This document shows positions 1-64,000 of a stretch of DNA of 64,000 bases, one piece after another. How positions within the stretch are numbered: position 1 is the stretch's first letter; every line of letters starts with the position of its first letter. The DNA is taken from the IMG/VR virus record IMGVR_UViG_3300015245_000006, positions 648 to 64,647 of that record. One strand, given 5' to 3'. The notes under the pieces were generated by a model. It saw nothing but the letters and a program-made list of their open reading frames with translations, searched no databases and was not told the origin of the DNA. The DNA comes from a virus. Lineage: Duplodnaviria; Caudoviricetes. A program made the position numbers and the translations under genes.

Positions 1-320
1 GTACCGACCGGCGCCGGCTCCATCTGTTCGGAGAAGTAGCTCACGTTGTCGCTGAGACCAAGGAAGTGTTTCTTGTACTGATCCTGTCCAGTCTTGCATG
101 TGACAGTGAGCTTTTTTTCCGTCTGTTCTTGCGAACACAGTCCCTCAATCGTCATCATGTAGTCGTTCGTGATGCCGTTATAGAACACGATCCGCCGCGT
201 GATCTTGAAATTGTCGGCAGCCTGAGAGAGGTTATACGAAGCGACCTGCGCATCGTTGGAGCACGCAGCTAGGGCCGCGGCCGAAACGCACGCAAACGTA
301 AATGCCTTAAGATTGATCAT
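1..320 (-). CDS. conserved phage lipoprotein (partial, runs off left edge)
   Basis: Read manually: MINLKAFTFACVSAAALAACSNDAQVASYNLSQAADNFKITRRIVFYNGIT...; lipobox LAAC; RBS AGAGGA. Confidence 0.8.
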   Translation of the reverse strand, partial: MINLKAFTFACVSAAALAACSNDAQVASYNLSQAADNFKITRRIVFYNGITNDYMMTIEGLCSQEQTEKKLTVTCKTGQDQYKKHFLGLSDNVSYFSEQMEPAPVG

Positions 321-335
321 AGTATCCTCTTGGTT

Positions 336-716
336 TCACCTGTTCTTCAGGAAGACGTTGAGCTGTGCCACCATGGCCTGAGTCTCTTTCGCCATCCTGG
401 ATGCATTGTAGTCCGCGTCGGTCCGCTTCATCTCGTGATGCTTCATGAGAAGGTTACGAACCTGCTTCACGCCATCCGTGGTGATGATATGCTGGCCCGG
501 CGGGAGGCGCATAATATCCGGTCGCGGGGTCGGTTCCGGATCGGCATCCGGTTCGGTCTTTTTGGTTTCAGGCTTGTCGTCGCCAAGCGTCTTATTCAAG
601 AGAATGCTGACGAAGACGATGACGAAGAAGCTGACGACGTCAAGCTTGCCTTCGAGCCACGCGAAGATCAAGCATGCGCCGATGGTATAACCGATTATCC
701 GCGACCGGATGCTCAT
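336..716 (-). CDS. membrane protein (2 TM)
   Basis: MSIRSRIIGYTIGACLIFAW...; ATGA overlap with upstream stop. Confidence 0.7.
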   Translation of the reverse strand: MSIRSRIIGYTIGACLIFAWLEGKLDVVSFFVIVFVSILLNKTLGDDKPETKKTEPDADPEPTPRPDIMRLPPGQHIITTDGVKQVRNLLMKHHEMKRTDADYNASRMAKETQAMVAQLNVFLKNR

Positions 717-1078
717 TGCTTGCCTTCGTGCAGCGCGATGATGCCGGTGACAACTTCGTCGGCGCCGTCGCCGCCGGTCTCCTCCTGCCATTCCTTCACG
801 CTCAACATGACCTCCTTGGCGGCGTCGGCGAGCTTGCCGAAACCCTCGACGGAGGTGGCGAGCCTGACCAGCTTGCGCGACACGATACGTTCGTGCTGGC
901 GCGACTCGGAGAGTTGCTCCTTGAGTGCGGCCACTTGATCTTGCAGGCGAATGATCTCCCGATGATCAAGCTCCGCTTGCGCGCGCAGTTCGGCGTGCTC
1001 TTCGTGCATGGCGCGCATATCGGCGAGCGCCTGGGCGTGGCGATCTACCGGCGCGATGACTGGCAGTCTCTCGTTCAT
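713..1078 (-). CDS. coiled-coil hypothetical protein
   Basis: MNERLPVIAP...; ATGA coupling at both ends. Confidence 0.7.
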   Translation of the reverse strand: MNERLPVIAPVDRHAQALADMRAMHEEHAELRAQAELDHREIIRLQDQVAALKEQLSESRQHERIVSRKLVRLATSVEGFGKLADAAKEVMLSVKEWQEETGGDGADEVVTGIIALHEGKQ

Positions 1079-1497
1079 GGGGCGTCTCCCTTCATCTTGA
1101 CATCTGCAAGCGCGAACACGATGCCGCGGCAATAGTCCGTGCCATCCTCCTTGATGATGAAGGTGGCGTGCGGGATATCGGTTTCGTACCGCCACGAAAA
1201 GCCATCGGAGTTCCAGAATGCCGTGATGGTAGCGGCCTTCTCCAACAGCCTTGCGAAGTAGGGACACTCTTCTTCGTCGCAGTCGTTCTGTGGCAGGCCC
1301 TCTTTGGTGAAATAGATCTGGGTTTCATCCTGGGCGCCGACTTCATCATCGACCGCACCGCGGATCTCAGCCAGATCATCGCTGGCACCCCAGATGGCGA
1401 CCAGGCCAGCCGCCGCCATCGCCTTGAACAGTTCCTTCGATCCCTCCTTGTTATACTCGTTGCCGTTGAGCTGGTCAGCGGCTTGTTGTGGTGTCAT
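1075..1497 (-). CDS. conserved phage hypothetical protein
   Basis: MTPQQAADQL...GASDDLAEIRGAVDDE...YCRGIVF; ATGA coupling. Confidence 0.75.
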   Translation of the reverse strand: MTPQQAADQLNGNEYNKEGSKELFKAMAAAGLVAIWGASDDLAEIRGAVDDEVGAQDETQIYFTKEGLPQNDCDEEECPYFARLLEKAATITAFWNSDGFSWRYETDIPHATFIIKEDGTDYCRGIVFALADVKMKGDAP

Positions 1498-1865
1498 AGT
1501 TTCTTCCTCCGGGATGGAAACGGGCGGGATGCCCATCTCGACTTCTTGGGTTCACGCTCGTCGCGCGGTGTCAACAGGCGCGCCCTGAATGCCTCTTCGG
1601 CGTGGCTGATGCGCTTGGTCTTGGCAATCTGCGGGATATCTACCTTGGTGGTGCGATCCCGGTGTGCCCGGATAAACATCGGCTCGAGGTTCCAATGTTC
1701 GTCCGATCCGCCGTCGCGGTGATAGAGGATGTGGTTGAACTGGAACAAGCTGATGACCTGGTCGGCCGTCATCAGGCAGGCATGCTCGTAGGGGATATCG
1801 CCGAACTCGCGAAGCGCGGCGGCAAGCTTCTCCTTGAGCGGGGGCTCTTTGCGCGCTCTACCCAC
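1494..1865 (-). CDS. HNH-like nuclease (possibly degenerate)
   Basis: NHILYHRDGGSDEHWNLEPMFIRAHRDRT resembles HNH core; GTG start inferred. Confidence 0.6.
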   Translation of the reverse strand: MGRARKEPPLKEKLAAALREFGDIPYEHACLMTADQVISLFQFNHILYHRDGGSDEHWNLEPMFIRAHRDRTTKVDIPQIAKTKRISHAEEAFRARLLTPRDEREPKKSRWASRPFPSRRKKL

Positions 1866-2076
1866 GTCTGGTGTTCCCCCGGAACCGATGCACGGGCCCA
1901 CGCTTCGCGGCGTTGACCGCCTGGCGCCACTTGCGATCCGAAACCTTCGTGCCGAGCAATCGCGCGTACCAGCCGGCATGCAGCGGCCAATTGCCGATGA
2001 CTTCCATTGCGGCTTGGTTGAAGCCGCCGGCTGGCGTTCGCAACTGTTCGATGTGCTCGTGTGTGAAAATAATCAT
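1858..2076 (-). CDS. hypothetical protein
   Basis: MIIFTHEHIEQLRTPAGGF...; ATGA overlap. Confidence 0.65.
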   Translation of the reverse strand: MIIFTHEHIEQLRTPAGGFNQAAMEVIGNWPLHAGWYARLLGTKVSDRKWRQAVNAAKRGPVHRFRGNTRRG

Positions 2077-2618
2077 CGGCATCGCATCTTTTGTTGGTCG
2101 CAAGTGGTGCGGTCCCAATACATGCCAAGCTTGGAATGCGCCAAAGCTTGGCAGGCGATGGCGCCCATCCCGATCAATGCGACTCCATGTCCAGGAGCGT
2201 TGCTGAACTTTCCGTTCTTGGCCTCGCGCTCAAGGCGCGCGCGGTTTTCAACACTTGGAATGAACCTCGTTTTGCCGCGTGGAAACAAAATGCCTTCCGC
2301 ACGTGGCATCAGATCGTGCCACCAACTTGAAGACGTGTAAGCTCGCACGATCGCGATGCCGTTCGCATGGTCAAAAAATTTGACCAGCCAAGGCACGTGA
2401 CCGAACCTACCGCCGAACGGCGAGTTCATGAACACCAGTCCTTCCCATGGTTGCGAAAGTCCATCGTCGGCGATCGTGTAAATCTTGCGGGCCGGTACCC
2501 AATGTCCAGGACCTGGCGAGCAGGGATCGAGAGCGAATATAAGCCCGAGCGCCGCGAACATTTCTGGCGGCGTGTACCAGTCGTCACTTTTGCCGGTGCA
2601 GGATTCGTGTTCGGCCAT
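2073..2618 (-). CDS. phage Dam-like DNA N6-adenine methyltransferase
   Basis: SDDWYTP, LDPCS, motif IV variant VFMNSPF, RGKTRF. Confidence 0.8.
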   Translation of the reverse strand: MAEHESCTGKSDDWYTPPEMFAALGLIFALDPCSPGPGHWVPARKIYTIADDGLSQPWEGLVFMNSPFGGRFGHVPWLVKFFDHANGIAIVRAYTSSSWWHDLMPRAEGILFPRGKTRFIPSVENRARLEREAKNGKFSNAPGHGVALIGMGAIACQALAHSKLGMYWDRTTCDQQKMRCR

Positions 2619-3061
2619 CAGCGTCGCCTCATCCCTTCATAGCGCTTGTCGGCCGCAAGCTCGTTGTAGCGCTGCATCAGGTCTTCCCGATTACAGGGAA
2701 TCCATGTCGCCATCAGATTGACGGCCTTGCTCATGAAGGCATCGAACTCATCCTGCTTCATCCCGGTAACGAAGTTCATTGACTTCGGTTCGAGCTGAAT
2801 ACGTCCATCGACATCGACGCGAGTATCCGTGTAGTCAAGCTTGATCAGCGCATCCTTGCGGATCGTATCCACGGTCAGATCCATCGCGTCAGCGACGATT
2901 GATGCGAGGGAGAAAAACAAGCGGTGCTGCCTTGTGTTTCGCGCTCGCACGATCTCGGCGTAGACCTCCGTACCATCCTTGATCGCGGCCAGGGCAGCGA
3001 CCGACTCATCGTCGGTCGCCACCAAGACTGTTCCGGCCTTCTGCAGGATGATCCGGCTCAC
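2618..3061 (-). CDS. DUF1367/NinB(Orf)-like recombination accessory protein
   Basis: RARNTRQHRLFF...PKSMNFVTGMKQDEFDAF; GTGA coupling. Confidence 0.65.
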   Translation of the reverse strand: MSRIILQKAGTVLVATDDESVAALAAIKDGTEVYAEIVRARNTRQHRLFFSLASIVADAMDLTVDTIRKDALIKLDYTDTRVDVDGRIQLEPKSMNFVTGMKQDEFDAFMSKAVNLMATWIPCNREDLMQRYNELAADKRYEGMRRR

Positions 3062-3285
3062 CACCAAATGCCCTTCAACAATGCCTTTGGAGTGGTGCCG
3101 AGCGCCTTGGCGTATCGCTCCACCCCATCCAGCAAGAGGCGCTGACGCCCTATCTCGGTATTTGTCACCGAGACGCGCTTGAGGCCAACGCGCTTTGCCA
3201 GATCGTCTTGGGTAATGCCGAGCACCTCGCGGATTTGTCTGATCCGCAGGCCGACCATGGCGTGACACGGTTCGATCGGTTTCAT
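3058..3285 (-). CDS. XRE-family HTH regulator
   Basis: IRQIREVLGITQDDLAKRVGLKRVSVTNTEIG. Confidence 0.85.
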   Translation of the reverse strand: MKPIEPCHAMVGLRIRQIREVLGITQDDLAKRVGLKRVSVTNTEIGRQRLLLDGVERYAKALGTTPKALLKGIWW

Positions 3286-4295
3286 CGGTTGCTGTTCGCC
3301 TCAGTCACGCGGGTCACGTGCTTGATCGTGAGCCGCACAGCTTCTTGCCATTGTGAAGCTGGCACCTTGCCTTTCATCGGCATCATGTGCTTGTCCTGCT
3401 GCTCGCCCATCGAATGCGCGTCCTCACAGCCGCCATAGGCGTTATCGAGCGACTTCAGCCATTCGTCGATGTCGACCTCAAATTGCTGTTCCTCGACGTG
3501 CTCCTCTTCTTCCGGTGGCGATGGCGCTCGCCTCTCAACGGTGAGAGGCTTATCACCCGGGAAACCCTCCTCGGTCTTTGCCTCCTCCTTCGCGGGTTCG
3601 GCTTGGGTTTCGGGCTGCTTGGTTTCATCTGGCGGCGGCGGTGCGCGCCGGGCCGGCCGTGGCGATTCGGCTGGCGTCGGTTCCGTGTCCTCGATCTCTT
3701 CACGGAGATGGAGGCCCTTGAGCACGTCCGCGAACGCGTCGCGCAGCACCCACCTGGCGCGCATCTTCACCATGCGTTTCGGGTAGGTTATCCATGGCGT
3801 GTCCTGCCCGCTGCGCCCGCGCTTTTCCCAGATCTTCGCCGTCTTGGCATCGCCGATCGAGAATTCGCCAGTATAGACCTTGGGATGGCCCTTCCGCTTG
3901 ACGCGGCAGATGGCCGTGTAAGCGTCGGTGCCCCAAACCCCGGCGGTGGTTTCCTCGATCCATTCCATCTTGTCAGATGCATAGATCAGCGCGAGCGCTG
4001 CATCGCCCCAGATCGTCGGTTTGCCATTGATGACGGCGATCGATTGCAAGGCTTGCATCGGTGTCAAACCGATTTCCAGGCCATGCAGGATCGCCACCAT
4101 CGCCTTCGGGGTGGTTTCAAGCGTAGACGGCGCCATGCCGGCTTCGACCACGACGCGGGCGATGCGATAGGCGCCGTCGAAATCGACCGGCACGAGCGCA
4201 CGAGGCGCCGCGCCGGCCATGATCGGCACCCGCATGGGCTGGTCGACCGCCGGCAGATTCCGTGCCTGCTCGTTGTTGTTGTCCTGGTCGCTCAC
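3282..4295 (-). CDS. RecT-like single-strand annealing protein
   Basis: GLEIGLTPMQALQSIAVINGKPTIWGD...WITYPKRMVKMRAR; next to exonuclease. Confidence 0.8.
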   Translation of the reverse strand: MSDQDNNNEQARNLPAVDQPMRVPIMAGAAPRALVPVDFDGAYRIARVVVEAGMAPSTLETTPKAMVAILHGLEIGLTPMQALQSIAVINGKPTIWGDAALALIYASDKMEWIEETTAGVWGTDAYTAICRVKRKGHPKVYTGEFSIGDAKTAKIWEKRGRSGQDTPWITYPKRMVKMRARWVLRDAFADVLKGLHLREEIEDTEPTPAESPRPARRAPPPPDETKQPETQAEPAKEEAKTEEGFPGDKPLTVERRAPSPPEEEEHVEEQQFEVDIDEWLKSLDNAYGGCEDAHSMGEQQDKHMMPMKGKVPASQWQEAVRLTIKHVTRVTEANSNR

Positions 4296-4978
4296 TTCGC
4301 CTCCTTGATGGCGTCGTAGTCCTTCGAAAAGTGCACGATCGGCTCGGGCTGGAAGCCTTGATCCAACATCAGGCGGAAACAGGCTTCAGCACCACGGCAG
4401 TCCGCCAGCGCGCCGTGCAGTTGAGTTGGGTCGTAGATGATGCCCAAGAAGTTCATCAGGTCAGTGAGCTTCGGCCAGCCCTTGTTGTTGGCGCCGGCCT
4501 TGACCAGTTCTCGGCCGATCGTCTTGGCGAACGGTCGCGCCTGGCGCATCAGGCAGACGTTCGGAGTCCGCGTAAACAAATCGGCCTCCTCGTTCACGGC
4601 GCGGTGCTCCAGTTCGGCCCGCACCATCTCGCGGCGTCGCAGTTCGCCACGCATGATCTTAGTGTCGAACTGCGCGCCGAACGCGATCACGGGCAAGCGG
4701 TTGACCACGATGCGCTCGGCATACCAATCGAGCACATGCTCAACCGGAATGCCCTTTGTATCCAAAAGCTCATTCGTGATTTTGTTGACTGCGGTGGCGC
4801 CGGCTTCCATGTTCCAACCATGCGGTTGGATGTAGCGCTGATACTCCTCGATCTGCTCACCATCGTAATCGACGATGATGGCGGCAAACTCGGCCAGCCT
4901 TGGCTGGCCTTCGGCCTCTGCCGACCTCTTGTAGTCCGGCAGAGTATTGGTCTCCGTGTCGATGATCATGTAACGCAT
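4292..4978 (-). CDS. DEDDh 3'-5' exonuclease (DnaQ-like)
   Basis: IIDTET, FGAQFD, LHGALAD motifs. Confidence 0.85.
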   Translation of the reverse strand: MRYMIIDTETNTLPDYKRSAEAEGQPRLAEFAAIIVDYDGEQIEEYQRYIQPHGWNMEAGATAVNKITNELLDTKGIPVEHVLDWYAERIVVNRLPVIAFGAQFDTKIMRGELRRREMVRAELEHRAVNEEADLFTRTPNVCLMRQARPFAKTIGRELVKAGANNKGWPKLTDLMNFLGIIYDPTQLHGALADCRGAEACFRLMLDQGFQPEPIVHFSKDYDAIKEAK

Positions 4979-6126
4979 CAGATCAAGCCTTTCCTCGTTG
5001 AAACGCCAGGGACTTCACGGCCGGCGCGGACCGCTGCGAGCGCCAAGGTCTTCAGCACGAGCTGGACCTCGGGCGTGTTCTTGAAATAGCTGAACAGCAA
5101 ATCCCAATCGATCGGCTTGTCCTCGTCGAGGAAGGTCTTTTCCTCCTCCTTGAGCCTGCGTTTGCCATAAGTCGGCGTCAGCGGCGCCGGGGCTGGTGTC
5201 GGCGCCGCTGTCACCACGGGAGCCACCGGAGGGGCTTCCGTCTCGACGACAACCGGGGGGACTTCCGGTTCGCCGCGAGCTATCGCGCGATCGGCCGCGC
5301 GGTCATTCTCTTCCTGTTCGGCGCGCAATCGGTTGGCCTCGGCCGCAGCCTTGGCGTATGCCTCATCGGCAGCTTTCTTGGCCGCGGCCCATTGTTCAGC
5401 CACGATGCGCTTGCGCTCGCTCTCGCGGAATCTCAGGATCTTGGTGTTGAGCGCCTTCTCCTCGGTATCCGCGCGCGCCACCATCGGATTCCAGATGGCG
5501 TAGAGCCGCTTGTACTCGGCAAACGGCGGCTTATAGAGCGCCTCGCCATCGCGCGTGGCCGCAAGCCGCAGCTCGGCCAGCCGGTTCTTGATGCCGAGTG
5601 CCTGGCCCGCATCCGCCTCGGTCTTGATGTCGAAAACTTTGGAGACGCCGATCGCGTTGTCGATCGCCTGCTCGTGCACCTTCTCCGGCGGCAGTTCCTC
5701 CGGCGGATTGTTATCGGTCTTTGCGACCTCACGATTGGCGGCCGGGATATCGGTGCCATTCTCCATCGTCTTGGCAAGCTGTTCAGCCGGCTCATCCGGC
5801 CACGGCTTGCCGTCCTCGGCGCGAGTCTTGTAGACCGAATAGCTGATCGGATTGGCGACGATGTACGACCAAAACTCTTCGCTGGTGAGTTCGTCCGCCG
5901 TCAGCTCGCGCACCTTGAGAGGATTGTCGTAAGAGCCGATCAGACCGACGAGTTCTCCTCCATCGACCCACAGCGCCACCGCGTTCCAGCCCAACGTCTT
6001 CCACTGGCCGTTCTGAAGCTTCTGCTTGACCGGCTTGCGATAGTAGCCTTCATCATCATTGCCCGGTTGAAGGAACGTCTTCACGGCCTCGCCGGCCAGC
6101 CGCTTCTTCCAGTTATCGTAGCTCAT
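4978..6126 (-). CDS. hypothetical coiled-coil protein (Gp157-like C-terminus)
   Basis: 382 aa; helical middle; ends GREVPGV; in recombination module. Confidence 0.7.
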   Translation of the reverse strand: MSYDNWKKRLAGEAVKTFLQPGNDDEGYYRKPVKQKLQNGQWKTLGWNAVALWVDGGELVGLIGSYDNPLKVRELTADELTSEEFWSYIVANPISYSVYKTRAEDGKPWPDEPAEQLAKTMENGTDIPAANREVAKTDNNPPEELPPEKVHEQAIDNAIGVSKVFDIKTEADAGQALGIKNRLAELRLAATRDGEALYKPPFAEYKRLYAIWNPMVARADTEEKALNTKILRFRESERKRIVAEQWAAAKKAADEAYAKAAAEANRLRAEQEENDRAADRAIARGEPEVPPVVVETEAPPVAPVVTAAPTPAPAPLTPTYGKRRLKEEEKTFLDEDKPIDWDLLFSYFKNTPEVQLVLKTLALAAVRAGREVPGVSTRKGLI

Positions 6127-6302
6127 TAAAACAGGTCCCTCTGGTTGGCTTCATCAGAAAACAGACCGACGTCGCAGGGTTGCTGCGCGCGGCGTGGTTT
6201 CAACGGAGAATTGGCTCGGCGCTGCGCCATGGTGGCGTCAGATGCGCGCTCGGCGCCGGGCAGCACTGTTTGCTGCCCGGCCTCGGTGGTGTCAATGGTC
6301 AC
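6126..6302 (-). CDS. small protein ending in QRDLF (candidate beta-clamp-binding peptide)
   Basis: GTGA coupling; 22/48 identity to an internal segment of the giant protein (54977-55150). Confidence 0.75.
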   Translation of the reverse strand: MTIDTTEAGQQTVLPGAERASDATMAQRRANSPLKPRRAQQPCDVGLFSDEANQRDLF

Positions 6303-6652
6303 TGGTGCGGCATCCTGATCGAGATGCACTTGCCGGTATACTCGCCGTCGCCGACATAGGTCGAAACGTAAATGCCGGCGCCGATGATCAGATCCTCGAT
6401 CGCCTCCTCAACGCGGTTGTGCATCATTCCGGCCGGAAGAGGCACGCGCTTATCAAACTCGATATTGATCCAATGATAGGCCGTCCCCCTTCCTGCGGTA
6501 ACGCTGATCTTGACGCCCGGGCACAGCGGCGCGTTCGCGTTAGTCGCCCGCAGGAGATAGGTCTGTTCAAGCAGTTGCTTGACGCGCCGATTGCGCGCTT
6601 TCACGTCGATGGGGGTCCGTTTAAATTCGCCGTGCTCTTGAAAAGGGTTCAT
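6299..6652 (-). CDS. hypothetical protein
   Basis: MNPFQEHGEF...; coupled at both ends. Confidence 0.65.
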   Translation of the reverse strand: MNPFQEHGEFKRTPIDVKARNRRVKQLLEQTYLLRATNANAPLCPGVKISVTAGRGTAYHWINIEFDKRVPLPAGMMHNRVEEAIEDLIIGAGIYVSTYVGDGEYTGKCISIRMPHQ

Positions 6653-6822
6653 GTCCGCGCCCTCGTAAGAGTGATGTTGAAGCGGTCGCCAGAGGCCAGC
6701 TTGATCCGGATAACCGGACATCCGCTGGTGTTTTCGCTTTTGACGATTTCGGCGTTGGGGAAGTGGCCTTGCAAGCCGAGGGCGATCACCTCGGCTAGCA
6801 TTGCGCGTCTGGTATCGCTCAT
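6649..6822 (-). CDS. hypothetical protein (57 aa, below ORF-track cutoff)
   Basis: MSDTRRAMLAEVIALGLQGHFPNAEIVK...; fills the operon gap; ATGA overlap. Confidence 0.6.
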   Translation of the reverse strand: MSDTRRAMLAEVIALGLQGHFPNAEIVKSENTSGCPVIRIKLASGDRFNITLTRART

Positions 6823-6825
6823 CGC

Positions 6826-7701
6826 TCACCATCCCATCTTGGTTGCGCAGATCGGGCCGATGCCGGCATAGACCGAATGCTTGTCCGTCAGCACGCGCCC
6901 GCACACGGAACACGCGCCCATGCGCAGGCCATAAGCCTTGGCAGCCTTGTGCGGATCGGCCGCGGCCTCCAAGATGCGGCCCTGCATCGCCTCGGTGCAC
7001 TCGCGGGTGCAGACGAACTTGCCCTCGGTGATTCGCCCAAGATAGGTCGAGCCGCCATTCGTGGTCACGTAGATCGATCCGCACCACTTCGAGTTCGGTC
7101 CCGCCGGGCTGAACTTGAAGCCGTCCAGGATTAGCTTCGGCTTGCGGACGCCGCGCGAGGTGGCGAAGGTGAACGCCTCTTCGACCTTCGAGATGGAGAT
7201 TTCCGGCGCGCAGTCGAGGCGCGTCTGAGCCTCCACCTTGCGCTCGGCAGCCCGCGCAACCCCCTTCCGAATCGCTTCGAGCTGGCCGAACGTCAGCGAT
7301 CCGTACTGATGGAGCTTGCCCTGCAACGAACGAGCAAATTCGTTGGTCTCCAGATTGGCAAGCAGCCAGGCGCACTCAGCCGGATGTTCGGCCTTGAAGG
7401 TCTCAGCCATCGCCAGGGCAGCAGCCGCGGTCGCCTGCGCGATCTTGGCCTTGCGCGCGCCAGTAGCCCCGCGCGACTTGGCGCGGGCCTCCGACGACGT
7501 CTTAAAGGTCAGTTTGCCGGCACCCTTGCAATGGAAGCACCGCTGGTGACCGTGAGACGAGGGCCCATTGTAGCGACCGGTTCCCCGGCACCTCGGGCAA
7601 TCCTCGACGTATTTGGTCTCGTAGCCGTTCGCCGGCTTCACGCGCGGCGCGCCGTCGGCGGTCTTCTCGGCAGCAAAGAGATCATCCAGGGAGTCGTTCA
7701 T
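6826..7701 (-). CDS. zinc-finger / DUF6011 domain protein
   Basis: CPRCRGTG..CFHCKGAG; C-terminal CSVCGRVLTD...GIGPICA. Confidence 0.75.
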   Translation of the reverse strand: MNDSLDDLFAAEKTADGAPRVKPANGYETKYVEDCPRCRGTGRYNGPSSHGHQRCFHCKGAGKLTFKTSSEARAKSRGATGARKAKIAQATAAAALAMAETFKAEHPAECAWLLANLETNEFARSLQGKLHQYGSLTFGQLEAIRKGVARAAERKVEAQTRLDCAPEISISKVEEAFTFATSRGVRKPKLILDGFKFSPAGPNSKWCGSIYVTTNGGSTYLGRITEGKFVCTRECTEAMQGRILEAAADPHKAAKAYGLRMGACSVCGRVLTDKHSVYAGIGPICATKMGW

Positions 7702-7880
7702 TGGGCGGTCTCCTCGCATTGACGGGCCCACACGAGATCGAGCGCGCGGAAAAAGTCCTGCTCGACTTCGCGGAGGATACGGACGTCATTGCTGTTGAGT
7801 TGGCCGAGGCGGCGGTGCTGCGCGAGGCGTGCGCGGCACCAGAAGAGGTGGTTGCGGGCGTCCTGGAGGCGAGCGTTCAT
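7698..7880 (-). CDS. hypothetical protein
   Basis: 60 aa; coupled at both ends. Confidence 0.6.
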   Translation of the reverse strand: MNARLQDARNHLFWCRARLAQHRRLGQLNSNDVRILREVEQDFFRALDLVWARQCEETAQ

Positions 7881-8413
7881 CGGGCGCGCTCCTGCTCGTC
7901 CAGTTTCTCAGCCAACTCGTTGGCGCCCTTCAGGACGTCTTCCAGCGACATGCCGTAGTCGGAGATGATGTCGACGCCGTTGCCCCAGACCAAAAACACG
8001 AAGGACGAGCGCTGGCCTGCCTTGGTGACCCCCAAGGTATCGTTGCTGGTCGACGCCAGCGCCCTGAAGATCGTCGGCGCGTCCTTGGATGCCTTGACGG
8101 TATCCTCTTCGCCATCGTTGACCGTGATGGCGTAGCCAGCGGCCAGGAGGTCATAGACGGCCCGGCCGACGATCCGCTGTTCGGTGTCGGTCGCGTTCGG
8201 GATCAGCGCCAGGTCCAGCTCGCGCAGCACGACGGTGTCCATCAGCGACACAATCGAGGAAAGCCGTTCGAGGACGTTGTTCAGTTGCTTGATAGTGGGG
8301 CGAGCGGTGGAACCGCGATGGGCGTTCTCGCCGAGTTCCTTATGGGCCTCGTCCGCCAGGATGCGGATCAGGCGCAGTGCAGAGAGGGTGGTATCTTGCG
8401 ACCCTATTACCAT
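7877..8413 (-). CDS. hypothetical protein, first gene of leftward operon
   Basis: 178 aa; ...VFLVWGNGVDIISDY. Confidence 0.65.
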   Translation of the reverse strand: MVIGSQDTTLSALRLIRILADEAHKELGENAHRGSTARPTIKQLNNVLERLSSIVSLMDTVVLRELDLALIPNATDTEQRIVGRAVYDLLAAGYAITVNDGEEDTVKASKDAPTIFRALASTSNDTLGVTKAGQRSSFVFLVWGNGVDIISDYGMSLEDVLKGANELAEKLDEQERAR

Positions 8414-8560
8414 CCGAGCACCATGCTATATGTTTGATATTGCTGCGATATTATCATGTCGCTGCTCCATTGGGTTAAGCGTCAACTTAAGTGTTGACGG
8501 ACACTAATATACGCGCATATAACGTGAATGCAACTATTTTCTACAGGGCTAAAAACGTAG
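8414..8560. promoter_or_regulatory. divergent promoter/operator region
   Basis: AT-rich gap between divergent operons; TTGACG(8494-8499)-N18-TATAAC rightward; TTGCAT(8533-8528)-N16-TATATT leftward; inverted repeat CGTCAAC-N6-GTTGACG 8480-8499. Confidence 0.6.
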
Positions 8561-9112
8561 ATGCCGCGTAAGTGCAAATGTGGGGCGCCAATCGACAACG
8601 GCATGAACCGTTGTCGGCCGTGTCACGCCGACGCGGAGCGCGCACGGCGCAAGACTTGCCGGCCATCGATTGAAGAGAAACGTAAGAACCGCGCGCGCTC
8701 TGCGGCTCGCGCAGCCAGGAATCGCGGAACCCTAATTCCCCAGCCATGCTCGTGCGGTGCTGAAAGCTCTGAGATGCATCACGAGGACTATTCCAAACCG
8801 TTGGAAGTGAAGTGGTTTTGCCGCAAGTGCCATGTGGCGTTGCATTACCCGGCACATGCTCGAAAGCACAAAAGGATCAAATCGATGAAGTTGGGCGCGT
8901 GGATGGAGCGCAATTTTTGGACGACAGACATGTTTGCCGAGAAAGTTGCTGCCGAACTGAACAGAAGCACTTTTTCGCCTCGGACGGTCGAGGCTTGGAG
9001 GCAAGGCCGCGCAATCCCACGGTACCGGATGCTGCCCGTGATCTCGAAAATCACGAACGGAGAGGTAACGGGGGACGATTTTGTTTCACATGAAACGAAA
9101 GGTACTTTGTAA
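8561..9112 (+). CDS. HNH-like zinc-binding domain fused to Cro-like HTH
   Basis: HHEDYSKPLEVKWFCRKCH; C-terminal SPRTVEAWRQGRAIP...ITNGEVTGDDF; internal ATG 8885 with AAGGA. Confidence 0.7.
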   Translation: MPRKCKCGAPIDNGMNRCRPCHADAERARRKTCRPSIEEKRKNRARSAARAARNRGTLIPQPCSCGAESSEMHHEDYSKPLEVKWFCRKCHVALHYPAHARKHKRIKSMKLGAWMERNFWTTDMFAEKVAAELNRSTFSPRTVEAWRQGRAIPRYRMLPVISKITNGEVTGDDFVSHETKGTL

Positions 9113-9853
9113 ATGGCTGAATTTTCAGCGATTTCCTGGACAGATGCGACGTTCAACCCGTGGATCGGCTGCACCAAGGTCTCGGCGGCGTGCGACGGTT
9201 GCTATGCCGAGGCCGACAACAAGCGCCGGAAGTGGGTCGAGGGCTGGGGCGCTGGCGTCCCGCGGCGCCGGACCACGAAAGCCTATTGGCGGCAACCGCT
9301 CGCCTGGGATCGGCTGTCGGTCCAAAACGGCAGGAAAATGAAGGTCTTCGGCGGCTCGCTGTGCGATTTTCTCGATAACGAGGTCGATCCGATCTGGCGC
9401 GACGACTATTGGGATCTGATCAAGGCCACGCCGAACCTGTGGTGGCTGCTGCTGACCAAGCGAATTGGCAATGCGCGCAAGATGTTGCCGCCGGATTGGG
9501 GCGAGGGCTATCCGAACGTCGTGCTGATGGCGACGCTGGAGAGCCAGGAGGTCTGGGACCGCGACATTGACAAGCTCATGAGCGTGCCGGCGGTACTGCA
9601 CGGCGTGTCGGTGGAACCGATGTTGAGCCATGTCGATATCTGTGGCTGGCAGCCGGACTGGATCATCACCGGGGGCGAGAGCGGGCCGAATCGTCGGCCG
9701 CTCGATATGGATAACGTGCGCTCGATGCGCGACCAATGCGCCAGCGCCGGCATCGCCTTCCACCACAAGCAGAACGGCGGCTTGCGCGGCAAGGACAATG
9801 GCTGCCTGGTCGACGGGGTCGAGCACAAGCACTTTCCTGTGGCGCTGCGGTGA
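9113..9853 (+). CDS. phage Gp37/Gp68 (DUF5131) radical-SAM-like protein
   Basis: WTDATFNPWIGCTKVSAACDGCYAE, LLTKR, SVEPML, WIITGGESG. Confidence 0.9.
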   Translation: MAEFSAISWTDATFNPWIGCTKVSAACDGCYAEADNKRRKWVEGWGAGVPRRRTTKAYWRQPLAWDRLSVQNGRKMKVFGGSLCDFLDNEVDPIWRDDYWDLIKATPNLWWLLLTKRIGNARKMLPPDWGEGYPNVVLMATLESQEVWDRDIDKLMSVPAVLHGVSVEPMLSHVDICGWQPDWIITGGESGPNRRPLDMDNVRSMRDQCASAGIAFHHKQNGGLRGKDNGCLVDGVEHKHFPVALR

Positions 9854-10131
9854 AGAAACCCCAGCGCATTCCTTACCGCTCGAAAAAGACCGGCGAAACC
9901 AAGGTCTTCGAGTACGAGCAGCGGGATTACCGGATGGACGCGGTCGAGCGATGCCGGCGCGCATTGGAGCGCCGGCCGCTTCGGCTCGTGCGCAACAAGA
10001 GCGGTGGAAATCGCTGGCGGGTGGGCAAAGGTGGTCACGTCTACAATGACGCCACCGTACGGCAGTTGATCCGTGCAGGCGTCGCCGTCTGCGTCGGCGA
10101 GTTCGTTGAACTGAAAGGCAAGGTCAGATGA
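9850..10131 (+). CDS. hypothetical protein
   Basis: GTGA-coupled start VKKPQRIP. Confidence 0.6.
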   Translation: MKKPQRIPYRSKKTGETKVFEYEQRDYRMDAVERCRRALERRPLRLVRNKSGGNRWRVGKGGHVYNDATVRQLIRAGVAVCVGEFVELKGKVR

Positions 10132-10751
10132 CCTGGCCTTTCGAGCCCTTGCGCACCTTCGGCTATGACGTCGTGGTCGCCGATGTGCCGGCAAACTTCG
10201 ATCTCTACGGGCACGCTTCATCGAAAGCCGCGGCCGGCCAGTATGACACCATGACTGACGCACAAATCGCAGCGCTCCCGGTCGGGCACCTGGTGCGGCA
10301 GAACGCGCTGCTGCTCTATTGGACAACGGGCTGGGCGATTGCGACGGGGCGCGCGCAAGCAATCGTGCGCGCCTGGGGCGCCGAGCCCGTCACCGAAATC
10401 GTCTGGATCAAAACCACGCGCAACGGCAAGGTCCGCATGGGAACCGGCTATCGTGTCCGCACGATGCACGAGCCGATTCTCCTCGCCAAATGGGGCAACC
10501 CGAAGCATGCGCCTTTTCCTTCGTCTTTCCCCGGGCTTGCTCGGCGACATTCCGAAAAACCTGATGAGTTCTACGAGCTTGTGTGCACTCGCACGCCTGG
10601 CGCGTGGCGCTGCGACCTATTCTCGGCCGGTATTATTCGCCCTGGCTTCGAGGGCTGGGGTCAAGATCATCGTCAGAAGGAGGAGATCTATGGCTCACGG
10701 AAGCGGACACAGCGCCCACAATCGATACCGTTCTTCGGAACGGATATTTGA
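10128..10751 (+). CDS. MT-A70 family adenine methyltransferase
   Basis: YDVVVADVP, YDTM, GTGYRVRTMHE, HSEKPDEFY, GFEGWG. Confidence 0.85.
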   Translation: MTWPFEPLRTFGYDVVVADVPANFDLYGHASSKAAAGQYDTMTDAQIAALPVGHLVRQNALLLYWTTGWAIATGRAQAIVRAWGAEPVTEIVWIKTTRNGKVRMGTGYRVRTMHEPILLAKWGNPKHAPFPSSFPGLARRHSEKPDEFYELVCTRTPGAWRCDLFSAGIIRPGFEGWGQDHRQKEEIYGSRKRTQRPQSIPFFGTDI

Positions 10752-11442
10752 AAAGCACATCATCGAAATCGACCGCCGGCCGGTGGCCTGCCGCAAGCTA
10801 TTTTGCGCGACCGAAGGATGTGGACAGCAGGGAGAATTGCTTGACACCAAGGCTTCTGCTCTTCCCTCCGTCGTGGTTGAGCGTAAGTTCAAACAAAAAG
10901 GCTGGACGGTCGGCCATGATTCGCGCGGCGACTACTGCCCGAGCTGCACCGCAACGCGGCTTTCAACACGTAGAAAGAAACTGAAGCCAATTTCGAATGT
11001 GGTTCCAATCAGGGAGAACGAGCCTATGCCGATGGTGAACGGCGAAGTGCCTACCGAGATGAGCCGATCGGATCGCCGCATCATCTTCGCGAAGCTCGAA
11101 GAGGTCTATCAGGACGAGGAGATCGGCTACCGGAACCCATGGACAGACGTCACCGTGGCTCGCGATCTGGGTTCGCACATTCCGGTCGCCTGGGTTGCGC
11201 AGGTGCGCGAAGAGAACTTCGGGCCTGCCAAAGACAATGGCGAAATCCGCGGGATGCTGACGCGCGTCGAAGCGGAGGCGGTCGAGGCGCGCAAGATCCT
11301 TGCCGAGTGCAAGACGATCCGTATCGAGGCTAGTAACCTGGTCGAAAGGATCAACGGGCTGATGAAGCGCGCCACCGAATCCGGCAAGTCGCTCGATGGG
11401 CTGATCGCAATCGCCTCGCGCATCGAGCGCTCGGTGTCGTAA
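10690..11442 (+). CDS. zinc-binding hypothetical protein
   Basis: AGGAG RBS; CATEGC...KGWTVG...YCPSC; WVAQVREENFG. Confidence 0.7.
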   Translation: MAHGSGHSAHNRYRSSERIFEKHIIEIDRRPVACRKLFCATEGCGQQGELLDTKASALPSVVVERKFKQKGWTVGHDSRGDYCPSCTATRLSTRRKKLKPISNVVPIRENEPMPMVNGEVPTEMSRSDRRIIFAKLEEVYQDEEIGYRNPWTDVTVARDLGSHIPVAWVAQVREENFGPAKDNGEIRGMLTRVEAEAVEARKILAECKTIRIEASNLVERINGLMKRATESGKSLDGLIAIASRIERSVS

Positions 11443-11615
11443 TGGAAATCCTTGCCTTCGTCCTGGCGATCGTGGCCGGCGGAACGTTGTCTGGGCCATG
11501 GTGGTACCGCCTTGGCTTCAAAGAAGGTCACGAATGCGGAACCGCCGATGCTTGGGAGTTTGCATCGGCAGACGAGACAGACGAACGAACGGAGCTGGAT
11601 AGCGATGCCGTTTGA
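11442..11615 (+). CDS. small membrane protein (57 aa)
   Basis: Read manually: MEILAFVLAIVAGGTLSGPWWYRLG... Confidence 0.55.
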   Translation: MEILAFVLAIVAGGTLSGPWWYRLGFKEGHECGTADAWEFASADETDERTELDSDAV

Positions 11616-11862
11616 CATGAACGAATGGATCGAGACGCAGCGTCGAGCGCCGGCCAGGGCCAGCCCGCTTTGGGACGAGGTCATGGATGCGACCTGGTCC
11701 GACTTCGGCCGCCGTGTCTATCATCGCGCCATCGACGACAATTTCGTCAAGGCCATCATGACTGGCCTGCTGCGCTACGACAACAGCCCTGGAACCGAAG
11801 TGCCGCAGATCCAGCTTGCGGCCCGCTTGCGCAACTATCTCTGGACGGGAGTGGTGAAATGA
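11605..11862 (+). CDS. hypothetical protein
   Basis: MPFDMNEWIE...; GGAG RBS. Confidence 0.6.
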   Translation: MPFDMNEWIETQRRAPARASPLWDEVMDATWSDFGRRVYHRAIDDNFVKAIMTGLLRYDNSPGTEVPQIQLAARLRNYLWTGVVK

Positions 11863-12263
11863 GCCTGGTCGAGAACGAGCTGGCGACGCTGCGCGCCCGC
11901 GTCACCGAGCTCCTGCAATTCAACAACGAGTTCGAGAATCGGGCTCGGATAGCCGAGCGCAAGTTTCGCCTGCTGCGTACGGCGCGTCCGATCGCCGAAT
12001 GGTCCGACGAAGACGGCTGCGCGCTGTGGTGGAAATTCCCGATCGTAGAACCGCCCTATGTCGGCACTCCGAACGATCTCGGCAGGGAAATCGTTATTGA
12101 GACCCAGGTCATGACGCTGCGCGGCGGCGATCCGATCGCGACCGTGGTAGTTCAGCCATATCGAGGTTCGAGTGGACAGCGCCTCAACGTCGGAGGCTGG
12201 CCTGGCTACCACACGCACTGGACGCCACTTCATCCGATTGCCAACGAAGTGAAACCACGATGA
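11859..12263 (+). CDS. hypothetical protein
   Basis: ARPIAEWSDEDGCALWWKFPIVEPPYVGTP...WPGYHTHWTPL. Confidence 0.7.
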   Translation: MSLVENELATLRARVTELLQFNNEFENRARIAERKFRLLRTARPIAEWSDEDGCALWWKFPIVEPPYVGTPNDLGREIVIETQVMTLRGGDPIATVVVQPYRGSSGQRLNVGGWPGYHTHWTPLHPIANEVKPR

Positions 12264-12445
12264 CGCCAATCATCCTGATCTATCTCATTCTCAATGCCCA
12301 GCACCGCTGGGAGTTTCTCACGATCGAACGTGCGGAAAGCGCAACCTATTGCGGTTTTCTGGTTAATGAGGTGAACCACATGTTCACCGATACACCTGGC
12401 AATATCCGAATCATCTGCGTGAAGGACACGGGAATCGACATATGA
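12260..12445 (+). CDS. hypothetical protein
   Basis: ATGA coupled. Confidence 0.55.
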   Translation: MTPIILIYLILNAQHRWEFLTIERAESATYCGFLVNEVNHMFTDTPGNIRIICVKDTGIDI

Positions 12446-12630
12446 AGTGTCCCACCCTCGACGAGCGCAAAGTCTGCCAGTTCTGCGAGCGTCCGTTCCG
12501 CTGCCCGCTCGCGCAGCCCGAGCGCTTCATCTGTGGGCCTTGCGGAGGAAAACATGAGACGCCGAAAACTCCCTCCGGACAAGAGACTGGATTGGCGCGA
12601 CCCGAACATGCCGGTGTTCCGGAGAGTTGA
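12442..12630 (+). CDS. small Cys-rich protein
   Basis: CQFC...CGPC. Confidence 0.5.
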   Translation: MKCPTLDERKVCQFCERPFRCPLAQPERFICGPCGGKHETPKTPSGQETGLARPEHAGVPES

Positions 12631-12787
12631 GCGGCTGGGGCGTGTCAGCGTCGAACCGATCTCGCCGGAAGAGGAGCAGGCGTGGTGCAAGGAGTGCGTC
12701 GAGCGGAGCAAGAACCCACACTGGTCGGAAGACGAAACCTATACGTTGCGCCGCTACAAGCGGAAGAAGTACCTGAGGAAGACCTGA
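12554..12787 (+). CDS. hypothetical protein
   Basis: GGAGG RBS; LDWRDPNMPV. Confidence 0.6.
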   Translation: MRRRKLPPDKRLDWRDPNMPVFRRVERLGRVSVEPISPEEEQAWCKECVERSKNPHWSEDETYTLRRYKRKKYLRKT

Positions 12788-12930
12788 TGTTGCGGCCAGA
12801 ACCGTGGCCGCATCTCGTGCACTATCGGTGGGGACGAGTCTCTCACGTTCCACCCGACCGCTTCTTGTTTCGAACCAAACCGCACGGCCCCTCGGATTGC
12901 ACCTGGATCGTGCCTGGGACCGGCCAGTAA
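12787..12930 (+). CDS. hypothetical protein
   Basis: TGATG coupling. Confidence 0.45.
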   Translation: MLRPEPWPHLVHYRWGRVSHVPPDRFLFRTKPHGPSDCTWIVPGTGQ

Positions 12931-12945
12931 AGGAGGATAGCCAAC

Positions 12946-13140
12946 ATGGAGTTGTTTAGAGCGTATGCGTCGTGTGTCCAGGCGTGGATGGAGTTCATCA
13001 ACGTTGCGGATCATCCGCGCGAGGACAATCGCGTGGGGCCACCCTACGACCGACAATCGCAGGTCAAGCAGGGTGTTGTCGATGGTCCGCGCCGCAGCAC
13101 GACGCGTGAGGCTGAGGCAGCACGGAGGCGCGGCCAATGA
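12946..13140 (+). CDS. hypothetical protein
   Basis: AAGGAGG RBS. Confidence 0.55.
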   Translation: MELFRAYASCVQAWMEFINVADHPREDNRVGPPYDRQSQVKQGVVDGPRRSTTREAEAARRRGQ

Positions 13141-13418
13141 AACCAGCAGCAATGGCGTTGTCGCTCTTCCTGGGGATCTACACGCCGGTTCAATACGGTG
13201 GGTTCGGGCCTTACGGGCCTTACGGCCGACCGGCGCCTGACGCCTATGACCTTCCTCCCTGCAATCCCTACTACAATCCGAACTGCGGCAGGTTTCGCGA
13301 AGAAGGTCCGCGCGCGCGGCAGTTTCGGTGCGAGCAGTATCCCATGATGCCGGACTGCCCGCGCGGTCGACGGGGTGATCCTTACGAGGGCCCTGGGCCC
13401 TACAATCCAGACGAGTGA
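13137..13418 (+). CDS. small secreted Pro/Gly/Tyr/Cys-rich protein
   Basis: signal-like N-terminus; GFGPYGPYG; 4 Cys. Confidence 0.6.
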   Translation: MKPAAMALSLFLGIYTPVQYGGFGPYGPYGRPAPDAYDLPPCNPYYNPNCGRFREEGPRARQFRCEQYPMMPDCPRGRRGDPYEGPGPYNPDE

Positions 13419-13423
13419 CGCTC

Positions 13424-13552
13424 ATGACAATCTGGTATTGCCTGGCGGGCTGGACCGTCATCTCGTGCGCGCTTGGCTACGGCATTTGCCGCTACTGCCT
13501 GCGCGCGCGCCGCCACGAACGCGATCAGTTCTGGAAACAGCCAGAATTATGA
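13424..13552 (+). CDS. small membrane peptide (42 aa)
   Basis: Read manually: MTIWYCLAGWTVISCALGYGIC... Confidence 0.45.
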   Translation: MTIWYCLAGWTVISCALGYGICRYCLRARRHERDQFWKQPEL

Positions 13553-13797
13553 CCAACACCCGCATCATCCCATGCCCATCCTGCCTGGGCGATAAGGGCC
13601 ACGAGGTGCCCTACGACATCAACCGCTTCAACGGCGACTGCATTTGTTACTGGCAGCATTGCTCGACGTGCGGAGCGGAAGGTGACGTCGAGATCGAGCT
13701 CGAGGAGATCGAAATGGAAGATCTCGACGAATGCTACGGGATTGAAGCCGATCGCTCGCAAGAGGCGCTGGCGCTGCTTTTGGGAGAAAACGAATGA
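13549..13797 (+). CDS. DnaJ-type zinc-finger small protein
   Basis: CPSCLGDKG...CSTCGAEG. Confidence 0.65.
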   Translation: MTNTRIIPCPSCLGDKGHEVPYDINRFNGDCICYWQHCSTCGAEGDVEIELEEIEMEDLDECYGIEADRSQEALALLLGENE

Positions 13798-14159
13798 CTG
13801 CGGAAGAAAACTTTCACTGCAAGGTCGGGAGCCGGGTCGATCCCCGCACCCCAAAACAGGTTCGCGATGAGTGGCGCGGCAAACCCCTGGTCGAGCGGCT
13901 CGAAGGGTTTGCCAACGAATGCGACGATGCCGGCGGCAGCATGCTTCTGTCCGCCGCCGACATCCGCGAAGCCATCGCTATCATCAAGGATAAGGAGCTG
14001 GAGCGCCTGGTGACCGCCTGGCGCGATGCGCGCGCGGCTTGCGTAAACCTCGATTGGCCGAAGGTTCGTTTCGACGATCCGAGGATTTCGGCAACATGGA
14101 ACGCCGTGAAGAAGGCCGAAATGGCCCTCCTTCAGCACGCCATCCGGAGCCTGCCATGA
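13794..14159 (+). CDS. hypothetical protein
   Basis: coupled ORF, 121 aa. Confidence 0.6.
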   Translation: MTAEENFHCKVGSRVDPRTPKQVRDEWRGKPLVERLEGFANECDDAGGSMLLSAADIREAIAIIKDKELERLVTAWRDARAACVNLDWPKVRFDDPRISATWNAVKKAEMALLQHAIRSLP

Positions 14160-14347
14160 CGATCGCCGAGACGATGCTTGAGGCCCTGCGCAAGGCCGGC
14201 CCCGACGGGATCACGCTCCAGAAGCTCCTCACCGACAGCCCACTGGAGAAGCTCGACGTCATCAATGGCTTGGCTACCTTGCGCTTTGAGGGCAGGGCCA
14301 CCGTCAAGTTCAGCGCGTGGGAACAGACCTGGAAGGCTGTGCCATGA
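14156..14347 (+). CDS. small winged-helix-like protein
   Basis: MLEALRKAGPDGITLQKL... Confidence 0.55.
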   Translation: MTIAETMLEALRKAGPDGITLQKLLTDSPLEKLDVINGLATLRFEGRATVKFSAWEQTWKAVP

Positions 14348-14547
14348 CGGTCGAGATCCGCCGTGGCGTCATCTTCTATGCCGCGATCGTCGAGAACATC
14401 GAGACCGGTGGCCGCCACCGCTCGCCTTGGTGCACGAACCGCCGCTTTGTCGAGGAATACCTCGAAAATGTGAAGTCATACTGGCGACCGCGCTTCATCC
14501 TGCGCGCTTGGCGCAAGCCAGACGGACCGAAAGAGTACCTACGTTAA
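14344..14547 (+). CDS. hypothetical protein
   Basis: ATGA coupled. Confidence 0.55.
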   Translation: MTVEIRRGVIFYAAIVENIETGGRHRSPWCTNRRFVEEYLENVKSYWRPRFILRAWRKPDGPKEYLR

Positions 14548-14576
14548 ACCCACAATCAACCCGGTAGGAAACATAT

Positions 14577-14783
14577 ATGCCTATTCCGATGCAGCCATGC
14601 CCATTCTGCAAGAGCAGCGAGCGCAGTTTGCGCTTGGTCGAGAGCGTTCGCCCGTCCTCAATTGGACTGGCAAAAATTATCACCAAGCGCGTCACCTGCA
14701 TCTGTGGTGCGGAAGGACCTCCGGTCGTCGGCGCCGAATCTACCGAGGACAATGCGGTCCTGCGCTGGAACAACCGAGGCTGA
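14577..14783 (+). CDS. Lar-family restriction alleviation-like protein
   Basis: PCPFC...CICGAEGP...AVLRWNNR. Confidence 0.7.
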   Translation: MPIPMQPCPFCKSSERSLRLVESVRPSSIGLAKIITKRVTCICGAEGPPVVGAESTEDNAVLRWNNRG

Positions 14784-14786
14784 CCG

Positions 14787-15077
14787 ATGGTGACCCCAAA
14801 ACCCCTCGCCAGCAGCGAATGGGCCGCGCTCCGCCTCTTGGTCTCACGCGGCCCCATGCGCGCCAGCCTCTTCAAGCGCCACGTGTGGAAGAGCCTGATC
14901 GGCCTTGGCCTGATCGAGGCTGAACTGATCATGATCAACAACCCGCCCCACGGGGCGGACGAGATCCGGCATTTCAAGATCACCGATGCCGGCCGCTGCA
15001 AGCTCCGGCCGTCCCTGGCCGAAGCCATGAAACGATCCCTCAACGCCTCCGGAGCAACTCATGCAACTCCCGATTAA
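14787..15077 (+). CDS. winged-helix-like protein
   Basis: SLIGLGLIE...FKITDAGR. Confidence 0.55.
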   Translation: MVTPKPLASSEWAALRLLVSRGPMRASLFKRHVWKSLIGLGLIEAELIMINNPPHGADEIRHFKITDAGRCKLRPSLAEAMKRSLNASGATHATPD

Positions 15078-15312
15078 CATCCTGATCAACCGCAAGAATG
15101 AGATCGAGAGTGACGTTGGCACGTGGGTTACGCGTCGCAATTTCGCACGGGCGGACGCTGATCGTTACCAGGTGATCATCGACGCAGCCGCCCAAGAGCT
15201 CGGCCAGATCAACGCCGCGATCGAGCTGATGAAGGCACATGCGCCGGCGCCTGCCAGCCCCGAGCCCGGCGCCGAGAGCAACATCCTCACCATCAACCGG
15301 GACTTCTCATGA
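15061..15312 (+). CDS. hypothetical protein
   Basis: GGAG RBS. Confidence 0.6.
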   Translation: MQLPINILINRKNEIESDVGTWVTRRNFARADADRYQVIIDAAAQELGQINAAIELMKAHAPAPASPEPGAESNILTINRDFS

Positions 15313-15596
15313 AGGACACTCTCTATGTGGTCGCCATCCACCATGGCTGCGAGGGGCATTCGCCGCCGCTTCAAGCGTTCTGGAATAAGGAAGAGGCGAT
15401 TGCGGCGCTCGCGTTGATCGACGCTTCTGGAACCTCGCTCCTCAAGCTGTACCCGGTGCCCGTGTGGCCCAAGCCTGTCGAGGGCAACTATTGGGACGTC
15501 AAGCCCATCCCGGTTCCATCCCTGACGCCCGTAGAGAGCGTCAGCGCGCTATTCCAAGATCTCGTCCGACGGGATGAAAACCGAGGCCCCTCATGA
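15309..15596 (+). CDS. hypothetical protein
   Basis: coupled ORF. Confidence 0.6.
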   Translation: MKDTLYVVAIHHGCEGHSPPLQAFWNKEEAIAALALIDASGTSLLKLYPVPVWPKPVEGNYWDVKPIPVPSLTPVESVSALFQDLVRRDENRGPS

Positions 15597-15805
15597 CTGC
15601 GGAAACCGACCAGGCCATCGTGAACGCCTGCGCCAATGTTCCTAAGACCGTGGACGAGATCGCTGACATCGTAGGCCGCTCCTGGCCTCTAATCCTCGGT
15701 GATGTCAACCGCTTGACCCGCGAAAAGCGCCTGACCCGCACCAATCGCTTGGGAAGAGCGTCGCTTTGGCGCTCAATCGGGAAACCTGCTGGAGGACCCT
15801 CATGA
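15593..15805 (+). CDS. small HTH protein
   Basis: KTVDEIADIVGRSWPLILGDVNRL. Confidence 0.6.
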   Translation: MTAETDQAIVNACANVPKTVDEIADIVGRSWPLILGDVNRLTREKRLTRTNRLGRASLWRSIGKPAGGPS

Positions 15806-16053
15806 CCGATCACGCCGCCAAAGTCCGCGCCCTGATGCCCACAAGGCGAGGAAAGGACCATCAGGAGTTCCTCTCCCAGACAATGAGCGTCCTGGGAGAC
15901 GAAATCTATCGGGTCGCCTCGAACGACCTGGCCGAAACCTTTCAAGGTCTGCGGTGCCTGTTCGAAGACGAGATGGCCCGTCTCATTCGCCGCCATGCGC
16001 GTGAGACTGGCGAGACTGGCGAGACGAGCATGCCTGGGGGCCGCCCAAACTGA
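15802..16053 (+). CDS. hypothetical protein
   Basis: GGAGG RBS; C-terminal ETG repeats. Confidence 0.5.
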   Translation: MTDHAAKVRALMPTRRGKDHQEFLSQTMSVLGDEIYRVASNDLAETFQGLRCLFEDEMARLIRRHARETGETGETSMPGGRPN

Positions 16054-16148
16054 GACGGGCGCCTCATCGGCGCGTGAGCGAGACTTGGAAGCGTCCGGCG
16101 ATGCTGGGCTTTTCCGCACCTGAGATGAGACGCTTAACAGTGTGAGAT
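15976..16148. repeat. cluster of GAGAC/TGAGAY motifs with 10-bp inverted repeat
   Basis: GAGAC at 16003, 16012, 16021, 16052, 16080, 16127; TGAGAT at 16121, 16143; GCCCGTCTCA (15976-15985) / TGAGACGGGC (16051-16060). Confidence 0.6.
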
Positions 16149-16158
16149 GGAGGAATAG

Positions 16159-16749
16159 ATGAAGCCTTTTGAGCTGGTCCGCGCCGCTGCGGACGTGATC
16201 CGGACCGGCGGCTGGGCCCATGGGCTCGATGAAGCTGGCATTGGAGTGAATGCGCGGAACCACGCGGGCAAAGAGGTTCCGCTGATGAAGGTCGGCACCG
16301 GTGAGACCGGGCGCGCCAGCTTAAACCCTGAAGCCGTGTCGTTCTCGATCTACGGCGCGCTGGTCAAGGCTGCGGCTGGCAGTGTTGTCGAGGGCGGCGC
16401 GCTGCTGTGGGACACCCTGCACGATATGTCGCAGGCGGCGACCGGTGTCGCCCATGGCGGGCTGAATCACGTCCACCCGGTGATGCAGTACAACGAGACC
16501 GAGGGCCGTACGGTCGAGGACGTGCTCGCCTTCCTCGAGCTCGTGGCTATCGAGCTGGGCGGTGGCCTGGCGCAGACGACGGATAAGCCGCTGGCGCCGT
16601 TGCCGGTCAGCCTGGTCGAGGCCGCCAAGCAGTTCCAGCCCGTGCCGGCTAGAGGCCAGACCGGCTTTCCGGTCGACGGCAATGTACCGCCGATCCAGCC
16701 TTCGGCGACGCCGGAGAGCCGCCTGCCGCCGATCGATTGGAGCAAATAG
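16159..16749 (+). CDS. hypothetical protein
   Basis: GGAGG RBS; AADVIRTGGW...YNETEGRTVEDVLAFL. Confidence 0.7.
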   Translation: MKPFELVRAAADVIRTGGWAHGLDEAGIGVNARNHAGKEVPLMKVGTGETGRASLNPEAVSFSIYGALVKAAAGSVVEGGALLWDTLHDMSQAATGVAHGGLNHVHPVMQYNETEGRTVEDVLAFLELVAIELGGGLAQTTDKPLAPLPVSLVEAAKQFQPVPARGQTGFPVDGNVPPIQPSATPESRLPPIDWSK

Positions 16750-17175
16750 ATGGACATCAAGGTTTCTGATGGCAGCTTGCCTGTCTCGATCGACGGCGAG
16801 CGGGGCATCATCACGTTGGCCGGCATCCGTTACGACATGGAACTGTTCAAGGCGTTCGGCTTCGGCCCGCTCAACCGATCTATCCGCCTCTTCGCGCGCG
16901 AAGACGGCGTGGTGACGCTGCAAGACCTGCCGGACTGGCGCCCGATCGCCGAGGCTCCACTGGAGCCCTGGACGCGGGATCTGCCTGGCTACTACCGCTA
17001 CCGCTGCCTGATCCAGACCCAAGGCCATGGCGACGTCCAGCATGTGCAGGAGGGCTGGGGCTACTGGTTCAAGGCGCGCCACCCCAACAGCGAGCCAGTG
17101 GTGCGCTGGGCCAGCATGCACGGGCTGTGCACCCCGAAGTATTTCATGCCGCTGCCAGCGGCGAAGGAGGACTGA
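16750..17175 (+). CDS. DUF551-like protein
   Basis: WRPIAEAP...PKYFMPLPAA. Confidence 0.65.
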   Translation: MDIKVSDGSLPVSIDGERGIITLAGIRYDMELFKAFGFGPLNRSIRLFAREDGVVTLQDLPDWRPIAEAPLEPWTRDLPGYYRYRCLIQTQGHGDVQHVQEGWGYWFKARHPNSEPVVRWASMHGLCTPKYFMPLPAAKED

Positions 17176-17363
17176 TGTCGAACGACAAGAACATCCCGCC
17201 CGAGGAGTTCACAACCTACGGCGATCAGATCGTCGCCGCAGCTCCGTTCCAGGGCGAGACGTTGGTCTTCACGAAGGCTGGCAAGGTGTTCCAGGCTTCC
17301 CGCGATCACACTGGCCGGATCACCTTTGCTTTCATCCACCGCTTCGACCTCGGCCGATACTGA
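17175..17363 (+). CDS. hypothetical protein
   Basis: GGAGG RBS; TGATG coupling. Confidence 0.6.
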   Translation: MSNDKNIPPEEFTTYGDQIVAAAPFQGETLVFTKAGKVFQASRDHTGRITFAFIHRFDLGRY

Positions 17364-17596
17364 TGGCCGAGGTGAAGCGGGGCAAGCAGCAGGTGCCACG
17401 GCGTAACTACGCCATCCTGGTGCTGGAGGCGCGCATCAGCCAGACGCAAGCCGACGTCGAACTGCAAGACGAGCACCTTGGCGTGCTTCACGCGTCGATC
17501 GCCAAGACGCTGGAACGGCGCACCAAGGCATACGAAGAACTGCGCGAACTGGCGGACGCGCTCGCAAAACTCACGGGAGAGAAGCCAAATGCGTGA
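17363..17596 (+). CDS. coiled-coil hypothetical protein
   Basis: TGATG coupling. Confidence 0.55.
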   Translation: MAEVKRGKQQVPRRNYAILVLEARISQTQADVELQDEHLGVLHASIAKTLERRTKAYEELRELADALAKLTGEKPNA

Positions 17597-18284
17597 CCTG
17601 CTTGCCAGCTTACTGGCCTACGTGAAACCCAAGACGAGACCCATCGAGTTACCAAAAGACTTCAGCGAGGTGCTCGCCACGGCAATTCGGTCGAGCGGCG
17701 TGCTGCCGCCGAACGCGCAAGTCGAGGTCCGCAGAGGCATCAAGCCGCCGCCTGACCCTGGCGCCGACGCGCCGATGACCTGGCCGCAATGGGCCAAAAT
17801 CATGAGCGATATGTCGGTCGACAATGAGTGGACGCCCTGCCGCTTCGGCACACGCTGTGGCGATTACAACCAGATGCGCTTCGTGTTCGGGATCACACAG
17901 CGCGTCTTCGGCATCTATCGTCAGCCCTTCACCGTGTGCGGCAATCGTGAGAAGCACGGCTGCGAGGAATTGCTCTCCGCGCTGATCTGGCTGCCTGCCG
18001 GTCTTGGCCTTGGCCTGTTTGACACCACCGCGACCGCGGTGGCGACCGCCAAGCTTATCGGCGGGCAACTGGAGAGCTTGGAATCGCCAGATGTGAGCGA
18101 GACCGCTCACGCCGCGTGGCACGCCATCATGCCGCGGCTGCGCCAAGAGATGGCGTTCAATGGCATCGTACCGCATCCCGACCACCACGCGCACGACGAT
18201 GTGGACGGCGATCCCAGGCCAATCTCGATCTATATCAAGTCCGACGAGGCGATCCTCGCCGGCAAACCGGAGAAACTCGCATGA
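17589..18284 (+). CDS. hypothetical protein
   Basis: MRDLLASLL...; GGAG RBS. Confidence 0.65.
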   Translation: MRDLLASLLAYVKPKTRPIELPKDFSEVLATAIRSSGVLPPNAQVEVRRGIKPPPDPGADAPMTWPQWAKIMSDMSVDNEWTPCRFGTRCGDYNQMRFVFGITQRVFGIYRQPFTVCGNREKHGCEELLSALIWLPAGLGLGLFDTTATAVATAKLIGGQLESLESPDVSETAHAAWHAIMPRLRQEMAFNGIVPHPDHHAHDDVDGDPRPISIYIKSDEAILAGKPEKLA

Positions 18285-18523
18285 AATGCAAGACCGAGGT
18301 CCTCGTCGATAAACTTGGAGATGCTTGCACAGGCGAGCAGTTCACCACGATCATGGCTGCGCTCAACTTCATGATTGCGCGCTGCCTGTTCTATGCCAGT
18401 GCTGGCGTTGGTACCGACGAGGGGCTGGAGATCGTCACCCGTCAGATTCGCCAGCACCTTGCCTTTCTTGCGGAGAACCCGCAGATCGCGGCGCACGAGC
18501 TTCCCACCACAACCAAACAGTAG
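18281..18523 (+). CDS. hypothetical protein
   Basis: ATGA coupled. Confidence 0.6.
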   Translation: MKCKTEVLVDKLGDACTGEQFTTIMAALNFMIARCLFYASAGVGTDEGLEIVTRQIRQHLAFLAENPQIAAHELPTTTKQ

Positions 18524-18532
18524 GAAACCACA

Positions 18533-19105
18533 ATGAGCCGTAAGATTGCCGACGGTAAGATTGTCGATGTCCGTGTCAGCGTGCCGAGCCGCTATACAGT
18601 GATCGAGGTCTTGGCCTGGGATACGGATCTCAACATTCAGGGCCAATTCCAGTGTCAGATCATCGACCAGCAGCCGGCCGGTGGCCTGGCTCCGATGGAG
18701 GAGCCGTCGATTCCCCGCATCGAGCGGAAGTTCGTCGCCGGCAAGACCTATCGCACCTCCGACGGTACCACAGCGCAGGTGCTCAATGACCATGGGCCGG
18801 GTGTTGCGAGGCCATACCGGATCAGCCTCGGAGGCGAGATCAGTTGGGCGGATAATGGAGGCCGTTATTGGATCGTGGTCGGCGGCATGACGGGAGAAGT
18901 CGTTCGTACGATGCTGCCTGGCGCCCTCGAGGATGAAGGACTTGGCTTTCTTCAGCGCCAGGTCAGCAACTTGATTCCGCAATTGCTTGAGGAGCGCGAC
19001 TTGCGCCGCAAGCTTGCAGCCCGCGTGACGGAACTGGAGCGCTGGCAGCAGGACATCCGCAGCGGCAAGATTGGTGTCGTGCTAGTCGATAGGTCAAAAC
19101 TATAG
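18533..19105 (+). CDS. hypothetical protein
   Basis: AGGA RBS; 190 aa. Confidence 0.65.
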   Translation: MSRKIADGKIVDVRVSVPSRYTVIEVLAWDTDLNIQGQFQCQIIDQQPAGGLAPMEEPSIPRIERKFVAGKTYRTSDGTTAQVLNDHGPGVARPYRISLGGEISWADNGGRYWIVVGGMTGEVVRTMLPGALEDEGLGFLQRQVSNLIPQLLEERDLRRKLAARVTELERWQQDIRSGKIGVVLVDRSKL

Positions 19106-19266
19106 GAGGCATCGCCTCATGAGCGCACAACCGCTCCGCAAACCAAGGACCAAACCCAAGTTCGATCCTGATACCAACCTGCGCTGCACCGTGTGCGGGC
19201 TGCGCTGGCCTGAGACCGAGGAGTGCCGGTCGCCCTCCGACTGTAATCTCGTGAGGGAAACCGACC

Positions 19267-19476
19267 ATGCTTGTGTGGATTCTGACTGATGCTATCGGCG
19301 ACGCCCATGGGCCGTTCGCATCGCTATACCAAGCTGTCAATTATATCGACCTGGTCCACCCCCCAAAACCGCACTCGCTGGTCGAGGTGCAGAACGGCGA
19401 TCCACGTCTTTGTGCTGCGGTGCTCGATGCCTTCTATACTGATCGGGCAGCTCTGATCAAAGCGAGGATGGTCTGA
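19267..19476 (+). CDS. hypothetical protein
   Basis: GAGG RBS. Confidence 0.5.
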   Translation: MLVWILTDAIGDAHGPFASLYQAVNYIDLVHPPKPHSLVEVQNGDPRLCAAVLDAFYTDRAALIKARMV

Positions 19477-19676
19477 TGAAGCGCACCATGCGCCGCCGGA
19501 CGACGGACCAGCAACGGCCGGCTTACTGGCTTGCGGTAGGCTCCCGCTATCGCCGCAGGAAGGAACGCGATGGTGGCTACAAGCGCGTCGCGGATTACCA
19601 GGCTGTGATGGACTACCGCGCCTCGCTGCAACGGCAGTTCGTTCCGGTCAAACCCAGGAAGGTGCGCCGTGGATGA
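19476..19676 (+). CDS. basic hypothetical protein
   Basis: TGATG coupling. Confidence 0.45.
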   Translation: MKRTMRRRTTDQQRPAYWLAVGSRYRRRKERDGGYKRVADYQAVMDYRASLQRQFVPVKPRKVRRG

Positions 19677-19902
19677 CAATCTGCGTTCGAACCCATGGGT
19701 CAATGAGGTTGTCCGTGTGATCACTCGGATCCGCCGCGAGGACCGAATGTTCGGCAGCCTCCTCGCCGGCTGGCCTCTGATCGCGAAACCAGACGGGGTT
19801 TATGCACCGGGCATGCACGGCACCATCGCCATCGAGATGTGTCTGATATCATTGGTGGAACCAACCAATGACAACGTCCCACCCGACGGGATATCCCCGT
19901 AA
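19669..19902 (+). CDS. hypothetical protein
   Basis: overlapping GTG start. Confidence 0.45.
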   Translation: MDDNLRSNPWVNEVVRVITRIRREDRMFGSLLAGWPLIAKPDGVYAPGMHGTIAIEMCLISLVEPTNDNVPPDGISP

Positions 19903-20088
19903 TCCCCGTAATTCACTGACACACAAAAAAGAGTCTAAGACTGTCGTTTAAGTTTAGGCTGTGGATAGTGGTAACTTCGGGGATAACCGAGAAGCTGTGC
20001 ATAACTTCCCGTACCCCTTTCGAATCGTGCGCCAGCGGTGTGGTGTCAGCCACTCTCTGCCAAACCCCGATAGGAGGCTATCCCAGCC
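19903..20088. promoter_or_regulatory. non-coding segment with three DnaA-box-like 9-mers and an AT-rich stretch (candidate origin or DnaA-controlled promoter)
   Basis: TGTGGATAG 19960, CGGGGATAA 19978, TGTGCATAA 19996. Confidence 0.5.
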
Positions 20089-20493
20089 ATGATCCCGCAA
20101 GACCTGCGAATGGACACGCTGTCTGCGCTTTTGAACCATAATCAAAAGCGCTGGCCCGTGACTGAGGCCATGAAGCACATCCTCGATGTGCAGAAGGCCG
20201 TGAAGAACACCGGCAAGAAGGGCACCATCACGATCAAGCTCACGGTCGAGACCGACAAGCAGGAAGAGGGCGTTCTCGCCGTCTCGATGGATGTGACGTC
20301 GACCGCGCCGAAGCCCGATCGCAAGAAGGCGCTGCTGTTCCCGACGGAGGACGGCCTCGGCTTCTCCAAGACCGATCCGAAGCAGCTCGAACTGCTGGCC
20401 CAGGAACAAGCCGAGCGCGATGAGCGTGAAGCGGAGCTGGCCGAGCAGAACATCGCGCGCATCGGCCGCGGCGCCGAGCCCGTGACCGCCTAA
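20089..20493 (+). CDS. YfdP-like phage protein (partner of DUF2303)
   Basis: TGKKGTITIKLTV...FPTEDG..SKTDPKQLEL; AGGAGG RBS. Confidence 0.7.
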   Translation: MIPQDLRMDTLSALLNHNQKRWPVTEAMKHILDVQKAVKNTGKKGTITIKLTVETDKQEEGVLAVSMDVTSTAPKPDRKKALLFPTEDGLGFSKTDPKQLELLAQEQAERDEREAELAEQNIARIGRGAEPVTA

Positions 20494-20619
20494 ACGAAAC
20501 GCCCGGGCGAAATGCCCATTACGCCCGGACCAGGCTGGCAGCCAACCTCAACCCCCTACCCTCGGTGACTGCCAGCCGCCCCTCTCTCTTCCGCAAAATC
20601 AAAACCTTCAGGAGACACC

Positions 20620-21477
20620 ATGTCTGAGACCACCGACGTCACGCAGCTTGTCCAGGCCGCGCTGCACCAGCCGTCATTGCTTGAAACCAAGGACGGCCGC
20701 GTTTTCATCCTGCGCCCGAGCGGCCCCGATGCCTATGCGATCGACAACATCACGCCTACGAACGCGCAACCTGTGCTGATGCCAAAGGTCATCACCCAGC
20801 TTGTTGCGGTCCAGACTGCCGGCTCGCTCAAGACTTATCTCAAGCGCTTCAAGAACGACGATTCAATGATCTTCGCCGACATCGATGCCAACCGCATCGT
20901 CGGCGCCATCGACTATCACCAGATGCCGGTGGCGCCGGAGGAGGCCAAGGTCGCATTGGTGGAGACCTCCGGCGCTCGCCTCGGCGTCCACACCGCGACC
21001 CTGGCGCTGCCGTTCTCCAAGGAATGGGATACCTGGATCAAGGCCAACGAGAAGCTGATGAGCCATGTCGAGTTCGCCAACTTCCTCGAAGAGAACGTGC
21101 TCGATGTCACGATCCCGGACGGTGCCGAGCTCCTCGAAATCTGCCGCGACTTGCAGGTCACCTCGAACAAGCATTTCGAAGCCTCGGTGCGGATGGGCGA
21201 CCGCGTGTCGTTCACGTACAAGAAGGACGAGGACGCGGTCACCACGAGCGAGATGGATCTGCCCATCGAGTTCACGATCCGCATCCCGGTCTACTATGAC
21301 GAGCGGCCGATCATGATCCGCTGCATGACGCGCCGCAAGATCGCCGACGGCGACTTGTTCCTCGGCTACAAGATGCTGCGCGTCGAGCAGACCCGCCAGG
21401 CCGAGTTCCAGCGGATCGCCAGCGAGGTGCAGTTCGACACCAGCCTCACCATGGTCAACGGCCGGCGCGGTCAGTAA
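20620..21477 (+). CDS. DUF2303 (YfdQ-like) protein
   Basis: GAIDYH, SKEWDTW, EFANFLEEN, LPIEFTIRIPVY. Confidence 0.85.
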   Translation: MSETTDVTQLVQAALHQPSLLETKDGRVFILRPSGPDAYAIDNITPTNAQPVLMPKVITQLVAVQTAGSLKTYLKRFKNDDSMIFADIDANRIVGAIDYHQMPVAPEEAKVALVETSGARLGVHTATLALPFSKEWDTWIKANEKLMSHVEFANFLEENVLDVTIPDGAELLEICRDLQVTSNKHFEASVRMGDRVSFTYKKDEDAVTTSEMDLPIEFTIRIPVYYDERPIMIRCMTRRKIADGDLFLGYKMLRVEQTRQAEFQRIASEVQFDTSLTMVNGRRGQ

Positions 21478-21570
21478 GTTCGGCGGAGAGAGCGAACGCG
21501 GCTTGGGTATTGCGTGCCGCGGGGGCTGGTCTTCGGACTGGCCCCGCTTTCGCGAAGGGAGGAAGCCACA

Positions 21571-21810
21571 ATGTCCAAACCAACCGTGTTCACCCGTGAT
21601 CCGACCGACGAAGATATGGAGATAGCCCGAGCGCTCGCCGTTGGATTTGCCACTTCGCTGCCCAAGGGCACCAAAAGCCCCTTTATTCTCGGTGCCACCT
21701 CGCTGTTTGTGAACAGCGTGTTCACTCGATGCGTCAAGACGCAGTACCGGTTGGACGCGTTCGATGATTTCGCAGCGCATATCCGCAAGCAGCTCGAGAA
21801 GGACCTGTGA
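21571..21810 (+). CDS. hypothetical protein
   Basis: GGAGG RBS. Confidence 0.6.
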   Translation: MSKPTVFTRDPTDEDMEIARALAVGFATSLPKGTKSPFILGATSLFVNSVFTRCVKTQYRLDAFDDFAAHIRKQLEKDL

Positions 21811-21980
21811 GGTTGCCGGAGACCGCATACCGCTGGCGCCGAATCAAGCTCACGTTCATCGAGTTTTTGCTTTATCGGCTTTACAAAAAGGTTCCGGCGG
21901 AACAGCAGTGCGATCTGTGCGATGTTTGGCGCGACGTGCTTTTGTTCCGCGACAAGTATTACCCGGAGGAGATGCCGTGA
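21807..21980 (+). CDS. hypothetical protein (57 aa)
   Basis: Read manually; GTGA coupling at both ends. Confidence 0.5.
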   Translation: MRLPETAYRWRRIKLTFIEFLLYRLYKKVPAEQQCDLCDVWRDVLLFRDKYYPEEMP

Positions 21981-22321
21981 TCGTCACCGAGGAAGAGGCC
22001 AAGACCAAGTGGTGTCCGGAGGCACGTGTGTTCAAAAGCGCTGGTGTACCGCTTAGTCGTTCTGCGGCTGTCAACCGTTGGAGTGATGATGCCGAGCAAA
22101 TCAACAAAACAAATTGCCTCGGCTCCGGCTGCATGGCTTGGCGCTGGTTCCGCGAGGCCACGTCGGATGAGTGGGAGAAGGTAGTCCCGCATCCCGACGA
22201 CATGAAGCGGTATTTCCTGGCAGGATACGAAGAGGACCCGAACCATCGCGGTGCGATGCGCAAGAAGATCAGCAACGCGATGCCGGCTTTCGGCTATTGC
22301 GGCAAGGCCGGCAAACCGTGA
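21977..22321 (+). CDS. Cys-motif phage protein
   Basis: TEEEAKTKWCP...CLGSGCMAWRW...GYCGKAGKP. Confidence 0.75.
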   Translation: MIVTEEEAKTKWCPEARVFKSAGVPLSRSAAVNRWSDDAEQINKTNCLGSGCMAWRWFREATSDEWEKVVPHPDDMKRYFLAGYEEDPNHRGAMRKKISNAMPAFGYCGKAGKP

Positions 22322-22458
22322 TCCAGCGCATCTTCATCGGTCTCACGGCCGTCGGCATCATCGGAACCGCCGTCGGCATCGAGTGGTGGGCCGTCGTCTA
22401 CAACGCGCCGGACGCCGTCTGGCTCTATTGCAACATGCTGAATTGGTGCACGCCATGA
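22318..22458 (+). CDS. small membrane protein
   Basis: single TM; GTGA coupling. Confidence 0.5.
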   Translation: MIQRIFIGLTAVGIIGTAVGIEWWAVVYNAPDAVWLYCNMLNWCTP

Positions 22459-22721
22459 CTCTCGACTACATGAAGCAGCAAGAGGAGATGCGCCGCCGGT
22501 TCTTCGAGGACCATTTGCGTAACTTTGTGCGTGAGTGGGCGCCTGAGAATGATCGCGACCGCTACGCGATGCAGACCCAGCTCATGTTGCTGATGCGCGA
22601 CGCGATGCAATCGCAGGGCGCGGTTTACTCGCTCGGTGTCGAAGGCTATGCCGCTCGCGCGCTGGAGGTGCGCTCGCTCTCACCGCTCAATGCCATCTTC
22701 ACACCGGAGGAGAAAAAATGA
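22455..22721 (+). CDS. hypothetical protein
   Basis: MTLDYMKQQEE...; coupled. Confidence 0.6.
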   Translation: MTLDYMKQQEEMRRRFFEDHLRNFVREWAPENDRDRYAMQTQLMLLMRDAMQSQGAVYSLGVEGYAARALEVRSLSPLNAIFTPEEKK

Positions 22722-22969
22722 CCTATACCGATGTGCTTGAAGATGATGACAATGATCCCGGCATCCACATCGGGCAGCTTGGTGCGGCGATTGCTGCGTG
22801 GTCATGGATGCAGGACGGCGAAACGCCGCAGACCGTTGCTGCTGCTGCGGCGACCTTCAACACCACGATCGAGATCGTGCGCCGCGCCGTCGAAGAGCAT
22901 CCATGGACGTTCCTCTGTGGTCCCAGCGACAACCGCGCTGCCCAAACAATTGAGCACGACGGAGAATAA
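22718..22969 (+). CDS. hypothetical protein
   Basis: GGAGG RBS. Confidence 0.65.
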   Translation: MTYTDVLEDDDNDPGIHIGQLGAAIAAWSWMQDGETPQTVAAAAATFNTTIEIVRRAVEEHPWTFLCGPSDNRAAQTIEHDGE

Positions 22970-22972
22970 GCA

Positions 22973-23740
22973 ATGAGCTTGACCTGGTTCAAGATCCCGA
23001 TCGCCGAGTTCCTGAAGGAAACGCGGCGCATGAATCTATGGGCGCGGGGCGCCTACATCACCTTGCTTGCCGATTATTACGAAAACGGGCCGCCGACGAG
23101 CAACGACATCGACAACATCACGGGAGATACCGACGTCAGCATGGATGTGTTTGGCGGTCTGTTCGAGCTCCGCGACGGCCGCTGGCACCATGCGCGCGCC
23201 GATCGAGATATCGCCGAGCGCGTCAAGCTCACCCAGCGCTCGGTCGCTAATGGCTCGAAGGGCGGACGCAAGCCGCGCGGACATGCAATTGTTGAGGAGA
23301 CATCCTCGGCGCTGTTTGCTGAAGTCTCTCAGATGATGAAGCAGCCAGAGCCCCAAGCCGGCGACCTGGATGATTACGACGATGACGGTGACGATCTGAC
23401 CAGCGCGCCCAAGGTCCAGACCAGCACAAGCTACATCGGTAAGCCGCCGCCCGCAGCGCCAGCACCGGAGCCGATCGAGGCCGACGAGGAAGCGGAGGAC
23501 AATTTCACGCCGATCCCGAAGGACTTTACGCTTGATGGCGCCGAGGTCAGTAGATGTCTGGCTGCCGGCGCGACATCGACCGAGCTTGCAGCCTGGTTCG
23601 ACGAGTTCAAGAGCGGACACGATGAGCGCGGCACCCTGTCATCCGATTGGTCTGGTGCCTGGCAGGCGCGCTTCCGCGGCAAGATGCAAACCAAGCCTGT
23701 TAAAGGCCGCGCGCGCGTCGAGGTGAGCCGGCGCGCATGA
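22973..23740 (+). CDS. DUF1376 (YdaU-like) replication-initiator-related protein
   Basis: WFKIPIAEFLKETRRM...RGAYITLL...NGSKGG; C-terminal DWSGAWQ. Confidence 0.75.
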   Translation: MSLTWFKIPIAEFLKETRRMNLWARGAYITLLADYYENGPPTSNDIDNITGDTDVSMDVFGGLFELRDGRWHHARADRDIAERVKLTQRSVANGSKGGRKPRGHAIVEETSSALFAEVSQMMKQPEPQAGDLDDYDDDGDDLTSAPKVQTSTSYIGKPPPAAPAPEPIEADEEAEDNFTPIPKDFTLDGAEVSRCLAAGATSTELAAWFDEFKSGHDERGTLSSDWSGAWQARFRGKMQTKPVKGRARVEVSRRA

Positions 23741-24057
23741 ATCTGTTCGAGGAGAAAACCCGGGCTGCGCGAATCGCCCAAGCGCAGACCGTCATTGCCC
23801 AGGGCAGGAAGTATACCACAACGAGGCCCGGCTCCGATGCAAGCCCACTGATCCGCGACCTTTGCATCGCAGCCAATGACCTGATCAACGAGTTGCAACC
23901 AACCAAGGAGACATTCCGTGACATCCCCGTCCACTCTGATTCGAAAAGCCGCCAGCGCCAAGAGCCCACGCGAGGCCAAGAAACTGCGCGCCCAGGCAGC
24001 CAAGCTCCGGCGCGAGATCCGAGCGTTGAAGACGTCTTCGGGAAAGCCGGCGAATAA
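23737..24057 (+). CDS. hypothetical protein
   Basis: ATGA coupled; 3' end overlaps next gene. Confidence 0.5.
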   Translation: MNLFEEKTRAARIAQAQTVIAQGRKYTTTRPGSDASPLIRDLCIAANDLINELQPTKETFRDIPVHSDSKSRQRQEPTRGQETARPGSQAPARDPSVEDVFGKAGE

Positions 24058-24523
24058 CCGCCCGATCGCGCGGCGCCCGCGCACGCTGCGGCAGATCGCC
24101 ACGAGCCCCGTGACGGAGCGCGTCGTGATGGGGTCCCACGACAATGTCGGCGGATGGGCGGCGCGCGACGTGACGGAGATCATTGAACAGGATCAGATCG
24201 AGCGGCTGCGTAAGCATGCGCGCAACCGCAAGCACAAGGATTCGTTCGACATTGGCGTGCGGTCCGCCGTCATGACTGGCGTCAGCCGGGGTCGGACCGA
24301 GGTTGCCGAACAGACGCGCGAGAAGCTCCGTGCGGTCTATGACGCCAACCGGATCGCGGTGGTGTCCGGCTTCATCTCCGAGATGAACGCGGTTGCCAAA
24401 GCCACCGGAGGCCCGCTGCCGCCGACCACGATCGTCTCCGGCTATACGCTGGCCCGCGTGCTCGAAGCGCTCCGCGAAGCCGGCTATACCGAGAGCGGCA
24501 AGGAAGGCGGGCGCCGTGGCTAA
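23918..24523 (+). CDS. basic hypothetical protein
   Basis: AAGGAG RBS before GTG. Confidence 0.65.
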   Translation: MTSPSTLIRKAASAKSPREAKKLRAQAAKLRREIRALKTSSGKPANNRPIARRPRTLRQIATSPVTERVVMGSHDNVGGWAARDVTEIIEQDQIERLRKHARNRKHKDSFDIGVRSAVMTGVSRGRTEVAEQTREKLRAVYDANRIAVVSGFISEMNAVAKATGGPLPPTTIVSGYTLARVLEALREAGYTESGKEGGRRG

Positions 24524-24920
24524 GAAGGCAAAACGCAACAACATCCGGAAAACGCTCAAGGGCCTTGTGACAGCGGCCAAGCGGGGCGGTCTTGCGGTGA
24601 CGCTTGGCTTGCCGCGCAAGCCAGAGAAGCCGGTCACGCCCGAGGCCGTGCTCCGGCGCGCGATCCAGTACAAGCCGCGCGCCCTTGCGATCATCATGAT
24701 CGGTTTGGACGGCAAGTCGGATCGTATGTGGTGCGCGCGATCAGGCGTTGGTGCGTCACCAATGCTGGAATTGGCCGGCGCTGCCTTTACGCTGACCGAT
24801 GAACTGTCGTGGAACATCAACCGCGACACTCGCGCTCAAATCTTGCCGCGACCTCCCAAGCCGAAGAGAGCGCGGCCAATCAAGAAGAAGCGCACGGCCA
24901 GGCCGAGCCGCCGGAAGTAA
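24516..24920 (+). CDS. basic hypothetical protein
   Basis: GTG start; K/R-rich termini. Confidence 0.6.
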   Translation: MAKKAKRNNIRKTLKGLVTAAKRGGLAVTLGLPRKPEKPVTPEAVLRRAIQYKPRALAIIMIGLDGKSDRMWCARSGVGASPMLELAGAAFTLTDELSWNINRDTRAQILPRPPKPKRARPIKKKRTARPSRRK

Positions 24921-24922
24921 CC

Positions 24923-25546
24923 ATGTCAGTGACAGGGGTAAACGTGAACGAGCAAATGAAGTCGATCAGCGCCGCAAAGCCAAGTCGAGGGTCAGGTCAG
25001 ACCCGCGGCAAGCGGCGCGGCCGGCGAGACGCAGCCAATATCCTGTGGCGCCGCGTCACGGCATCCTACGACGAAGACGTTCGCGCCTTCGCCAAGAACC
25101 CAGCGCTCGCTTCCCCTGTCACCAGGTGGGTTTTGTTCGGCCATCTGACACCAACCCAAGGCATGGCCGGACGCCGCTATGCCGACATCATGCGGAACTT
25201 CAGCCGGTTTCATATGGAAGGACAATCGACCTCGCCGCGCAGCGCCAATCTCGAACCGGTGCGCGGCGTCGAGGATCAGGAGTTGGAGCGGCGGGCCTTC
25301 AACGGCACGCTCGAGGAATACGAGGCCGATGCGCGACACGCGCGCCGGCAATACAATCGTCTGCAAAAGGTGCTCGCCCGCTTCAAGGACAACGTCACGG
25401 GCCGCAACTTCGCCAAGGACTATCTCGACATGCTGTGTTGCGAGGACCGGGAGCCGCCCGCGCAGCACCGCGCCGATATCGCTGGCGTGCTTACCGCGGT
25501 CGCCAAGGAGTTCGGTGTCGGCGAGCGGAAACGGAGGATTCAGTGA
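24923..25546 (+). CDS. hypothetical protein (possible late-transcription regulator)
   Basis: GHLTPTQGMAGRRYA; position at end of middle region; function is inference. Confidence 0.6.
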   Translation: MSVTGVNVNEQMKSISAAKPSRGSGQTRGKRRGRRDAANILWRRVTASYDEDVRAFAKNPALASPVTRWVLFGHLTPTQGMAGRRYADIMRNFSRFHMEGQSTSPRSANLEPVRGVEDQELERRAFNGTLEEYEADARHARRQYNRLQKVLARFKDNVTGRNFAKDYLDMLCCEDREPPAQHRADIAGVLTAVAKEFGVGERKRRIQ

Positions 25547-25737
25547 GCCTGAGAGAAACCGATCCGGTCGCATGGCTTGCGACGTCGACTTTGCTGGCGT
25601 TGCTTGACACTCATCCAGACATCAAGGATGCGGCGACATTCCTGGTAGGAGGTACGGCTACCTGCAAAGTCGAGGTAGTTATTAAGGATCGAAGGATTCT
25701 ACTTTCGATCAACGCAACCGAGGAGAAGTCAAAATGA
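25543..25737 (+). CDS. hypothetical protein
   Basis: GGAGG RBS; GTGA coupling. Confidence 0.55.
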   Translation: MSLRETDPVAWLATSTLLALLDTHPDIKDAATFLVGGTATCKVEVVIKDRRILLSINATEEKSK

Positions 25738-26081
25738 AACTGTGGCGCAAGATCGAAGGCTTTATCGGTTGCAAGTTCCTCGTGGTGCGACGCGACGGTA
25801 CGGTACCAGCATGGCCGCACTTCGTCATGGGCGCGCGCGATCCGGCCGTGCCGCCTGCGCTGCGTGCCTATGCCTACCACGCCAGGCGCCTCGGCAAGGA
25901 CCCGGAATATTGCCAAAGCGTGCTGGATCTGGCGGATGATTTCGATCGTCACCGCAACGAGCACGGCGAAGGCGATCCAGATGTGGGACCGCATCGCAAG
26001 GATGACCCGGAGGTGATCCGAGCCATGCAGGGCGAACCCGCCATCATCAACGCGTTCCCAGACAAGGTGTGGAAGAAATGA
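25734..26081 (+). CDS. conserved phage protein
   Basis: KFLVVRRDG...FVMGARDPAVPPALRAYA. Confidence 0.75.
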   Translation: MKLWRKIEGFIGCKFLVVRRDGTVPAWPHFVMGARDPAVPPALRAYAYHARRLGKDPEYCQSVLDLADDFDRHRNEHGEGDPDVGPHRKDDPEVIRAMQGEPAIINAFPDKVWKK

Positions 26082-26416
26082 CAGGCGGACGAATCATTGG
26101 ATGCCTGGTGCTCGGACGCGTCATCTCGCCCTTTACCAAGATGACGGTGCGCTACCTGGTGCAGGAACTGCACTCGACGAAGGGCTGGAAGCCGCGGTAC
26201 GAAGTCAACGCCAGCCGCTTCCCCTGGTCGCCGGTGCCTGGTGTCTTCTGCTGGACGAACGGCTGCGGGCCGCGCAAGTCGGTCTCGGAGCTTGTCCCGG
26301 TCATCACCGAGAAAAGTCTGATGCGCCACGGCTGGTACCGCCGCAAGCTCCGCAAGGAAGCCGAGGCGCGCGTTGTCGCCAAACTGGCACAGGAGTTCGG
26401 ACATGACGGCCCCTAA
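26078..26416 (+). CDS. hypothetical protein
   Basis: ATGA coupled. Confidence 0.5.
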   Translation: MTGGRIIGCLVLGRVISPFTKMTVRYLVQELHSTKGWKPRYEVNASRFPWSPVPGVFCWTNGCGPRKSVSELVPVITEKSLMRHGWYRRKLRKEAEARVVAKLAQEFGHDGP

Positions 26417-26747
26417 ACAACGGCAGTGGCGCTGCTTCCACTGCGACGCGCTGTTCACCAGCGCCAAGACGGCTGCGGTGCACTTCGGAGCCAGCGAGGT
26501 CAGCAAGGCGGCCTGCAAGCTCAAGGATTATGAGGAGCACCTGGTCGTCTACATCCGCGAACTGGAGGCCCGTCTCGACGGCTATATCGCCGAGGACAGC
26601 CACGTCATGCGTGCGATCTACATGATGGAGGCCGATCACCGCCAAGCGCTCATTCGCGCCGAGGAGCAAGGCTATAACAAGGGCGTGCAGGATGCCCGGA
26701 AGGAGATCGCGCTATGCCAGCAGCGTGCGACAACTGCCGCTTCCTGA
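26403..26747 (+). CDS. zinc-finger hypothetical protein
   Basis: WRCFHCDALF...AAVHFG. Confidence 0.7.
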   Translation: MTAPKQRQWRCFHCDALFTSAKTAAVHFGASEVSKAACKLKDYEEHLVVYIRELEARLDGYIAEDSHVMRAIYMMEADHRQALIRAEEQGYNKGVQDARKEIALCQQRATTAAS

Positions 26748-26917
26748 GGGGCCGCAACACGGCAGCCCAGATCCCTGAGGGTTATTGCCATCGGCTGCCG
26801 CCTGCCATGCTGCCGACCGGTTTTGCTACCCACCGGCCGGTTGCGCTCGTCGGCTGGTGCGGCGAGCACCGCTGGTCGCTCGCCGGCATCGTTCGAGCGC
26901 TCTTCCGCTTAACCTGA
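26714..26917 (+). CDS. small Cys-rich protein
   Basis: CDNCRF...GYCHRLPP...WCGEH. Confidence 0.65.
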   Translation: MPAACDNCRFLRGRNTAAQIPEGYCHRLPPAMLPTGFATHRPVALVGWCGEHRWSLAGIVRALFRLT

Positions 26918-26929
26918 AAGGACTTCACC

Positions 26930-27223
26930 ATGTTCACCTGCGAATGCGCCACCGAGCACGAAAGCCCGTTTGACACCGTGATGATCCACGATAAGCACCG
27001 CGCCGAGGCAATCTCCAAGCTCGGGCCGGATGTCGTCATGACCGGCGCCTCGACCAGCTCTCATCCCAAGCACGATCAGGCCGCCGACCCACACAAAGAC
27101 TACACCTATCGCACGACGACCTATTGGCGGCCGTTCAACGCCGAAGAGAAGCTGGCGAAGGCTGAAGTCGAGAAGGCCGCACAAGAGGCTACTTACCTGC
27201 AAGCGAAGCAAGCCGGAACCTAA
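26930..27223 (+). CDS. hypothetical protein
   Basis: AAGGA RBS. Confidence 0.6.
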   Translation: MFTCECATEHESPFDTVMIHDKHRAEAISKLGPDVVMTGASTSSHPKHDQAADPHKDYTYRTTTYWRPFNAEEKLAKAEVEKAAQEATYLQAKQAGT

Positions 27224-27352
27224 AGTGCCACCTGCGACTACCGCGATCGACCCAAAGCAGGCTTACGCCAGGATATTCATCCTTGGCGTGATCTACAACA
27301 TCCCCATCTGCGGGCCCTGTTGCCACTGGCCGCGCCGGTGACGGAGATCCGC

Positions 27353-27580
27353 ATGGCGCAGCCGCCGAGGATCTATTACGGCACCTGCGACGGCGGCCCG
27401 TTCCGCGGCAAACAAATGGCGCATGCGACCTTGACATTGGCGGTCTACTTCGATCCCGACACCAAAAAGGCCGTGGTCGGCATGCAGGCGCCGTCACAGA
27501 ACCAGCCGCACGTCAAGCGCGGATTGTACCGCTTCAACGAGGAGTTTTCGCGCTGGAGCTGGGAGGAGACGAAGGAGTGA
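27353..27580 (+). CDS. hypothetical protein
   Basis: GTCDGGPFRG; GGAG RBS. Confidence 0.6.
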   Translation: MAQPPRIYYGTCDGGPFRGKQMAHATLTLAVYFDPDTKKAVVGMQAPSQNQPHVKRGLYRFNEEFSRWSWEETKE

Positions 27581-28300
27581 GACGGTTTTTGGGGATAACT
27601 GCCGTCTCGCATAATCACTTGCATTGCAAGAGCTATTGCGTGTGTTGGCAGACCGTGAGACGGTCCCAAAAGCCCAAGGGCGAGATTCGTCCGAAGGCGA
27701 CAATTCGGGCGGCGGTAGTGATAAGGTCCCTGCCGATTACAAGGAGGGATCGGGCCTGCCGGAAACGACGGTCTGTCCGCCGCCCGAGTTTCAGTCTTAT
27801 CTGGTTACGACGACGCGGTTCCGACACTCATATCCCGCAGGGCCTCGGCCCACTGCACCAAGGGCAACCAATCGCGTTTCTGGATCGCCTGGGGCGGCGT
27901 ATCGCTCTACCAAATCTCGAGTTTTTGCAGGCCGGTGACAGGCCACGCAAACGCGGCTTATCCCTCGGGACAGCCGCAGGAGCCAACTCCGAAAAGGGTT
28001 GGTTCCACCAATACCAGGCGCGCCAGCGGACAGGCGCGACATGTGAGGGGCCGGCGCGCGACGTCCGGCATCCCGCCGCAGGCTGGAGCCGCTGGCCGGC
28101 CTGCGGAAGATTTCGCTGCGGTGCAGAGGATAAGCACCTTTGGCCTTCGGGTCGGTACAAGCGCAAGCTCAAGGCCAGCGGCGTAAATTCTCGCCCACCG
28201 GCGCTGGATGGGATCTGGCGTTTGGTAGGAAAGAGGCTGCGCGCCAAGGGAAACGGGACGTAGATGGGGCGGATCGGTGCCCGTCCGATCGCGGTCACCA
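27577..28300 (+). ncRNA. candidate large structured non-coding RNA
   Basis: Longest gene-free stretch; >12 helices with G-U pairs, UUCG/GNRA loops and multibranch junctions; ends helix-ACCA. Confidence 0.6.
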
Positions 28301-28316
28301 GCATTTCGGAGGCATC

Positions 28317-28583
28317 ATGACCGACAACGTGGTCTCAATCATCAGTGGCCGCGAGGTCATCCCGCCGGGCACGCCGCGGCCGGACCTGATCGCCGAGCTG
28401 GAGCGCCTCTTGGAAATGGCGCGCTCCGGAGAGCTTGACGGCATCGCCTATGCCTCGCTCTACCGAACCGACGCAACCGACTGGAACGTATTCGGCCGCT
28501 GGACGCGGTCGACCGTCGGCGCGCTACATTGCGCGATCTACAGGCTTTGTTCAACTGACGTCGATGGAGGCGTGAATGGCTAA
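28317..28583 (+). CDS. hypothetical protein
   Basis: GGAGG RBS; LERLLEMARSGELDGIA. Confidence 0.7.
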   Translation: MTDNVVSIISGREVIPPGTPRPDLIAELERLLEMARSGELDGIAYASLYRTDATDWNVFGRWTRSTVGALHCAIYRLCSTDVDGGVNG

Positions 28584-28746
28584 AAAGATCAAGCACGTTG
28601 GCTTCAAAGGCGCCGAGAAAGCCGTCGAGAGCGAGGGCTATAGCGCCAAGAGCGCGGCCAAGATCATCGGCGCCGGCAAGGCGCATGCCTCGGCGGCGGC
28701 AAAACGTGCCAACCCGCGGCTCAACAAGAAAGGCGGTCGCTCGTGA
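28576..28746 (+). CDS. small basic Ala/Lys-rich protein (56 aa)
   Basis: Read manually: MAKKIKHVGFKGAEKAVESEGYSAKSAAKIIGAG...ANPRLNKK; GGAGG RBS. Confidence 0.7.
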   Translation: MAKKIKHVGFKGAEKAVESEGYSAKSAAKIIGAGKAHASAAAKRANPRLNKKGGRS

Positions 28747-29057
28747 TCGTTCCAAGCATCGGCCGCAAAGTCTGGTACCGCCCCTCCCACAACGACAAGC
28801 AGTTGGGCATGCAAGCCTACGATGATAAGCCGTTCGATGCCGATGTCTGTTATGTGTGGTCTGACACCGAGGTCAACCTTGTCGTGACGGATCACCATGG
28901 CGCCCAATATCGGCGTACGCGTGTGCCAATCAACGTTCCTGACGTTCTGCCGCGCGCTGACTGGATGCCGTTTCAACTCGGACAGGCCAAGAAGACTGAG
29001 GCGGACACTCTCGAAGAGGTCCGCCGGCTGGCGTCGGCCGGAAAGCCGCTGATCTGA
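28743..29057 (+). CDS. conserved phage protein
   Basis: PSIGRKVWY...VNLVVTD...WMPFQ. Confidence 0.75.
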   Translation: MIVPSIGRKVWYRPSHNDKQLGMQAYDDKPFDADVCYVWSDTEVNLVVTDHHGAQYRRTRVPINVPDVLPRADWMPFQLGQAKKTEADTLEEVRRLASAGKPLI

Positions 29058-29239
29058 TGCCATGGCTCCCGAGCGATGGCCCGAAGCGCCACACCAAGAA
29101 GGCCAACACTCCAGCCAAGCGCAAGCAATGGAGCTCCACCGCAAACTCGGTGCTCGAAGAGAGTGGGGACGAGGCGAAGGCAGTCCGCATCGCCAACGCG
29201 GCCGTCAAGAAACATCCCTCCAAGAAGAAGGCAAAATAG
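29057..29239 (+). CDS. ChaB-like small basic protein
   Basis: QWSSTANSVLEESGDEAKAVRIANAAVKK. Confidence 0.7.
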   Translation: MPWLPSDGPKRHTKKANTPAKRKQWSSTANSVLEESGDEAKAVRIANAAVKKHPSKKKAK

Positions 29240-29241
29240 CC

Positions 29242-29511
29242 ATGTCCTGGTCCCTTACCGCGATCGGCAAGCCAGCTCCGGTGCTTGCCGTCCTGAAAGC
29301 TGACGTTGCGCGCAACACCTGCTCCGAACCCGAGCAATCGATCCGCGCGGCTGTAATGGATGCGATCGAGCTCGCCTTGAACGCGATGCCGGAAGGCTAC
29401 GCGGTCCAGGTCAATGCCGGCGGCAGTCAGCATCGACCGGATTCGACCAAGCCCGGCATTGTCAACTCGCTCAAGGTCGAAATCGTCCCGATCTATGGCT
29501 TCGCCGAGTAA
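29242..29511 (+). CDS. hypothetical protein
   Basis: MSWSLTAIGK... Confidence 0.65.
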   Translation: MSWSLTAIGKPAPVLAVLKADVARNTCSEPEQSIRAAVMDAIELALNAMPEGYAVQVNAGGSQHRPDSTKPGIVNSLKVEIVPIYGFAE

Positions 29512-30127
29512 CATTCAGGACGCTATCCGCCGGATCGCCGAGGCCAACGGCGAGGACCCAGCGACCTTGCTCGCCTATGCCGAGCGCGAGAGCGCGTTCA
29601 ATCCGCAGGCGCGATCGAGCAAGACCATCAAGGGCTTGTTCCAGATGACCCGCGGTCTGCGCCAGCAGTACGGCATCGGCGAATCGGACGATCCGGAAAC
29701 CCAGGCCACCGGCTACATGCCCTTCATGCGCGACACCCGCGAGGAGATGGGCCGCATCCTTGGGCGCCGGCCGAGCGACGCCGAGGTCTATCTCGGTCAC
29801 CATTACGGGGCCTCGCGCGCCGCGCGTACGCTCGGCATGGATCCGGATATGCCGGTCGATCAGGTCTTCAGCGCCACGGAGCGCGCCGGTAACCCGCACT
29901 TCGATCGCGCCGGCACCATCGGCAATCTCAATTCCTCGATCATGAGCGACATCGAGAAGAGGCGGAGCAGATTCGGCGGCGAGGGGCTTGACTTCTCCTC
30001 TGCGGTCGGGGCGCCAGCGCCGGAGCCGCTGGATTTCGGATCGAAGGCGGTCGCCGACCATGTAATTCCATTGCAATCGCAAGGTTCGAGCGGCCCGCTG
30101 GACTTCTCCTCGGTGGCGCAGCAGTGA
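29495..30127 (+). CDS. SLT/lysozyme-like transglycosylase
   Basis: RESAFNPQA..SKTIKGLFQM...VYLGHHYG; start uncertain. Confidence 0.8.
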   Translation: MASPSNIQDAIRRIAEANGEDPATLLAYAERESAFNPQARSSKTIKGLFQMTRGLRQQYGIGESDDPETQATGYMPFMRDTREEMGRILGRRPSDAEVYLGHHYGASRAARTLGMDPDMPVDQVFSATERAGNPHFDRAGTIGNLNSSIMSDIEKRRSRFGGEGLDFSSAVGAPAPEPLDFGSKAVADHVIPLQSQGSSGPLDFSSVAQQ

Positions 30128-30876
30128 CGCAGCCACCCTTCGAGGATGACTGCCCTGACGGCGGCGGCCAGCGCCCGACCAAAGAACAGGCCGAAAAGGT
30201 CCGTGACTATCTGATCAGCCGCAAGCGCCCTGCGACGGTCAAGGCCGTGTTCGAGGAACTGTCGGCGCGCAACTATGTGGTATCGAAGGCAACCGTTGGC
30301 CGACTGATCCCGTTCAAGCCGCGCCCGCCACTCTCACCGGTCCGCAAGGCCGAACACCGCGTTACGAGTCGACGAGCGCGGAATAGAGTTGCCAGCAGTG
30401 AGGCAGCCAAACAGCCACCGCTGAAGGCGCCTGCGCCGCCGCCTGAAGTGTCGTCAGAGCCGGCCAAGGCTGCGCAGACGATTAGTGCCGCGCTCGCCAA
30501 GGTCGACCCGCGGTTTTCGCTCGAAGCCTTGACAAAGGCGGATGCCACCTCGACGGCGCTGGCGATCCTTGAGAACCGCGAGCGCATGGCGCTCAACATC
30601 ATCATCATGCGAACGATGGCGATGTACCCGGAGCGGATGATCGTCGACATGCGCTGCACCGCCGCCTTGGTCGATGCGCTCACGATGGCCGCGAAGCTTT
30701 CCGGGGGCGCCTCGATCGACATCACGGTCCCGACCAGTGACAATCGCCCGCATGGTTTGAATGGGGCCCATGGCAATGGCGAGATGAAGGACGTGACGCC
30801 GACGGTTATCAACCCGCTGGCGGAAGACTTCGCGAAGTGGCGCAACCTGCGCAAGACCAATGGTCAAGGAGCTTAG
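30124..30876 (+). CDS. putative terminase small subunit
   Basis: N-terminal HTH-like region; directly upstream of and overlapping terL; positional call. Confidence 0.55.
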   Translation: MTQPPFEDDCPDGGGQRPTKEQAEKVRDYLISRKRPATVKAVFEELSARNYVVSKATVGRLIPFKPRPPLSPVRKAEHRVTSRRARNRVASSEAAKQPPLKAPAPPPEVSSEPAKAAQTISAALAKVDPRFSLEALTKADATSTALAILENRERMALNIIIMRTMAMYPERMIVDMRCTAALVDALTMAAKLSGGASIDITVPTSDNRPHGLNGAHGNGEMKDVTPTVINPLAEDFAKWRNLRKTNGQGA

Positions 30877-32635
30877 AGGGACACGTTACCTCAAAGACCC
30901 GCGCCTTGGTGAGTTCATCACCACGAAGCTGCCGTTCCTCGATCTGGACGAGACGACGGATTTCTACGAGTTCATCGAGGAGACCGGTTCGGCGGCCGAC
31001 AAGGCGCTGCTCAACTGCAACGACCGCTTCTACCTGCTGACGGTTACATGCGGTCGGCGCGACATGCTGGTGCCGTGGATATTCGATCGCTGCCGCGAGG
31101 TCGAGGCCAACCCGGATGGTTACCTCGATCTGTGGGCGCGCTACCACTACAAGAGTACGATCTGCACGTTCGGCGGCTGCATCCAGGAAATCCTGGTCGA
31201 CCCCGAAATCACGATCGCCATCATCTCCGGTACCGACAAGGTCGCGCAGCCATTCCTGATCCAGATCCAAGAGGAGTTCGAACGCAATGACCTTTTGAAG
31301 ACCCAGCACTCGGACGTGCTGTGGGACGATCCACGGCACCAGGCGCCGCAGTGGTCGCGCTATAAGGGAATTGTCGTCAAGCGTCGGGGCAACCCGAAGG
31401 AGTCCACCGTCGAGGCATTTGGCCTGATCGACGGCATGCGGACCGGCAAGCACTATCAGATCTTAAACTTTGACGATCTGATCAACGAGACGATGGTCGA
31501 TAACCCCGACATCGTGAAGAAGGTAACGCTGCGCTGGGAACTGTCGGACAATCTCGGCGTGCTTGGGCTTACCCGCAAGTGGCACCAGGGCACGCGATAC
31601 TCATTCGCGGACACCTATGGCATCATCATCGACCGCGGTATCCTGAAGACGAGGATTTTCCCGGCCACCATCGACGGCACGCTGACAGGCAAGCCGGTGC
31701 TGTTGACCGAGGAGAAATGGAAAGACGTCAAGAAGGCGCAGCGCTCGACCGTCAATGCGCAGATGCTCCTCAACCCGATCGCGGGCAATGAGAGCACGTT
31801 CTCGATGCTGTCGTTGGCGCATTACGACATCGTGCCGACTGTGCTCAACGTCTACATCATGGTCGATCCGTCGAAGGGCAAGACCAAGCGCAGCGACCGC
31901 ACCGCCATCTCCGTGATCGGCATCGACGTCGGCGGCAACAAGTATCTGCTCGATGGCTACTGCCACCGCATGAAGTTGTCGCGGCGCTACGACCTGATCT
32001 GCCAGCTCCGCGAGAAATGGTCGAACCATCCTGGCGTGCAGCATGTTCGGGTCGGCTATGAGCAATACGGCATGCAGGTCGACCTGGAGGTGATCCAGGA
32101 ATACCAGGAGCGCGACAACGATCAGTTCCCGATCGAGGAATTGAACACCACGCAGGACGGCAAGCACTCCAAGAGCGACCGCATCTCGCGGCTTCAGCCG
32201 GATTTCAACCGCGGCATCTTCTATCTGCCGGCCGTGGTCTATCACGCAGACTTCGGCGGCGGCCTCGCCAACCAGGCTCTCTGGGACGTTTGGACCGAAG
32301 AAGATTCCAAGCGGATGATCGAGGCGGCCAACGGCGCCCACAACGAGGCGGTTGGCACCATCGTCTACCGGCCGATGCAGGACCTCACGCGCAACCAACG
32401 CGCCTGCAAAGCAACCATGCAGTCATTCCGGATCGTCACCGCGCTGAAGCGGCTCAACGAGGACGGCGACATGTACGACCTGACGCGGGCGTTCCTCGAA
32501 GAGTTCCGGCTGCATCCGTTCGCGGCACATGACGACTTCCTGGACGCGACCAGCCGCGTCTACGACATGAAACCAACCAAGCCGGTCCCGTTCGAGGCGA
32601 TGAACGCCGAGCCGCGCATTTATAAGGATTCATAG
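30860..32635 (+). CDS. terL: terminase large subunit
   Basis: ARYHYKST Walker A variant, TGKHYQILNFDD Walker B, QGTRY, VDPS...SDRTA, HDDFLDA. Confidence 0.9.
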   Translation: MVKELRGTRYLKDPRLGEFITTKLPFLDLDETTDFYEFIEETGSAADKALLNCNDRFYLLTVTCGRRDMLVPWIFDRCREVEANPDGYLDLWARYHYKSTICTFGGCIQEILVDPEITIAIISGTDKVAQPFLIQIQEEFERNDLLKTQHSDVLWDDPRHQAPQWSRYKGIVVKRRGNPKESTVEAFGLIDGMRTGKHYQILNFDDLINETMVDNPDIVKKVTLRWELSDNLGVLGLTRKWHQGTRYSFADTYGIIIDRGILKTRIFPATIDGTLTGKPVLLTEEKWKDVKKAQRSTVNAQMLLNPIAGNESTFSMLSLAHYDIVPTVLNVYIMVDPSKGKTKRSDRTAISVIGIDVGGNKYLLDGYCHRMKLSRRYDLICQLREKWSNHPGVQHVRVGYEQYGMQVDLEVIQEYQERDNDQFPIEELNTTQDGKHSKSDRISRLQPDFNRGIFYLPAVVYHADFGGGLANQALWDVWTEEDSKRMIEAANGAHNEAVGTIVYRPMQDLTRNQRACKATMQSFRIVTALKRLNEDGDMYDLTRAFLEEFRLHPFAAHDDFLDATSRVYDMKPTKPVPFEAMNAEPRIYKDS

Positions 32636-32637
32636 AA

Positions 32638-32916
32638 ATGCCTGGAGTTCCGTCCAATGCCTTTGCCGTCAACGCCGTCACCATGACGGGCGGTGCGATC
32701 CAAATCGTTCCTGCTCGAGGCGATCGCAAGCGCGTGACTCTCGTGATGGGCGGGACCCCTGCCGATACATTCCTCGGTCCCCCCGGCGTCAGTTCGGCAA
32801 ATGGCATCCTGCTTGCCGGCGTCAAAGGACAGACGCTCTTTTTCGAAACGACCGCAGCCATCTTTGGCAATGGCACCGCGGCTGCGATTGTCTCCTATCT
32901 GGAGGAATTTGCCTGA
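32638..32916 (+). CDS. small virion-associated beta protein
   Basis: position and beta-rich composition. Confidence 0.6.
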   Translation: MPGVPSNAFAVNAVTMTGGAIQIVPARGDRKRVTLVMGGTPADTFLGPPGVSSANGILLAGVKGQTLFFETTAAIFGNGTAAAIVSYLEEFA

Positions 32917-33110
32917 TGGCCCGCTACACACCGCCTGTGCAGGTTAAGACACTGCAAACGCCGTGGAAGGTGCTCGTGATGCGCGCCGACCCGGCCTTCG
33001 AGGCATCAAAGCGCAAGGAGCCGTTTTACGAGTTCTCGAACGGTCGCCGCTTCGATGAGAACACGGCAATGCAGGGGCCGTATTCCCCGCTTCCCCACGA
33101 CAATCCGTAG
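32916..33110 (+). CDS. hypothetical protein
   Basis: YEFSNGRRF; coupled. Confidence 0.6.
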   Translation: MARYTPPVQVKTLQTPWKVLVMRADPAFEASKRKEPFYEFSNGRRFDENTAMQGPYSPLPHDNP

Positions 33111-33118
33111 GAGAAACC

Positions 33119-33799
33119 ATGACGGACGAAATCACCTCCGACGCACAGGGCATCAAGGGCCCGTCAATCGAGCCCTTCGTTCCGATCGTGCCGCCACCGA
33201 GCGAGCACCATGCGCTCAACACGGGGCTCGGCACCGAGCTTGGCGACAATGCCAAGACGATGATTGGCAAGATCAATGCCGGATTCGCGCATGTCTACGC
33301 GCTCTTAACCGGCACCTCGGCGCCAATCGCTGGCGATTCCAGTTCGATCTTTCAGAGCATCGAGGATCGGATCAAGCAAGCGGAGGGCAATCTCAGCGGC
33401 GCCGCCAGCCCGATCTTCGCCAGCTTCGAAGACAGGTTGAAGGAGATCGAGGGCAAGCTTAGCAGCGCGCCTGGCGAGGTCGCGGCCGATCTGTCGGACT
33501 TTGTCAAGAAGGGCGAGGCCATCGCCAAAGAGGAGTTCGATAAGCTGGTGAACGACGTCGGTATGCTCGGCAGCACCGTCAGTGTGATCCGAGACGATGT
33601 GACAAAGCTCGAAGGGCTGTTGAACCGCGCGGTCGATCTGTTCCTGACCCCGCAGGGCGGCTCCGTCGGCGTCCAGAAGGCCACGCAGATCCTCTCCGGC
33701 CAAGCTGGCAGTGGTGGCGCAGGTACGCTCGTTGATGGTGCCACCGGCGATCCGAACGCGCCGCCGCCGCCCGCTCCGAACCCGCCGGACAACGGCTGA
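33119..33799 (+). CDS. coiled-coil structural protein
   Basis: GDNAKTMIGKINAGFAHVY fibre-anchor-like motif followed by heptads. Confidence 0.65.
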   Translation: MTDEITSDAQGIKGPSIEPFVPIVPPPSEHHALNTGLGTELGDNAKTMIGKINAGFAHVYALLTGTSAPIAGDSSSIFQSIEDRIKQAEGNLSGAASPIFASFEDRLKEIEGKLSSAPGEVAADLSDFVKKGEAIAKEEFDKLVNDVGMLGSTVSVIRDDVTKLEGLLNRAVDLFLTPQGGSVGVQKATQILSGQAGSGGAGTLVDGATGDPNAPPPPAPNPPDNG

Positions 33800-33802
33800 T
33801 AC

Positions 33803-34252
33803 GTGACTGACCAGGTCGAACAGTTCGTTACCCACGCCGTCTCTGAAATCGAGGGGCGTGGGGGCCTAAAGGCAACCGTCACGCAAACCTACCAGCCGCC
33901 GCTGGACGGCAAGAGCGATGACTATGCAGGCTTCGACATGCGCGTGGCGCGCGGCATCGGCGAGCTGCTGAACAAGCACTATTTCGGCTACCGCTGGAAA
34001 TCGTTCGCCGATTGCCGGCAAGGCATCGTCGGGTTCTCGATCCCCGAGCTGATGGGTGAGACCCTGCACATGGTCATCAACCTCAAGCAATTCGCGGATC
34101 TCCAGCCCCAGCTCATCGTCGAGAAGGCCGGCGAACTGCTGGAGCGCATGCATCTGCCGCGCGGCCAGGTCGATATGGCGGCTTACGCCTTCGCCGTTGC
34201 CAACCGCCACAAGTTCCAGTTCGGCGACGTCAAATCCAAGGGGAACACGTAA
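33803..34252 (+). CDS. conserved podophage protein upstream of portal
   Basis: LNKHYFGYRW...AGELLERMHLPRG. Confidence 0.7.
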   Translation: MTDQVEQFVTHAVSEIEGRGGLKATVTQTYQPPLDGKSDDYAGFDMRVARGIGELLNKHYFGYRWKSFADCRQGIVGFSIPELMGETLHMVINLKQFADLQPQLIVEKAGELLERMHLPRGQVDMAAYAFAVANRHKFQFGDVKSKGNT

Positions 34253-34737
34253 TGGCCCAGCAGACGATCAACGCGCCTCCGTTCCGAGCGCCGTTCACCA
34301 CAGGCGATTCTGGCGAGAAGGGCGATACCCCCGCCGACCTGGTCGCCAAACTGAACGCGAACACGACCGAGCTTTACAGCAAGGCGCTGGCAGCGGCCAA
34401 ATACACCACGAGCGCGGCGGCCGGTCCCGCGACCGCGGCCGTTGGCGACCTCACCGGCGGCTCTCTGGCGGTCTGTAACTACTCGAGCATCGGCGCCAAC
34501 AACCTGACGACGCGCACCGCGGCACAGATGATTGCCGACGCAGGCCTCGTTGTCGGTCAAAGCTACGAGCTGGAAATCATGAACAGCTCTGGCGGCCAGA
34601 TGACCCTGGTCGGCGGCACCGGTGTCACCGTCAACGGCACGGCGACGATCGCGGCTGCTGCCGTGCGCTGGTACAGCGTTCTGGTGACTGGTGCTGCCGC
34701 CATCACCATGCAAAACCTCGGATCGGGCACCATCTAA
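34252..34737 (+). CDS. virion structural/decoration protein
   Basis: GDTPADLVAKLNANTTELY; beta-rich C-terminus. Confidence 0.65.
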   Translation: MAQQTINAPPFRAPFTTGDSGEKGDTPADLVAKLNANTTELYSKALAAAKYTTSAAAGPATAAVGDLTGGSLAVCNYSSIGANNLTTRTAAQMIADAGLVVGQSYELEIMNSSGGQMTLVGGTGVTVNGTATIAAAAVRWYSVLVTGAAAITMQNLGSGTI

Positions 34738-37278
34738 ATGCTGCGTGCCACGCCGCCTGGTGAAGACGGAGTTCTGAAATCGGGCCCTACGCCGTCTGAC
34801 AATATCATTGGGCGCGCCTCGCGCGCAGTCGCGCTTGCGGAAGAAGGTCACGGCGAAGCCGGGATGCCGTTTGCGGAAGACGAGGTCCCGTTCGACGAGG
34901 TCCCGACCGACGACGAGTTCCTGCAGATGGTCTACGAGGCCGATGCGCAGTCGCTCCAATACATCAATCAGGTCAATCGCGATCAGTGGGAGCGCGGCTA
35001 CCGCGCCTACCATCAGGAGCACTTCTCCGAATCGAAGTATCGCACGCGCGATTACCAGAACCGCTCCAAACTGTTCGTGCCGAAGACCCGCACCTCGGTG
35101 CGCAAGGACATGGCAGCGACCGCTGCCTCTCTGTTCGGCTCGATTGATGCCGTCAACTGCATGGCCGGCAACGAGGGCGATCCGCGTCAGCGGGGCTCTG
35201 CCGCCGTCATCAAGGAGCTGGTGAACTACCGGACCGATCGCGCCACCGGCAAAGCCTCGATCCCGTGGTTTCATGTAGCGCTCGGCGCGCGCCAGACCTC
35301 GCTCATCACCGGGATCTGCCTGTCCAAGCAGAGCTGGAAGCTCGAACTTCGACGAAGCGGCACCGAGAAGTTCCGTGATGACGACGAGGACCCTGACGAA
35401 GAGGAGAAAGAGCGCGACGTCTGGGAGCCCGATGTCGATCGGCCGGAATCGGAACTGATCCCGCCCGAGAACTTCGTGATTGATCCGGCGGCCGACTGGC
35501 GCAACCCGGCGCAGGACGCGGCCTATACGATCCTGAAGTACCCGATGCGGCTCGACGAGATCAGGCGCAGGCAGCGCGACCCACGCAACCCGTGGAAGTA
35601 CATCGACGAGAACACGCTGAAGTCGTCCGGCGAGGGCGCCCAGCAGCAGATGGAGGCGATCCGCAGGGCCCGCGAGCAAGGCCTCGACCGCTTCGACAAC
35701 ACGCAGACCACACGGCATTTCGACGTGATCTGGGTCTGGGAGACCTTTATGCGGGTGGCCGGCGAAGATTGGACCTTCGTCTCGATCGGCAACAAGCATA
35801 TGCTGACAGACCCGCGTCCGGTCCGCGAAGTCTATCCCGAGCAATTCGGTGAAAGGCCCCTCGTGCTCGGCTACGGCTCGCTCGAAGCATTCCGCATCTT
35901 CCCGATGTCGAATGTCGAAAGCTGGCAGATGCTTCAGCAGGAAGCCAACGACATTCGCAACTTATCGCTGGACGCGCTCAAGCAGAACATCATGCCGGTG
36001 ACGAAGGTGGTGCGCGGGCGAAATGTCGACCTGGACCAGCTCAAGCGCCGCGGCCAGGGCTCCTCGATCCTGGTGACCGACAAGGATGACGTCACCTGGG
36101 AACAGACGCCGACGTTTCCGCAAGCCGTCGTCACGATGACGGAGAAACTCGATATCGAGTTCGATGACCTCGCCGGCCAGCAGAATTACGGCACGGTCCA
36201 GAACAACAACAACCTCGGCAAGACGCTCGGCGGATTGAAGCTCGCGGCGGGCGCGGCCAATGCGGTGCAGGAATACGATATCCGGATCTGGATCGAGACC
36301 TGGTGCGAGCCGGTGCTGACGCAAATCGTGCGGCTCGAACAGTTCTACGAGTCGGACCCGGTCATCCTCGGCATTTGCGGCGAGCGCGCCAAGCTGTTCG
36401 AAAAGCACGGCATCAACAAGATCGATGACGAGCTCTTGGAGAACAACGTCACGGTTCGCGTCAACGTCGGACTTGGCGCTGGAGATCCCGAGCAGCGCCT
36501 CGCGAAGTTCAACAGCGCCACCCAGATCGCGCTGCCGCTGCTCGAACTGTCTCCGGAGTTCAAGACCGGCAAGAAGGTTATGGACTACGAAGCCGTCATG
36601 GAAGAGGTGTATGGCGCCGCCGGATATCGCGATGGCGGGCGCCGCTTCGTCAAGGACGGCCAACAGTCCGGCCCGAGCCCGGAACAGGATGCTACAGTCG
36701 ACAAGCTGAAGTCGGACGCGGAAAAGAATCGCTCGATGGGCAAGGCCGCAATCGTCAACGCGCTCTCCAACGCGGCGAAGGTCGGTATCGCCATCAGCAT
36801 GGAAGAGCGTCAGAAAATCCTCGATCTGTTCGACATGCACTACCGGCACGTCGACCAGATGGGCAGCGCGCTCGACCTCGGCCACAGCCACGGGCACGCA
36901 ATCGCCGACAGACAGAATGCCGCGAAGGGCCTCAACCCCGACGGCACTCCGATGCTTCCGCCGCCCGGTCAATCTCCTGCCGGCGGCGGGGCTGAGGGCG
37001 GGGGACCACCCGGCGACTCCACTGGAGTTGTGGCCGGTGGGGGCGCAGGTCCTCCGCCCGAGAATCCAGGCGCCGGCAATGCCGGCGTGGCGCCGCAAGA
37101 CCTCGGCAAACATGGCGTTCCGGCTGGAGATGCCGGCCAGCAGATCATGCAGGACCAAGCTGCCACGCAAGCCGGGCTTGAGAAGGGCCTGAAGAAGCCG
37201 GCGCGCAAGCGCACGGTCGCGATCACCAAGCGTGGCGCCGATGGTCGGGCCGCGGCTTTTGAAGTCACCGAGCACTAA
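34738..37278 (+). CDS. portal protein (P22/T7-like podovirus type)
   Basis: RSKLFVPKT, IPPENFVIDP, long helical core, Pro/Gly-rich tail; position after terL. Confidence 0.85.
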   Translation: MLRATPPGEDGVLKSGPTPSDNIIGRASRAVALAEEGHGEAGMPFAEDEVPFDEVPTDDEFLQMVYEADAQSLQYINQVNRDQWERGYRAYHQEHFSESKYRTRDYQNRSKLFVPKTRTSVRKDMAATAASLFGSIDAVNCMAGNEGDPRQRGSAAVIKELVNYRTDRATGKASIPWFHVALGARQTSLITGICLSKQSWKLELRRSGTEKFRDDDEDPDEEEKERDVWEPDVDRPESELIPPENFVIDPAADWRNPAQDAAYTILKYPMRLDEIRRRQRDPRNPWKYIDENTLKSSGEGAQQQMEAIRRAREQGLDRFDNTQTTRHFDVIWVWETFMRVAGEDWTFVSIGNKHMLTDPRPVREVYPEQFGERPLVLGYGSLEAFRIFPMSNVESWQMLQQEANDIRNLSLDALKQNIMPVTKVVRGRNVDLDQLKRRGQGSSILVTDKDDVTWEQTPTFPQAVVTMTEKLDIEFDDLAGQQNYGTVQNNNNLGKTLGGLKLAAGAANAVQEYDIRIWIETWCEPVLTQIVRLEQFYESDPVILGICGERAKLFEKHGINKIDDELLENNVTVRVNVGLGAGDPEQRLAKFNSATQIALPLLELSPEFKTGKKVMDYEAVMEEVYGAAGYRDGGRRFVKDGQQSGPSPEQDATVDKLKSDAEKNRSMGKAAIVNALSNAAKVGIAISMEERQKILDLFDMHYRHVDQMGSALDLGHSHGHAIADRQNAAKGLNPDGTPMLPPPGQSPAGGGAEGGGPPGDSTGVVAGGGAGPPPENPGAGNAGVAPQDLGKHGVPAGDAGQQIMQDQAATQAGLEKGLKKPARKRTVAITKRGADGRAAAFEVTEH

Positions 37279-37289
37279 GGAGAGACGTC

Positions 37290-37769
37290 GTGGCAATCTA
37301 TTCCGAGAGCAATAAGCTTGCCGGCGCCCAGCAGAACCTCTCTGCTTCGCCCGGCAAGACCCTGGTCAACCTGACCGCGCTGACTGGTGCGGCCACGCTG
37401 AAGCGCGGCTGGATCTACGAATGCGAAATCGGCGCCGATGGCGCGCCCAACGCCACCGATTGCGCAATCACCTGGGAGTTCATGCGCAACACCTCTGTTG
37501 GCACCGGCACGGCCGCGACGCCCTCGCCGACCGATCCGGCCGATACCGCCGCTGGCCTGGTCGCCACGGTTAACCATACTGCCGAACCTACCCTTGGCGT
37601 TTCGTTGATGGCGATAGCGCTCAACCAGCGCAACTCGCAACGCTGGATCGCGCGCGATGAGAAGTCGGCGTTGATCATTCCGGCGGTCACCGTCAACGGC
37701 ATCGGGTTACGGGCTTACTCGCCGACATATGCCTCGACCGGCGTTGCGACACTGTTCCACGCGGAGTAA
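37290..37769 (+). CDS. virion structural protein
   Basis: AAGGAG RBS; Ala/Thr-rich beta protein. Confidence 0.65.
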   Translation: MAIYSESNKLAGAQQNLSASPGKTLVNLTALTGAATLKRGWIYECEIGADGAPNATDCAITWEFMRNTSVGTGTAATPSPTDPADTAAGLVATVNHTAEPTLGVSLMAIALNQRNSQRWIARDEKSALIIPAVTVNGIGLRAYSPTYASTGVATLFHAE

Positions 37770-37774
37770 TTGCC

Positions 37775-38050
37775 GTGAGGCAACCGCAGGGTTATTCCAT
37801 CGTCACCGGACCCGGACCTGGCGCCGGTGAGTGCGATACCTTCACTTGCGCGCATTGCAACGGCGTCCGCTTCGTCAAGCCGATGACGCCCGCCGACCAG
37901 ATGCCGGATATCTGCCATCTGTGCGGCGACAAAACCCGGCCTTCGTTCATCTGTGAGCGATGCCGCGGCAAAGGCTGCGACCCGTTCGAAGAGAAACTGA
38001 AGCGGTGGGAAACGCGCGACCGCTTCCGACGCGAAATGCGGTGCGTCTAA
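37775..38050 (+). CDS. Cys-rich zinc-binding protein
   Basis: CAHC, CHLC, CERC. Confidence 0.7.
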   Translation: MRQPQGYSIVTGPGPGAGECDTFTCAHCNGVRFVKPMTPADQMPDICHLCGDKTRPSFICERCRGKGCDPFEEKLKRWETRDRFRREMRCV

Positions 38051-39085
38051 ATGGCCGCATGGCTCGACATCTGTCGTTATTTCCCGACGGCTGGCGGCAC
38101 GACTGATTGGACGTTCTCGGCTGCCGTCACTGGTTACGCCAGCCCGGCGCTGGCTGGCGTTGTCAACGGTCGGGCTTACAAGTACCGCGCCGAAAGCGGC
38201 GATCTGACCCAATGGGAATTGGGCGAGGGCACGTATAATACTGGCACCGGCGTCTTGACGCGAACCACAGTGCTTTACAATTCGGCTGGTACCGGCACTG
38301 CATCAGGGCAAAGCGGCGCTGGCACCAAGATCAACTTCTCCAGCGTACCCCAGGTCGCCATCGTCGCGCTGAAGGAAGACCTGATCTCGATAGAGGAGGC
38401 GAACGCCTTCACGACGGCGCAAAAGCTGCAAGCGCGAACCAACATTGGCGGTTCGCAAGCATTGTACACGCGGCAAGTTTTTGCGTCTGGCTCCGGCACC
38501 TATACGACACCGGCAAACTGCATCGCGATCAATGTCCGCATGGTTGGCGGCGGCGGTGGTGGCGGTGGCAGCGGAACAACTTCAGGAACAGCGGCAGGAG
38601 CAGGCGGTAACAGCACGTTTGGTTCAAGCTTCCTGACTGCTAATGGCGGCGGCGGGGGTGGTACCGCCGCCGCTTCTACAGGCGGAGGCAGCGCATCTGG
38701 CGGTGATATTGGTATTGCTGGAGGGGCCGGAGACCCAGGCGCAGGCGCAGGTGTTGGCAGCATCGCTACAACGGGCACGCCGTTTGGCAGAGGTGGAAAC
38801 TCCGTATTCGGAGGTGGAGCTGCTGCCCAATTCTCGGCGAATGCAGGCAACGCGGGTGTCACCAACTCCGGTGGCGGCGGCGGCGGCGGCATGGGCCCGA
38901 CGGCTGCTGGGCAAGGTGGTTCCGGTGGTGGCGCAGGCGGGTATCTTGAGAAGTTGATCTCGTCACCCAATGCAACATACGCTTATGCTGTCGGTGCTGC
39001 TGGCACTGCCGGTACCGCCGGCACATCCGGCCAGGCTGGCGGTGCTGGCGGTTCCGGCCTCATCATTGTCGACGAGTACTACTGA
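38051..39085 (+). CDS. glycine-rich fibre/spike protein
   Basis: QWELGEGTY N-domain; QARTNIG; GGGGGG runs; GGSGLIIVDEYY end. Confidence 0.8.
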   Translation: MAAWLDICRYFPTAGGTTDWTFSAAVTGYASPALAGVVNGRAYKYRAESGDLTQWELGEGTYNTGTGVLTRTTVLYNSAGTGTASGQSGAGTKINFSSVPQVAIVALKEDLISIEEANAFTTAQKLQARTNIGGSQALYTRQVFASGSGTYTTPANCIAINVRMVGGGGGGGGSGTTSGTAAGAGGNSTFGSSFLTANGGGGGGTAAASTGGGSASGGDIGIAGGAGDPGAGAGVGSIATTGTPFGRGGNSVFGGGAAAQFSANAGNAGVTNSGGGGGGGMGPTAAGQGGSGGGAGGYLEKLISSPNATYAYAVGAAGTAGTAGTSGQAGGAGGSGLIIVDEYY

Positions 39086-39099
39086 AACAGGAGACTGAA

Positions 39100-39603
39100 T
39101 TGGGTCAATCATTCCACGCCTATCCGAATGTCGCGCAAGCGATCGACCAGCCGCCGAATCCTTACTCCCGCGCCACGCCCTTGGCATGCGACACGCTGGA
39201 GTTCGACACGATCACTGCGACCGGCGCCGGCTACTTCGACACCGCAAGCCATTGTTACGTCGCCAACGTCGCACAAATCATGCGCTTCACCGCCCATCTG
39301 CTTTGGCAGACGCCACGACACGGCGGCATCATGAATGCATGGTTCATGAAGAATGTGCTGCCGCCGCCGGATGGTTCGATCGGGGGCGAAATGTGCGGCT
39401 GTGATGTGCAGGTCTATCAGCCGTCGCCGTACCCGCCCAACAACCAGTCTTGCTCTATCGAGCGGCTCATGAAGCTGAACCCAGGCGATCGGGTCTGGTG
39501 CGTGCCTGGCTTGGCCGGTGGCGGTCAATTGACGAACGCCATCGCCGGCAACAGCAACAACACCGTGAACTATTTCGAAGGCGAGCTTCTTCAGCTCCTA
39601 TGA
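39100..39603 (+). CDS. C1q/TNF-like beta-sandwich protein
   Basis: SFHAY...FDT...MKLNPGDRV...YFEGELL. Confidence 0.6.
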   Translation: MGQSFHAYPNVAQAIDQPPNPYSRATPLACDTLEFDTITATGAGYFDTASHCYVANVAQIMRFTAHLLWQTPRHGGIMNAWFMKNVLPPPDGSIGGEMCGCDVQVYQPSPYPPNNQSCSIERLMKLNPGDRVWCVPGLAGGGQLTNAIAGNSNNTVNYFEGELLQLL

Positions 39604-39617
39604 GCATCTGATATCAG

Positions 39618-40577
39618 ATGTCCATTCTCGGTTTTGATGCACTTGGTCGCCTCGCGCTCGGCGAGCTACCGCATCAAAACGATCGGCGAAGCAGCTTCTT
39701 CACGTGGGATGTCGGCCTTAAGACGAAGGGCCTGCCTGCTGCAATAATCGCTACGACGGTTTCGGGTTGGGTACCGCAACCGCCGCCAGTCGCAGTCGCT
39801 CCTCCTCCGGTCGGTGGTTACTTCTCGACCTTCAGCCAGCCGCCGCCGAAAGTCGGTATGCCGGTTGTGCTCCAGCCGCAGCCGGCATTCTGGATCTATC
39901 CGTTTGCGCCGACACCAGGCCCACTGGTGTTCTCGACCTTCGTCGAACGCTACACCAAGCCGCCGCTGCAAGTCGGCACCTGGGTTGCGTTCGAGCTGAC
40001 GCCACCGTTCGTCGCGACGTTTACCGGCTTCTTTCCGTTCGATCAGCCGTTCTTCAAGACGACGTACCGATCCTACGAGCAGCCAAGCCCGCTGTTCGAG
40101 GTGCGGCTGACACCGCCACCGCCATTCACGAGCTTCGCGAACTTCGGCCTACCGCAGCAGAAGCGCTTCACGTTCGCTAATCTGAGTTGGAATATCGATT
40201 TCAAGATCGAGCCGACTCCATTCCCAGGCGGCGGCACATCACGCCGGCTTCCGCAAGATGATGCGCACCGCCGCAAGCACCGCACCGGCTTTGAGCCGAT
40301 CAAGAAGCAGTTCGAGCGGCCGGTTATCGAAGCCCACCCGCTGCCGATTCCGAAGCGCAAGCTGCCAGCTCGGCCGCGTTCGTCAGATCCAACCGTTGAG
40401 ATCGTCGACAGCAGCGCTCTGCCAGATCTTCTGGCGCTCGAAGAGCGCGTGCTGCATGCGCAGGATATTGCCGACGTCAACCGCTTCCTTACTGAGATGG
40501 ACGCGGATGAACACGATGCCCAGGACATTGCCGATATCCTGGCCTTTCTCGATGGCCCACAACCCGACGAGAGCTAA
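39618..40577 (+). CDS. Pro/Phe-rich virion-associated protein
   Basis: MSILGFDALGRLALGELP; degenerate F..F.QP repeats. Confidence 0.6.
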   Translation: MSILGFDALGRLALGELPHQNDRRSSFFTWDVGLKTKGLPAAIIATTVSGWVPQPPPVAVAPPPVGGYFSTFSQPPPKVGMPVVLQPQPAFWIYPFAPTPGPLVFSTFVERYTKPPLQVGTWVAFELTPPFVATFTGFFPFDQPFFKTTYRSYEQPSPLFEVRLTPPPPFTSFANFGLPQQKRFTFANLSWNIDFKIEPTPFPGGGTSRRLPQDDAHRRKHRTGFEPIKKQFERPVIEAHPLPIPKRKLPARPRSSDPTVEIVDSSALPDLLALEERVLHAQDIADVNRFLTEMDADEHDAQDIADILAFLDGPQPDES

Positions 40578-40949
40578 ATGGACCCGTTAGACAAACTGTC
40601 GGACAGCGCGCTGGTCGCGCTGGCCGCAGACGTGATGGTGCAGCTCGAAAAGGGCACTGGCACCCGCCCAATCCTCTTCATGCTGCGCGAGGCGCGCGCG
40701 CGCGCGCGTAAGGCAATCAGCATGCTGATCGAGGCCGATCCGAACAATCCACCCGTGATCACGGCCCTGCAGAACGAGGTGAAGCTGTTCATCGATATGA
40801 TCGACAGCGCCAGGAACGTGCTCGATCGAGGCAAAGAGGCCGATCGAAAAATCAAGGAAGACGATCGCGCCGCTATCGACGAGATGGTTATGGGAATGAC
40901 CGATGAGGAACGACGTCTCTACCGTTTTGAACCGAGAGGAACAGATTGA
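40578..40949 (+). CDS. conserved small protein upstream of scaffold
   Basis: helical; LIEADP..ITALQNE. Confidence 0.7.
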   Translation: MDPLDKLSDSALVALAADVMVQLEKGTGTRPILFMLREARARARKAISMLIEADPNNPPVITALQNEVKLFIDMIDSARNVLDRGKEADRKIKEDDRAAIDEMVMGMTDEERRLYRFEPRGTD

Positions 40950-42214
40950 TGGCACCACAACCTGCCAAGCTCACTGCGCAAGACCGACTGGACAACGACG
41001 AGGCGCAGATTGGCGCGGCTGAAGACGCCGCCGGGGCCGGCAACGAACTCCAGCCGGCCAACCAGGGCCAGACCGAGATCGATCCGCTTGGTGGCGGGGT
41101 CGAACGTCGCGAGCCGATCCGGATGTCGCCGAAGGATGACATGCGCGCGCAGATCGCAGCAAAGTTCCGCCGTGTCGAGCCTGAGGATGAAGTGCCGTTC
41201 GATGGCGACATGAGCAACCCGGCCAACCTCTATGGCGAGTTCGGGCGGGCTGTCGATCCGGATGCCGATGAAGACCCCGATGACGCCGCGAGCGTTGTAG
41301 GCTCCAGGGAGCGCGTCGTCGCCGAACCGCAGGAGCGGGATGACGACCAGCAGCCGCGCATGATCACGCGCAAGGTGCGCGGGCGCGATGTAACGATGAG
41401 TGAAGACGAATGGCTCGACCGCGCGTCACAGGTGACCGCGGCGGACAGCTATCTCGAAGAGGCGCGCGAGACTCTCAAAGCCGCCAGAGAAATCAAGGCC
41501 GGGCGTGCGGCCCCAACCGATCAACACCCCGATCGGAAAGACAGCACGCATGACGATGAACTGGATCCTCCCGTTCTCGACGACGACACTCAACACCCCG
41601 AGACGTCGTTGCGAGACATTGTGGAGAAGATCCAGTTCGGGGATGTGGACGAAGCCGCCGACCTGTTGGGTAAAGCCATCCAGCGGGAGGCCAAGAAGGA
41701 AGCCAAGACTGGCGCGTTGCAGACGGTATTCGACCAAGACCTGAAGCGATCCCAGAAGGCCCTGAAGGACTTCGGCACAGCCCACCCCGAGCTTGCCGAC
41801 GACGAGGATGCAGCAATGCTGATCGAACGTCGCATGTACATCCTTTACCGGGAGGACATGAAAAAGCTCGGTCTCGACGACAGCCAGATCCCGAAGGACA
41901 ACGCTGAGGCGGCCAATTGGCACCGCTTCTATCGTGTCAACGGGTACGAGGTGCGTCCCACTTCTGCGCTGCTCGAAGCCGCTGGCAAACACGTCAGCAA
42001 GCGGCTTGGTGTCGGACAGGTGGACCCGTCGAGCCAGCCTCAACGGAAAGAGAAGCCCCGCGTTGCAGTCAACGTGGATCGCGATGCTCGCCGTCAGAAC
42101 ATCCCTCTTCAACCCCAACGCGCTGTTGTGCCACGGCGTGACGTGGTCCCGGCCGCTCAAAAGGGCGGCTCGGCGATCGTCGCGGAAATGCGCAAGGCGC
42201 GCGGACAAGTATAG
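40946..42214 (+). CDS. capsid scaffolding protein
   Basis: acidic N-terminus, KVRGRDVTM, C-terminal EMRKARGQ; directly upstream of MCP. Confidence 0.75.
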   Translation: MMAPQPAKLTAQDRLDNDEAQIGAAEDAAGAGNELQPANQGQTEIDPLGGGVERREPIRMSPKDDMRAQIAAKFRRVEPEDEVPFDGDMSNPANLYGEFGRAVDPDADEDPDDAASVVGSRERVVAEPQERDDDQQPRMITRKVRGRDVTMSEDEWLDRASQVTAADSYLEEARETLKAAREIKAGRAAPTDQHPDRKDSTHDDELDPPVLDDDTQHPETSLRDIVEKIQFGDVDEAADLLGKAIQREAKKEAKTGALQTVFDQDLKRSQKALKDFGTAHPELADDEDAAMLIERRMYILYREDMKKLGLDDSQIPKDNAEAANWHRFYRVNGYEVRPTSALLEAAGKHVSKRLGVGQVDPSSQPQRKEKPRVAVNVDRDARRQNIPLQPQRAVVPRRDVVPAAQKGGSAIVAEMRKARGQV

Positions 42215-42230
42215 AAAGGACTTTACTGCC

Positions 42231-43223
42231 ATGGTCGGTCAAACTTGGACCGTGCCTGCCGAAGGCGGCTTCATGTATTCTGACGAGCTTTCGTCGGTGC
42301 TGCGCCAGCAGGTGCAGCCCTTGACGAAGTTCCGTCAGCTCTGCGACGCCCAGGACGGCACCCAGAAGGGCCTCAACCGCGGTGAAAACTTCAACTGGAA
42401 CGTCTATTCCAACGTCGGCACCCAAGGTCGCCGGCTCGCGGAAAACTCGACGATGCCGGAAACTGGTTTCACCGTCATTCAGCACTCGCTCAAGGTCACG
42501 GAGGCTGGCAACAGCGTTCCTTATACCGGCAAGCTGACTGCTCTCGCCAAGCAGGACGTCATCACCATCATCGACAAGACGCTGAAGGACGATGCTCGAA
42601 AGTATTTCGACATCGAGGCGTTCTTGCAGATGAAGACGACGCCATTGCGCGCCGAACCGGCGGGTGGCAACTCGCCGACCGCCATCCAGCTCGATACCAA
42701 CGGCACCCCGTCGCAGACCAACAACCTGGCCTACGGCACCGGTCACACCAAGGCGATCGGCGACGCAATGAAAGAGCGGAACATTCCGCCCTACATCATG
42801 GATGACTACGTGGCGATCAGCCATCCGTCGACCTGGCGTCCGCTGAAGAACACGCTTGAGACGCTGCATCAGTACACGGAGACGGGTCTGGCGCACATCT
42901 TCAACGGCGAGATCGGCCGCTATGAATCGTTCCGGTTCATCGAGCAGACGTTCATCCCGAAGGGCGGCGCGTTCAACTCCACCACTTACGACCCCTGGAG
43001 CGGCACCGCTGCCCCGTGGGCCAACGGTCTGTCGTCGTGGGCATTCCACCTCGGCGCGGACACCGTTACCGAGGCCATCTGCGTTCCGGAAGAGATCCGG
43101 GCGAAGATCCCTGGCGACTTCGGACGTTCGAAGGGCATCGCCTGGTACTACCTCGGTGGGTTTGGCCTCGTGCATCCCGACGCGCTGAATGCGCGCGTTG
43201 TGATGTGGGACTCCGCGACCTGA
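42231..43223 (+). CDS. major capsid protein (N4 gp56-like HK97 fold)
   Basis: KFRQLCD, EAGNSVPYTG, NGEIGRYESFRFIEQ, DFGRSKGIAWY; AAAGGA RBS. Confidence 0.85.
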   Translation: MVGQTWTVPAEGGFMYSDELSSVLRQQVQPLTKFRQLCDAQDGTQKGLNRGENFNWNVYSNVGTQGRRLAENSTMPETGFTVIQHSLKVTEAGNSVPYTGKLTALAKQDVITIIDKTLKDDARKYFDIEAFLQMKTTPLRAEPAGGNSPTAIQLDTNGTPSQTNNLAYGTGHTKAIGDAMKERNIPPYIMDDYVAISHPSTWRPLKNTLETLHQYTETGLAHIFNGEIGRYESFRFIEQTFIPKGGAFNSTTYDPWSGTAAPWANGLSSWAFHLGADTVTEAICVPEEIRAKIPGDFGRSKGIAWYYLGGFGLVHPDALNARVVMWDSAT

Positions 43224-43274
43224 TCTGATCCGGTCAGGCTGTAAGTCAACCCTTCGAGAAAGGAAACTGAGACT

Positions 43275-43790
43275 ATGTCTTACGAACTCGTTGGCGCCTT
43301 CCGTGAACGCTATCTGATCCCCGCGTTCGCCTTCGGCGCTGCCACGGCCTCGCGGACCCTTCAAGGTCCGCCTGGCCGCAAAGGTCTGGTTCGCGATATC
43401 CTCGCGACCGTGACCGCTGCCATGGTCGGCACCACCACCGTTCCGGAAATCCGGGTCGGCACCGCGCAGAGCGACAATTCGTTCGCCCGGTTCCTGCTCG
43501 GCACCACCGCGACGGCCGGTTACGGCACTGGCATCTTCCGAGCGCGATTCCTGTGCCAAGCCGCACAGAATCGCTTCGGCAACTTCCCGACGCGGCTCGC
43601 AGACTTCGCCAACCATATCTTCCTGGAAGGCAACAACACGAGCGGCTCGGTGACGCTGCCCGGCACGGCGGACAACCAGACGTTCGTCTTTGTGACGGCG
43701 GACACTCCGTTCTTCATCACCGGCGTCGCCGGTGTTGGTGGCGCGCCGGCCGGCACCGCGGACATCTACGTCGACATCGACTGGTTCTGA
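43275..43790 (+). CDS. capsid decoration/cement-like protein
   Basis: follows MCP; beta-rich; ends YVDIDWF. Confidence 0.65.
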   Translation: MSYELVGAFRERYLIPAFAFGAATASRTLQGPPGRKGLVRDILATVTAAMVGTTTVPEIRVGTAQSDNSFARFLLGTTATAGYGTGIFRARFLCQAAQNRFGNFPTRLADFANHIFLEGNNTSGSVTLPGTADNQTFVFVTADTPFFITGVAGVGGAPAGTADIYVDIDWF

Positions 43791-43802
43791 TATCATCGCA
43801 GG

Positions 43803-43830
43803 AGGGACCGGGCTCAAACCCGGCCCCTTC
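43803..43830 (+). terminator. GC-rich hairpin after capsid genes (weak terminator or processing stem)
   Basis: AGGGACCGGG-CTCAAA-CCCGGCCCCT; no U-tract. Confidence 0.35.
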
Positions 43831-43858
43831 ATCGCAACCGACGACGAAAGGCACCACA

Positions 43859-44098
43859 ATGCCAGACTATCTCTATGGAGGTGTCTACGACCGCTGGGGT
43901 TACACCCAGCGGAATGGGCTGCTGAAGGCTCTTCCACTCAACCCGCTCGAACCCAACGCCAAGACCATGGAGACGGGGAACGCGGGCCTGGATGGCTATT
44001 CAGTGCTCTCGCGCGCGGACCGTACCCACGGCGAGCGCACCATCGCCCACACCGAGCCTTTCTTTGAGGCTCCGAAAAACAGCGAGGACATGTCTTGA
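43859..44098 (+). CDS. hypothetical protein
   Basis: AAAGG RBS; MPDYLYGG. Confidence 0.6.
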   Translation: MPDYLYGGVYDRWGYTQRNGLLKALPLNPLEPNAKTMETGNAGLDGYSVLSRADRTHGERTIAHTEPFFEAPKNSEDMS

Positions 44099-44367
44099 CC
44101 AGCTATCCGAAGGAAAACAACGTCTTCACCACCAATTCGATCGGTGGCAAGCCGGGCGACTCCGACGGTCTGATCCGGAAGAAAGTTCCGGGCGGCACGT
44201 TGTTGTCCGCCTATCCGCAGGACAACATCCATGGTGTCAGCCTGCCTGACTGCCATGGCGGCTCGTTCGGCGGCAGCGACTCCAACCTCAAGCATTCGTT
44301 GAGCGGCGCCGGCATGGTTGTCGACGAGTATCCGCGCGACGGAACCAACTCCAAGAAGGAGATCTGA
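44095..44367 (+). CDS. hypothetical protein
   Basis: GAGGA RBS; TTG start. Confidence 0.55.
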   Translation: MTSYPKENNVFTTNSIGGKPGDSDGLIRKKVPGGTLLSAYPQDNIHGVSLPDCHGGSFGGSDSNLKHSLSGAGMVVDEYPRDGTNSKKEI

Positions 44368-44369
44368 TC

Positions 44370-44858
44370 GTGGGTACCGCGCCACAACAACAGCCCATTG
44401 TTCGGCTCGACAAGTCGCGCGATTTCGCGACCGTGCACGGGGATCGCCCGCCGGGCGATCCCCACCTCAACGTCGGCTTCTATCAGAACGGCCTGCCCTA
44501 CAACTACGAAGAGAAGCTGATTGCCGACCACCCGGAGGTGGAGCGCGATCCGAAAAAGAAGGAGCTGGCCGAGAAACTCCTGAAGCGCGCCGCCAAGCAG
44601 GCCAAGAACAAGGTGGCGACCGCGGAGAACAGCGGCGATCCGCTCAACCTCAACGACCCCAAGGCACCGGTCAATCTCTCGGCCTGGGCCCGCGGCGAAC
44701 AGGATGTGGTCTGGCAGGAAGTGACCAATGCCATCGCCCGACGCTTCGCGGTCCGCGTCGGCAACAAGCGGGACGCGCTCGAACTTCTGCTTGAGGAAAA
44801 GATCGTCGCCAAGAACGATCTGTCCGACGAGCACCTCAAACTGCTCGATATCGACTGA
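44370..44858 (+). CDS. hypothetical protein
   Basis: AAGGAG RBS; LDKSRDFATVHG..FYQNG. Confidence 0.7.
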   Translation: MGTAPQQQPIVRLDKSRDFATVHGDRPPGDPHLNVGFYQNGLPYNYEEKLIADHPEVERDPKKKELAEKLLKRAAKQAKNKVATAENSGDPLNLNDPKAPVNLSAWARGEQDVVWQEVTNAIARRFAVRVGNKRDALELLLEEKIVAKNDLSDEHLKLLDID

Positions 44859-44860
44859 TC

Positions 44861-45775
44861 ATGGTCGCCATGACCTATGACACGCTCATCGCCCCGAAAG
44901 GGACGGTGGGCTCTATTCTCAATTGGGTCGGCTACTCGAAGATCGATGTCGTCACCGTGCTCGACGAGGCGCAGTTCCTCTTGTGGGACCTCGGCTTGCG
45001 CGTGCGCGAGATGCGCAGCGAGTTCGTATTCGGCATGATCGCAGGCCAATGCGCTGTTGCTCTCCCGCCGCGCTTTCTCGATCCGATCGGCAAAATATAC
45101 GACGTCACCAACGTCACCGATTACGATCAGGTCATCTCGACCAACCTGTTGGCCGCGCGCGCCTATGAGGGCTCGATCAGCGGCACCTTCGGCACCAACC
45201 CGTTCACCACGACGAGCGGCTCCTCGCTGGTGAAGGTCGGCCAGACCAACCAACCATTCAACCAGGATTCGACCATCACGATTGCTGCTGTTGCGGCGCC
45301 GCTCAATGGTCTCGTGCTCAACGGCACCTTTCCGGTTGTCTCCATCACCGACACCAACGACTTCGTCATCGATGCCGGCGACGTCAATGGCGGAGCGGTC
45401 GCCAGCGCCACAAGCACCGGCGGGGGCGCCAGTGTCACCTTCACCGGCAACAACCTCGTTGCCGGTTCGCCCTCGCGCTGGGCAGTCTGGAACGAAAGTA
45501 TCAAGTTCGATACCGCGCTTCAAATCCCGGCTGCGATGAAGCTGTTGTATTTCCGCCAGCCGCTTTTGCTCTCGACCGCGATCCAGACCAACTTCCTGAC
45601 GAACCGATATCCGCGCCTGCTGCGGCAAGCCTGTTTGGCGGCTGCTGCCGACTTCATGAAGGACTCGACCGAGTATCAGAAAGCGATCACCGCCCTGTCG
45701 TCGCTGATCCAATCAACCGCGGTCCAGGATGACTTCTCTTATCGCGGCGCGACTATCGGAACGGACACCCCATAA
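44861..45775 (+). CDS. head-to-tail adaptor with inserted beta domain
   Basis: MTYDTL...LRVREM...LPPRFL...TNFLTNRYPRLL. Confidence 0.75.
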   Translation: MVAMTYDTLIAPKGTVGSILNWVGYSKIDVVTVLDEAQFLLWDLGLRVREMRSEFVFGMIAGQCAVALPPRFLDPIGKIYDVTNVTDYDQVISTNLLAARAYEGSISGTFGTNPFTTTSGSSLVKVGQTNQPFNQDSTITIAAVAAPLNGLVLNGTFPVVSITDTNDFVIDAGDVNGGAVASATSTGGGASVTFTGNNLVAGSPSRWAVWNESIKFDTALQIPAAMKLLYFRQPLLLSTAIQTNFLTNRYPRLLRQACLAAAADFMKDSTEYQKAITALSSLIQSTAVQDDFSYRGATIGTDTP

Positions 45776-46810
45776 ATGTCAGCAGATCTGTTCGACAACA
45801 TTCTTGGTTTGATCCAGCAGGCCACGGGCAACAACAACAATTCGTGGGGCACCACCTTCAACACGTCGTTCGCGGCTCTCGCCTCGCGCGCGATTGCCGG
45901 CGCCAACTTCCATACCGATACGGGTGGCACGCTCGATTTGTCCGGCACCGTTCCGCCGGCTGGTCCGCGTCTCGACATGGACCACATCCAGGTCTTCAAC
46001 GGCGCGCTCGTGAGCGACCTCACAGTCATTGTGCCGAATGTCGCAAAAACGTGGTGGTTCGTTAATCTGACCACTGGCGCCTTCAATCTCTTCGTCAAGA
46101 CGCCGGGCTCGACGGTCGTACCCGGCCTCCAGCAGCTACCACAGGGCCTTGGCGTGAGGGTTGCCTGCCTTGGCGCCAATTTTCTCCTTCGCGATGATGA
46201 TGCCAATATCGGCGCGTTTCGTATCTCGGGAAAGACCGCGGCCGGTGCTGGCGAACTGGCCTGTGATGGATCTTCCAAGCTTCGCACGGCCTACCCGAAC
46301 CTGTTCGCCAAGATCGGCACGACTTGGGGTTCGGTCGACGGCACTCACTTCACATTGCCGCTCCTGACAGATACCGGCCGCTATCTCCGCTCCAGTTCTG
46401 GTTCGCTCACGGTTGGCACCTATCAAGCCAACCAGAACCTATCGCATACCCACACGATCAGCGGTGCTCCTGGTGTGGGGTCGCTCGGCACGGATAGCCA
46501 GGGCAACCACAGCCACACGATCAACGTCAGTGATCCATCGCACACGCACGGTGTGTCGGGTACTTTGGCATCGGCGGCGGCGGTGTCCGGCAACAACAAC
46601 GGCGGCGGTGGCGGCTCGTTCGGTGTCATCCAAGGCGCCATGAACATCAATAACGCGTTCACCGGAATCACGGCATCGTCGGTCGCGACCGGCGCGCATA
46701 CCCACAATATCACCGGCGCTCCGACGGTCGGTTCGCTTGCAAACGGCTCCAGCGGAGGTACCGAAGCCCGGCCCGAATCTGCCGTCGCGCTCATCTGCAT
46801 CGTGTACTGA
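45776..46810 (+). CDS. tail fibre protein with collar domain
   Basis: LACDGS..RTAYPNLFAKIGTTWG..F.LP; HTH/HSH repeats; EARP. Confidence 0.85.
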   Translation: MSADLFDNILGLIQQATGNNNNSWGTTFNTSFAALASRAIAGANFHTDTGGTLDLSGTVPPAGPRLDMDHIQVFNGALVSDLTVIVPNVAKTWWFVNLTTGAFNLFVKTPGSTVVPGLQQLPQGLGVRVACLGANFLLRDDDANIGAFRISGKTAAGAGELACDGSSKLRTAYPNLFAKIGTTWGSVDGTHFTLPLLTDTGRYLRSSSGSLTVGTYQANQNLSHTHTISGAPGVGSLGTDSQGNHSHTINVSDPSHTHGVSGTLASAAAVSGNNNGGGGGSFGVIQGAMNINNAFTGITASSVATGAHTHNITGAPTVGSLANGSSGGTEARPESAVALICIVY

Positions 46811-48606
46811 TGGCCGATCTCGACGAAGTCCCGATCTCGGCGCCGCCTGGCGTCATCAAGACGGACTCGCAGCGGGTCATCGAAGGCCGCTGGTCGGACA
46901 CGATCAATATGCGGTTTGTCAAGAAGCTTCCGCAGAAAATCGGGGGCTGGATCAAGGCGTTCGTAACCGCAACCCTCGGCACGCCACGCACGCTGCACGC
47001 TTGGCGCGATAGGGCGTTCAATGCCTACGTGGCGGTCGGGACCTATATCAAACTCTATGTCTACGATCCGCTACTTGCTCAAAACGACATCACGCCGTAT
47101 CGCGCGACGGGCACGCTCGGCAACAATCCTCTCACCACGACAGCCGGATCGCCCAACATCTCCGTGCTGCACAACGTTCATGGCTTGAGCGTCGGCGACC
47201 TGATCTATATCGCTGGCGCAACCGCGGTTGGCGGCATCACGCCCAACATCGATGGCACGCCGGTTGTCAGCGTCACCGATGCGAACAACTACATCTATGC
47301 GTTCACCTCACCGGCTGTTTCGAGCGCCACCGGCGGCGGCGCTGCGGTGACGTTCAAGTATGAGATTCCTGTTGGCGTCGAGCTTGGCACCTATGGCTAT
47401 GGTTGGGGCGTCGGCGGCTGGGGCCTTGGAACATGGGGTACGCCACGCTCGGTATCGACGATCTATATTGAGCCGCGGATCTGGTCGCTTGATCACTTTG
47501 GCACGCTGCTTCTCGCCTCCTACAACGGCGGCACGATCTATCAGTTCGATCCGACGCAGAATCAGCCCTGGCCTCGCGCCGTCGTGCTCTCGTCTGATCC
47601 AGGTTTGCCAACCAACGTGCGAGCCATGTTCGTTACACCAGAGCGCTTCATCCTGGCGCTGTGCGACGGCATGCAGGTTTTCTGGTGCTCACAGGGTGAT
47701 CCGTCGACATGGACACCGGCCGTCGGCAACACTGCCAATATCCGCACTTTGACCGAGGGATCGAAACTCGTGGCCGGACGCGTCCTGGCTGATTTCGTGA
47801 GCGCGGTGTGGACGGACGCGGCGCTCTATCGCTTCCAGTACACGGGAGCTTCGTTCATCTACGCCTCGTCGATGGTCGCCAAGGATTGCGGCCTGATCGG
47901 CCCGAACGCCTGTATCACGATCGGCGGCATCGCCTACTGGATGGGCCAGGATACATTCTGGACTTACAACGGCACCGTCACGCCGATGATGAATGTCGAG
48001 GACATCCGCAAGTGGCTGTTCGACCAGATCGATATCAACATGGGATATCAGTGCTGCGCGGTCTTCGTGCCGCGCTTCAACGAAATCTGGTTCTTCGTCA
48101 CAGTCCAGGGCCAGACCAATCCGACGCTTGGCGTCATCTATTCGATCGACCAGCAATGCTGGGCGCCGCTGTATTGGGGCCGCTGCGGTGGTACCCACTT
48201 CACACAGGGCGATACCCGTCCGATCATGGGGGACGGGATTACCAGGCTGCTCTTCCAGCACGAGAACACCAATGATGCCGATGGCGTGGCGCTGCCACTG
48301 AGTATGACTCTGGCGCCCTACGCGTTGAGCAAGGGCGGTCGGTTCTCCTACATCATCGAATATATGGTCGCGGATTTCTTCCAGCAGATCGGCGACATCA
48401 CCCAAACGCTGACGTCCTACGACCGCATGGACGAAGATCCGTTGGAAACCGAAGTTGACAACATCACCGCGACCAATGCCGACACGATCGATTCACGTGT
48501 TTCTGGCCGCTACATTGGTGTCATCTGGTCAGCCTCTTCGGCCGGGTGTTATGTTCGGCTTGGCCTGCCGGTCGCCTTTATCAGAAAATTGGGGCAACGC
48601 AGTTGA
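46810..48606 (+). CDS. tail nozzle / DNA stabilisation protein (P22 gp10-like)
   Basis: PQKIGGW, WSLDHFG, WCSQGDP..W, beta-propeller-like; position. Confidence 0.8.
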   Translation: MADLDEVPISAPPGVIKTDSQRVIEGRWSDTINMRFVKKLPQKIGGWIKAFVTATLGTPRTLHAWRDRAFNAYVAVGTYIKLYVYDPLLAQNDITPYRATGTLGNNPLTTTAGSPNISVLHNVHGLSVGDLIYIAGATAVGGITPNIDGTPVVSVTDANNYIYAFTSPAVSSATGGGAAVTFKYEIPVGVELGTYGYGWGVGGWGLGTWGTPRSVSTIYIEPRIWSLDHFGTLLLASYNGGTIYQFDPTQNQPWPRAVVLSSDPGLPTNVRAMFVTPERFILALCDGMQVFWCSQGDPSTWTPAVGNTANIRTLTEGSKLVAGRVLADFVSAVWTDAALYRFQYTGASFIYASSMVAKDCGLIGPNACITIGGIAYWMGQDTFWTYNGTVTPMMNVEDIRKWLFDQIDINMGYQCCAVFVPRFNEIWFFVTVQGQTNPTLGVIYSIDQQCWAPLYWGRCGGTHFTQGDTRPIMGDGITRLLFQHENTNDADGVALPLSMTLAPYALSKGGRFSYIIEYMVADFFQQIGDITQTLTSYDRMDEDPLETEVDNITATNADTIDSRVSGRYIGVIWSASSAGCYVRLGLPVAFIRKLGQRS

Positions 48607-48848
48607 GAAAACTATTTGCAATGCCGATGCCGGATGTTCCGCTCAACATCCAGAACGTCTTCAACGAGATCTTCCGCGCCAGCCAGGATGGCGCGATCGA
48701 GGACCTCGGATCAGCCTACACCATCACCGGGACCTTCACCGCAACGAGGAACCTCAATGTCACAACGCCGACGGCGGCGAACATCGCCGCAGTCCTCGCC
48801 ACGCTTATCTCTGACCTCCAACGAGGCGGCACCAGTCGCACAACCTGA
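48603..48848 (+). CDS. small tail-associated protein
   Basis: TTGA coupling; IAAVLATLISDLQRGG. Confidence 0.6.
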   Translation: MRKLFAMPMPDVPLNIQNVFNEIFRASQDGAIEDLGSAYTITGTFTATRNLNVTTPTAANIAAVLATLISDLQRGGTSRTT

Positions 48849-49290
48849 TCCGCAAGACGTCGAGATTCGCTATGCGATGACCGACGACGACGTGATCGCG
48901 ATTCACCGCTTCCTGCTGATGGTGGCAAGGCCGGCGATGCGCTGCGAGCCGGATATCGAGCAGAGCCTCTTGGAGATCATCCGTGTGACCAAGTACGAGG
49001 CCGCGCTGATGGCGGTGCTCGACGGCAATATGGTCGGCACCATGGGGATCATGAAGGCATCGTGGTGGTACAACCCGCGTGTCTCTTTTATGACGGACCG
49101 ATGGCACTTCGTGCTGCCGCAATTCTGGCATGGGCCGGTTGACAAAGCGCTGAAAGGCGAGGCGATCGAAATCTCCAGGCTCGCCGGCTTTGAATTTGTC
49201 GACCAGGGCAAAACCCGCGAAGCCAAGGACGGCTCTCTTCTGATGATGCCTCGCATCTATCCTGTTCCAAACCTCCAAAGGAGCGCGTGA
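48757..49290 (+). CDS. GNAT-like acetyltransferase
   Basis: EIRYAMTDDD...MVGTMG...WWYN...FVLPQF; GAGGA RBS at this ATG. Confidence 0.7.
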   Translation: MSQRRRRRTSPQSSPRLSLTSNEAAPVAQPDPQDVEIRYAMTDDDVIAIHRFLLMVARPAMRCEPDIEQSLLEIIRVTKYEAALMAVLDGNMVGTMGIMKASWWYNPRVSFMTDRWHFVLPQFWHGPVDKALKGEAIEISRLAGFEFVDQGKTREAKDGSLLMMPRIYPVPNLQRSA

Positions 49291-49292
49291 CA

Positions 49293-50414
49293 ATGTGCTT
49301 CGGCATGACGACGACCGACCAGAAGACCACCAACTCGACCGCCAATCCGGCGGTCTCGGGTGCCGCCACCTCGAACCTCAACTTCGTGCAAGGGATCCAG
49401 GACAAGGGCTTTACGCCCTACACCGGCCAGCAGGTCGCAGGCTTCGCTCCGCAGCAGCAATCGTCATTCGACATGACGAACAACATTGCCAACAACGGCA
49501 CGGCGCCGGCTGCGCAAAGCATGATCAACAACTATGCGGGCGCACCGGCACAAAGTGTCGGCGCGGAATCGATCGCCTCGAACATGTCGCCCTACATGAA
49601 CCAGTACGTCATGCAGGCGCTCGCCCCGCAGCTTCACCAGCAGGACGTCACGCTGGCGAATAACCGGGCCGCGACGAACGCAACGGCGACCGGCTCCGGA
49701 GCTTTCGGCGATGCGCGCACCGGCATCGAGCAATCCCAGAACAACTTCAACGATGCGATTGCGCGCGAGGGCTTGATCGGCAACGCCTACAATTCGGCGT
49801 TCAATACCGCGATCGGCGCTGGCGCCCAGGATGTCTCGAACAAGCTCACGGCCGGGACCACGAACGCCAACTTGGCCGAGACCGCGCTCAACCGGTCGCT
49901 GGGAGGCGCCACCGCGCTCGAGGGCTTGCAGAACCAGCAGCTCGGGGTGGCTGGGGCTCAAAACACAATGGGCGCGCAACAGACCGCGCAGCAGCAGGCC
50001 GGGCTCACCGCGCAGTACAATCAATGGCTGATGGCGCAGCAATATCCGTTCCAGACTGCCCAGCTCATGAACCAGACCGTCGGCGCGGGCGCGCAGGCAA
50101 TGCCGGCGAGCACCACCTCGACCGAACAGAAGCCGGATAATTCCGGCCTGGCGCTCGCCGGTACCATTGCCGGCGCAGCCCTCTCGGACGAGCGGCTGAA
50201 GGAGAAAAAGAAGAAGGTCGGCAAATTGCGCGACGGCACTGACGTCTGGTCGTTCCACTTCATCGGCGATCCGCGACCGCAGATCGGCCTGATGGCGCAA
50301 GACGTCAAGAAGCGCCGTCCGGATGCGGTACACGAACTGTGGGAAGGTGGCCCCATGGTGGTTGATTATGAGAAAGCCACGGCGCTTTCGCGGGCGATGG
50401 CAGGGAGCATTTAG
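49293..50414 (+). CDS. DNA ejection protein with C-terminal peptidase S74-like domain
   Basis: Q/N/A-rich; YMNQY, SGAFGDAR; SDERLKE...GLMAQDV...VDY. Confidence 0.8.
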   Translation: MCFGMTTTDQKTTNSTANPAVSGAATSNLNFVQGIQDKGFTPYTGQQVAGFAPQQQSSFDMTNNIANNGTAPAAQSMINNYAGAPAQSVGAESIASNMSPYMNQYVMQALAPQLHQQDVTLANNRAATNATATGSGAFGDARTGIEQSQNNFNDAIAREGLIGNAYNSAFNTAIGAGAQDVSNKLTAGTTNANLAETALNRSLGGATALEGLQNQQLGVAGAQNTMGAQQTAQQQAGLTAQYNQWLMAQQYPFQTAQLMNQTVGAGAQAMPASTTSTEQKPDNSGLALAGTIAGAALSDERLKEKKKKVGKLRDGTDVWSFHFIGDPRPQIGLMAQDVKKRRPDAVHELWEGGPMVVDYEKATALSRAMAGSI

Positions 50415-50417
50415 ACC

Positions 50418-51635
50418 ATGGGTCTTCTCGATTGGCTGACGGACAGCCTCGGCGGTCCAATGTCCGGCGGCGGCGCGACGGCGGGCGAATCGATCCCGCA
50501 ACCGATTGCGCCGCCGGGTATGTCCAGCCCGCCGCCGACCCTGCCGGATAGCCGGCCGAACCTGCCACCCATGCCGCCCAACGCTGGGTCTGCCGCTGCC
50601 GACATAACCTCGGCTGGTGCCGGCGGCGCAGGCGCTGGAGCCCCTCCCATCCCGTTGCCGATGCCACGGCCGCAAACCGCGGCAGCGCCTCCTCCGACAC
50701 CTCTCATGCCTCCACCGGGCGCCCCTGGCCCCGGCACTGCGGACGCGGTCGCGTCTTATCAAAGGGCCGGCGGCACGTTTGCTCCTCCGGGCGAACAGGG
50801 AGGCGGTCCCACCGTCCCAAGCGGCAATCTCTCGATCATCGGCCGCGCGCTCGGGCTCGATGCCAACCGCGACAAAGAACTGCGCGGCTCGCTGGCGACC
50901 GGTTTGAAGTCGGTTGGCGATAACTGGAATAAGCCGGGTCTAGCCGCGTTCGCCGGCACCGCCGGATCGGCCATGGGCGGGGGCAACGCTGCGCAGGACA
51001 AGACCATCGAGCAGCAGCAGAAGTATCTGACGCAGGCGATCAGCGCGGCCAAGGTGGGCGATGAGCGCGCGGCAAATCAGGCGTTGACCAAGCTCCGGCT
51101 CGCGCAGGCCGACATGACGCGCCAGGGCAAGGGCGGCAAGGACAGCGTCGTCAACTCCGATCAGCAACTCTATTTGCGCGCGCAAGGCATCACGAACCAG
51201 GACCAGAACCTCAAGATCCTGAAATCGCAATACGACAAGGCCGCGGTTGAGTTCGGATCCAACTCGCCACAGGCCAAAGCCGCCTTGGAGGCACACCAAA
51301 AGGCGTATACCGATACGCTCAACGGCCACTTGACCACGCTCGGGCTTGATCCGAAGAAGGCCGAAAAAATGGGCAAGCAGCCGGGCTTCTCCCAGGACAA
51401 CCCGATCGGCAAGGAAAAGATGAATAGCCAGAAGGCGTTCAACGACTTGCCGCCGGGCTCGTGGTTCACCAATCCAAAGGACGGACGGGTCCTGCAGAAG
51501 CCGCTCGCAGCCGGTGGACAACCCGGTGGACAAGCTGTTCCTAACCAGGGGACAATGCCAGGCCTGCCGCCGCCGGTCCCCCAAACCCAGACGGATACCG
51601 CGCAGCAGCCCGCGACCGCCGATGAACAGGACTGA
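50418..51635 (+). CDS. putative DNA ejection/internal virion protein
   Basis: Pro/Gly-rich; C-terminal LPPGSWFTNPKDG; position. Confidence 0.7.
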   Translation: MGLLDWLTDSLGGPMSGGGATAGESIPQPIAPPGMSSPPPTLPDSRPNLPPMPPNAGSAAADITSAGAGGAGAGAPPIPLPMPRPQTAAAPPPTPLMPPPGAPGPGTADAVASYQRAGGTFAPPGEQGGGPTVPSGNLSIIGRALGLDANRDKELRGSLATGLKSVGDNWNKPGLAAFAGTAGSAMGGGNAAQDKTIEQQQKYLTQAISAAKVGDERAANQALTKLRLAQADMTRQGKGGKDSVVNSDQQLYLRAQGITNQDQNLKILKSQYDKAAVEFGSNSPQAKAALEAHQKAYTDTLNGHLTTLGLDPKKAEKMGKQPGFSQDNPIGKEKMNSQKAFNDLPPGSWFTNPKDGRVLQKPLAAGGQPGGQAVPNQGTMPGLPPPVPQTQTDTAQQPATADEQD

Positions 51636-51637
51636 CC

Positions 51638-54600
51638 GTGGCATTTAGCGATGCCATGATCGGCAGCAACGATTTCGATCCCCAGGCCGCGACCGAGGAT
51701 CTGATCCGCCGCCTATCGGACGAGCCATTGCCGGACACGCTCGATCCGAAAATGCTCAATACCCGGCTGGCGCGCAAGCTCGGCGCCGAGCCGCCGAAAG
51801 AAGTCAAGGCCCCGAAAGCACCGGAGCTTGACTTTTCGGCGCAAGCCATTCCGGCCAGCAATACCGAGCCTGGCAATGTGCTCGATTTCACCTCTCAGGT
51901 ACAACCAACTCCGGTAGCCGCAGCCGCGCCCGGAACGTCGGTTACGGATAAGCTTCAGAGCGTCCACGAGAATATTGATCCCGCGACGGCCGCCAAGGGC
52001 TTCGCGAAGGGTGCCATGCAGGGCACCGGCGGCGTGATGAAGGGCGCCGCGCGCCTTCAGAGCCAGGCGCAACCTTACCTCAATTCCCTCGAGTACGACC
52101 CCATGGGCAACGTCATCGGCCAAAAGCCGGTGCAGCCACCCACTCCAATCGAACAGAACCCGGTTTACCGGGCCGGCAAAGCCGTGGAAGGAGCCGCGCC
52201 AGGCATGACGCCGGCCGAGGAAAGCTCCCTGACCGGCCAAGTCGGCACTATGGCGGGCGGAATTGCGCCTTATGCCGCGGCCACCCTTGTCGGTGGTCCC
52301 GCGCTCGGCATCGCCGCGGGCTTCACCGGCATGGCGGCCGATACCTATGGCAAGGTCTACGAAGAGGCGATCGACAAAGGCGCCGACGAAGCGACCGCAC
52401 AGAAGGCCGCAAGCCGTTCCGCCTTGGTCGCCGGCGCATTGGGTTCGTTGCCGCTCGGAGCGGGTAAGCTCGCCAAAGGGTTGATCGCCAAGGCCGGGAC
52501 CAGCGCGGCAGCATTCGCCGGCCTCGGCGAGGCACAGCATTGGGCGCTGGAGGAAATCGCCAAGAGCTACGATCCGGAACGCGGCTATTCGCTCGAAGCC
52601 AAGCGGCTGATCGCCGAGCTGATCCTCGGCGCCGGCATGGGCGGCCTGCACTATGCCCAGACCGACCACGTCAACATCAACACGTCGAGCGGACCAACGC
52701 CGACGGCAGGATTGCCGCCTCCGGCCGGAGGTAGCCCGCAAGGCGGTGCTGGATATGGTCCGGGAGGACGGCCGAATCCTGGCGCTGGCGCGTGGCCTGG
52801 AGACACAGGTTCATGGTCTCAACCGCCTCCTGGCGGTGGACCGCAGCCGGGACCGGGACCTCAGCCTGGTCCGCAATCGAATGCTGGCGCCGCTGGGGGC
52901 GCGCATCAGCAGCAGGGACCCCAGCCGCCGCCCGGCGGACCTGGCGGCACCCAAAGTGGCCCACGGCCCAATGCAGGCGGTGGCGGCCCGGGATCGCAGC
53001 AGCAGGCCAAACCGCCGCCTGGCGCTGGCGCCGGCAAGGGCCCTGAGTTCACCATGGACGCCCGCATGCGCGCGAAGATGGAGAAGGTGTTCCGGATGTA
53101 CGAGCCGGGCGCCGACGTCTCCGGCATGTCGGATTCCGACCTATTCAACGCCGTCAACGAGCACCTGCGCGACACCTCCAAGACCGGCTACACGGCGAAG
53201 CCGGAGACAGAGCAGGAAGCAGCGGCGCGCGAGGCGACCGCCAAGCGGCGCGATGAGGACGAGATCCTGCGCAAGGCCGGCTGGACCGACGCGCATATCA
53301 ACGCGATGAGCGAGGAGCAGCGCGCGTCCTACATGGCGCGCGCGCAAGGCGCCAAGCCCGAAGCTGCTCAATCGCGGAAAGATCGGACAGATCGGAAAGA
53401 TTCGGAACAGGCGGCCGAGCCAAAAGTCGAAGAGCCAGTGGCCGCGGCCAGTGGTGAAAATCAAAATGCCCCAAAAAACGAGCAGTTAGATATTCACCAG
53501 GGCACGCGCGAGGCGCCGATCGTCCCGAAGACCGCCGACGAGGTGGTCAAGGCACAGGCCGCGGAGCCAACACCAGCCCAGGCCAGCGCCGAGAACTACC
53601 AGCACGCACATGTCGAGCTCCCGCAGTTCGGGCTGACGGGCGACCGCTCGGTGTCGATCGAGACCGGTGTTGGTCAGACCCGCAAGGGCATCGGCGAAGA
53701 TGGGAAGCCCTGGGAAGTCCAGATGCAGGGCGGCGCGTACGGCCGGATCAAGGGCACGAAGGCGGCCGATTTCAAGCACGACGCGGACGGCAACCAGATC
53801 CTTGACAAAGATGGCAATCCGGTCCGTCAGAACCTCGATATCAAGATCGGACCCAATCCGACGAGTCCGTACATCTTCATCGTCGACCAGCACGACCCGA
53901 AGACCGGCAAGTTCGACGAGCACAAGATCCTGGCCGGTTACCGCACGCCGCTCGATGCGCTGCACGGGCATGCGCTCGATTATGGGGATCACGCGGAGGG
54001 CCGAATCGGTCACGTCACCGCGATGGGACCGGAAGAGTTCAAGGCTTGGCTGAAGACGGACACGACAAAGCCGTTGAAGCCGGAGACCGCGCCGCCGACC
54101 TCGATGCGACCTGAAGCCGTCGAGGCCGGCGCGCGTACTCCTCTGACTGAGGCTCCGGGTGAAGGCGCCAATTCCGAAGTCCCGAAGGTCGAACCCAAGG
54201 GCACGGCCAAACCGAAAACAACTACTACGGGTTTAGGTTCCGAGCAGCCGCTCTCGTTGCTGCAATTTATCGCTTCGAAAGGCGGCATTAAGGCACATCC
54301 CGAGTTGGCGGCGATTGGTCTCACCGGTGTCCACAGGATTGTGGTACCGGGCCGGAAGGGCTTTGCAGCCACGGTTTCACCAAAGGGCATGCATCTCGAC
54401 AAGATGCGTGAGGCCGCGCAGGAAGCCGGATACCTGCACGGCGAAGGCGAAAAGACATCGACAATCCGTGACTTGCTGGACGCAATTGATACCGAGCTTC
54501 GGGGCCAGAAGAAGCATGCGGCTGGCGAGGAAGGCACCAAAACTAAGGCTGAAGCCACCCTGGCGGCCGAGCGCGAGGCGCACGAGCAGGAGCGCCATGA

Positions 54601-57600
54601 AGCCAATTACGGCGAATCGGAGCGCTCCGTCGAAATCGAATATCCGGAAAGCCCGCTGGAGGTGCGCGCCGCGGCTGGGCGCCTGATGGTGGACGAGGGC
54701 ATGGACGTGCACGACGCGGTCGAGCGTGCCTCGGTGCAGCTTGCCAACGAGGATGAGCACTACCGCGAGACACCAGACCAAATCATTGATACATTCGGGC
54801 CCGAGGCAGACCATGTTATTCACCGCGCAACAGCACATGAAGATGGCGAAGAGACTGCACGCGCGGTCGAAGCAGGAGCGCGACCCGGTGGCGGCGAAGA
54901 AGCAGAAGGGCTTGGCGCACACGTTCCGGAGACTGGCGCAGCAGGCGGCGAAGAAGCAACCGCCGAAGTAAAACCCACCGTCGAGAAAGGCGCCGACAAC
55001 AAGCCGCAGCTTGTTATATCTGGCGCCGAGAAGATCGGCCAGGGCGCGCAGGCCAAGCGCGCGGCTGCCGCAGCGCTCAAGCCAAAAGTCACACAAAAGG
55101 CCATGGACGTTGGCCTGTTCGGCGACGAGAAGGACCAGGCTGACCTCCTCGACACCATCCGCGCATCGGAGCGCAAGATCGAGAAGGCGCTCGGCAAGGA
55201 TGCCGACAAAGTGGCGCCGGTCGATATCGCTCGCGCCGCCGAAATCATGGCCGAGCACGAAGGCATGGAGCCGGCCACGGCCTTCGGCCAGGCTGTGATC
55301 GAGAATGCGGTCGATCATGACTTCATCACGCCGCAGCAAGCCGAGGAAGCCTATGGCGAAAAAGTCAAAAACATATTGGACGCCGGACGGCAAGGGGCAT
55401 CTGGCGGCGGGACACCTGTTGAGCAAGAACGCGCCGCACCTGGGGAAGAGCGCACCGGTAGTGCAGCGGAAAATGGCGAGCTTCCGGGCGGCGGCGAAGC
55501 TGGCGAAGCAGGCGAGTCCGAACCTGCCCGTGCCGAAGGTGCAGGCCTACCCGAGCCTGCCGGGCCTGAAGCCACCGAGCCAGGAGCCACCGGCGGGGCT
55601 GAAGCCGCTGGGGACGAAGCCGGCAACGCCGCTGAACAAGAGCCTGCCGCCAGCCCTACCGACTACGCCGGCCTGACACCGCTCGATCGCTATAAGGCGG
55701 TCGCAAAGCGCATCGTCGCGGGCGATATCGGCGCCGACGAATTGAAATCGGAGTTCGCGCGCGTCCTGCATAGCGGCGATTACATCAAGGCCGAATTGAA
55801 CAGCCGCACGATCAAGCAACTGGCGCCGCGTGGCGCTGGCAGCATGAGCAAGAAGGAGATTGTCGACAGGATCTACTCGAACATGCTCCAGCGCTTCAAC
55901 GTGCATGGAAGCGTGACGTGGCAGCCGATGGGCCAGGAAACCTTTGAGGGCGCGCTCGCCAATCGAATTGAGAACACCACCGACGCCGATATCCAAGAGG
56001 CGACCGCCAAGCGCCAGGCCGAAAAGGCTGAATGGGAACAGACTTACGGCGATCCGCAGAGCCTCTATCAGTTCGAAGCCTTCATCCGCGCCAAGGGATT
56101 CGGCAAGCTCACGCCGGAGCAGCGCGTTCGCTACGATGAACTGAGGGCCGAAGAGAATCGCCGCGAGCTCGAGAAGGCAAAGGCCGAGCGCAAGAGCGAT
56201 GTCCGCAAGGTCGATACCGAAGTCGGGATGGAACTCGTTGAGACCAAGCACACGCAGAAAGGCCACGACCTGTTCGTGGTCAAGATGGCCGATCGCGTTG
56301 AGGCTGAAACTTACAAGGAACTGAATAGCGCGGCGAAGCGCCTGGGCGGCTACTGGTCGAGCTATACCAAAGGTGGAGCGGTCCCGGGCTTCCAGTTCAA
56401 GACCAAGGATGCCGCCGAGAAGTTTATGGCGGTACGCTACGGCGACGTCAGCCGCAAGGATCTCGTCCAGCACAAGGAAGAGAAGCGGCTTGAAGGCGCG
56501 GTGGACAATCTGCGCGACCAAGCCGAGCGCATGACGGTCGCGGCTGATGAGAAGCTCGGCGCCGATCGGCTGGTGAACACCGCGCGACGGGCCAACATAG
56601 CGGCCGGCGCTGAGGCGAAAGCGAATGCCGATAAGGCGCTCGCGACCAGCATGCGCAACATCGCCGATGCAATCGAGGCTGGCGAGGCGACACATCTGGG
56701 CTGGTTGCGTACGCGCGCCGATGTCGAGATGCTGGATCGGATCACACGCGGTACCAGACGCGATTGGGTCGAGGCGCAAAAGCCGGCAGACTACGGCGAG
56801 CGGCAAAAGCTGGAAGAGAAGCCCATCAGCCAGGAGATGATCGACGCGGCGCATTACCCATATCCCTACGCGCACCGCGAGGAAGTTGTTAAGCTGGCGC
56901 AGGCGGTATCAAAAACTCCCGGTGCCAAGATGGCCGCAGCGCGCCTGATGAAGGAAGCGCGACTTGCCGAGTCGAAGAAGCAATGGCGCGTCGAAGCCAC
57001 ACACCTTGGCACCTTGGACGATTTCAAGACGGTCGGAGAAGCCGCAGCGAAACTTCCAGGCGCCAAGTATGGCGCAAACACCATGCTGGAGTCGTTCAAC
57101 GATTTTAACCGGCTGCGGCGCCTTGGCATCAACGATCTGCCCTCACTGCGCGCGGCCCTGCGTGAGTTCCTGAAATTCCGCGGGAGTGCCGCGAAGGCCG
57201 ATCCGATCAAGGCTGCGGAGCGCGCTCTGGTCGGGCGCAAGATCCCCGGATATTTCCCCACCCCGGATGCTCTGGTCGATCGGATGATTGAGGCGGCCGA
57301 TATCCAACCAGGCATGAGCGTGCTGGAGCCGTCGGCCGGCAAGGGCAACATTGCGGACAAACTCGCGCTCGCGGCTGATCCGGGCGCTTTGTCCGTGATC
57401 GAACCTGTGCCTGATCTGCGCTCGATCCTGAAGGCCAAGGGCCACGACATCGTCGATAGCGATTTCCTGGATCACAAGGAGCGCGGCTTCACCTATGGCG
57501 ACGTCTACCGCGCGCCAGACGGCACGCTTGGTGTCATGCACGGAAGCAACGGCATCGGCGGCAATCGTGTTGGGTTCGAGAGGCTGGACGCCAATGGCGA

Positions 57601-60600
57601 GCCATTCAAGGGAAGCCGCAGCTACTATGATCGCGGCGAATTAGAGCCGGTCGAGAAGCGCGGCTACAACAGCGGCTACGACCGCATCGTGATGAACCCG
57701 CCATTCGAGGATCGGCAGGACGTCGCGCATGTCCAGCACGCTTATGAGATGCTGAAGCCTGGCGGGCGCCTCGTTGCCATCATGTCGGAGGGGCCGTTCT
57801 TCGGGTCCGACAAGCGCGCGAAGGACTTCCGGGATTGGCTGGAGAGCGTCGGCGGCACGAGCGAGAAGAACCCGGAGGGCTCATTCGAAACCAGCGAGCG
57901 CTCCACCGGGGTCAACACCCGTATGGTAGTGATCAACAAACCGGCCGGCGGCTTTTCGGAGATGATAGCGCCGATGCTTGGTGCCAAAGCACAACAATTC
58001 ACGCTCGAACGTGGCCGCGCAACAGGCAATGAACATCTTGTGCTGTATGACAGCGAAGGCAATCTGGTTGCTCAAATCGAAGGTACCAAAAGCGGGTTGC
58101 GGTTCACGCCGGAAATCGAGCGCATGATTCGTGATCCGGATAACGACATTGTTGCTCATCATAATCATCCGATGAATCGTAGTTTCAGCGCAACCGACAT
58201 TGGTTGTCTGGCTGCGCCTGGACTTCGAACCGTGTGGGCACATGGTCACGGTGGCGCCATCTACCGAGTCAACCTGACACCTGAGGCGCGTCGGGCGCTT
58301 CCGATCGACATCAATCAGGCCGCCGGTTCGCTGGCAAAATATTGGTATGCGGCCGAAGGCGGACTGAAAGCATTTATCGACCCGCATTACAAGGCATCCG
58401 GGAAAGACCCGGAGTTTGCGGCAAACTTCGAAGTGGCATGGGCACATCTCATCAACGAGATCATGCGTGAGGCAGGGATCACGGAGTATCAGACCAACTT
58501 CGAAACCGACCCTTCTATTACAGGTCTCCCGAAACTATCTCAGGCCATGGCATATGTGGCCGACACCTTTAGAAAGGGCTTGTTCGGTGACGAAGGACCC
58601 CCGGCCGCTGGGCGGCTTGATCGACGACCCGACTCCATTCGACACCCTGGAAACATGGGAGTCTCATTTGATCGATCTGAAGTCGCAACCCCCGTCAACC
58701 CTGGGCAACGAGGCGCTTCACCACGCGGCAAAAATGATCTCCGAGAAGAAGAAAAAGGACTGAGTCCGGCGCCGACGGAACCGCCCGATCGCAGCGTCAC
58801 CCTTGGCGCCTGGGGCGATCCATCCAAGGTGATCCGCGAGTTCAAGCGCTTCTGGATGTCGACCTTCCAACCCGAACTGGTGAGCGATCGCGCGCTGATG
58901 GCAGATCCGCTGTTCGCGCGCTACAAGTCCGCCAGCGCGCAGGAAAAGGATGCGCTGGTTCGGCAGAGCGAAAAGGAGTGGAATTACTGGAACAAGCGCG
59001 GCGATGCAGAGCGCATTCGCTTTATCGACGACGTCGAGACACGCGTGTTCGGCAATGTCCCAGCCGATCCGGTGCAAGCCGCGATGGCGCGGCGGTATCG
59101 CGCCATGCTTGATGCCAATTGGGCTTTGGAGAAGCGTTATGGTTCGCAGGCGGCGTTTGTCGAAGACTACTTCCCGCACATCTGGGAAAGGCCGGACGAT
59201 TGGCGCGCCTTTGCCGAGGCTCGCAGCGCCCAGATGGGACCAACCTGGTTCCAGAAAAAGCGCACCATCGACTACATTACCGACGGCTTGGCCGCTGGCC
59301 TTAAGCTCAAATATACGAACCCTGTCGACATCGTGGTGCACCGTCTCCTTTCCGGAGTCGATATGCGTCAGCGTATGGAATTGCTCTACCAGCTCAAGAA
59401 AGAAGGGCTTGCTTGGGAGGGGGCTCACGGCGGGGCTCCCTTGGTAGAGCGCGGCTGGCGCGCCATCAATGCGCCGGACCGCAAGCAGTGGGTTATCCAT
59501 CCGGATGTGCAACCACTTTGGAAGAACGCCGTCGAGGCCAAGGGGCTGTGGCAGGACGAAAGCCTCGGCGGCTCGATATTCCGCGGCTGGATGAGCTTCA
59601 AGAACGCCTGGGTCCCGGTGAAGCTCGCGATGAGCGCGTTCCATCCGCTGCACGTCCTGCACATCAACTACTCCAACGGCATGGGCCAGGGCTGGGATAA
59701 CTTGGTCAAGGGCAAGGACCCGGTCGGCGCGCTGAAGGCGGTCGCCAAGGGCTTCATGGGTCCGATGATCGCGGCGCCTGGAGCCACGATCGGGGCTGTG
59801 GCAGGTACGGCTCTGGGTTCTACCATGGGTATGCCGGGCTGGGGTGGCCTGCTTGGCTCGATCGCGGGCTCGGCAGCCTTTGCGGGCGCCAAGCGCGCCG
59901 GCCTGGTGAGTGCGCCAGCCACCCGCGAGGCGCTCGCCAGGAGCGCCTGGAGCACGCGGCCGAACAGCGCTGGCTGGAATAGGCTGACACCCGCACAGCG
60001 CGCCGACGTGGCCCTAATGACCGATGGTGGCTTCTCGCCGCAACTGTCCGAGCAATTGAAGATCGGCGCCAAGCGGCAGCTCGCGGTGGCGTTCCAGAAG
60101 ACCCTGCGCGGCGAGGCCAAGCCCGGCGACTGGCGCAAGATGGTGGCGGCCTCGATGCGGCGCGGCATCGAGGTGTTGCAGGCGCCCATCTTTGAGCGCT
60201 GGATTCCCGAGCTGAAGACCTCGGCGTATCTCCAGGCCGCCTCGGCGCTGTTGAAGCGCCAGCCGCAACTCTTGACCGAGCATGCCGACCGGCGCCTGGC
60301 GCTGCGCGCAATCGCCAAGTCGATCGACAACCGCTTCGGCGAGATGTTCTATGGCACCCTGTTCTGGAACCGATACCTGAAAGACGCCGCAATCGGTTCG
60401 TTCTTGTCGCTCGGCTGGAATCTCGGCTTCGTGCGTGAGTTCGGGGGTGCCGCGATGGAGACGGTGTCGCGCCCGGCCGGGCTTATTCCTGGTCTTAAGC
60501 CAGGCGCACCGCGCAAGCAGATCAGGAGTGCGACGAACAAGATTCCGTTCGTGATCGCCTACGTGGCTTCGGCAGCGCTAATCAACGCCATCATGACCAA

Positions 60601-61489
60601 GCTGTTCTCCGGGGAAAATCCGGAGGGGCTCGACTTCATCTTTGCGCGGATTGGTGGCGAAAACCCCGATGGCTCGGCTCGGCGCGTGACGAACATGTTC
60701 TACCTGCGCGAGGTGCCGATGCTGATGAAGCATGTGCAGGAGCGCGGCGGCAACTTCATGTCCGGAGCCGGCGAGATGGTTTGGAACAAGATGATGTTCG
60801 GGCCCTTCCACGAGCTTCTCAACAACCGCAACTACTACGGCTACAACATCTGGGACGAGAACGCGCCGCTCTATAAGCAGATCTGGCAGGCGATGCGCCA
60901 CGGGCTCTTCGGCGAAAGCAGCCCGATGACCTTCTCTGGTGCGGGACAAGCCGCGCGTTTGTCCGGAAAAGAGTTCCCGAGCGCGAAAGAGGCGATCGAG
61001 CACCCGGACCGGATGATGGACGCCTTGCGCGCGAAAGGTGTGGATATGAGCTTCCTTGGCTTCGGACCGGCTCCCAGCTATGTGGAGAAGTCTGCAATCC
61101 AGAATAGAATCGGTTACCTCTACCGCGAGCACGTGGCGCCGGTGTCCAAGCCACAAGCCGAGGACGAAAACTCAAAGGAGAAGATGGCGGTTCGCACCGC
61201 CATCATGATCGGGAAAAGAGACAAGGACGCCGACATGATCAACCTCGCTCGCGAGCGGGGTCGAGCGATCGGGCTCACGCCAAAGTACATGGCGAATATC
61301 GGTAAGACGCCAACGGATGTGTATCTGTTCTCGCGGCTGCCGGATGAAGACCAGCGCTCGCTTTTGCGCAACGCTTCGGAGGAGGAGCAAAGTCGTTACT
61401 TCAGGCACGCGCACCTGAAGGTCAGGCAGGAGATCAACCGCGCCCGCTACGCGCCACAACCGCCAGCAGCGCAACAACAGGGACTTTGA
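51638..61489 (+). CDS. giant polyvalent internal virion protein (InPase-like, N6-adenine MTase, JAB/MPN-like and structural domains; DarB-like)
   Basis: 3283 aa; YGRIKGT...FDEHK (InPase-like); FPTP, VLEPSAGKG, NPPF (MTase); E..HNHP...S.TD (JAB). Confidence 0.85.
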   Translation: MAFSDAMIGSNDFDPQAATEDLIRRLSDEPLPDTLDPKMLNTRLARKLGAEPPKEVKAPKAPELDFSAQAIPASNTEPGNVLDFTSQVQPTPVAAAAPGTSVTDKLQSVHENIDPATAAKGFAKGAMQGTGGVMKGAARLQSQAQPYLNSLEYDPMGNVIGQKPVQPPTPIEQNPVYRAGKAVEGAAPGMTPAEESSLTGQVGTMAGGIAPYAAATLVGGPALGIAAGFTGMAADTYGKVYEEAIDKGADEATAQKAASRSALVAGALGSLPLGAGKLAKGLIAKAGTSAAAFAGLGEAQHWALEEIAKSYDPERGYSLEAKRLIAELILGAGMGGLHYAQTDHVNINTSSGPTPTAGLPPPAGGSPQGGAGYGPGGRPNPGAGAWPGDTGSWSQPPPGGGPQPGPGPQPGPQSNAGAAGGAHQQQGPQPPPGGPGGTQSGPRPNAGGGGPGSQQQAKPPPGAGAGKGPEFTMDARMRAKMEKVFRMYEPGADVSGMSDSDLFNAVNEHLRDTSKTGYTAKPETEQEAAAREATAKRRDEDEILRKAGWTDAHINAMSEEQRASYMARAQGAKPEAAQSRKDRTDRKDSEQAAEPKVEEPVAAASGENQNAPKNEQLDIHQGTREAPIVPKTADEVVKAQAAEPTPAQASAENYQHAHVELPQFGLTGDRSVSIETGVGQTRKGIGEDGKPWEVQMQGGAYGRIKGTKAADFKHDADGNQILDKDGNPVRQNLDIKIGPNPTSPYIFIVDQHDPKTGKFDEHKILAGYRTPLDALHGHALDYGDHAEGRIGHVTAMGPEEFKAWLKTDTTKPLKPETAPPTSMRPEAVEAGARTPLTEAPGEGANSEVPKVEPKGTAKPKTTTTGLGSEQPLSLLQFIASKGGIKAHPELAAIGLTGVHRIVVPGRKGFAATVSPKGMHLDKMREAAQEAGYLHGEGEKTSTIRDLLDAIDTELRGQKKHAAGEEGTKTKAEATLAAEREAHEQERHEANYGESERSVEIEYPESPLEVRAAAGRLMVDEGMDVHDAVERASVQLANEDEHYRETPDQIIDTFGPEADHVIHRATAHEDGEETARAVEAGARPGGGEEAEGLGAHVPETGAAGGEEATAEVKPTVEKGADNKPQLVISGAEKIGQGAQAKRAAAAALKPKVTQKAMDVGLFGDEKDQADLLDTIRASERKIEKALGKDADKVAPVDIARAAEIMAEHEGMEPATAFGQAVIENAVDHDFITPQQAEEAYGEKVKNILDAGRQGASGGGTPVEQERAAPGEERTGSAAENGELPGGGEAGEAGESEPARAEGAGLPEPAGPEATEPGATGGAEAAGDEAGNAAEQEPAASPTDYAGLTPLDRYKAVAKRIVAGDIGADELKSEFARVLHSGDYIKAELNSRTIKQLAPRGAGSMSKKEIVDRIYSNMLQRFNVHGSVTWQPMGQETFEGALANRIENTTDADIQEATAKRQAEKAEWEQTYGDPQSLYQFEAFIRAKGFGKLTPEQRVRYDELRAEENRRELEKAKAERKSDVRKVDTEVGMELVETKHTQKGHDLFVVKMADRVEAETYKELNSAAKRLGGYWSSYTKGGAVPGFQFKTKDAAEKFMAVRYGDVSRKDLVQHKEEKRLEGAVDNLRDQAERMTVAADEKLGADRLVNTARRANIAAGAEAKANADKALATSMRNIADAIEAGEATHLGWLRTRADVEMLDRITRGTRRDWVEAQKPADYGERQKLEEKPISQEMIDAAHYPYPYAHREEVVKLAQAVSKTPGAKMAAARLMKEARLAESKKQWRVEATHLGTLDDFKTVGEAAAKLPGAKYGANTMLESFNDFNRLRRLGINDLPSLRAALREFLKFRGSAAKADPIKAAERALVGRKIPGYFPTPDALVDRMIEAADIQPGMSVLEPSAGKGNIADKLALAADPGALSVIEPVPDLRSILKAKGHDIVDSDFLDHKERGFTYGDVYRAPDGTLGVMHGSNGIGGNRVGFERLDANGEPFKGSRSYYDRGELEPVEKRGYNSGYDRIVMNPPFEDRQDVAHVQHAYEMLKPGGRLVAIMSEGPFFGSDKRAKDFRDWLESVGGTSEKNPEGSFETSERSTGVNTRMVVINKPAGGFSEMIAPMLGAKAQQFTLERGRATGNEHLVLYDSEGNLVAQIEGTKSGLRFTPEIERMIRDPDNDIVAHHNHPMNRSFSATDIGCLAAPGLRTVWAHGHGGAIYRVNLTPEARRALPIDINQAAGSLAKYWYAAEGGLKAFIDPHYKASGKDPEFAANFEVAWAHLINEIMREAGITEYQTNFETDPSITGLPKLSQAMAYVADTFRKGLFGDEGPPAAGRLDRRPDSIRHPGNMGVSFDRSEVATPVNPGQRGASPRGKNDLREEEKGLSPAPTEPPDRSVTLGAWGDPSKVIREFKRFWMSTFQPELVSDRALMADPLFARYKSASAQEKDALVRQSEKEWNYWNKRGDAERIRFIDDVETRVFGNVPADPVQAAMARRYRAMLDANWALEKRYGSQAAFVEDYFPHIWERPDDWRAFAEARSAQMGPTWFQKKRTIDYITDGLAAGLKLKYTNPVDIVVHRLLSGVDMRQRMELLYQLKKEGLAWEGAHGGAPLVERGWRAINAPDRKQWVIHPDVQPLWKNAVEAKGLWQDESLGGSIFRGWMSFKNAWVPVKLAMSAFHPLHVLHINYSNGMGQGWDNLVKGKDPVGALKAVAKGFMGPMIAAPGATIGAVAGTALGSTMGMPGWGGLLGSIAGSAAFAGAKRAGLVSAPATREALARSAWSTRPNSAGWNRLTPAQRADVALMTDGGFSPQLSEQLKIGAKRQLAVAFQKTLRGEAKPGDWRKMVAASMRRGIEVLQAPIFERWIPELKTSAYLQAASALLKRQPQLLTEHADRRLALRAIAKSIDNRFGEMFYGTLFWNRYLKDAAIGSFLSLGWNLGFVREFGGAAMETVSRPAGLIPGLKPGAPRKQIRSATNKIPFVIAYVASAALINAIMTKLFSGENPEGLDFIFARIGGENPDGSARRVTNMFYLREVPMLMKHVQERGGNFMSGAGEMVWNKMMFGPFHELLNNRNYYGYNIWDENAPLYKQIWQAMRHGLFGESSPMTFSGAGQAARLSGKEFPSAKEAIEHPDRMMDALRAKGVDMSFLGFGPAPSYVEKSAIQNRIGYLYREHVAPVSKPQAEDENSKEKMAVRTAIMIGKRDKDADMINLARERGRAIGLTPKYMANIGKTPTDVYLFSRLPDEDQRSLLRNASEEEQSRYFRHAHLKVRQEINRARYAPQPPAAQQQGL
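54813..54971 (+). CDS. nested +1-frame gene N1 (52 aa, basic helical)
   Basis: CCGAGG-N6-ATG; MLFTAQQHMKMAKRLHARSKQERDPVAAKKQKGLAHTFRRLAQQAAKKQPPK. Confidence 0.65.
   Translation: MLFTAQQHMKMAKRLHARSKQERDPVAAKKQKGLAHTFRRLAQQAAKKQPPK
55353..55676 (+). CDS. nested +1-frame gene N2 (107 aa, basic, Pro-rich tail)
   Basis: CCGAGG-N6-ATG; MAKKSKTYWTPDGKGHLAAGHLL...FRAAAKLAK. Confidence 0.65.
   Translation: MAKKSKTYWTPDGKGHLAAGHLLSKNAPHLGKSAPVVQRKMASFRAAAKLAKQASPNLPVPKVQAYPSLPGLKPPSQEPPAGLKPLGTKPATPLNKSLPPALPTTPA
58587..58763 (+). CDS. nested +1-frame gene N3 (58 aa)
   Basis: AGAAAGGG-N8-GTG; ...LIDDPTPFDTLETWESHLIDLKSQPPSTLGNEALHHAAKMISEKKKKD. Confidence 0.65.
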   Translation: MTKDPRPLGGLIDDPTPFDTLETWESHLIDLKSQPPSTLGNEALHHAAKMISEKKKKD

Positions 61490-62532
61490 TTCCCATGAAG
61501 CTCGATCCGACTATCGTTCGGCGGTTGTGGCCCCGTGCTCCCCAGAAGAAAATCGATGCGATGTGCGCAGTCTCGGAGGAAGTGTTTGCGGAGCATGACA
61601 TCGATGACGTGCATGTCGTGATTCAGTTGATGGCGAATATCAGCCACGAGAATGGAGCCGGCACCATCGTCCGGGAAAGCGGCAACTATCGCGCCGAACG
61701 AATCGTTGAAATCTTCGGAGCCGGAAAGTCATCCGCCAAGGTCACGCCGGAGGAAGCCGTAAAGCTTGCGCACAACGGGCCAGCGCTGTTCGACCGGGTC
61801 TATAACCTGCCTGGCTCGCCCAAGCTTGCGCACGAGCTTGGCAACCACGAGCCTGGCGATGGCAATAAATACCGTGGCGGTGGCGATCTTCAACTCACCG
61901 GCCGCGCCAACTATGAACGGATCGGCAAGATGACCGGCCATCCGGAGATCGTGACCGATCCAAATCTCCTGGTCGATCCTGTCGTCAGCTTTCGTGTTGC
62001 GGTCGCGGAGTTCGTAGCGCTTGGTTGTATCGCACCTGCTTCACGCATGCAGACCACGCGCGTTCGCCGGCTGGTGAATGGCGGCACGAATGGCCTTGCC
62101 GAGGTGACGGTTTGGGTCGGTCACTGGTCGGAAGAGATGCCGGACGTCGAGACGCCGCCGGTGGCGCCGCGCGGTGCGGACACGGACAACAAGAGTCTGA
62201 TGGGCTCCCGGATCATGAAGGGTGTTGTCTCGACCGCGGCCACCACCGCAGTTGCGACCGCTTCGAAGGTTGCCGAGAACGCCAACACCACGAGCCAAAC
62301 GGTCGATGTGTCTTCGGTGCAGGATCACATCCAGAAGGCCAACGACACCATCACCACGATCCAGACCACGGTGGACTCCGGCAAGGTGCTCGTGCAAACG
62401 GTCAAGCCGTTTCTCGGTCTGCCGCCGAACCTTTGGGCCACCATCGCGATTGTCGCATCGATCATTGCGATTGCGACGCTGACCTATACCGGCTGGCAGC
62501 GCTGGGTGAAGCTCCGGGACGAGGGCGTGTGA
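61486..62532 (+). CDS. GH19 (chitinase-like) endolysin with C-terminal TM segment
   Basis: HENGAG, GDGNKYRGGGDLQLTGRANY, VNGGTNGL; alternative start 61495. Confidence 0.85.
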   Translation: MIPMKLDPTIVRRLWPRAPQKKIDAMCAVSEEVFAEHDIDDVHVVIQLMANISHENGAGTIVRESGNYRAERIVEIFGAGKSSAKVTPEEAVKLAHNGPALFDRVYNLPGSPKLAHELGNHEPGDGNKYRGGGDLQLTGRANYERIGKMTGHPEIVTDPNLLVDPVVSFRVAVAEFVALGCIAPASRMQTTRVRRLVNGGTNGLAEVTVWVGHWSEEMPDVETPPVAPRGADTDNKSLMGSRIMKGVVSTAATTAVATASKVAENANTTSQTVDVSSVQDHIQKANDTITTIQTTVDSGKVLVQTVKPFLGLPPNLWATIAIVASIIAIATLTYTGWQRWVKLRDEGV

Positions 62533-63116
62533 TGTTCAACGGCGATCTGATCTGGGGCGTCTCGTGGATCTGGTATCTGATCGGTGTCCTCGGCGTCGGC
62601 GGTACGATCGCGTTTTTCGTGCTCGATGCCGTGGCGGCTGCGGCCTTCTTCAAGGGCATCATCAAGTTCCTTTGGAGCACGCGGATCGGCTGGGCATTGG
62701 TTGCCGGCAGCTTGTGCTTCTTCATTGCCGACACGACGCGGTCGCGCCGTGATGAAGCCGCGTTCGCCGCGCGCACTGCAGCGTTCGAGGAGAAGCAGAA
62801 GCAACGCGATGAACAAATCGCGCAGGATACCCGCACCGCGGTCTTGCAAGAGTTGGCTCAGACCAAGATCGAGGACACTGAAACCGACAAAGACGTGAAG
62901 GAGTTCCACGATGTGCCGCCGGTCCCTGGGTTGGCTAATCCTTTCCGGGTTGGTCCTGATGCTGACCGGCTGCGCGTCATCGCCGGGGCACCTGACCGTG
63001 GATCTAAAGGCGCTCAAGGAGTGCCAAAGGCTCGGAAACCAAGCGTCACTGCCGGACATCACGGAGGATTCCGATTACCGAAACTTATCCGCCGCAGCCC
63101 TGGGCCAACTGAATAA
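62532..63116 (+). CDS. i-spanin (Rz-like)
   Basis: N-terminal TM segments then coiled coil; overlapped by lipoprotein gene. Confidence 0.7.
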   Translation: MFNGDLIWGVSWIWYLIGVLGVGGTIAFFVLDAVAAAAFFKGIIKFLWSTRIGWALVAGSLCFFIADTTRSRRDEAAFAARTAAFEEKQKQRDEQIAQDTRTAVLQELAQTKIEDTETDKDVKEFHDVPPVPGLANPFRVGPDADRLRVIAGAPDRGSKGAQGVPKARKPSVTAGHHGGFRLPKLIRRSPGPTE

Positions 63117-63189
63117 GGCCAACCGCGGCATTGCGGCGCGAACCCGCTGTGAGAACAGCGTCATCGAGAAGTACGGGGCCGCCAAGTGA
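62911..63189 (+). CDS. o-spanin (Rz1-like lipoprotein)
   Basis: lipobox LTGC; +1-frame overlap; AAGGAG RBS. Confidence 0.8.
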   Translation: MCRRSLGWLILSGLVLMLTGCASSPGHLTVDLKALKECQRLGNQASLPDITEDSDYRNLSAAALGQLNKANRGIAARTRCENSVIEKYGAAK

Positions 63190-63575
63190 CCAACGAAGAG
63201 AACGGCCGCTTGCACGAGATGAGCGCTGAAATCGGCGGCCTCAAAGCCTCTCTCGAACTGCTTACGAAGATCTGGCAGCAACAGGATTCCGCAGCCGCAG
63301 CCGGCCGGCGAGCACTCTATGAAAAGTTTGAGTTGGTTCGCCAGGAGAGCGGCATCCAAATCGCCGGGCTCGGTATTCGAGTCGACCGGCTATCCGACCA
63401 GGTCAAGCTTGTCGAGCCATCCATTCAAGCCTTCAAGGACGAGAAGCTCCGAAAGGAAGGTGCCGAACGACTTGGTGTCAGGCTCTATACCGCGATGATC
63501 GCTGCGGCTGGCTTGGTCGGATGGGGACTCCACGAGTTCGGCGATAAGATTTCTGCTTGGCTGAAATCGTTCTAG
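63186..63575 (+). CDS. coiled-coil protein with C-terminal TM (holin/hemolysin XhlA-like)
   Basis: coiled coil plus LYTAMIAAAGLVGWGL; in lysis cassette. Confidence 0.6.
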   Translation: MTNEENGRLHEMSAEIGGLKASLELLTKIWQQQDSAAAAGRRALYEKFELVRQESGIQIAGLGIRVDRLSDQVKLVEPSIQAFKDEKLRKEGAERLGVRLYTAMIAAAGLVGWGLHEFGDKISAWLKSF

Positions 63576-63605
63576 CTGATACCAACACATAACTCCCATG
63601 ACTTG

Positions 63606-63638
63606 ACGGCCCCTCGCTCACGCGGGGGGCCGTTTTTC
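63606..63638 (+). terminator. intrinsic terminator ending the late operon
   Basis: ACGGCCCCTCGC-TCAC-GCGGGGGGCCGT followed by a T run. Confidence 0.85.
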
Positions 63639-63649
63639 TGTGTGTAATG

Positions 63650-63811
63650 TTAAGGCTGGATGCCGTAAATCTCGCATAGGTGCTGCCAATTTCGAGCGAA
63701 CCCATTCCCATGCCAGCCCGGCTTGGCGAACATCGGCCAGCCCGTCGCGTGGCCTCGATGCCCGGTGTTGAACCATCCTTGGGCTTTTGCTGCATGCTCG
63801 AAGCGACACAT
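63650..63811 (-). CDS. hypothetical protein (53 aa, below track cutoff)
   Basis: AAAGGAAA-N6-ATG; MCRFEHAAKAQGWFNTGHRGHATGWPMFAKPGWHGNGFARNWQHLCEIYGIQP. Confidence 0.6.
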   Translation of the reverse strand: MCRFEHAAKAQGWFNTGHRGHATGWPMFAKPGWHGNGFARNWQHLCEIYGIQP

Positions 63812-64000
63812 TTACGGTTTCCTTTCCCTGCTGTGATGAATAGATGAATTTTGCAGAGCGGGCCGGATGCGAACCCGGCTGTCTCGGGATGTTGCAATCC
63901 CTCATGCGGCCTTGCAAGATAGGACCACTACAGCCCTGTGCCGTGCGTGTCGCTTCCACGCCGCCGCTCTGCAAAATTCACGATTTCCTTTGCTGTGATG
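63810..64000 (-). repeat. two copies of leader motif CATCACAGCA(GGGA)AAGGAAA-yCGTrAAT
   Basis: plus strand 63810-63838 and 63976-64000. Confidence 0.75.
63845..63980 (-). ncRNA. non-canonical tRNA-like RNA
   Basis: 17-bp perfect closing stem; D-like arm GCGTG-GAAGCGA-CACGC; T-like arm GCCGG-GTTCGCAT-CCGGC abutting the 3' stem. Confidence 0.65.

Follow-up and report, generated by a model that had tools for sequence, protein, structure and literature searches.

The giant gene and the frames nested in it

The window (the whole stretch of 64,000 nucleotides of phage DNA analysed here) carries a giant gene, referred to below as the host gene, which contains two copies of a small helical domain and, in its +1 frame, two putative nested genes, N1 and N2:

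51638..61489, plus strand: host gene, 3283 aa, encoding a phage polyvalent protein (from the ORF list and translation)
54653..54820, plus strand: small helical domain, copy 1, about aa 1006-1061, ending in a conserved T-[FY]-G (from HMM matches and alignment A5)
54813..54971, plus strand: N1, putative nested gene in the host +1 frame, 52 aa, basic, lying in the acidic spacer downstream of domain copy 1
54950..55162, plus strand: module B of the host ('PGAEKIG...GLFGD'), about aa 1105-1175, between the two units of domain and nested ORF
55214..55378, plus strand: small helical domain, copy 2, aa 1193-1247, with three helices and an invariant A-Y-G at its end (from HMM matches and alignment A4)
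55353..55676, plus strand: N2, putative nested gene in the host +1 frame, 107 aa, directly after domain copy 2

The host gene product is a polyvalent protein, probably one that is packaged in the virion and ejected. Polyvalent proteins are a described class of phage proteins (Iyer et al. 2017, PMC5512222), and, as far as the accessible text of that survey goes, the host gene resembles them in encoding a multi-domain giant with an InPase and a methyltransferase, in having relatives with LPD38, and in its virion and ejection context. The features by which such a protein is recognised, several unrelated effector or enzymatic domains and a virion-associated context, are both found here. The InPase domain occupies aa 647-806 (Pfam PF18823, E 6e-24) and aa ~1322-2104 form a methyltransferase region (match to a methyltransferase PHROG, E 7e-211), which is followed by a long C-terminal part. 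DNA-ejection and virion structural genes precede the host gene, and an endolysin gene follows it. Its giant homologues (n=37) range from 2229 to 5362 aa; many contain LPD38 (PF18857), and SNF2 and N6-MTase domains are also represented. According to the accessible part of a recent preprint, an LPD38 polyvalent protein has been detected in virions of phage phi24B and proposed to be an ejection protein (bioRxiv 10.64898/2026.04.10.717836). A tblastn search with a 500-aa region of the host protein found no match among GenBank phages.

Module B is the piece most widely common to the relatives, in which it stands at varying positions (alignment A1). It behaves as ordinary single-frame coding sequence, with normal host periodicity in windows 1110-1180.

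The duplicated domain and its occurrence with nested frames

The earlier note on this DNA had remarked that the host segments preceding N1 and N2 are alike. Although a pairwise BLAST between the two segments is not significant, separate profiles built from relatives of each copy (each ~50 aa) align end to end over 47 columns, with an hhalign probability of 86% and E 5.1e-6. Judged by these profiles, the two host domains are homologous, i.e. the domain has been duplicated. HMMER profiles detect no third copy of the domain or of the nested ORF within the window. The AlphaFold2 model of copy 2 (mean pLDDT 86.8) has helices at residues 8-20, 26-40, and 46-53, and in alignment A4 residues Y53 and G54 are invariant. 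Searches of Pfam, PHROGs, and NCBIfam return nothing meaningful for the two host domains, N1, or N2, and Foldseek finds no match in the PDB at E <= 0.001 for the model of the domain or that of N2. The top Foldseek matches of the domain, at E about 3, are DPY-30 docking domains, which are leads at most.

Each nested product is predicted to be a basic helical hairpin, to which N2 would add a disordered Pro/Lys-rich tail. N1 follows the pattern M-x-F-x-P-x-Q-H...M-A..L...D-P...K-K...F-R.L-A. The hairpin core of N2 spans residues ~12-53 ('...GHL.A...LSK.AP.L.KSAPV.Q.KLASFRAAAKLA'), with AlphaFold2 helices at 13-26, 28-32, and 34-53, and the Pro/Lys/Thr-rich tail is unstructured in the model. The ESM Atlas gives no usable match for N2; for N1 its best score, to clusters of hypothetical proteins of 52-57 aa, is 0.86, where 0.9 is the threshold for a lead. 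Neither a family nor a fold nor a free-standing homologue offers a hint of function.

Scans of viral and genome collections with single sequences found nothing, and the relatives came from alignment-based scans. Alignment A5 of copy 1 was too variable for this purpose, so a conserved stretch just upstream (A6) was used instead. Loci were located by patterns drawn from the host domain, which take no account of the nested frame. Of the 17 assessable copy-2 domains found in this way, 15 are followed by an N2-like ORF that starts at the same ATG, and all eight copy-1 domains (8/8) have an N1-like ORF after them. Scanning with an N2 profile added three further contigs, all with N2 nested in long host ORFs. 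An N2-like ORF with the same start is present in each of 19 distinct sequences, an N1-like ORF in 8, so the co-occurrence in other phages that the earlier note had proposed to look for does exist. Copy 2 is only rarely found without its nested ORF, the opposite of what that note had named as refuting its view. The exceptions, L013 and L021 (2/17), both have short spacers; L021, a prophage locus of Bradyrhizobium macuxiense, does have an N1-like gene. Module positions and order vary between relatives, and the downstream neighbours differ too. Domain and nested gene may thus constitute one two-frame unit that moves among polyvalent-protein architectures as a cassette.

The relationship between N1 and N2 themselves is less distinct. 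The weak pattern that had been pointed out in both is present, and its significance is slight: hhalign returns E 0.14 for profiles of 6 versus 16 sequences and E 0.06-0.08 for 8 versus 19. With 11 versus 22 sequences P is 0.0099, and two of 100 column-shuffled profiles reach the observed score. HMMER profiles of N1 and N2 give no cross-match in the window. An [FW]-x-P motif lies at an equal distance from the domain-ending Gly in both. By profile comparison, homology of N1 and N2 is marginal (P about 0.01-0.02), but the two align in the register that the host alignment predicts. The simplest reading is that domain and nested ORF were duplicated together as a single two-frame unit. Of the duplication proposed in the earlier note, the part concerning the acidic domains holds (E 5.1e-6, with a +1 ORF in the same place after each); because the profile similarity of N1 and N2 is marginal, the inclusion of the basic ORFs rests mainly on position and register.

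Selection and translation starts in the overlaps

N1 and N2 are very probably real genes of the +1 frame, each lying in the acidic spacer downstream of a copy of the duplicated three-helix domain. The length of the ORFs was dropped as evidence for this. When the host protein is kept and synonymous codons are redrawn, the +1 frame stays open with a median probability of 0.55 (N2) and 0.97 (N1), which is not beyond chance; the case for nested genes rests on comparative evidence. The same simulations would suit two chance ORFs, untranslated by-products of a GC-rich, Glu/Ala/Gly-rich spacer whose basicity and likeness to each other simply follow from the duplicated host sequence. Such an origin is also compatible with the presence of several other long ORFs in the +1 frame of the host gene and with basic residues that are largely forced by host Glu codons. 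We nevertheless regard it as hardly credible, since it is the nested frame that substitutions, amino-acid identity, GC3, and CAI all track, the host frame being neutral, since the phase switches along the host gene only at N1 and N2, and since the N2 ATG (with its TAT in 19/19) and the stop positions are conserved.

The change of phase is seen directly in the position of differences among relatives. At host codon positions 1/2/3, domain copy 2 has differences of 0.26/0.23/0.52 and the N2 core 0.46/0.29/0.28; counted by N2 codon positions, the core becomes 0.29/0.28/0.46. The corresponding values are 0.37/0.39/0.57 for domain copy 1 and 0.43/0.42/0.36 for the N1 overlap. In a sliding scan guided by the host protein, 13 of 127 windows do not have their greatest variability at host position 3, and all 13 are inside N1 (aa 1060-1090) or N2 (aa 1250-1340). 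The other long +1 ORFs at 54315..54686 and 55011..55298 show normal host-frame substitution behaviour.

Amino-acid identity in the N2 overlap is 62% in the nested frame versus 40% in the host frame. Overlap-aware pN/pS is 0.52 for nested N2 (bootstrap 0.35-0.72) against 1.02 for the host frame, and 0.70 for nested N1 (bootstrap 0.54-0.89) against 1.12, these being uncorrected p-distances from saturated and phylogenetically related pairs with a bootstrap that resamples columns, not lineages. Codon usage follows the same frame, whose third positions have the GC content typical of the genome: GC3 is 0.86 (nested) versus 0.41 (host) in the N1 overlap and 0.79 versus 0.56 in that of N2. Nested-frame GC3 and CAI exceed those of the host at 19/19 and 17/19 loci for N2, and at 8/8 and 8/8 for N1. 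These values were also considered as a sign of greater age of the nested frame; age cannot be shown in this way, since neutral sites drift to high GC anyway.

That the nested frame is under selection, as the earlier note had supposed from the duplication, is evident in the relatives from substitution phase, pN/pS, sliding windows, the invariant TAT, and GC3 and CAI. It is strongly supported by these sequence comparisons that purifying selection is carried by the nested frame and that the host amino-acid sequence in the overlaps changes as if free of constraint. The host frame is open across the overlaps in all sequences, for which the median probability with the nested protein held fixed is 0.11 (N2) and 0.25 (N1). 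Ribosomes on the giant ORF must therefore traverse the N1 and N2 stretches in every relative.

Both starts lie downstream of those first assigned: the earlier note began N1 at 54726 and N2 at 55305, and the starts conserved in relatives are the ATGs at 54813 and 55353. The ATG and stop of N1 are kept in 8/8 sequences with a copy-1 domain, with a Shine-Dalgarno (SD)-like GGAG/GAGG/AGGA 6-8 nt 5' of the ATG in all eight; in the divergent copy of L040, an AGGAG stands ahead of a TTG. N2 starts inside the last codons of domain copy 2, where its ATG is made from the host Tyr-Gly codons (tATGg). The Tyr codon is TAT in 19/19 sequences, compared with 401 TAT : 524 TAC in the remainder of those host ORFs, and L013, which is without N2, has TAC there. 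An SD-like motif precedes N2 by 6-7 nt in 8 of the 19 sequences, by 12 nt in 6, and by 3 nt in 1, and is absent in 4; such strings are in any case common in the Glu/Gly-rich coding sequence around N1 and N2.

It is conceivable that the nested frames are reached instead by a programmed +1 shift, yielding a truncated giant protein that ends in the domain followed by the basic hairpin, perhaps as one helical bundle. Selection on the nested frame would be expected equally, the hairpin comes directly after the domain, a co-fold described below puts the two together (with weak support), and the spacing of the SD-like motif before N2 is irregular. A frameshift leaves unexplained, however, why the ATG is kept in 19/19 (N2) and 8/8 (N1) sequences and why the Tyr codon at N2 is fixed as TAT when TAC would specify the same host residue. 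No conserved slippery or stop-containing motif is seen in the upstream sequences inspected, and in L019 the +1 frame opens only two codons before the ATG, which leaves almost no room for a shift site. The regular SD-like motif before N1 and the AGGAG before the TTG of L040 also count against a shift, which we consider quite improbable. We propose that ribosomes initiating internally on the late structural mRNA make the two small proteins; N1 has the SD-like motif 6-8 nt upstream in all relatives, and N2 starts at the ATG kept by the fixed TAT-GGN pair.

Charge, docking and likeness to known overlapping genes

The host segments are acidic and the nested products strongly basic, just as the earlier note had stated, with pI values of 4.2 and 4.4 for the former and 12.0 (N1) and 11.5 (N2) for the latter as delimited there. 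The direct binding that it read from this contrast does not follow. GAR read one base later is ARN, by which a host Glu becomes a nested Lys or Arg, and in 11 of the 14 K/R codons of N1 and 9 of the 16 of N2 the first two bases are also part of a host Glu codon. Since the contrast is largely forced by the genetic code in this way, it is no evidence for binding. Moreover, the acidic sequence in the overlaps belongs to the spacers and not to the folded domains.

Co-folding of the cognate pair, which the earlier note had suggested, is somewhat more favourable. Domain copy 2 with N2 residues 1-56 scores 0.32 versus 0.01 for the best control, at least 83% of contacts are common to the runs, and the partner pLDDT is at least 65. 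The calibration classes this as weak support: 58 of 80 solved complexes pass its mark, as do 2 of 110 mismatched pairs, but the passes at scores <=0.60 comprise only 7 of the 80 solved complexes and both of those mismatches, so that a pass at 0.32 is more often wrong than right unless binding is already likely. On the strength of this model, docking of the nested hairpin on the preceding three-helix domain, by which it would act or travel with the giant protein, is possible but rather doubtful.

N1 and N2 may instead be real genes whose products never touch the host domain, a reading to which we give about even chances. They would then encode small basic proteins that bind nucleic acid or act on the host, such as internal proteins associated with the DNA, and these genes would have found room in the spacer or were captured by it, and adjacency to the domain would reflect duplication of a cassette, not interaction. 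A pI of about 11.5-12, an N2 tail that is Pro/Lys/Thr-rich and unstructured in the model, and the occurrence of the domain without N2 in L013 and L021 would all suit such proteins, as would a charge complementarity forced by the code and a co-fold of weak support. Against this, domain and nested gene have stayed together through shuffling in 19 + 8 cases, N2 starts inside the last codons of the domain, the co-fold score of 0.32 is well above the controls (0.01), and no DNA-binding family or fold was matched.

A fuller scheme can be drawn if the hairpin does dock on its upstream domain. The 'linkers' of giant phage polyvalent or ejection proteins could be captured genes that are read through in the other frame, neighbouring modules having been fused across a gene that was bypassed and not lost, and the small gene would remain the selected unit. 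The partners would be carried non-covalently into the capsid and the host, and the cassette would spread. Taken as a whole, we consider this scheme unlikely.

The textbook embedded phage gene is Rz1 of lambda, a small +1-frame gene wholly inside the larger same-strand gene Rz, whose proline-rich product and that of Rz bind each other. N1 and N2 resemble it in being contained entirely in a larger phage gene, on its strand and in its +1 frame, and in encoding a proline-rich product. They differ in that their host is a 3283-aa polyvalent virion protein and not a membrane spanin, in that the host frame is neutral, and in that the unit is duplicated. An identity as Rz1-type outer-membrane spanins was considered and rejected, since neither N1 nor N2, in the window or in the aligned relatives, has a cysteine and hence a lipobox, nor the hydrophobic N-terminus of a signal-like stretch.

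Nested genes are also known from small viruses, including B within A and E within D of phiX174 and p19 within p22 of tombusviruses. Such overlaps are usually attributed to genome-size pressure in very small genomes. What N1 and N2 appear to have in common with the overprinting described in the accessible parts of the literature is DNA read in two frames, separate initiation (here proposed), and selection detectable in the alternative frame (PMC8227390, PMC3494269, PMC11044054). Unlike the small viruses, the phage studied here measures about 63 kb and confines the overlap to a spacer between folded modules, and it is the nested frame, not the long one, that dominates selection and codon usage.

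As described in the accessible text of PMC5512222, the polyvalent class is without nested genes in its inter-module spacers, whereas the host gene has N1 and N2. In that text the words 'overlapping' and 'frameshift' occur 0 times, and 'nested' occurs twice, both times for a hairpin fold. A search of the full-text literature and of the terms in the accessible PMC5512222 text found no report of nested genes in polyvalent-protein genes.

N1 and N2 would reverse the usual picture, the long frame being the passive one. If this is true, they would point to a class of small basic proteins, so far unrecognised, that are produced along with ejected virion proteins, and the system would be a clean natural case in which to follow the origin, duplication, and shuffling of dual coding. 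The spacers of polyvalent and other giant phage proteins would then merit a systematic two-frame scan. To our knowledge, gene callers are unable to report genes contained entirely in a longer ORF on the same strand. Because nested genes are missed in this way, public sets hold no more of the similar proteins than a few singletons derived from short fragments, N1-like entries numbering 3 among 5.8 billion clusters and N2-like entries 6 among 1.84 billion representatives.

Host gene, its modules and the nested ORFs

The two ORFs named in the earlier note, N1 and N2, both lie in the +1 frame of a giant gene, in the spacers after two small three-helix domains of the host frame. The features concerned are as follows.

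Features of the host gene and its nested ORFs
51638..61489, + strand: host ORF, 3283 aa
Host aa 647-806: InPase domain (PF18823, E 6e-24)
Host protein: large methyltransferase-type region (phrog_15406, E 7e-211)
Host aa 960-1105: module A, containing domain copy 1
Host aa ~1006-1057, + strand: domain copy 1
54813..54971, + strand, host +1 frame: N1, 52 aa, starting at an ATG conserved in relatives
Host aa 1105-1175 (window 54950-55162): module B, 'PGAEKIG.GEQAQR...KPKVAQKP.D.GLFGD'
Host aa 1180-1270: module C, containing domain copy 2
Host aa 1193-1247, + strand: domain copy 2
55353..55676, + strand, host +1 frame: N2, 107 aa, starting at an ATG conserved in relatives

The window, which comes from a virus record, has a G+C content of about 61%. 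Upstream of the host gene are genes for a terminase, a portal, tail proteins, a virion structural protein and a 'DNA ejection protein', and an endolysin gene follows immediately downstream; the host protein is probably packaged and ejected. The homologues found by a search with aa 960-1270 number 37, all of them giant (2229-5362 aa); many lie on contigs of about 63 kb and have InPase, LPD38, SNF2-type or N6-methylase domains. The host protein is therefore placed among the phage polyvalent proteins as defined by Iyer et al. 2017 (PMC5512222). Modules A, B and C vary among relatives in position and even in order. Module B is the piece most commonly shared among the 37 homologues, at very different positions and sometimes in two copies. 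A long Gly/Pro/Gln-rich low-complexity stretch (aa ~340-480, window 52650-53100) lies within the host protein's N-terminal third. The endolysin-like gene (window 61486-62532; phrog_181, E 5e-44) begins 4 bases short of the giant ORF's end, and this start/stop overlap suggests that the two are translationally coupled.

Occurrence of the nested ORFs in relatives

Collection scans with host-domain patterns, blind to the nested frame, yielded 21 loci. Removal of two duplicates (L011, equal to L002, and L015, equal to L009), of a second copy on one contig (L017, on that of L016) and of a truncated locus (L014) left 17 assessable loci. Far from commonly standing alone, the copy-2 domain is followed in 15 of the 17 by an N2-like +1 ORF with the same ATG and a stop at a similar place. 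The encoded peptide is clearly conserved (MAKKSK.YW.P.AKGHL.A...LSK.AP.L.KSAPV.Q.KLASFRAAAKLA, then a Pro/Lys/Thr-rich tail). The two exceptions (L013:4043-4300 and L021:2993-3250) have short spacers, of ~20-35 aa to the next module versus ~100 aa where N2 is present; the spacer length seems to be there to hold the nested gene. L013 also has TAC, not TAT, at the would-be N2 start. An N2-profile scan added three contigs, each with an ORF nested in a long host-frame ORF directly after the domain (3/3).

An N1-like ORF with conserved ATG and stop is present in 8/8 sequences with the copy-1 domain (pattern M.F.P.QH..MA..L...DP...KK....FR.LA). At the divergent locus L040, a related +1 ORF (L040:2808-2994) has its apparent start at a TTG preceded by AGGAG, and the N1 family may therefore extend beyond the reach of the profiles used. 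This ORF contains Cys (...TAQECAEAARRCLRQA...DP...) and follows a barely recognisable domain (E 0.008). One 475,698-bp metagenome contig carries the same locus twice, some 63 kb apart and with no difference in domain or N2-like ORF (L016, 155844-164104; L017, 218800-227060), which suggests either that a ~63-kb phage genome was assembled as a concatemer or that prophages lie in tandem.

Selection in the two frames and probable mode of initiation

Neither openness nor charge of the nested ORFs counts as evidence. The host protein by itself leaves the +1 frame open with a median probability of 0.55 over N2 and 0.97 over N1, so ORF length was rejected as an argument. The contrast described in the earlier note does exist (host segments pI 4.2 and 4.4; products of the note's N1 and N2 pI 12.0 and 11.5), but its use as a pointer to binding falls away, since the nested K/R codons lie largely on host Glu codons (11/14 in N1, 9/16 in N2). 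Taking the nested protein as fixed, one would expect an open host frame with a median probability of only 0.11 (N2) or 0.25 (N1); all sequences keep this frame open, which indicates that the giant ORF's passage through the overlaps is itself maintained.

The substitution pattern changes phase within the overlaps. Pairwise differences in the copy-2 domain are 0.26/0.23/0.52 at host codon positions 1/2/3, as in an ordinary gene; amino acid identity there is higher for the host frame (61%) than for the +1 frame (36%). In the following 55 codons, the N2 core, they are 0.46/0.29/0.28, the most variable position being the third position of N2, and identity is higher for the nested reading (62%) than for the host reading (40%). 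The reversal at N1 is less sharp, from 0.37/0.39/0.57 upstream to 0.43/0.42/0.36 in the overlap, where identity is 46% nested versus 32% host. An overlap-aware count, in which each possible change was sorted by its effect in both frames, gave a nested pN/pS of 0.52 for N2 (bootstrap 0.35-0.72; host frame 1.02) and 0.70 for N1 (0.54-0.89; host frame 1.12); these ratios are conservative because they come from uncorrected distances between related sequences, and the bootstrap intervals are not phylogeny-aware. In a sliding scan of 127 windows (aa 12-1340), using host-protein-guided alignments that favour the host frame, 13 windows had some position other than host position 3 as the most variable, and every one of these falls within N1 or N2. 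Further long ORFs in the +1 frame of the host gene, at 52653-53309 (218 aa), 53667-54053 (128 aa), 54315-54686 (123 aa) and 55011-55298 (95 aa), show ordinary host-frame periodicity wherever relatives cover them and look like compositional by-products.

Codon usage was also compared. The N2 start is made from the host's invariant Tyr-Gly, whose Tyr codon is TAT in 19/19 sequences; TAT makes up 43% (401/925) elsewhere in the same host ORFs. Over N2, GC3 is 0.79 for the nested frame and 0.56 for the host frame; over N1 the corresponding values are 0.86 and 0.41, and outside the overlaps the host gene stands at 0.77. CAI is greater in the nested frame at 17/19 loci for N2 and 8/8 for N1. The proposal of selection on the nested frame is thus upheld by the pN/pS ratios, the phase switch and the fixed TAT. 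Judged from these comparisons, we consider with high confidence that N1 and N2 are real genes, and the nested frame dominates selection in both overlaps.

Internal initiation at the nested ATGs is the favoured route of expression on sequence grounds. Frameshifting from the host frame into the nested frame would be the minor alternative, kept because the SD-like signal upstream of N2 is irregular. Against it, and for internal initiation, the ATG is conserved, the Tyr codon at the N2 start is fixed as TAT, an SD-like motif lies 6-8 nt upstream of the N1 ATG in 8/8 sequences, and at one relative's locus (L019) the +1 frame opens just two codons upstream of the ATG.

Probable duplication, products and related systems

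The resemblance noticed between the two host segments is borne out at profile level. Pairwise BLAST of the segments gave no significant match; profiles built separately from relatives (copy 1, six sequences; copy 2, 16 sequences) matched in hhalign with 86% probability and E 5.1e-6; the match spans 47 columns, beginning at the first helix and ending with the closing [FY]-G. An AlphaFold2 model of copy 2 has three helices (mean pLDDT 86.8). N1 and N2 are only marginally similar: successive hhalign comparisons returned E 0.14, E 0.06-0.08 and, once 11 and 22 sequences were used, P 0.0099. In the last of these, 2/100 column-shuffled controls scored as high. The best alignment is the weak pattern already pointed out, and an [FW]-x-P motif (N1 residues 3-5, N2 residues 9-11) lies at equal codon distance from the domain-ending Gly. 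With the host domains clearly homologous and the motif equally placed, duplication of domain and nested ORF as one two-frame unit is the simplest account and a fairly likely one; the host half of that proposal stands firmly, the nested half marginally.

In the AlphaFold2 model, N2 forms a helical hairpin, with helices at residues 13-26, 28-32 and 34-53 and a core pLDDT of about 80, followed by an unstructured tail. The nested products have no family match in Pfam, PHROG or NCBIfam, and a PDB fold search with the N2 and domain models gave no match at E <= 0.001. Profile searches found six N2-like entries among 1.84 billion representative proteins and three N1-like entries in a 5.8-billion-cluster index, all singletons on contigs of 546-7294 bp. 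Such singletons are what gene callers would produce on fragments cutting the giant ORF, so no free-standing N1 or N2 family is seen at HMMER-level similarity, N1 candidates being limited to those sharing exact words with the query.

For the direct binding proposed in the earlier note, a single co-fold, pairing N2 residues 1-56 with domain copy 2, scored 0.32 against 0.01 for the best control, weak support by the tool's own rating. When the tool was calibrated, 58/80 solved complexes and 2/110 mismatched pairs passed the mark; only seven of those 80 complexes, but both passing mismatches, did so at 0.60 or under. Contact agreement between runs was at least 83% and partner pLDDT at least 65. This score raises the odds of docking, which nevertheless stays less likely than not. 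The constant adjacency of domain and nested ORF through shuffling is compatible with binding and is accounted for by shared DNA as well. Any function for the N1 and N2 products can be assigned only with low confidence.

The arrangement is like that of the embedded Rz1-in-Rz spanin pair and of other overprinted viral genes. N1 and N2 themselves were rejected as spanins, having neither cysteine nor signal sequence. No earlier description of such an arrangement was found in full-text literature searches or in a term search of the polyvalent-protein paper (PMC5512222, main text). Four features set it apart from known cases: the nested frame dominates selection, the overlap is limited to an inter-module spacer of a giant polyvalent protein, the unit is probably duplicated, and it appears to be portable between architectures.

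Follow-up and report, generated by a model that had tools for sequence, protein, structure and literature searches.

Short units that move between phage genomes, and structured RNAs carried between phage genes, are known in several forms. The mycobacteriophage MPMEs are ultra-small mobile elements of about 440 bp with an ORF, and T4-type phages carry promoter-stem-loop cassettes that are shuffled among them. The RNase III sites in the early mRNAs of T7-type phages are simple hairpins with internal loops, and double-strand-specific RNases use helices of about 22-24 bp. Among DNA elements, the hallmarks of MITEs are terminal inverted repeats, an abutting target-site duplication and several copies per genome. 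A retron ncRNA is recognized by flanking inverted repeats and an adjacent reverse transcriptase gene, and a tRNA-derived attachment site by a phage integrase together with sequence identical to the 3' portion of a functional tRNA of the host. In tRNA itself the T-loop has 7 nt of the T-Psi-C-R-A type, and the anticodon arm, one base after the D arm, has 5 bp and a 7-nt loop with U33 and R37. Y RNAs combine a tRNA-like core with a long helix; in Chen et al. 2014 (PMC4201824) they are described as 80-130 nt in length with a long stem formed from both ends, a Ro-binding motif near the 5' end (GNCGAAN0-1G or GGUCCGA-like), and a gene no more than 4 kb away from the Ro60 gene and on its strand, with Yrn1 placing the D arm before the T arm, the opposite of the YrlA order.

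The window, by which we mean the whole stretch of 64,000 nucleotides that was analysed, corresponds to bases 648-64647 of a 64,647-bp virus record, and near its right end lies an intergenic element of 136 nt on the minus strand, running from 63980 to 63845 (element position p is window coordinate 63981-p). The perfect 17-bp stem of the original prediction is present, with its 5' strand TGAATTTTGCAGAGCGG at 63964-63980 (p1-17) and its 3' strand CCGCTCTGCAAAATTCA at 63845-63861 (p120-136), both on the minus strand, forming a 100% complementary inverted repeat with pair probabilities of 0.54-1.0. With 102 nt between its arms, this 17-nt pair exceeds every other perfect inverted repeat of the window with a loop of up to 150 nt, the runner-up being 12 nt. 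First-order Markov resampling of the window, repeated 60 times, gave inverted repeats of at most 13 nt (0/60 reached 17), and the terminal inverted repeat is thus far beyond chance. Inside the arms the sequence is itself weakly palindromic, with 13 of 500 shuffles scoring equally well.

The remaining parts that had been named, a 2-nt linker, a D-like arm, two middle hairpins and a T-like arm on the 3' stem, were all found on the minus strand with the sequences described. The inner 7 nt of the helix 5' strand, AGAGCGG, would form the "acceptor" strand under a tRNA reading, and the linker CG separates the 5' strand from the D-like hairpin GCGUG-GAAGCGA-CACGC (63945-63961, p20-36; 5 bp, 7-nt loop, pair probability 0.15). 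A 65-nt middle follows (p37-101), with the two small hairpins inside it. Its first part (63907-63943, p38-74; ensemble probability at most 0.001) places CGGC...GCCG around the hairpin AGGGC-UGUAGUG-GUCCU (p44-60) and a first UUGCAA (63912-63917, p64-69). The second hairpin, GGGAU-UGCAAC-AUCCC (63886-63901, p80-95), holds a second UUGCAA (63892-63897, p84-89) and ends 6 nt before the T-like hairpin. The latter, GCCGG-GTTCGCAT-CCGGC, with an 8-nt loop also written GUUCGCAU, occupies 63862-63879 (p102-119) and stacks directly on the terminal helix, whose 3' strand abuts it with a 0-nt linker. The two UUGCAA hexamers are self-complementary, so that one might pair with the other; GCGA in the D-like loop and UCGC in the T-like loop are likewise complementary, over 4 nt.

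On both sides the element is bordered by a near-direct repeat, CATCACAGCA[GGG]AAAGGAAA[T/C]CG, with a Shine-Dalgarno-like motif inside. The first copy is in the upstream leader CATCACAGCAAAGGAAATCG (63981-64000, minus strand), in which a Shine-Dalgarno-like AAGGAAA is followed by a GTG that opens a 17-codon frame extending into the 5' strand of the element, with three consecutive Arg codons inside. The second copy, CATCACAGCAGGGAAAGGAAACCG, follows TCTATT in the downstream trailer (63815-63844, minus strand), ahead of the ATG of a 53-codon ORF (63811-63650, minus strand).

We compared the predicted folds of the two strands of the element. The minus-strand RNA folds at -69.6 kcal/mol (z = -6.36) and the plus-strand RNA at -61.0 kcal/mol (z = -4.22), and in each case 0/200 shuffles were as good, which establishes a structure-forming sequence and its significance. 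At minimum energy the minus-strand RNA is predicted to form a rod, its D-like region paired with its T-like region (p28-31 with p109-112). The fold of the original prediction comes to -56.2 kcal/mol, or -60.5 kcal/mol with an added CGGC/GCCG helix, and lies 9-13 kcal/mol above that minimum. Across the ensemble, pairing has a probability of about 0.15-0.16 in the D-like and T-like hairpins, and of no more than 0.012 in either middle hairpin. A suboptimal fold of -69.5 kcal/mol keeps the D-like hairpin, draws the T-like hairpin as 7 bp with a UCGC loop, and has a single long central hairpin. The terminal helix is certain in the predicted fold, and the inner layout is, on these models, not fixed by thermodynamics or by one sequence. 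The 204 nt downstream of the element have no unusual structure (z = -0.68), and a second structured RNA was not seen there.

Comparison with tRNA gives a mixed picture. Similar to tRNA, the inner 7 bp (AGAGCGG/CCGCUCU) stack on a 5-bp T-like hairpin with a 0-nt linker, there is a 2-nt linker to the first hairpin, 6 nt separate the UUGCAA-loop hairpin from the T-like hairpin, and GGUUCG.AUCC occurs within the T-like loop. The loop at p80-95 reads UUGCAAC, like a tRNA-Cys anticodon loop in L172, and its hairpin is similar to the anticodon arm of tRNA-Cys with one base added, a likeness biased by the way in which the sequences for comparison were selected. Unlike tRNA, the element has a helix of 17 bp, 10 bp beyond the acceptor-like 7; its T-like loop has 8 nt with C in place of A58, or alternatively becomes 7 bp with a UCGC loop; its D-like loop lacks the canonical pattern; 43 nt lie between the D-like and GGGAU-UGCAAC-AUCCC hairpins where tRNA has one; and the anticodon-like loop has 6 or 8 nt, the other UUGCAAG motif requiring a 22-nt "intron". 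No CCA is encoded, as had been stated, and after the inner 7 bp and a G the sequence reads CAA. The proposal that the element keeps a tRNA elbow found no support: the T-like loop has 8 nt with C at A58, the D-like loop is non-canonical, and the fold originally drawn is not the one preferred by thermodynamics.

The element is, as the original prediction requires, neither an ordinary nor an intron-containing tRNA. ARAGORN reports 0 tRNA or tmRNA genes in the window, and the region 63400-64000 has no match to the Rfam tRNA, tmRNA or YrlA models at E<=10. Across 4227 Rfam families there were 0 matches at gathering thresholds, and at E<=10 the same region gave only terminator-type and two chance snoRNA-model matches. 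The tRNA model RF00005 finds nothing over the whole phage at E<=10 and is positive in 14/14 control genomes. Self-cleaving ribozymes, 6S, C4, tmRNA and HEARO were likewise rejected, with no Rfam match at E<=10. With relaxed settings (introns allowed, threshold 90%) ARAGORN labels the element "tRNA-Cys(gca) with a 22-nt intron", taking p42-63 as the intron; since these settings give 50 "tRNAs" in the window, we treat the call as noise and give it no weight. The 3' half of the element scores 31 against tRNA-Cys 3' fragments in viral contigs (null maximum 24), a comparison set that was fetched with the element's own motifs and is therefore biased, and we do not count it. By blastn against 5 sampled genomes the 3' half gave chance-level matches, with a tRNA in 0/8 best-hit loci. 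Mimicry of tRNA is only a possible sub-case, an attractive likeness in geometry that failed every model-based test made here.

The genomic setting is that of a leftward operon. The record has a 77-bp end overlap that begins within the element; it therefore reads as a circle, with an intact element. The leftward genes run on the minus strand from about window position 7,400 across the record start and up to the element, and encode an exonuclease, a Dam-like methylase and a DUF1367 protein. The plus-strand late genes finish with endolysin and spanin-like genes, closed by a terminator-like hairpin at 63605-63634 (plus strand), which marks the point of operon convergence, some 210 nt past the element in the minus-strand direction. 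The element stands at the 3' end of the leftward operon between co-directional genes, 27 nt past the stop of a 54-codon gene and 33 nt ahead of the 53-codon ORF. No promoter-like or terminator-like site is predicted at or flanking it, and having none of its own it would be co-transcribed with these genes. Among the neighbours, a 102-aa protein has no Pfam, PHROG, PADLOC or PDB sequence match and an AlphaFold model with pLDDT 46.5, and for this protein and a 129-aa one no related viral loci were found. The endolysin matched 3 distant loci. The proteins of the phage have no match to the Phage_integrase and Resolvase families, so that a tyrosine integrase or serine recombinase was not found, and none to the reverse transcriptase family RVT_1 at E<=1.

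We found copies of the element in other genomes. Soil-metagenome contigs from four runs were aligned to 62500-64000, parts of which had no contig cover, and some of these contigs match just 63832-63991 and then continue into dissimilar sequence. These 160 bp (described on the minus strand) mark the greatest span shared with other phage and metagenome contigs (X1, X8, L016 and L015). A scan of JGI metagenome contigs with a 21-mer of the element returned two records, L015 and L016. The latter is a piece of 15 kb from a 45.6-kb contig with a terminase large subunit (phrog_2) and other phage families, and its copy lies at 5654-5789 on the plus strand, the same strand as its genes. The segment in our phage is 96.9% identical to that of L016 over 160 bp and 95.7% identical to that of L015 over 94 bp; the contig from soil run X1 differs from the window by 1 letter in 160, and that from X8 matches in pieces. 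Within the element itself, our phage and L016 are identical at 135/136 positions. Outside the segment these two phages have no other DNA in common, and tblastx finds one distantly related protein (33-56% identity). Because the element recurs almost letter for letter in an unrelated soil phage, comparison of these sequences leads us to conclude that it is a real module exchanged between otherwise unrelated soil phages.

The genes around the module differ between its carriers. The upstream gene encodes a small zinc-finger-like protein in L016 versus the 54-codon gene here; the L016 protein has 7 homologues (64-98% identity), and no IMG/VR locus was found for it. Downstream, L016, L015 and X8 have an HNH endonuclease gene that starts 16 nt past the helix, X1 has a different gene, and our phage has the 53-codon ORF. 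X1 joins an upstream flank of the L016 type to a copy of the window type and a third downstream flank, which places the element at mosaic junctions. In the two upstream contexts (this phage and L016) the element is intergenic on the sense strand, co-oriented with its flanking genes in 2/2, 20-30 nt past a stop codon and about 16-33 nt ahead of the next start. Co-orientation in 2/2 contexts is support at the level of a coin flip.

The known distribution of the element comprises this phage, L015/L016 and contigs in the soil runs X1 and X8, with one copy per genome; the 64.6-kb record matches only at the element and at its end-overlap copy, and a covariance model (R1) run over 853 kb including the window and L016 recovered the known copies only. 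The motif scans of IMG/VR gave no homologous loci. In the exact scans, the T-like 18-mer gave 6 loci, none homologous (L003 and L007 have the hairpin alone in common), the 17-mer arm gave 3 loci, all chance matches in apparent coding sequence, and the D-like anchor gave 0; a loop-motif pattern scan gave 73 loci, none of them element-like. In GTDB the T-like 18-mer occurs at at least 120 loci and, among the matches listed, no alignment is longer than 24 nt. Distant blastn gave no match in INPHARED, where 401 nt were queried, and none in PLSDB. The 160-bp segment matched 0/401 sampled Pseudomonadota genomes and 2/401 sampled Acidobacteriota, both matches short and in apparent coding sequence, so that a copy was not found in these 802 genomes. 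Of the 10 runs listed for the element, none is an RNA run.

We compared our phage with L016 inside and outside the arms of the element. There is 1 difference in the 136 nt versus 4 in 24 aligned flanking bases (Fisher p = 0.0018), and the similarity reaches 11-13 nt past the arms and does not stop at them. Both phages retain the Shine-Dalgarno-like leader, as well as the GTG located at the first base pair. The internal difference is at p132 (window 63849), which is A here and G in L016 and has U5 as its partner. In the sense RNA the change converts U5-A132 to U5.G132 and the pair is kept, whereas in the antisense RNA it gives a C.A mismatch, and the inverted repeat in the DNA becomes imperfect. 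This is the sole strand-specific clue and a single event; just one substitution is known within the element, and compensatory changes number 0. The near-identity of the copies is established as a property of the sequences, as is the asymmetry of substitution, and the former could reflect recent transfer and not selection.

The element is probably a structured RNA. We favour this because the minus strand gives the better fold (z of -6.36 versus -4.22 for the plus strand), because the sole internal change keeps the sense-RNA pair and breaks the DNA repeat, and because the phage has no integrase, resolvase or reverse transcriptase that could use a DNA site or retron. Summed across the RNA readings, a function at the RNA level is on balance the more probable outcome. 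As a specific model we put forward, tentatively and with somewhat less than even confidence, a co-transcribed, processed, trans-acting structured RNA module exchanged between phages; we infer its transcription, its processing and its action in trans. According to this model, a sense-strand RNA of about 136 nt would ride in the leftward (early) polycistronic transcript between two small genes. The 17-bp helix and the coaxial adjoining hairpin of 5-7 bp would together make about 22-24 bp and close a core of three or four hairpins, and the helix would be a double-stranded processing site for an RNase III-type enzyme or, alternatively, a site for RNase P/Z, if the inner 7 bp and the T-like hairpin were to act as a tRNA minihelix. 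Processing would free a discrete nuclease-resistant RNA, which may bind proteins in trans, as a decoy or a scaffold. Unrelated soil phages may have passed the module on, together with about 12 nt of either flank, via recombination at short leader homologies.

The strongest of the competing explanations, which we regard as a real if unlikely possibility, is that the element is a palindromic cassette at the DNA level, MITE-like or of the recombination-junction kind, with no RNA function and with the 17-bp arms serving as terminal inverted repeats or protein-binding sites. Perfect terminal inverted repeats and near-identical copies in unrelated genomes speak for it, and a weakly palindromic interior is as expected for a DNA palindrome. 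The near-direct repeat that brackets the unit fits insertion by recombination at short leader homologies, and removal of one repeat together with the unit would leave what we take to be a plain intergenic leader. The mosaic junction at the element in X1, the HNH endonuclease gene 16 nt downstream in L016 and the contig end overlap of 77 bp that begins inside the element are also consistent with a cassette. Against it, the element has the inverted repeats of a MITE but neither its target-site duplication (the bases abutting the arms, ..TCG and TCT.., differ) nor its multiple copies, being single in the record and, by R1, in the window and L016. The similarity that runs 11-13 nt past the arms gives the unit no sharp ends, no copy was found in the 802 sampled bacterial genomes, PLSDB or INPHARED, and the only internal change damages the DNA repeat and keeps the RNA pair. 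The phage also has no protein of the integrase, resolvase or reverse transcriptase families, the three that were searched. This lack removes the attachment-site and retron readings: a retron ncRNA would be expected next to a reverse transcriptase, and the downstream genes are the 53-codon ORF here and the HNH endonuclease in L016, with no RVT_1 match; for a tRNA-derived attachment site there is no integrase or resolvase, searches of 5 genomes with the 3' half hit no tRNA gene, and, since its loops have 8 nt, the element cannot equal the 3' half of a canonical tRNA.

We consider it unlikely, and somewhat more so, that the element acts in cis on its mRNA, either as an intercistronic hairpin for processing or stability or as a translational device in which the 17-codon leader frame is read into the helix. 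An intergenic, sense-strand position, co-transcription without a promoter or terminator of its own, the leader with its GTG kept in both phages, and a helix of about 22-24 bp that would fit double-strand-specific RNases all suit this reading. The flanking genes, in contrast, vary (two upstream and three downstream), which argues that no particular gene is regulated; a plain processing hairpin needs no 102 conserved inner bases; and the leader frame is conserved only by way of its nucleotides, its translation being putative.

A more elaborate version of the RNA model would make the element a tRNA-shaped decoy of a new counter-defence class, and we regard it as improbable. Here the 160-bp module exchanged between phages would be processed out of the early transcript by host tRNA-processing enzymes that cut at the inner 7-bp "acceptor", and two UUGCAA loops resembling a GCA anticodon, displayed on a T-arm/acceptor scaffold, would titrate a tRNA-recognizing factor of the host (an anticodon nuclease from a defence system, a modification enzyme or Ro60).

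It is more improbable still that the element is a functionless, decayed remnant derived from tRNA, a tRNA-Cys-like pseudogene or a fragment of a former attachment site, carried along by recombination. The junction spacing is tRNA-like, the T-like loop reads GGUUCG.AUCC and the preceding hairpin GGAUUGCAA.AUCC, the 3' half aligns with tRNA-Cys 3' fragments (31 versus a null maximum of 24, in a biased set), and the relaxed ARAGORN label is tRNA-Cys. Against these resemblances, no tRNA model scores the element and the relaxed call is at noise level, the unbiased search with the 3' half hit tRNA genes at 0/8 loci in 5 genomes, the phage has no integrase, and 135/136 identity beside 4/24 flank differences is unexpected of a dead sequence, barring very recent transfer.

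Least probable of these explanations is a Y-RNA-like partner of Ro60 (Rsr), in which Ro would bind the end-to-end helix and the branched core would supply the effector module, as in the layout of Deinococcus Yrn1. The idea has a basis in L016, where an orthologue of Ro60 (TROVE 2.1e-14, with vWA) is encoded 2.76 kb downstream of the element, at 8547-9992, both being on the plus strand. By the rule given in PMC4201824, the L016 element is therefore within 4 kb and on the same strand as a Ro60 gene, and the predicted 17-bp helix from both ends and the Yrn1-like D/T order agree with the description in that paper. The element and Y RNAs are also alike in size class and in having a long end-to-end helix that closes a branched, partly tRNA-like core. 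Opposed to this, our phage has no TROVE protein or anything like the Ro60 of L016, the YrlA model (RF02553) has no match to the element at E<=10, and the motif GNCGAAN0-1G, as given in PMC4201824, is absent from the 136 nt when these are read by eye. L016 already has a YrlA-like array directly upstream of its rsr gene, four or five tandem units of which two score as YrlA at 33 bits (threshold 69), with protein genes between the array and the element, and the helix of the element is perfectly paired, whereas Ro sites are described as having a bulge or internal loop.

Three further identities were rejected: plus-strand coding across the element (no homologue of 28-91 aa, and similarity to L016 that ends at about the edge of the element), a terminator or promoter (none predicted at the element), and an integron attC site (core-site-like ends not seen by eye, against the attC consensus).

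Taken at the level of sequence, the element is a real, conserved, horizontally shared module whose kind is unclassified, a candidate new phage RNA or cassette, the evidence for which comes from three contexts and a single substitution. Should it be an RNA, it would be an unclassified structured RNA outside the 4227 Rfam families that unrelated soil phages preserve to the base and exchange as a small cassette, a behaviour typical of accessory genes (counter-defence, host takeover) but seldom described for RNAs that code for no protein. Should its action be at the DNA level, it would be among the smallest palindromic cassettes seen at mosaic junctions of phages, and a marker of a recombination hotspot. 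Similar to the MPMEs and the T4-type cassettes, it is a short, (nearly) non-coding unit that is almost identical in dissimilar phages and lies between small early genes with short bounding repeats. It differs from both in having no promoter-like site, one copy per genome and no target duplication at its arms, and from the MPMEs in being much smaller. With the RNase III sites of T7-type phages it has in common a long double-stranded stem between the cistrons of an early polycistronic transcript, but unlike those sites its perfect 17-bp stem closes a branched interior of 102 nt, every base of which is conserved.

The record of the phage overlaps itself by 77 bp, with window positions 63924-64000 identical to record positions 1-77, and this overlap starts midway through the element, the 136-nt self-pairing unit with a 17-bp terminal helix. 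The assembly graph may have branched at this point because the element is common to other phages in the sample, and the overlap shows a circular assembly and not physical ends. At the late end of the window, a single ORF of 3283 codons (51638-61489, plus strand) stands directly before the lysis genes, and the last late gene is followed by a terminator (63574-63647, plus strand) to which the mmgR/suhB sRNA model assigns a sub-threshold 27.6 bits (threshold 41), a match that probably reflects the hairpin and U-tract only.

Two genes upstream of the element, in record bases just outside the window (245-553, minus strand), lies the gene for a 102-aa protein with the invariant blocks IWFHGT, EFGG and GNWQM, for which only 5 homologues were found among 5.8 billion clusters. 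This protein has no sequence match in Pfam, PHROG, PADLOC or PDB, and its AlphaFold model has a pLDDT of 46.5; our impression is that its H..E pattern may be ADP-ribosyltransferase-like. Another gene (record positions 587-967, minus strand) encodes a 126-aa predicted lipoprotein that matches Pfam Phage_VG64 (2.5e-52) and phrog_478. The latter is labelled recombination directionality factor, despite which no integrase or resolvase match was found in the phage.

The 18-nt T-like hairpin of the element, GCCGGGTTCGCATCCGGC, occurs in identical form on the minus strand of two other viral contigs (L007:4767-4873 and L003:1670-1730), where it stacks without a linker on a terminal helix of 6-7 bp, and in L007 a tRNA-Thr lies about 225 nt downstream of the unit. 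These units are otherwise unlike the element (17 bits with R1, the covariance model built for it; fold z of -1.5 and -1.0). Four further viral contigs (L145, L199, L202 and L208) carry 3' parts of tRNA-Cys genes (GGATTGCAAATCC...GGTTCGAYTCCGG...CGCCTCCA) that both ARAGORN and Rfam fail to report as tRNAs, the one in L202 adjoining tRNA-Gly and tRNA-Leu genes. Probably, these are pieces of the attachment sites of phages that use tRNA-Cys for integration.

In L016, a 15-kb piece of another soil phage contig with a near-identical copy of the element, a 124-aa HNH endonuclease gene (5803-6177; phrog_2118/phrog_1271) starts 16 nt past the element and lacks an obvious Shine-Dalgarno sequence, whereas X1, a soil-metagenome contig with a further copy, has a different gene in its place. 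Free-standing homing endonucleases typically show such a pattern of presence and absence. Shortly before the terminase large subunit gene of L016 (12325-13872), ARAGORN also predicts a tRNA-Thr with anticodon AGT (12225-12302); A34 is unusual in a threonine tRNA.

L016 further encodes a Ro60/Rsr orthologue with TROVE and vWA domains (8547-9992). Four or five tandem units, each starting with GACGCTGCAG...GGATACTTCG, precede this gene (region 7940-9992). Two of them match YrlA at 33.2 bits, below the threshold of 69, and in these a T-arm is followed by a stem-loop and then a D-arm, the permuted order of YrlA. The units have the look of a phage-borne array of several Y-RNA copies.
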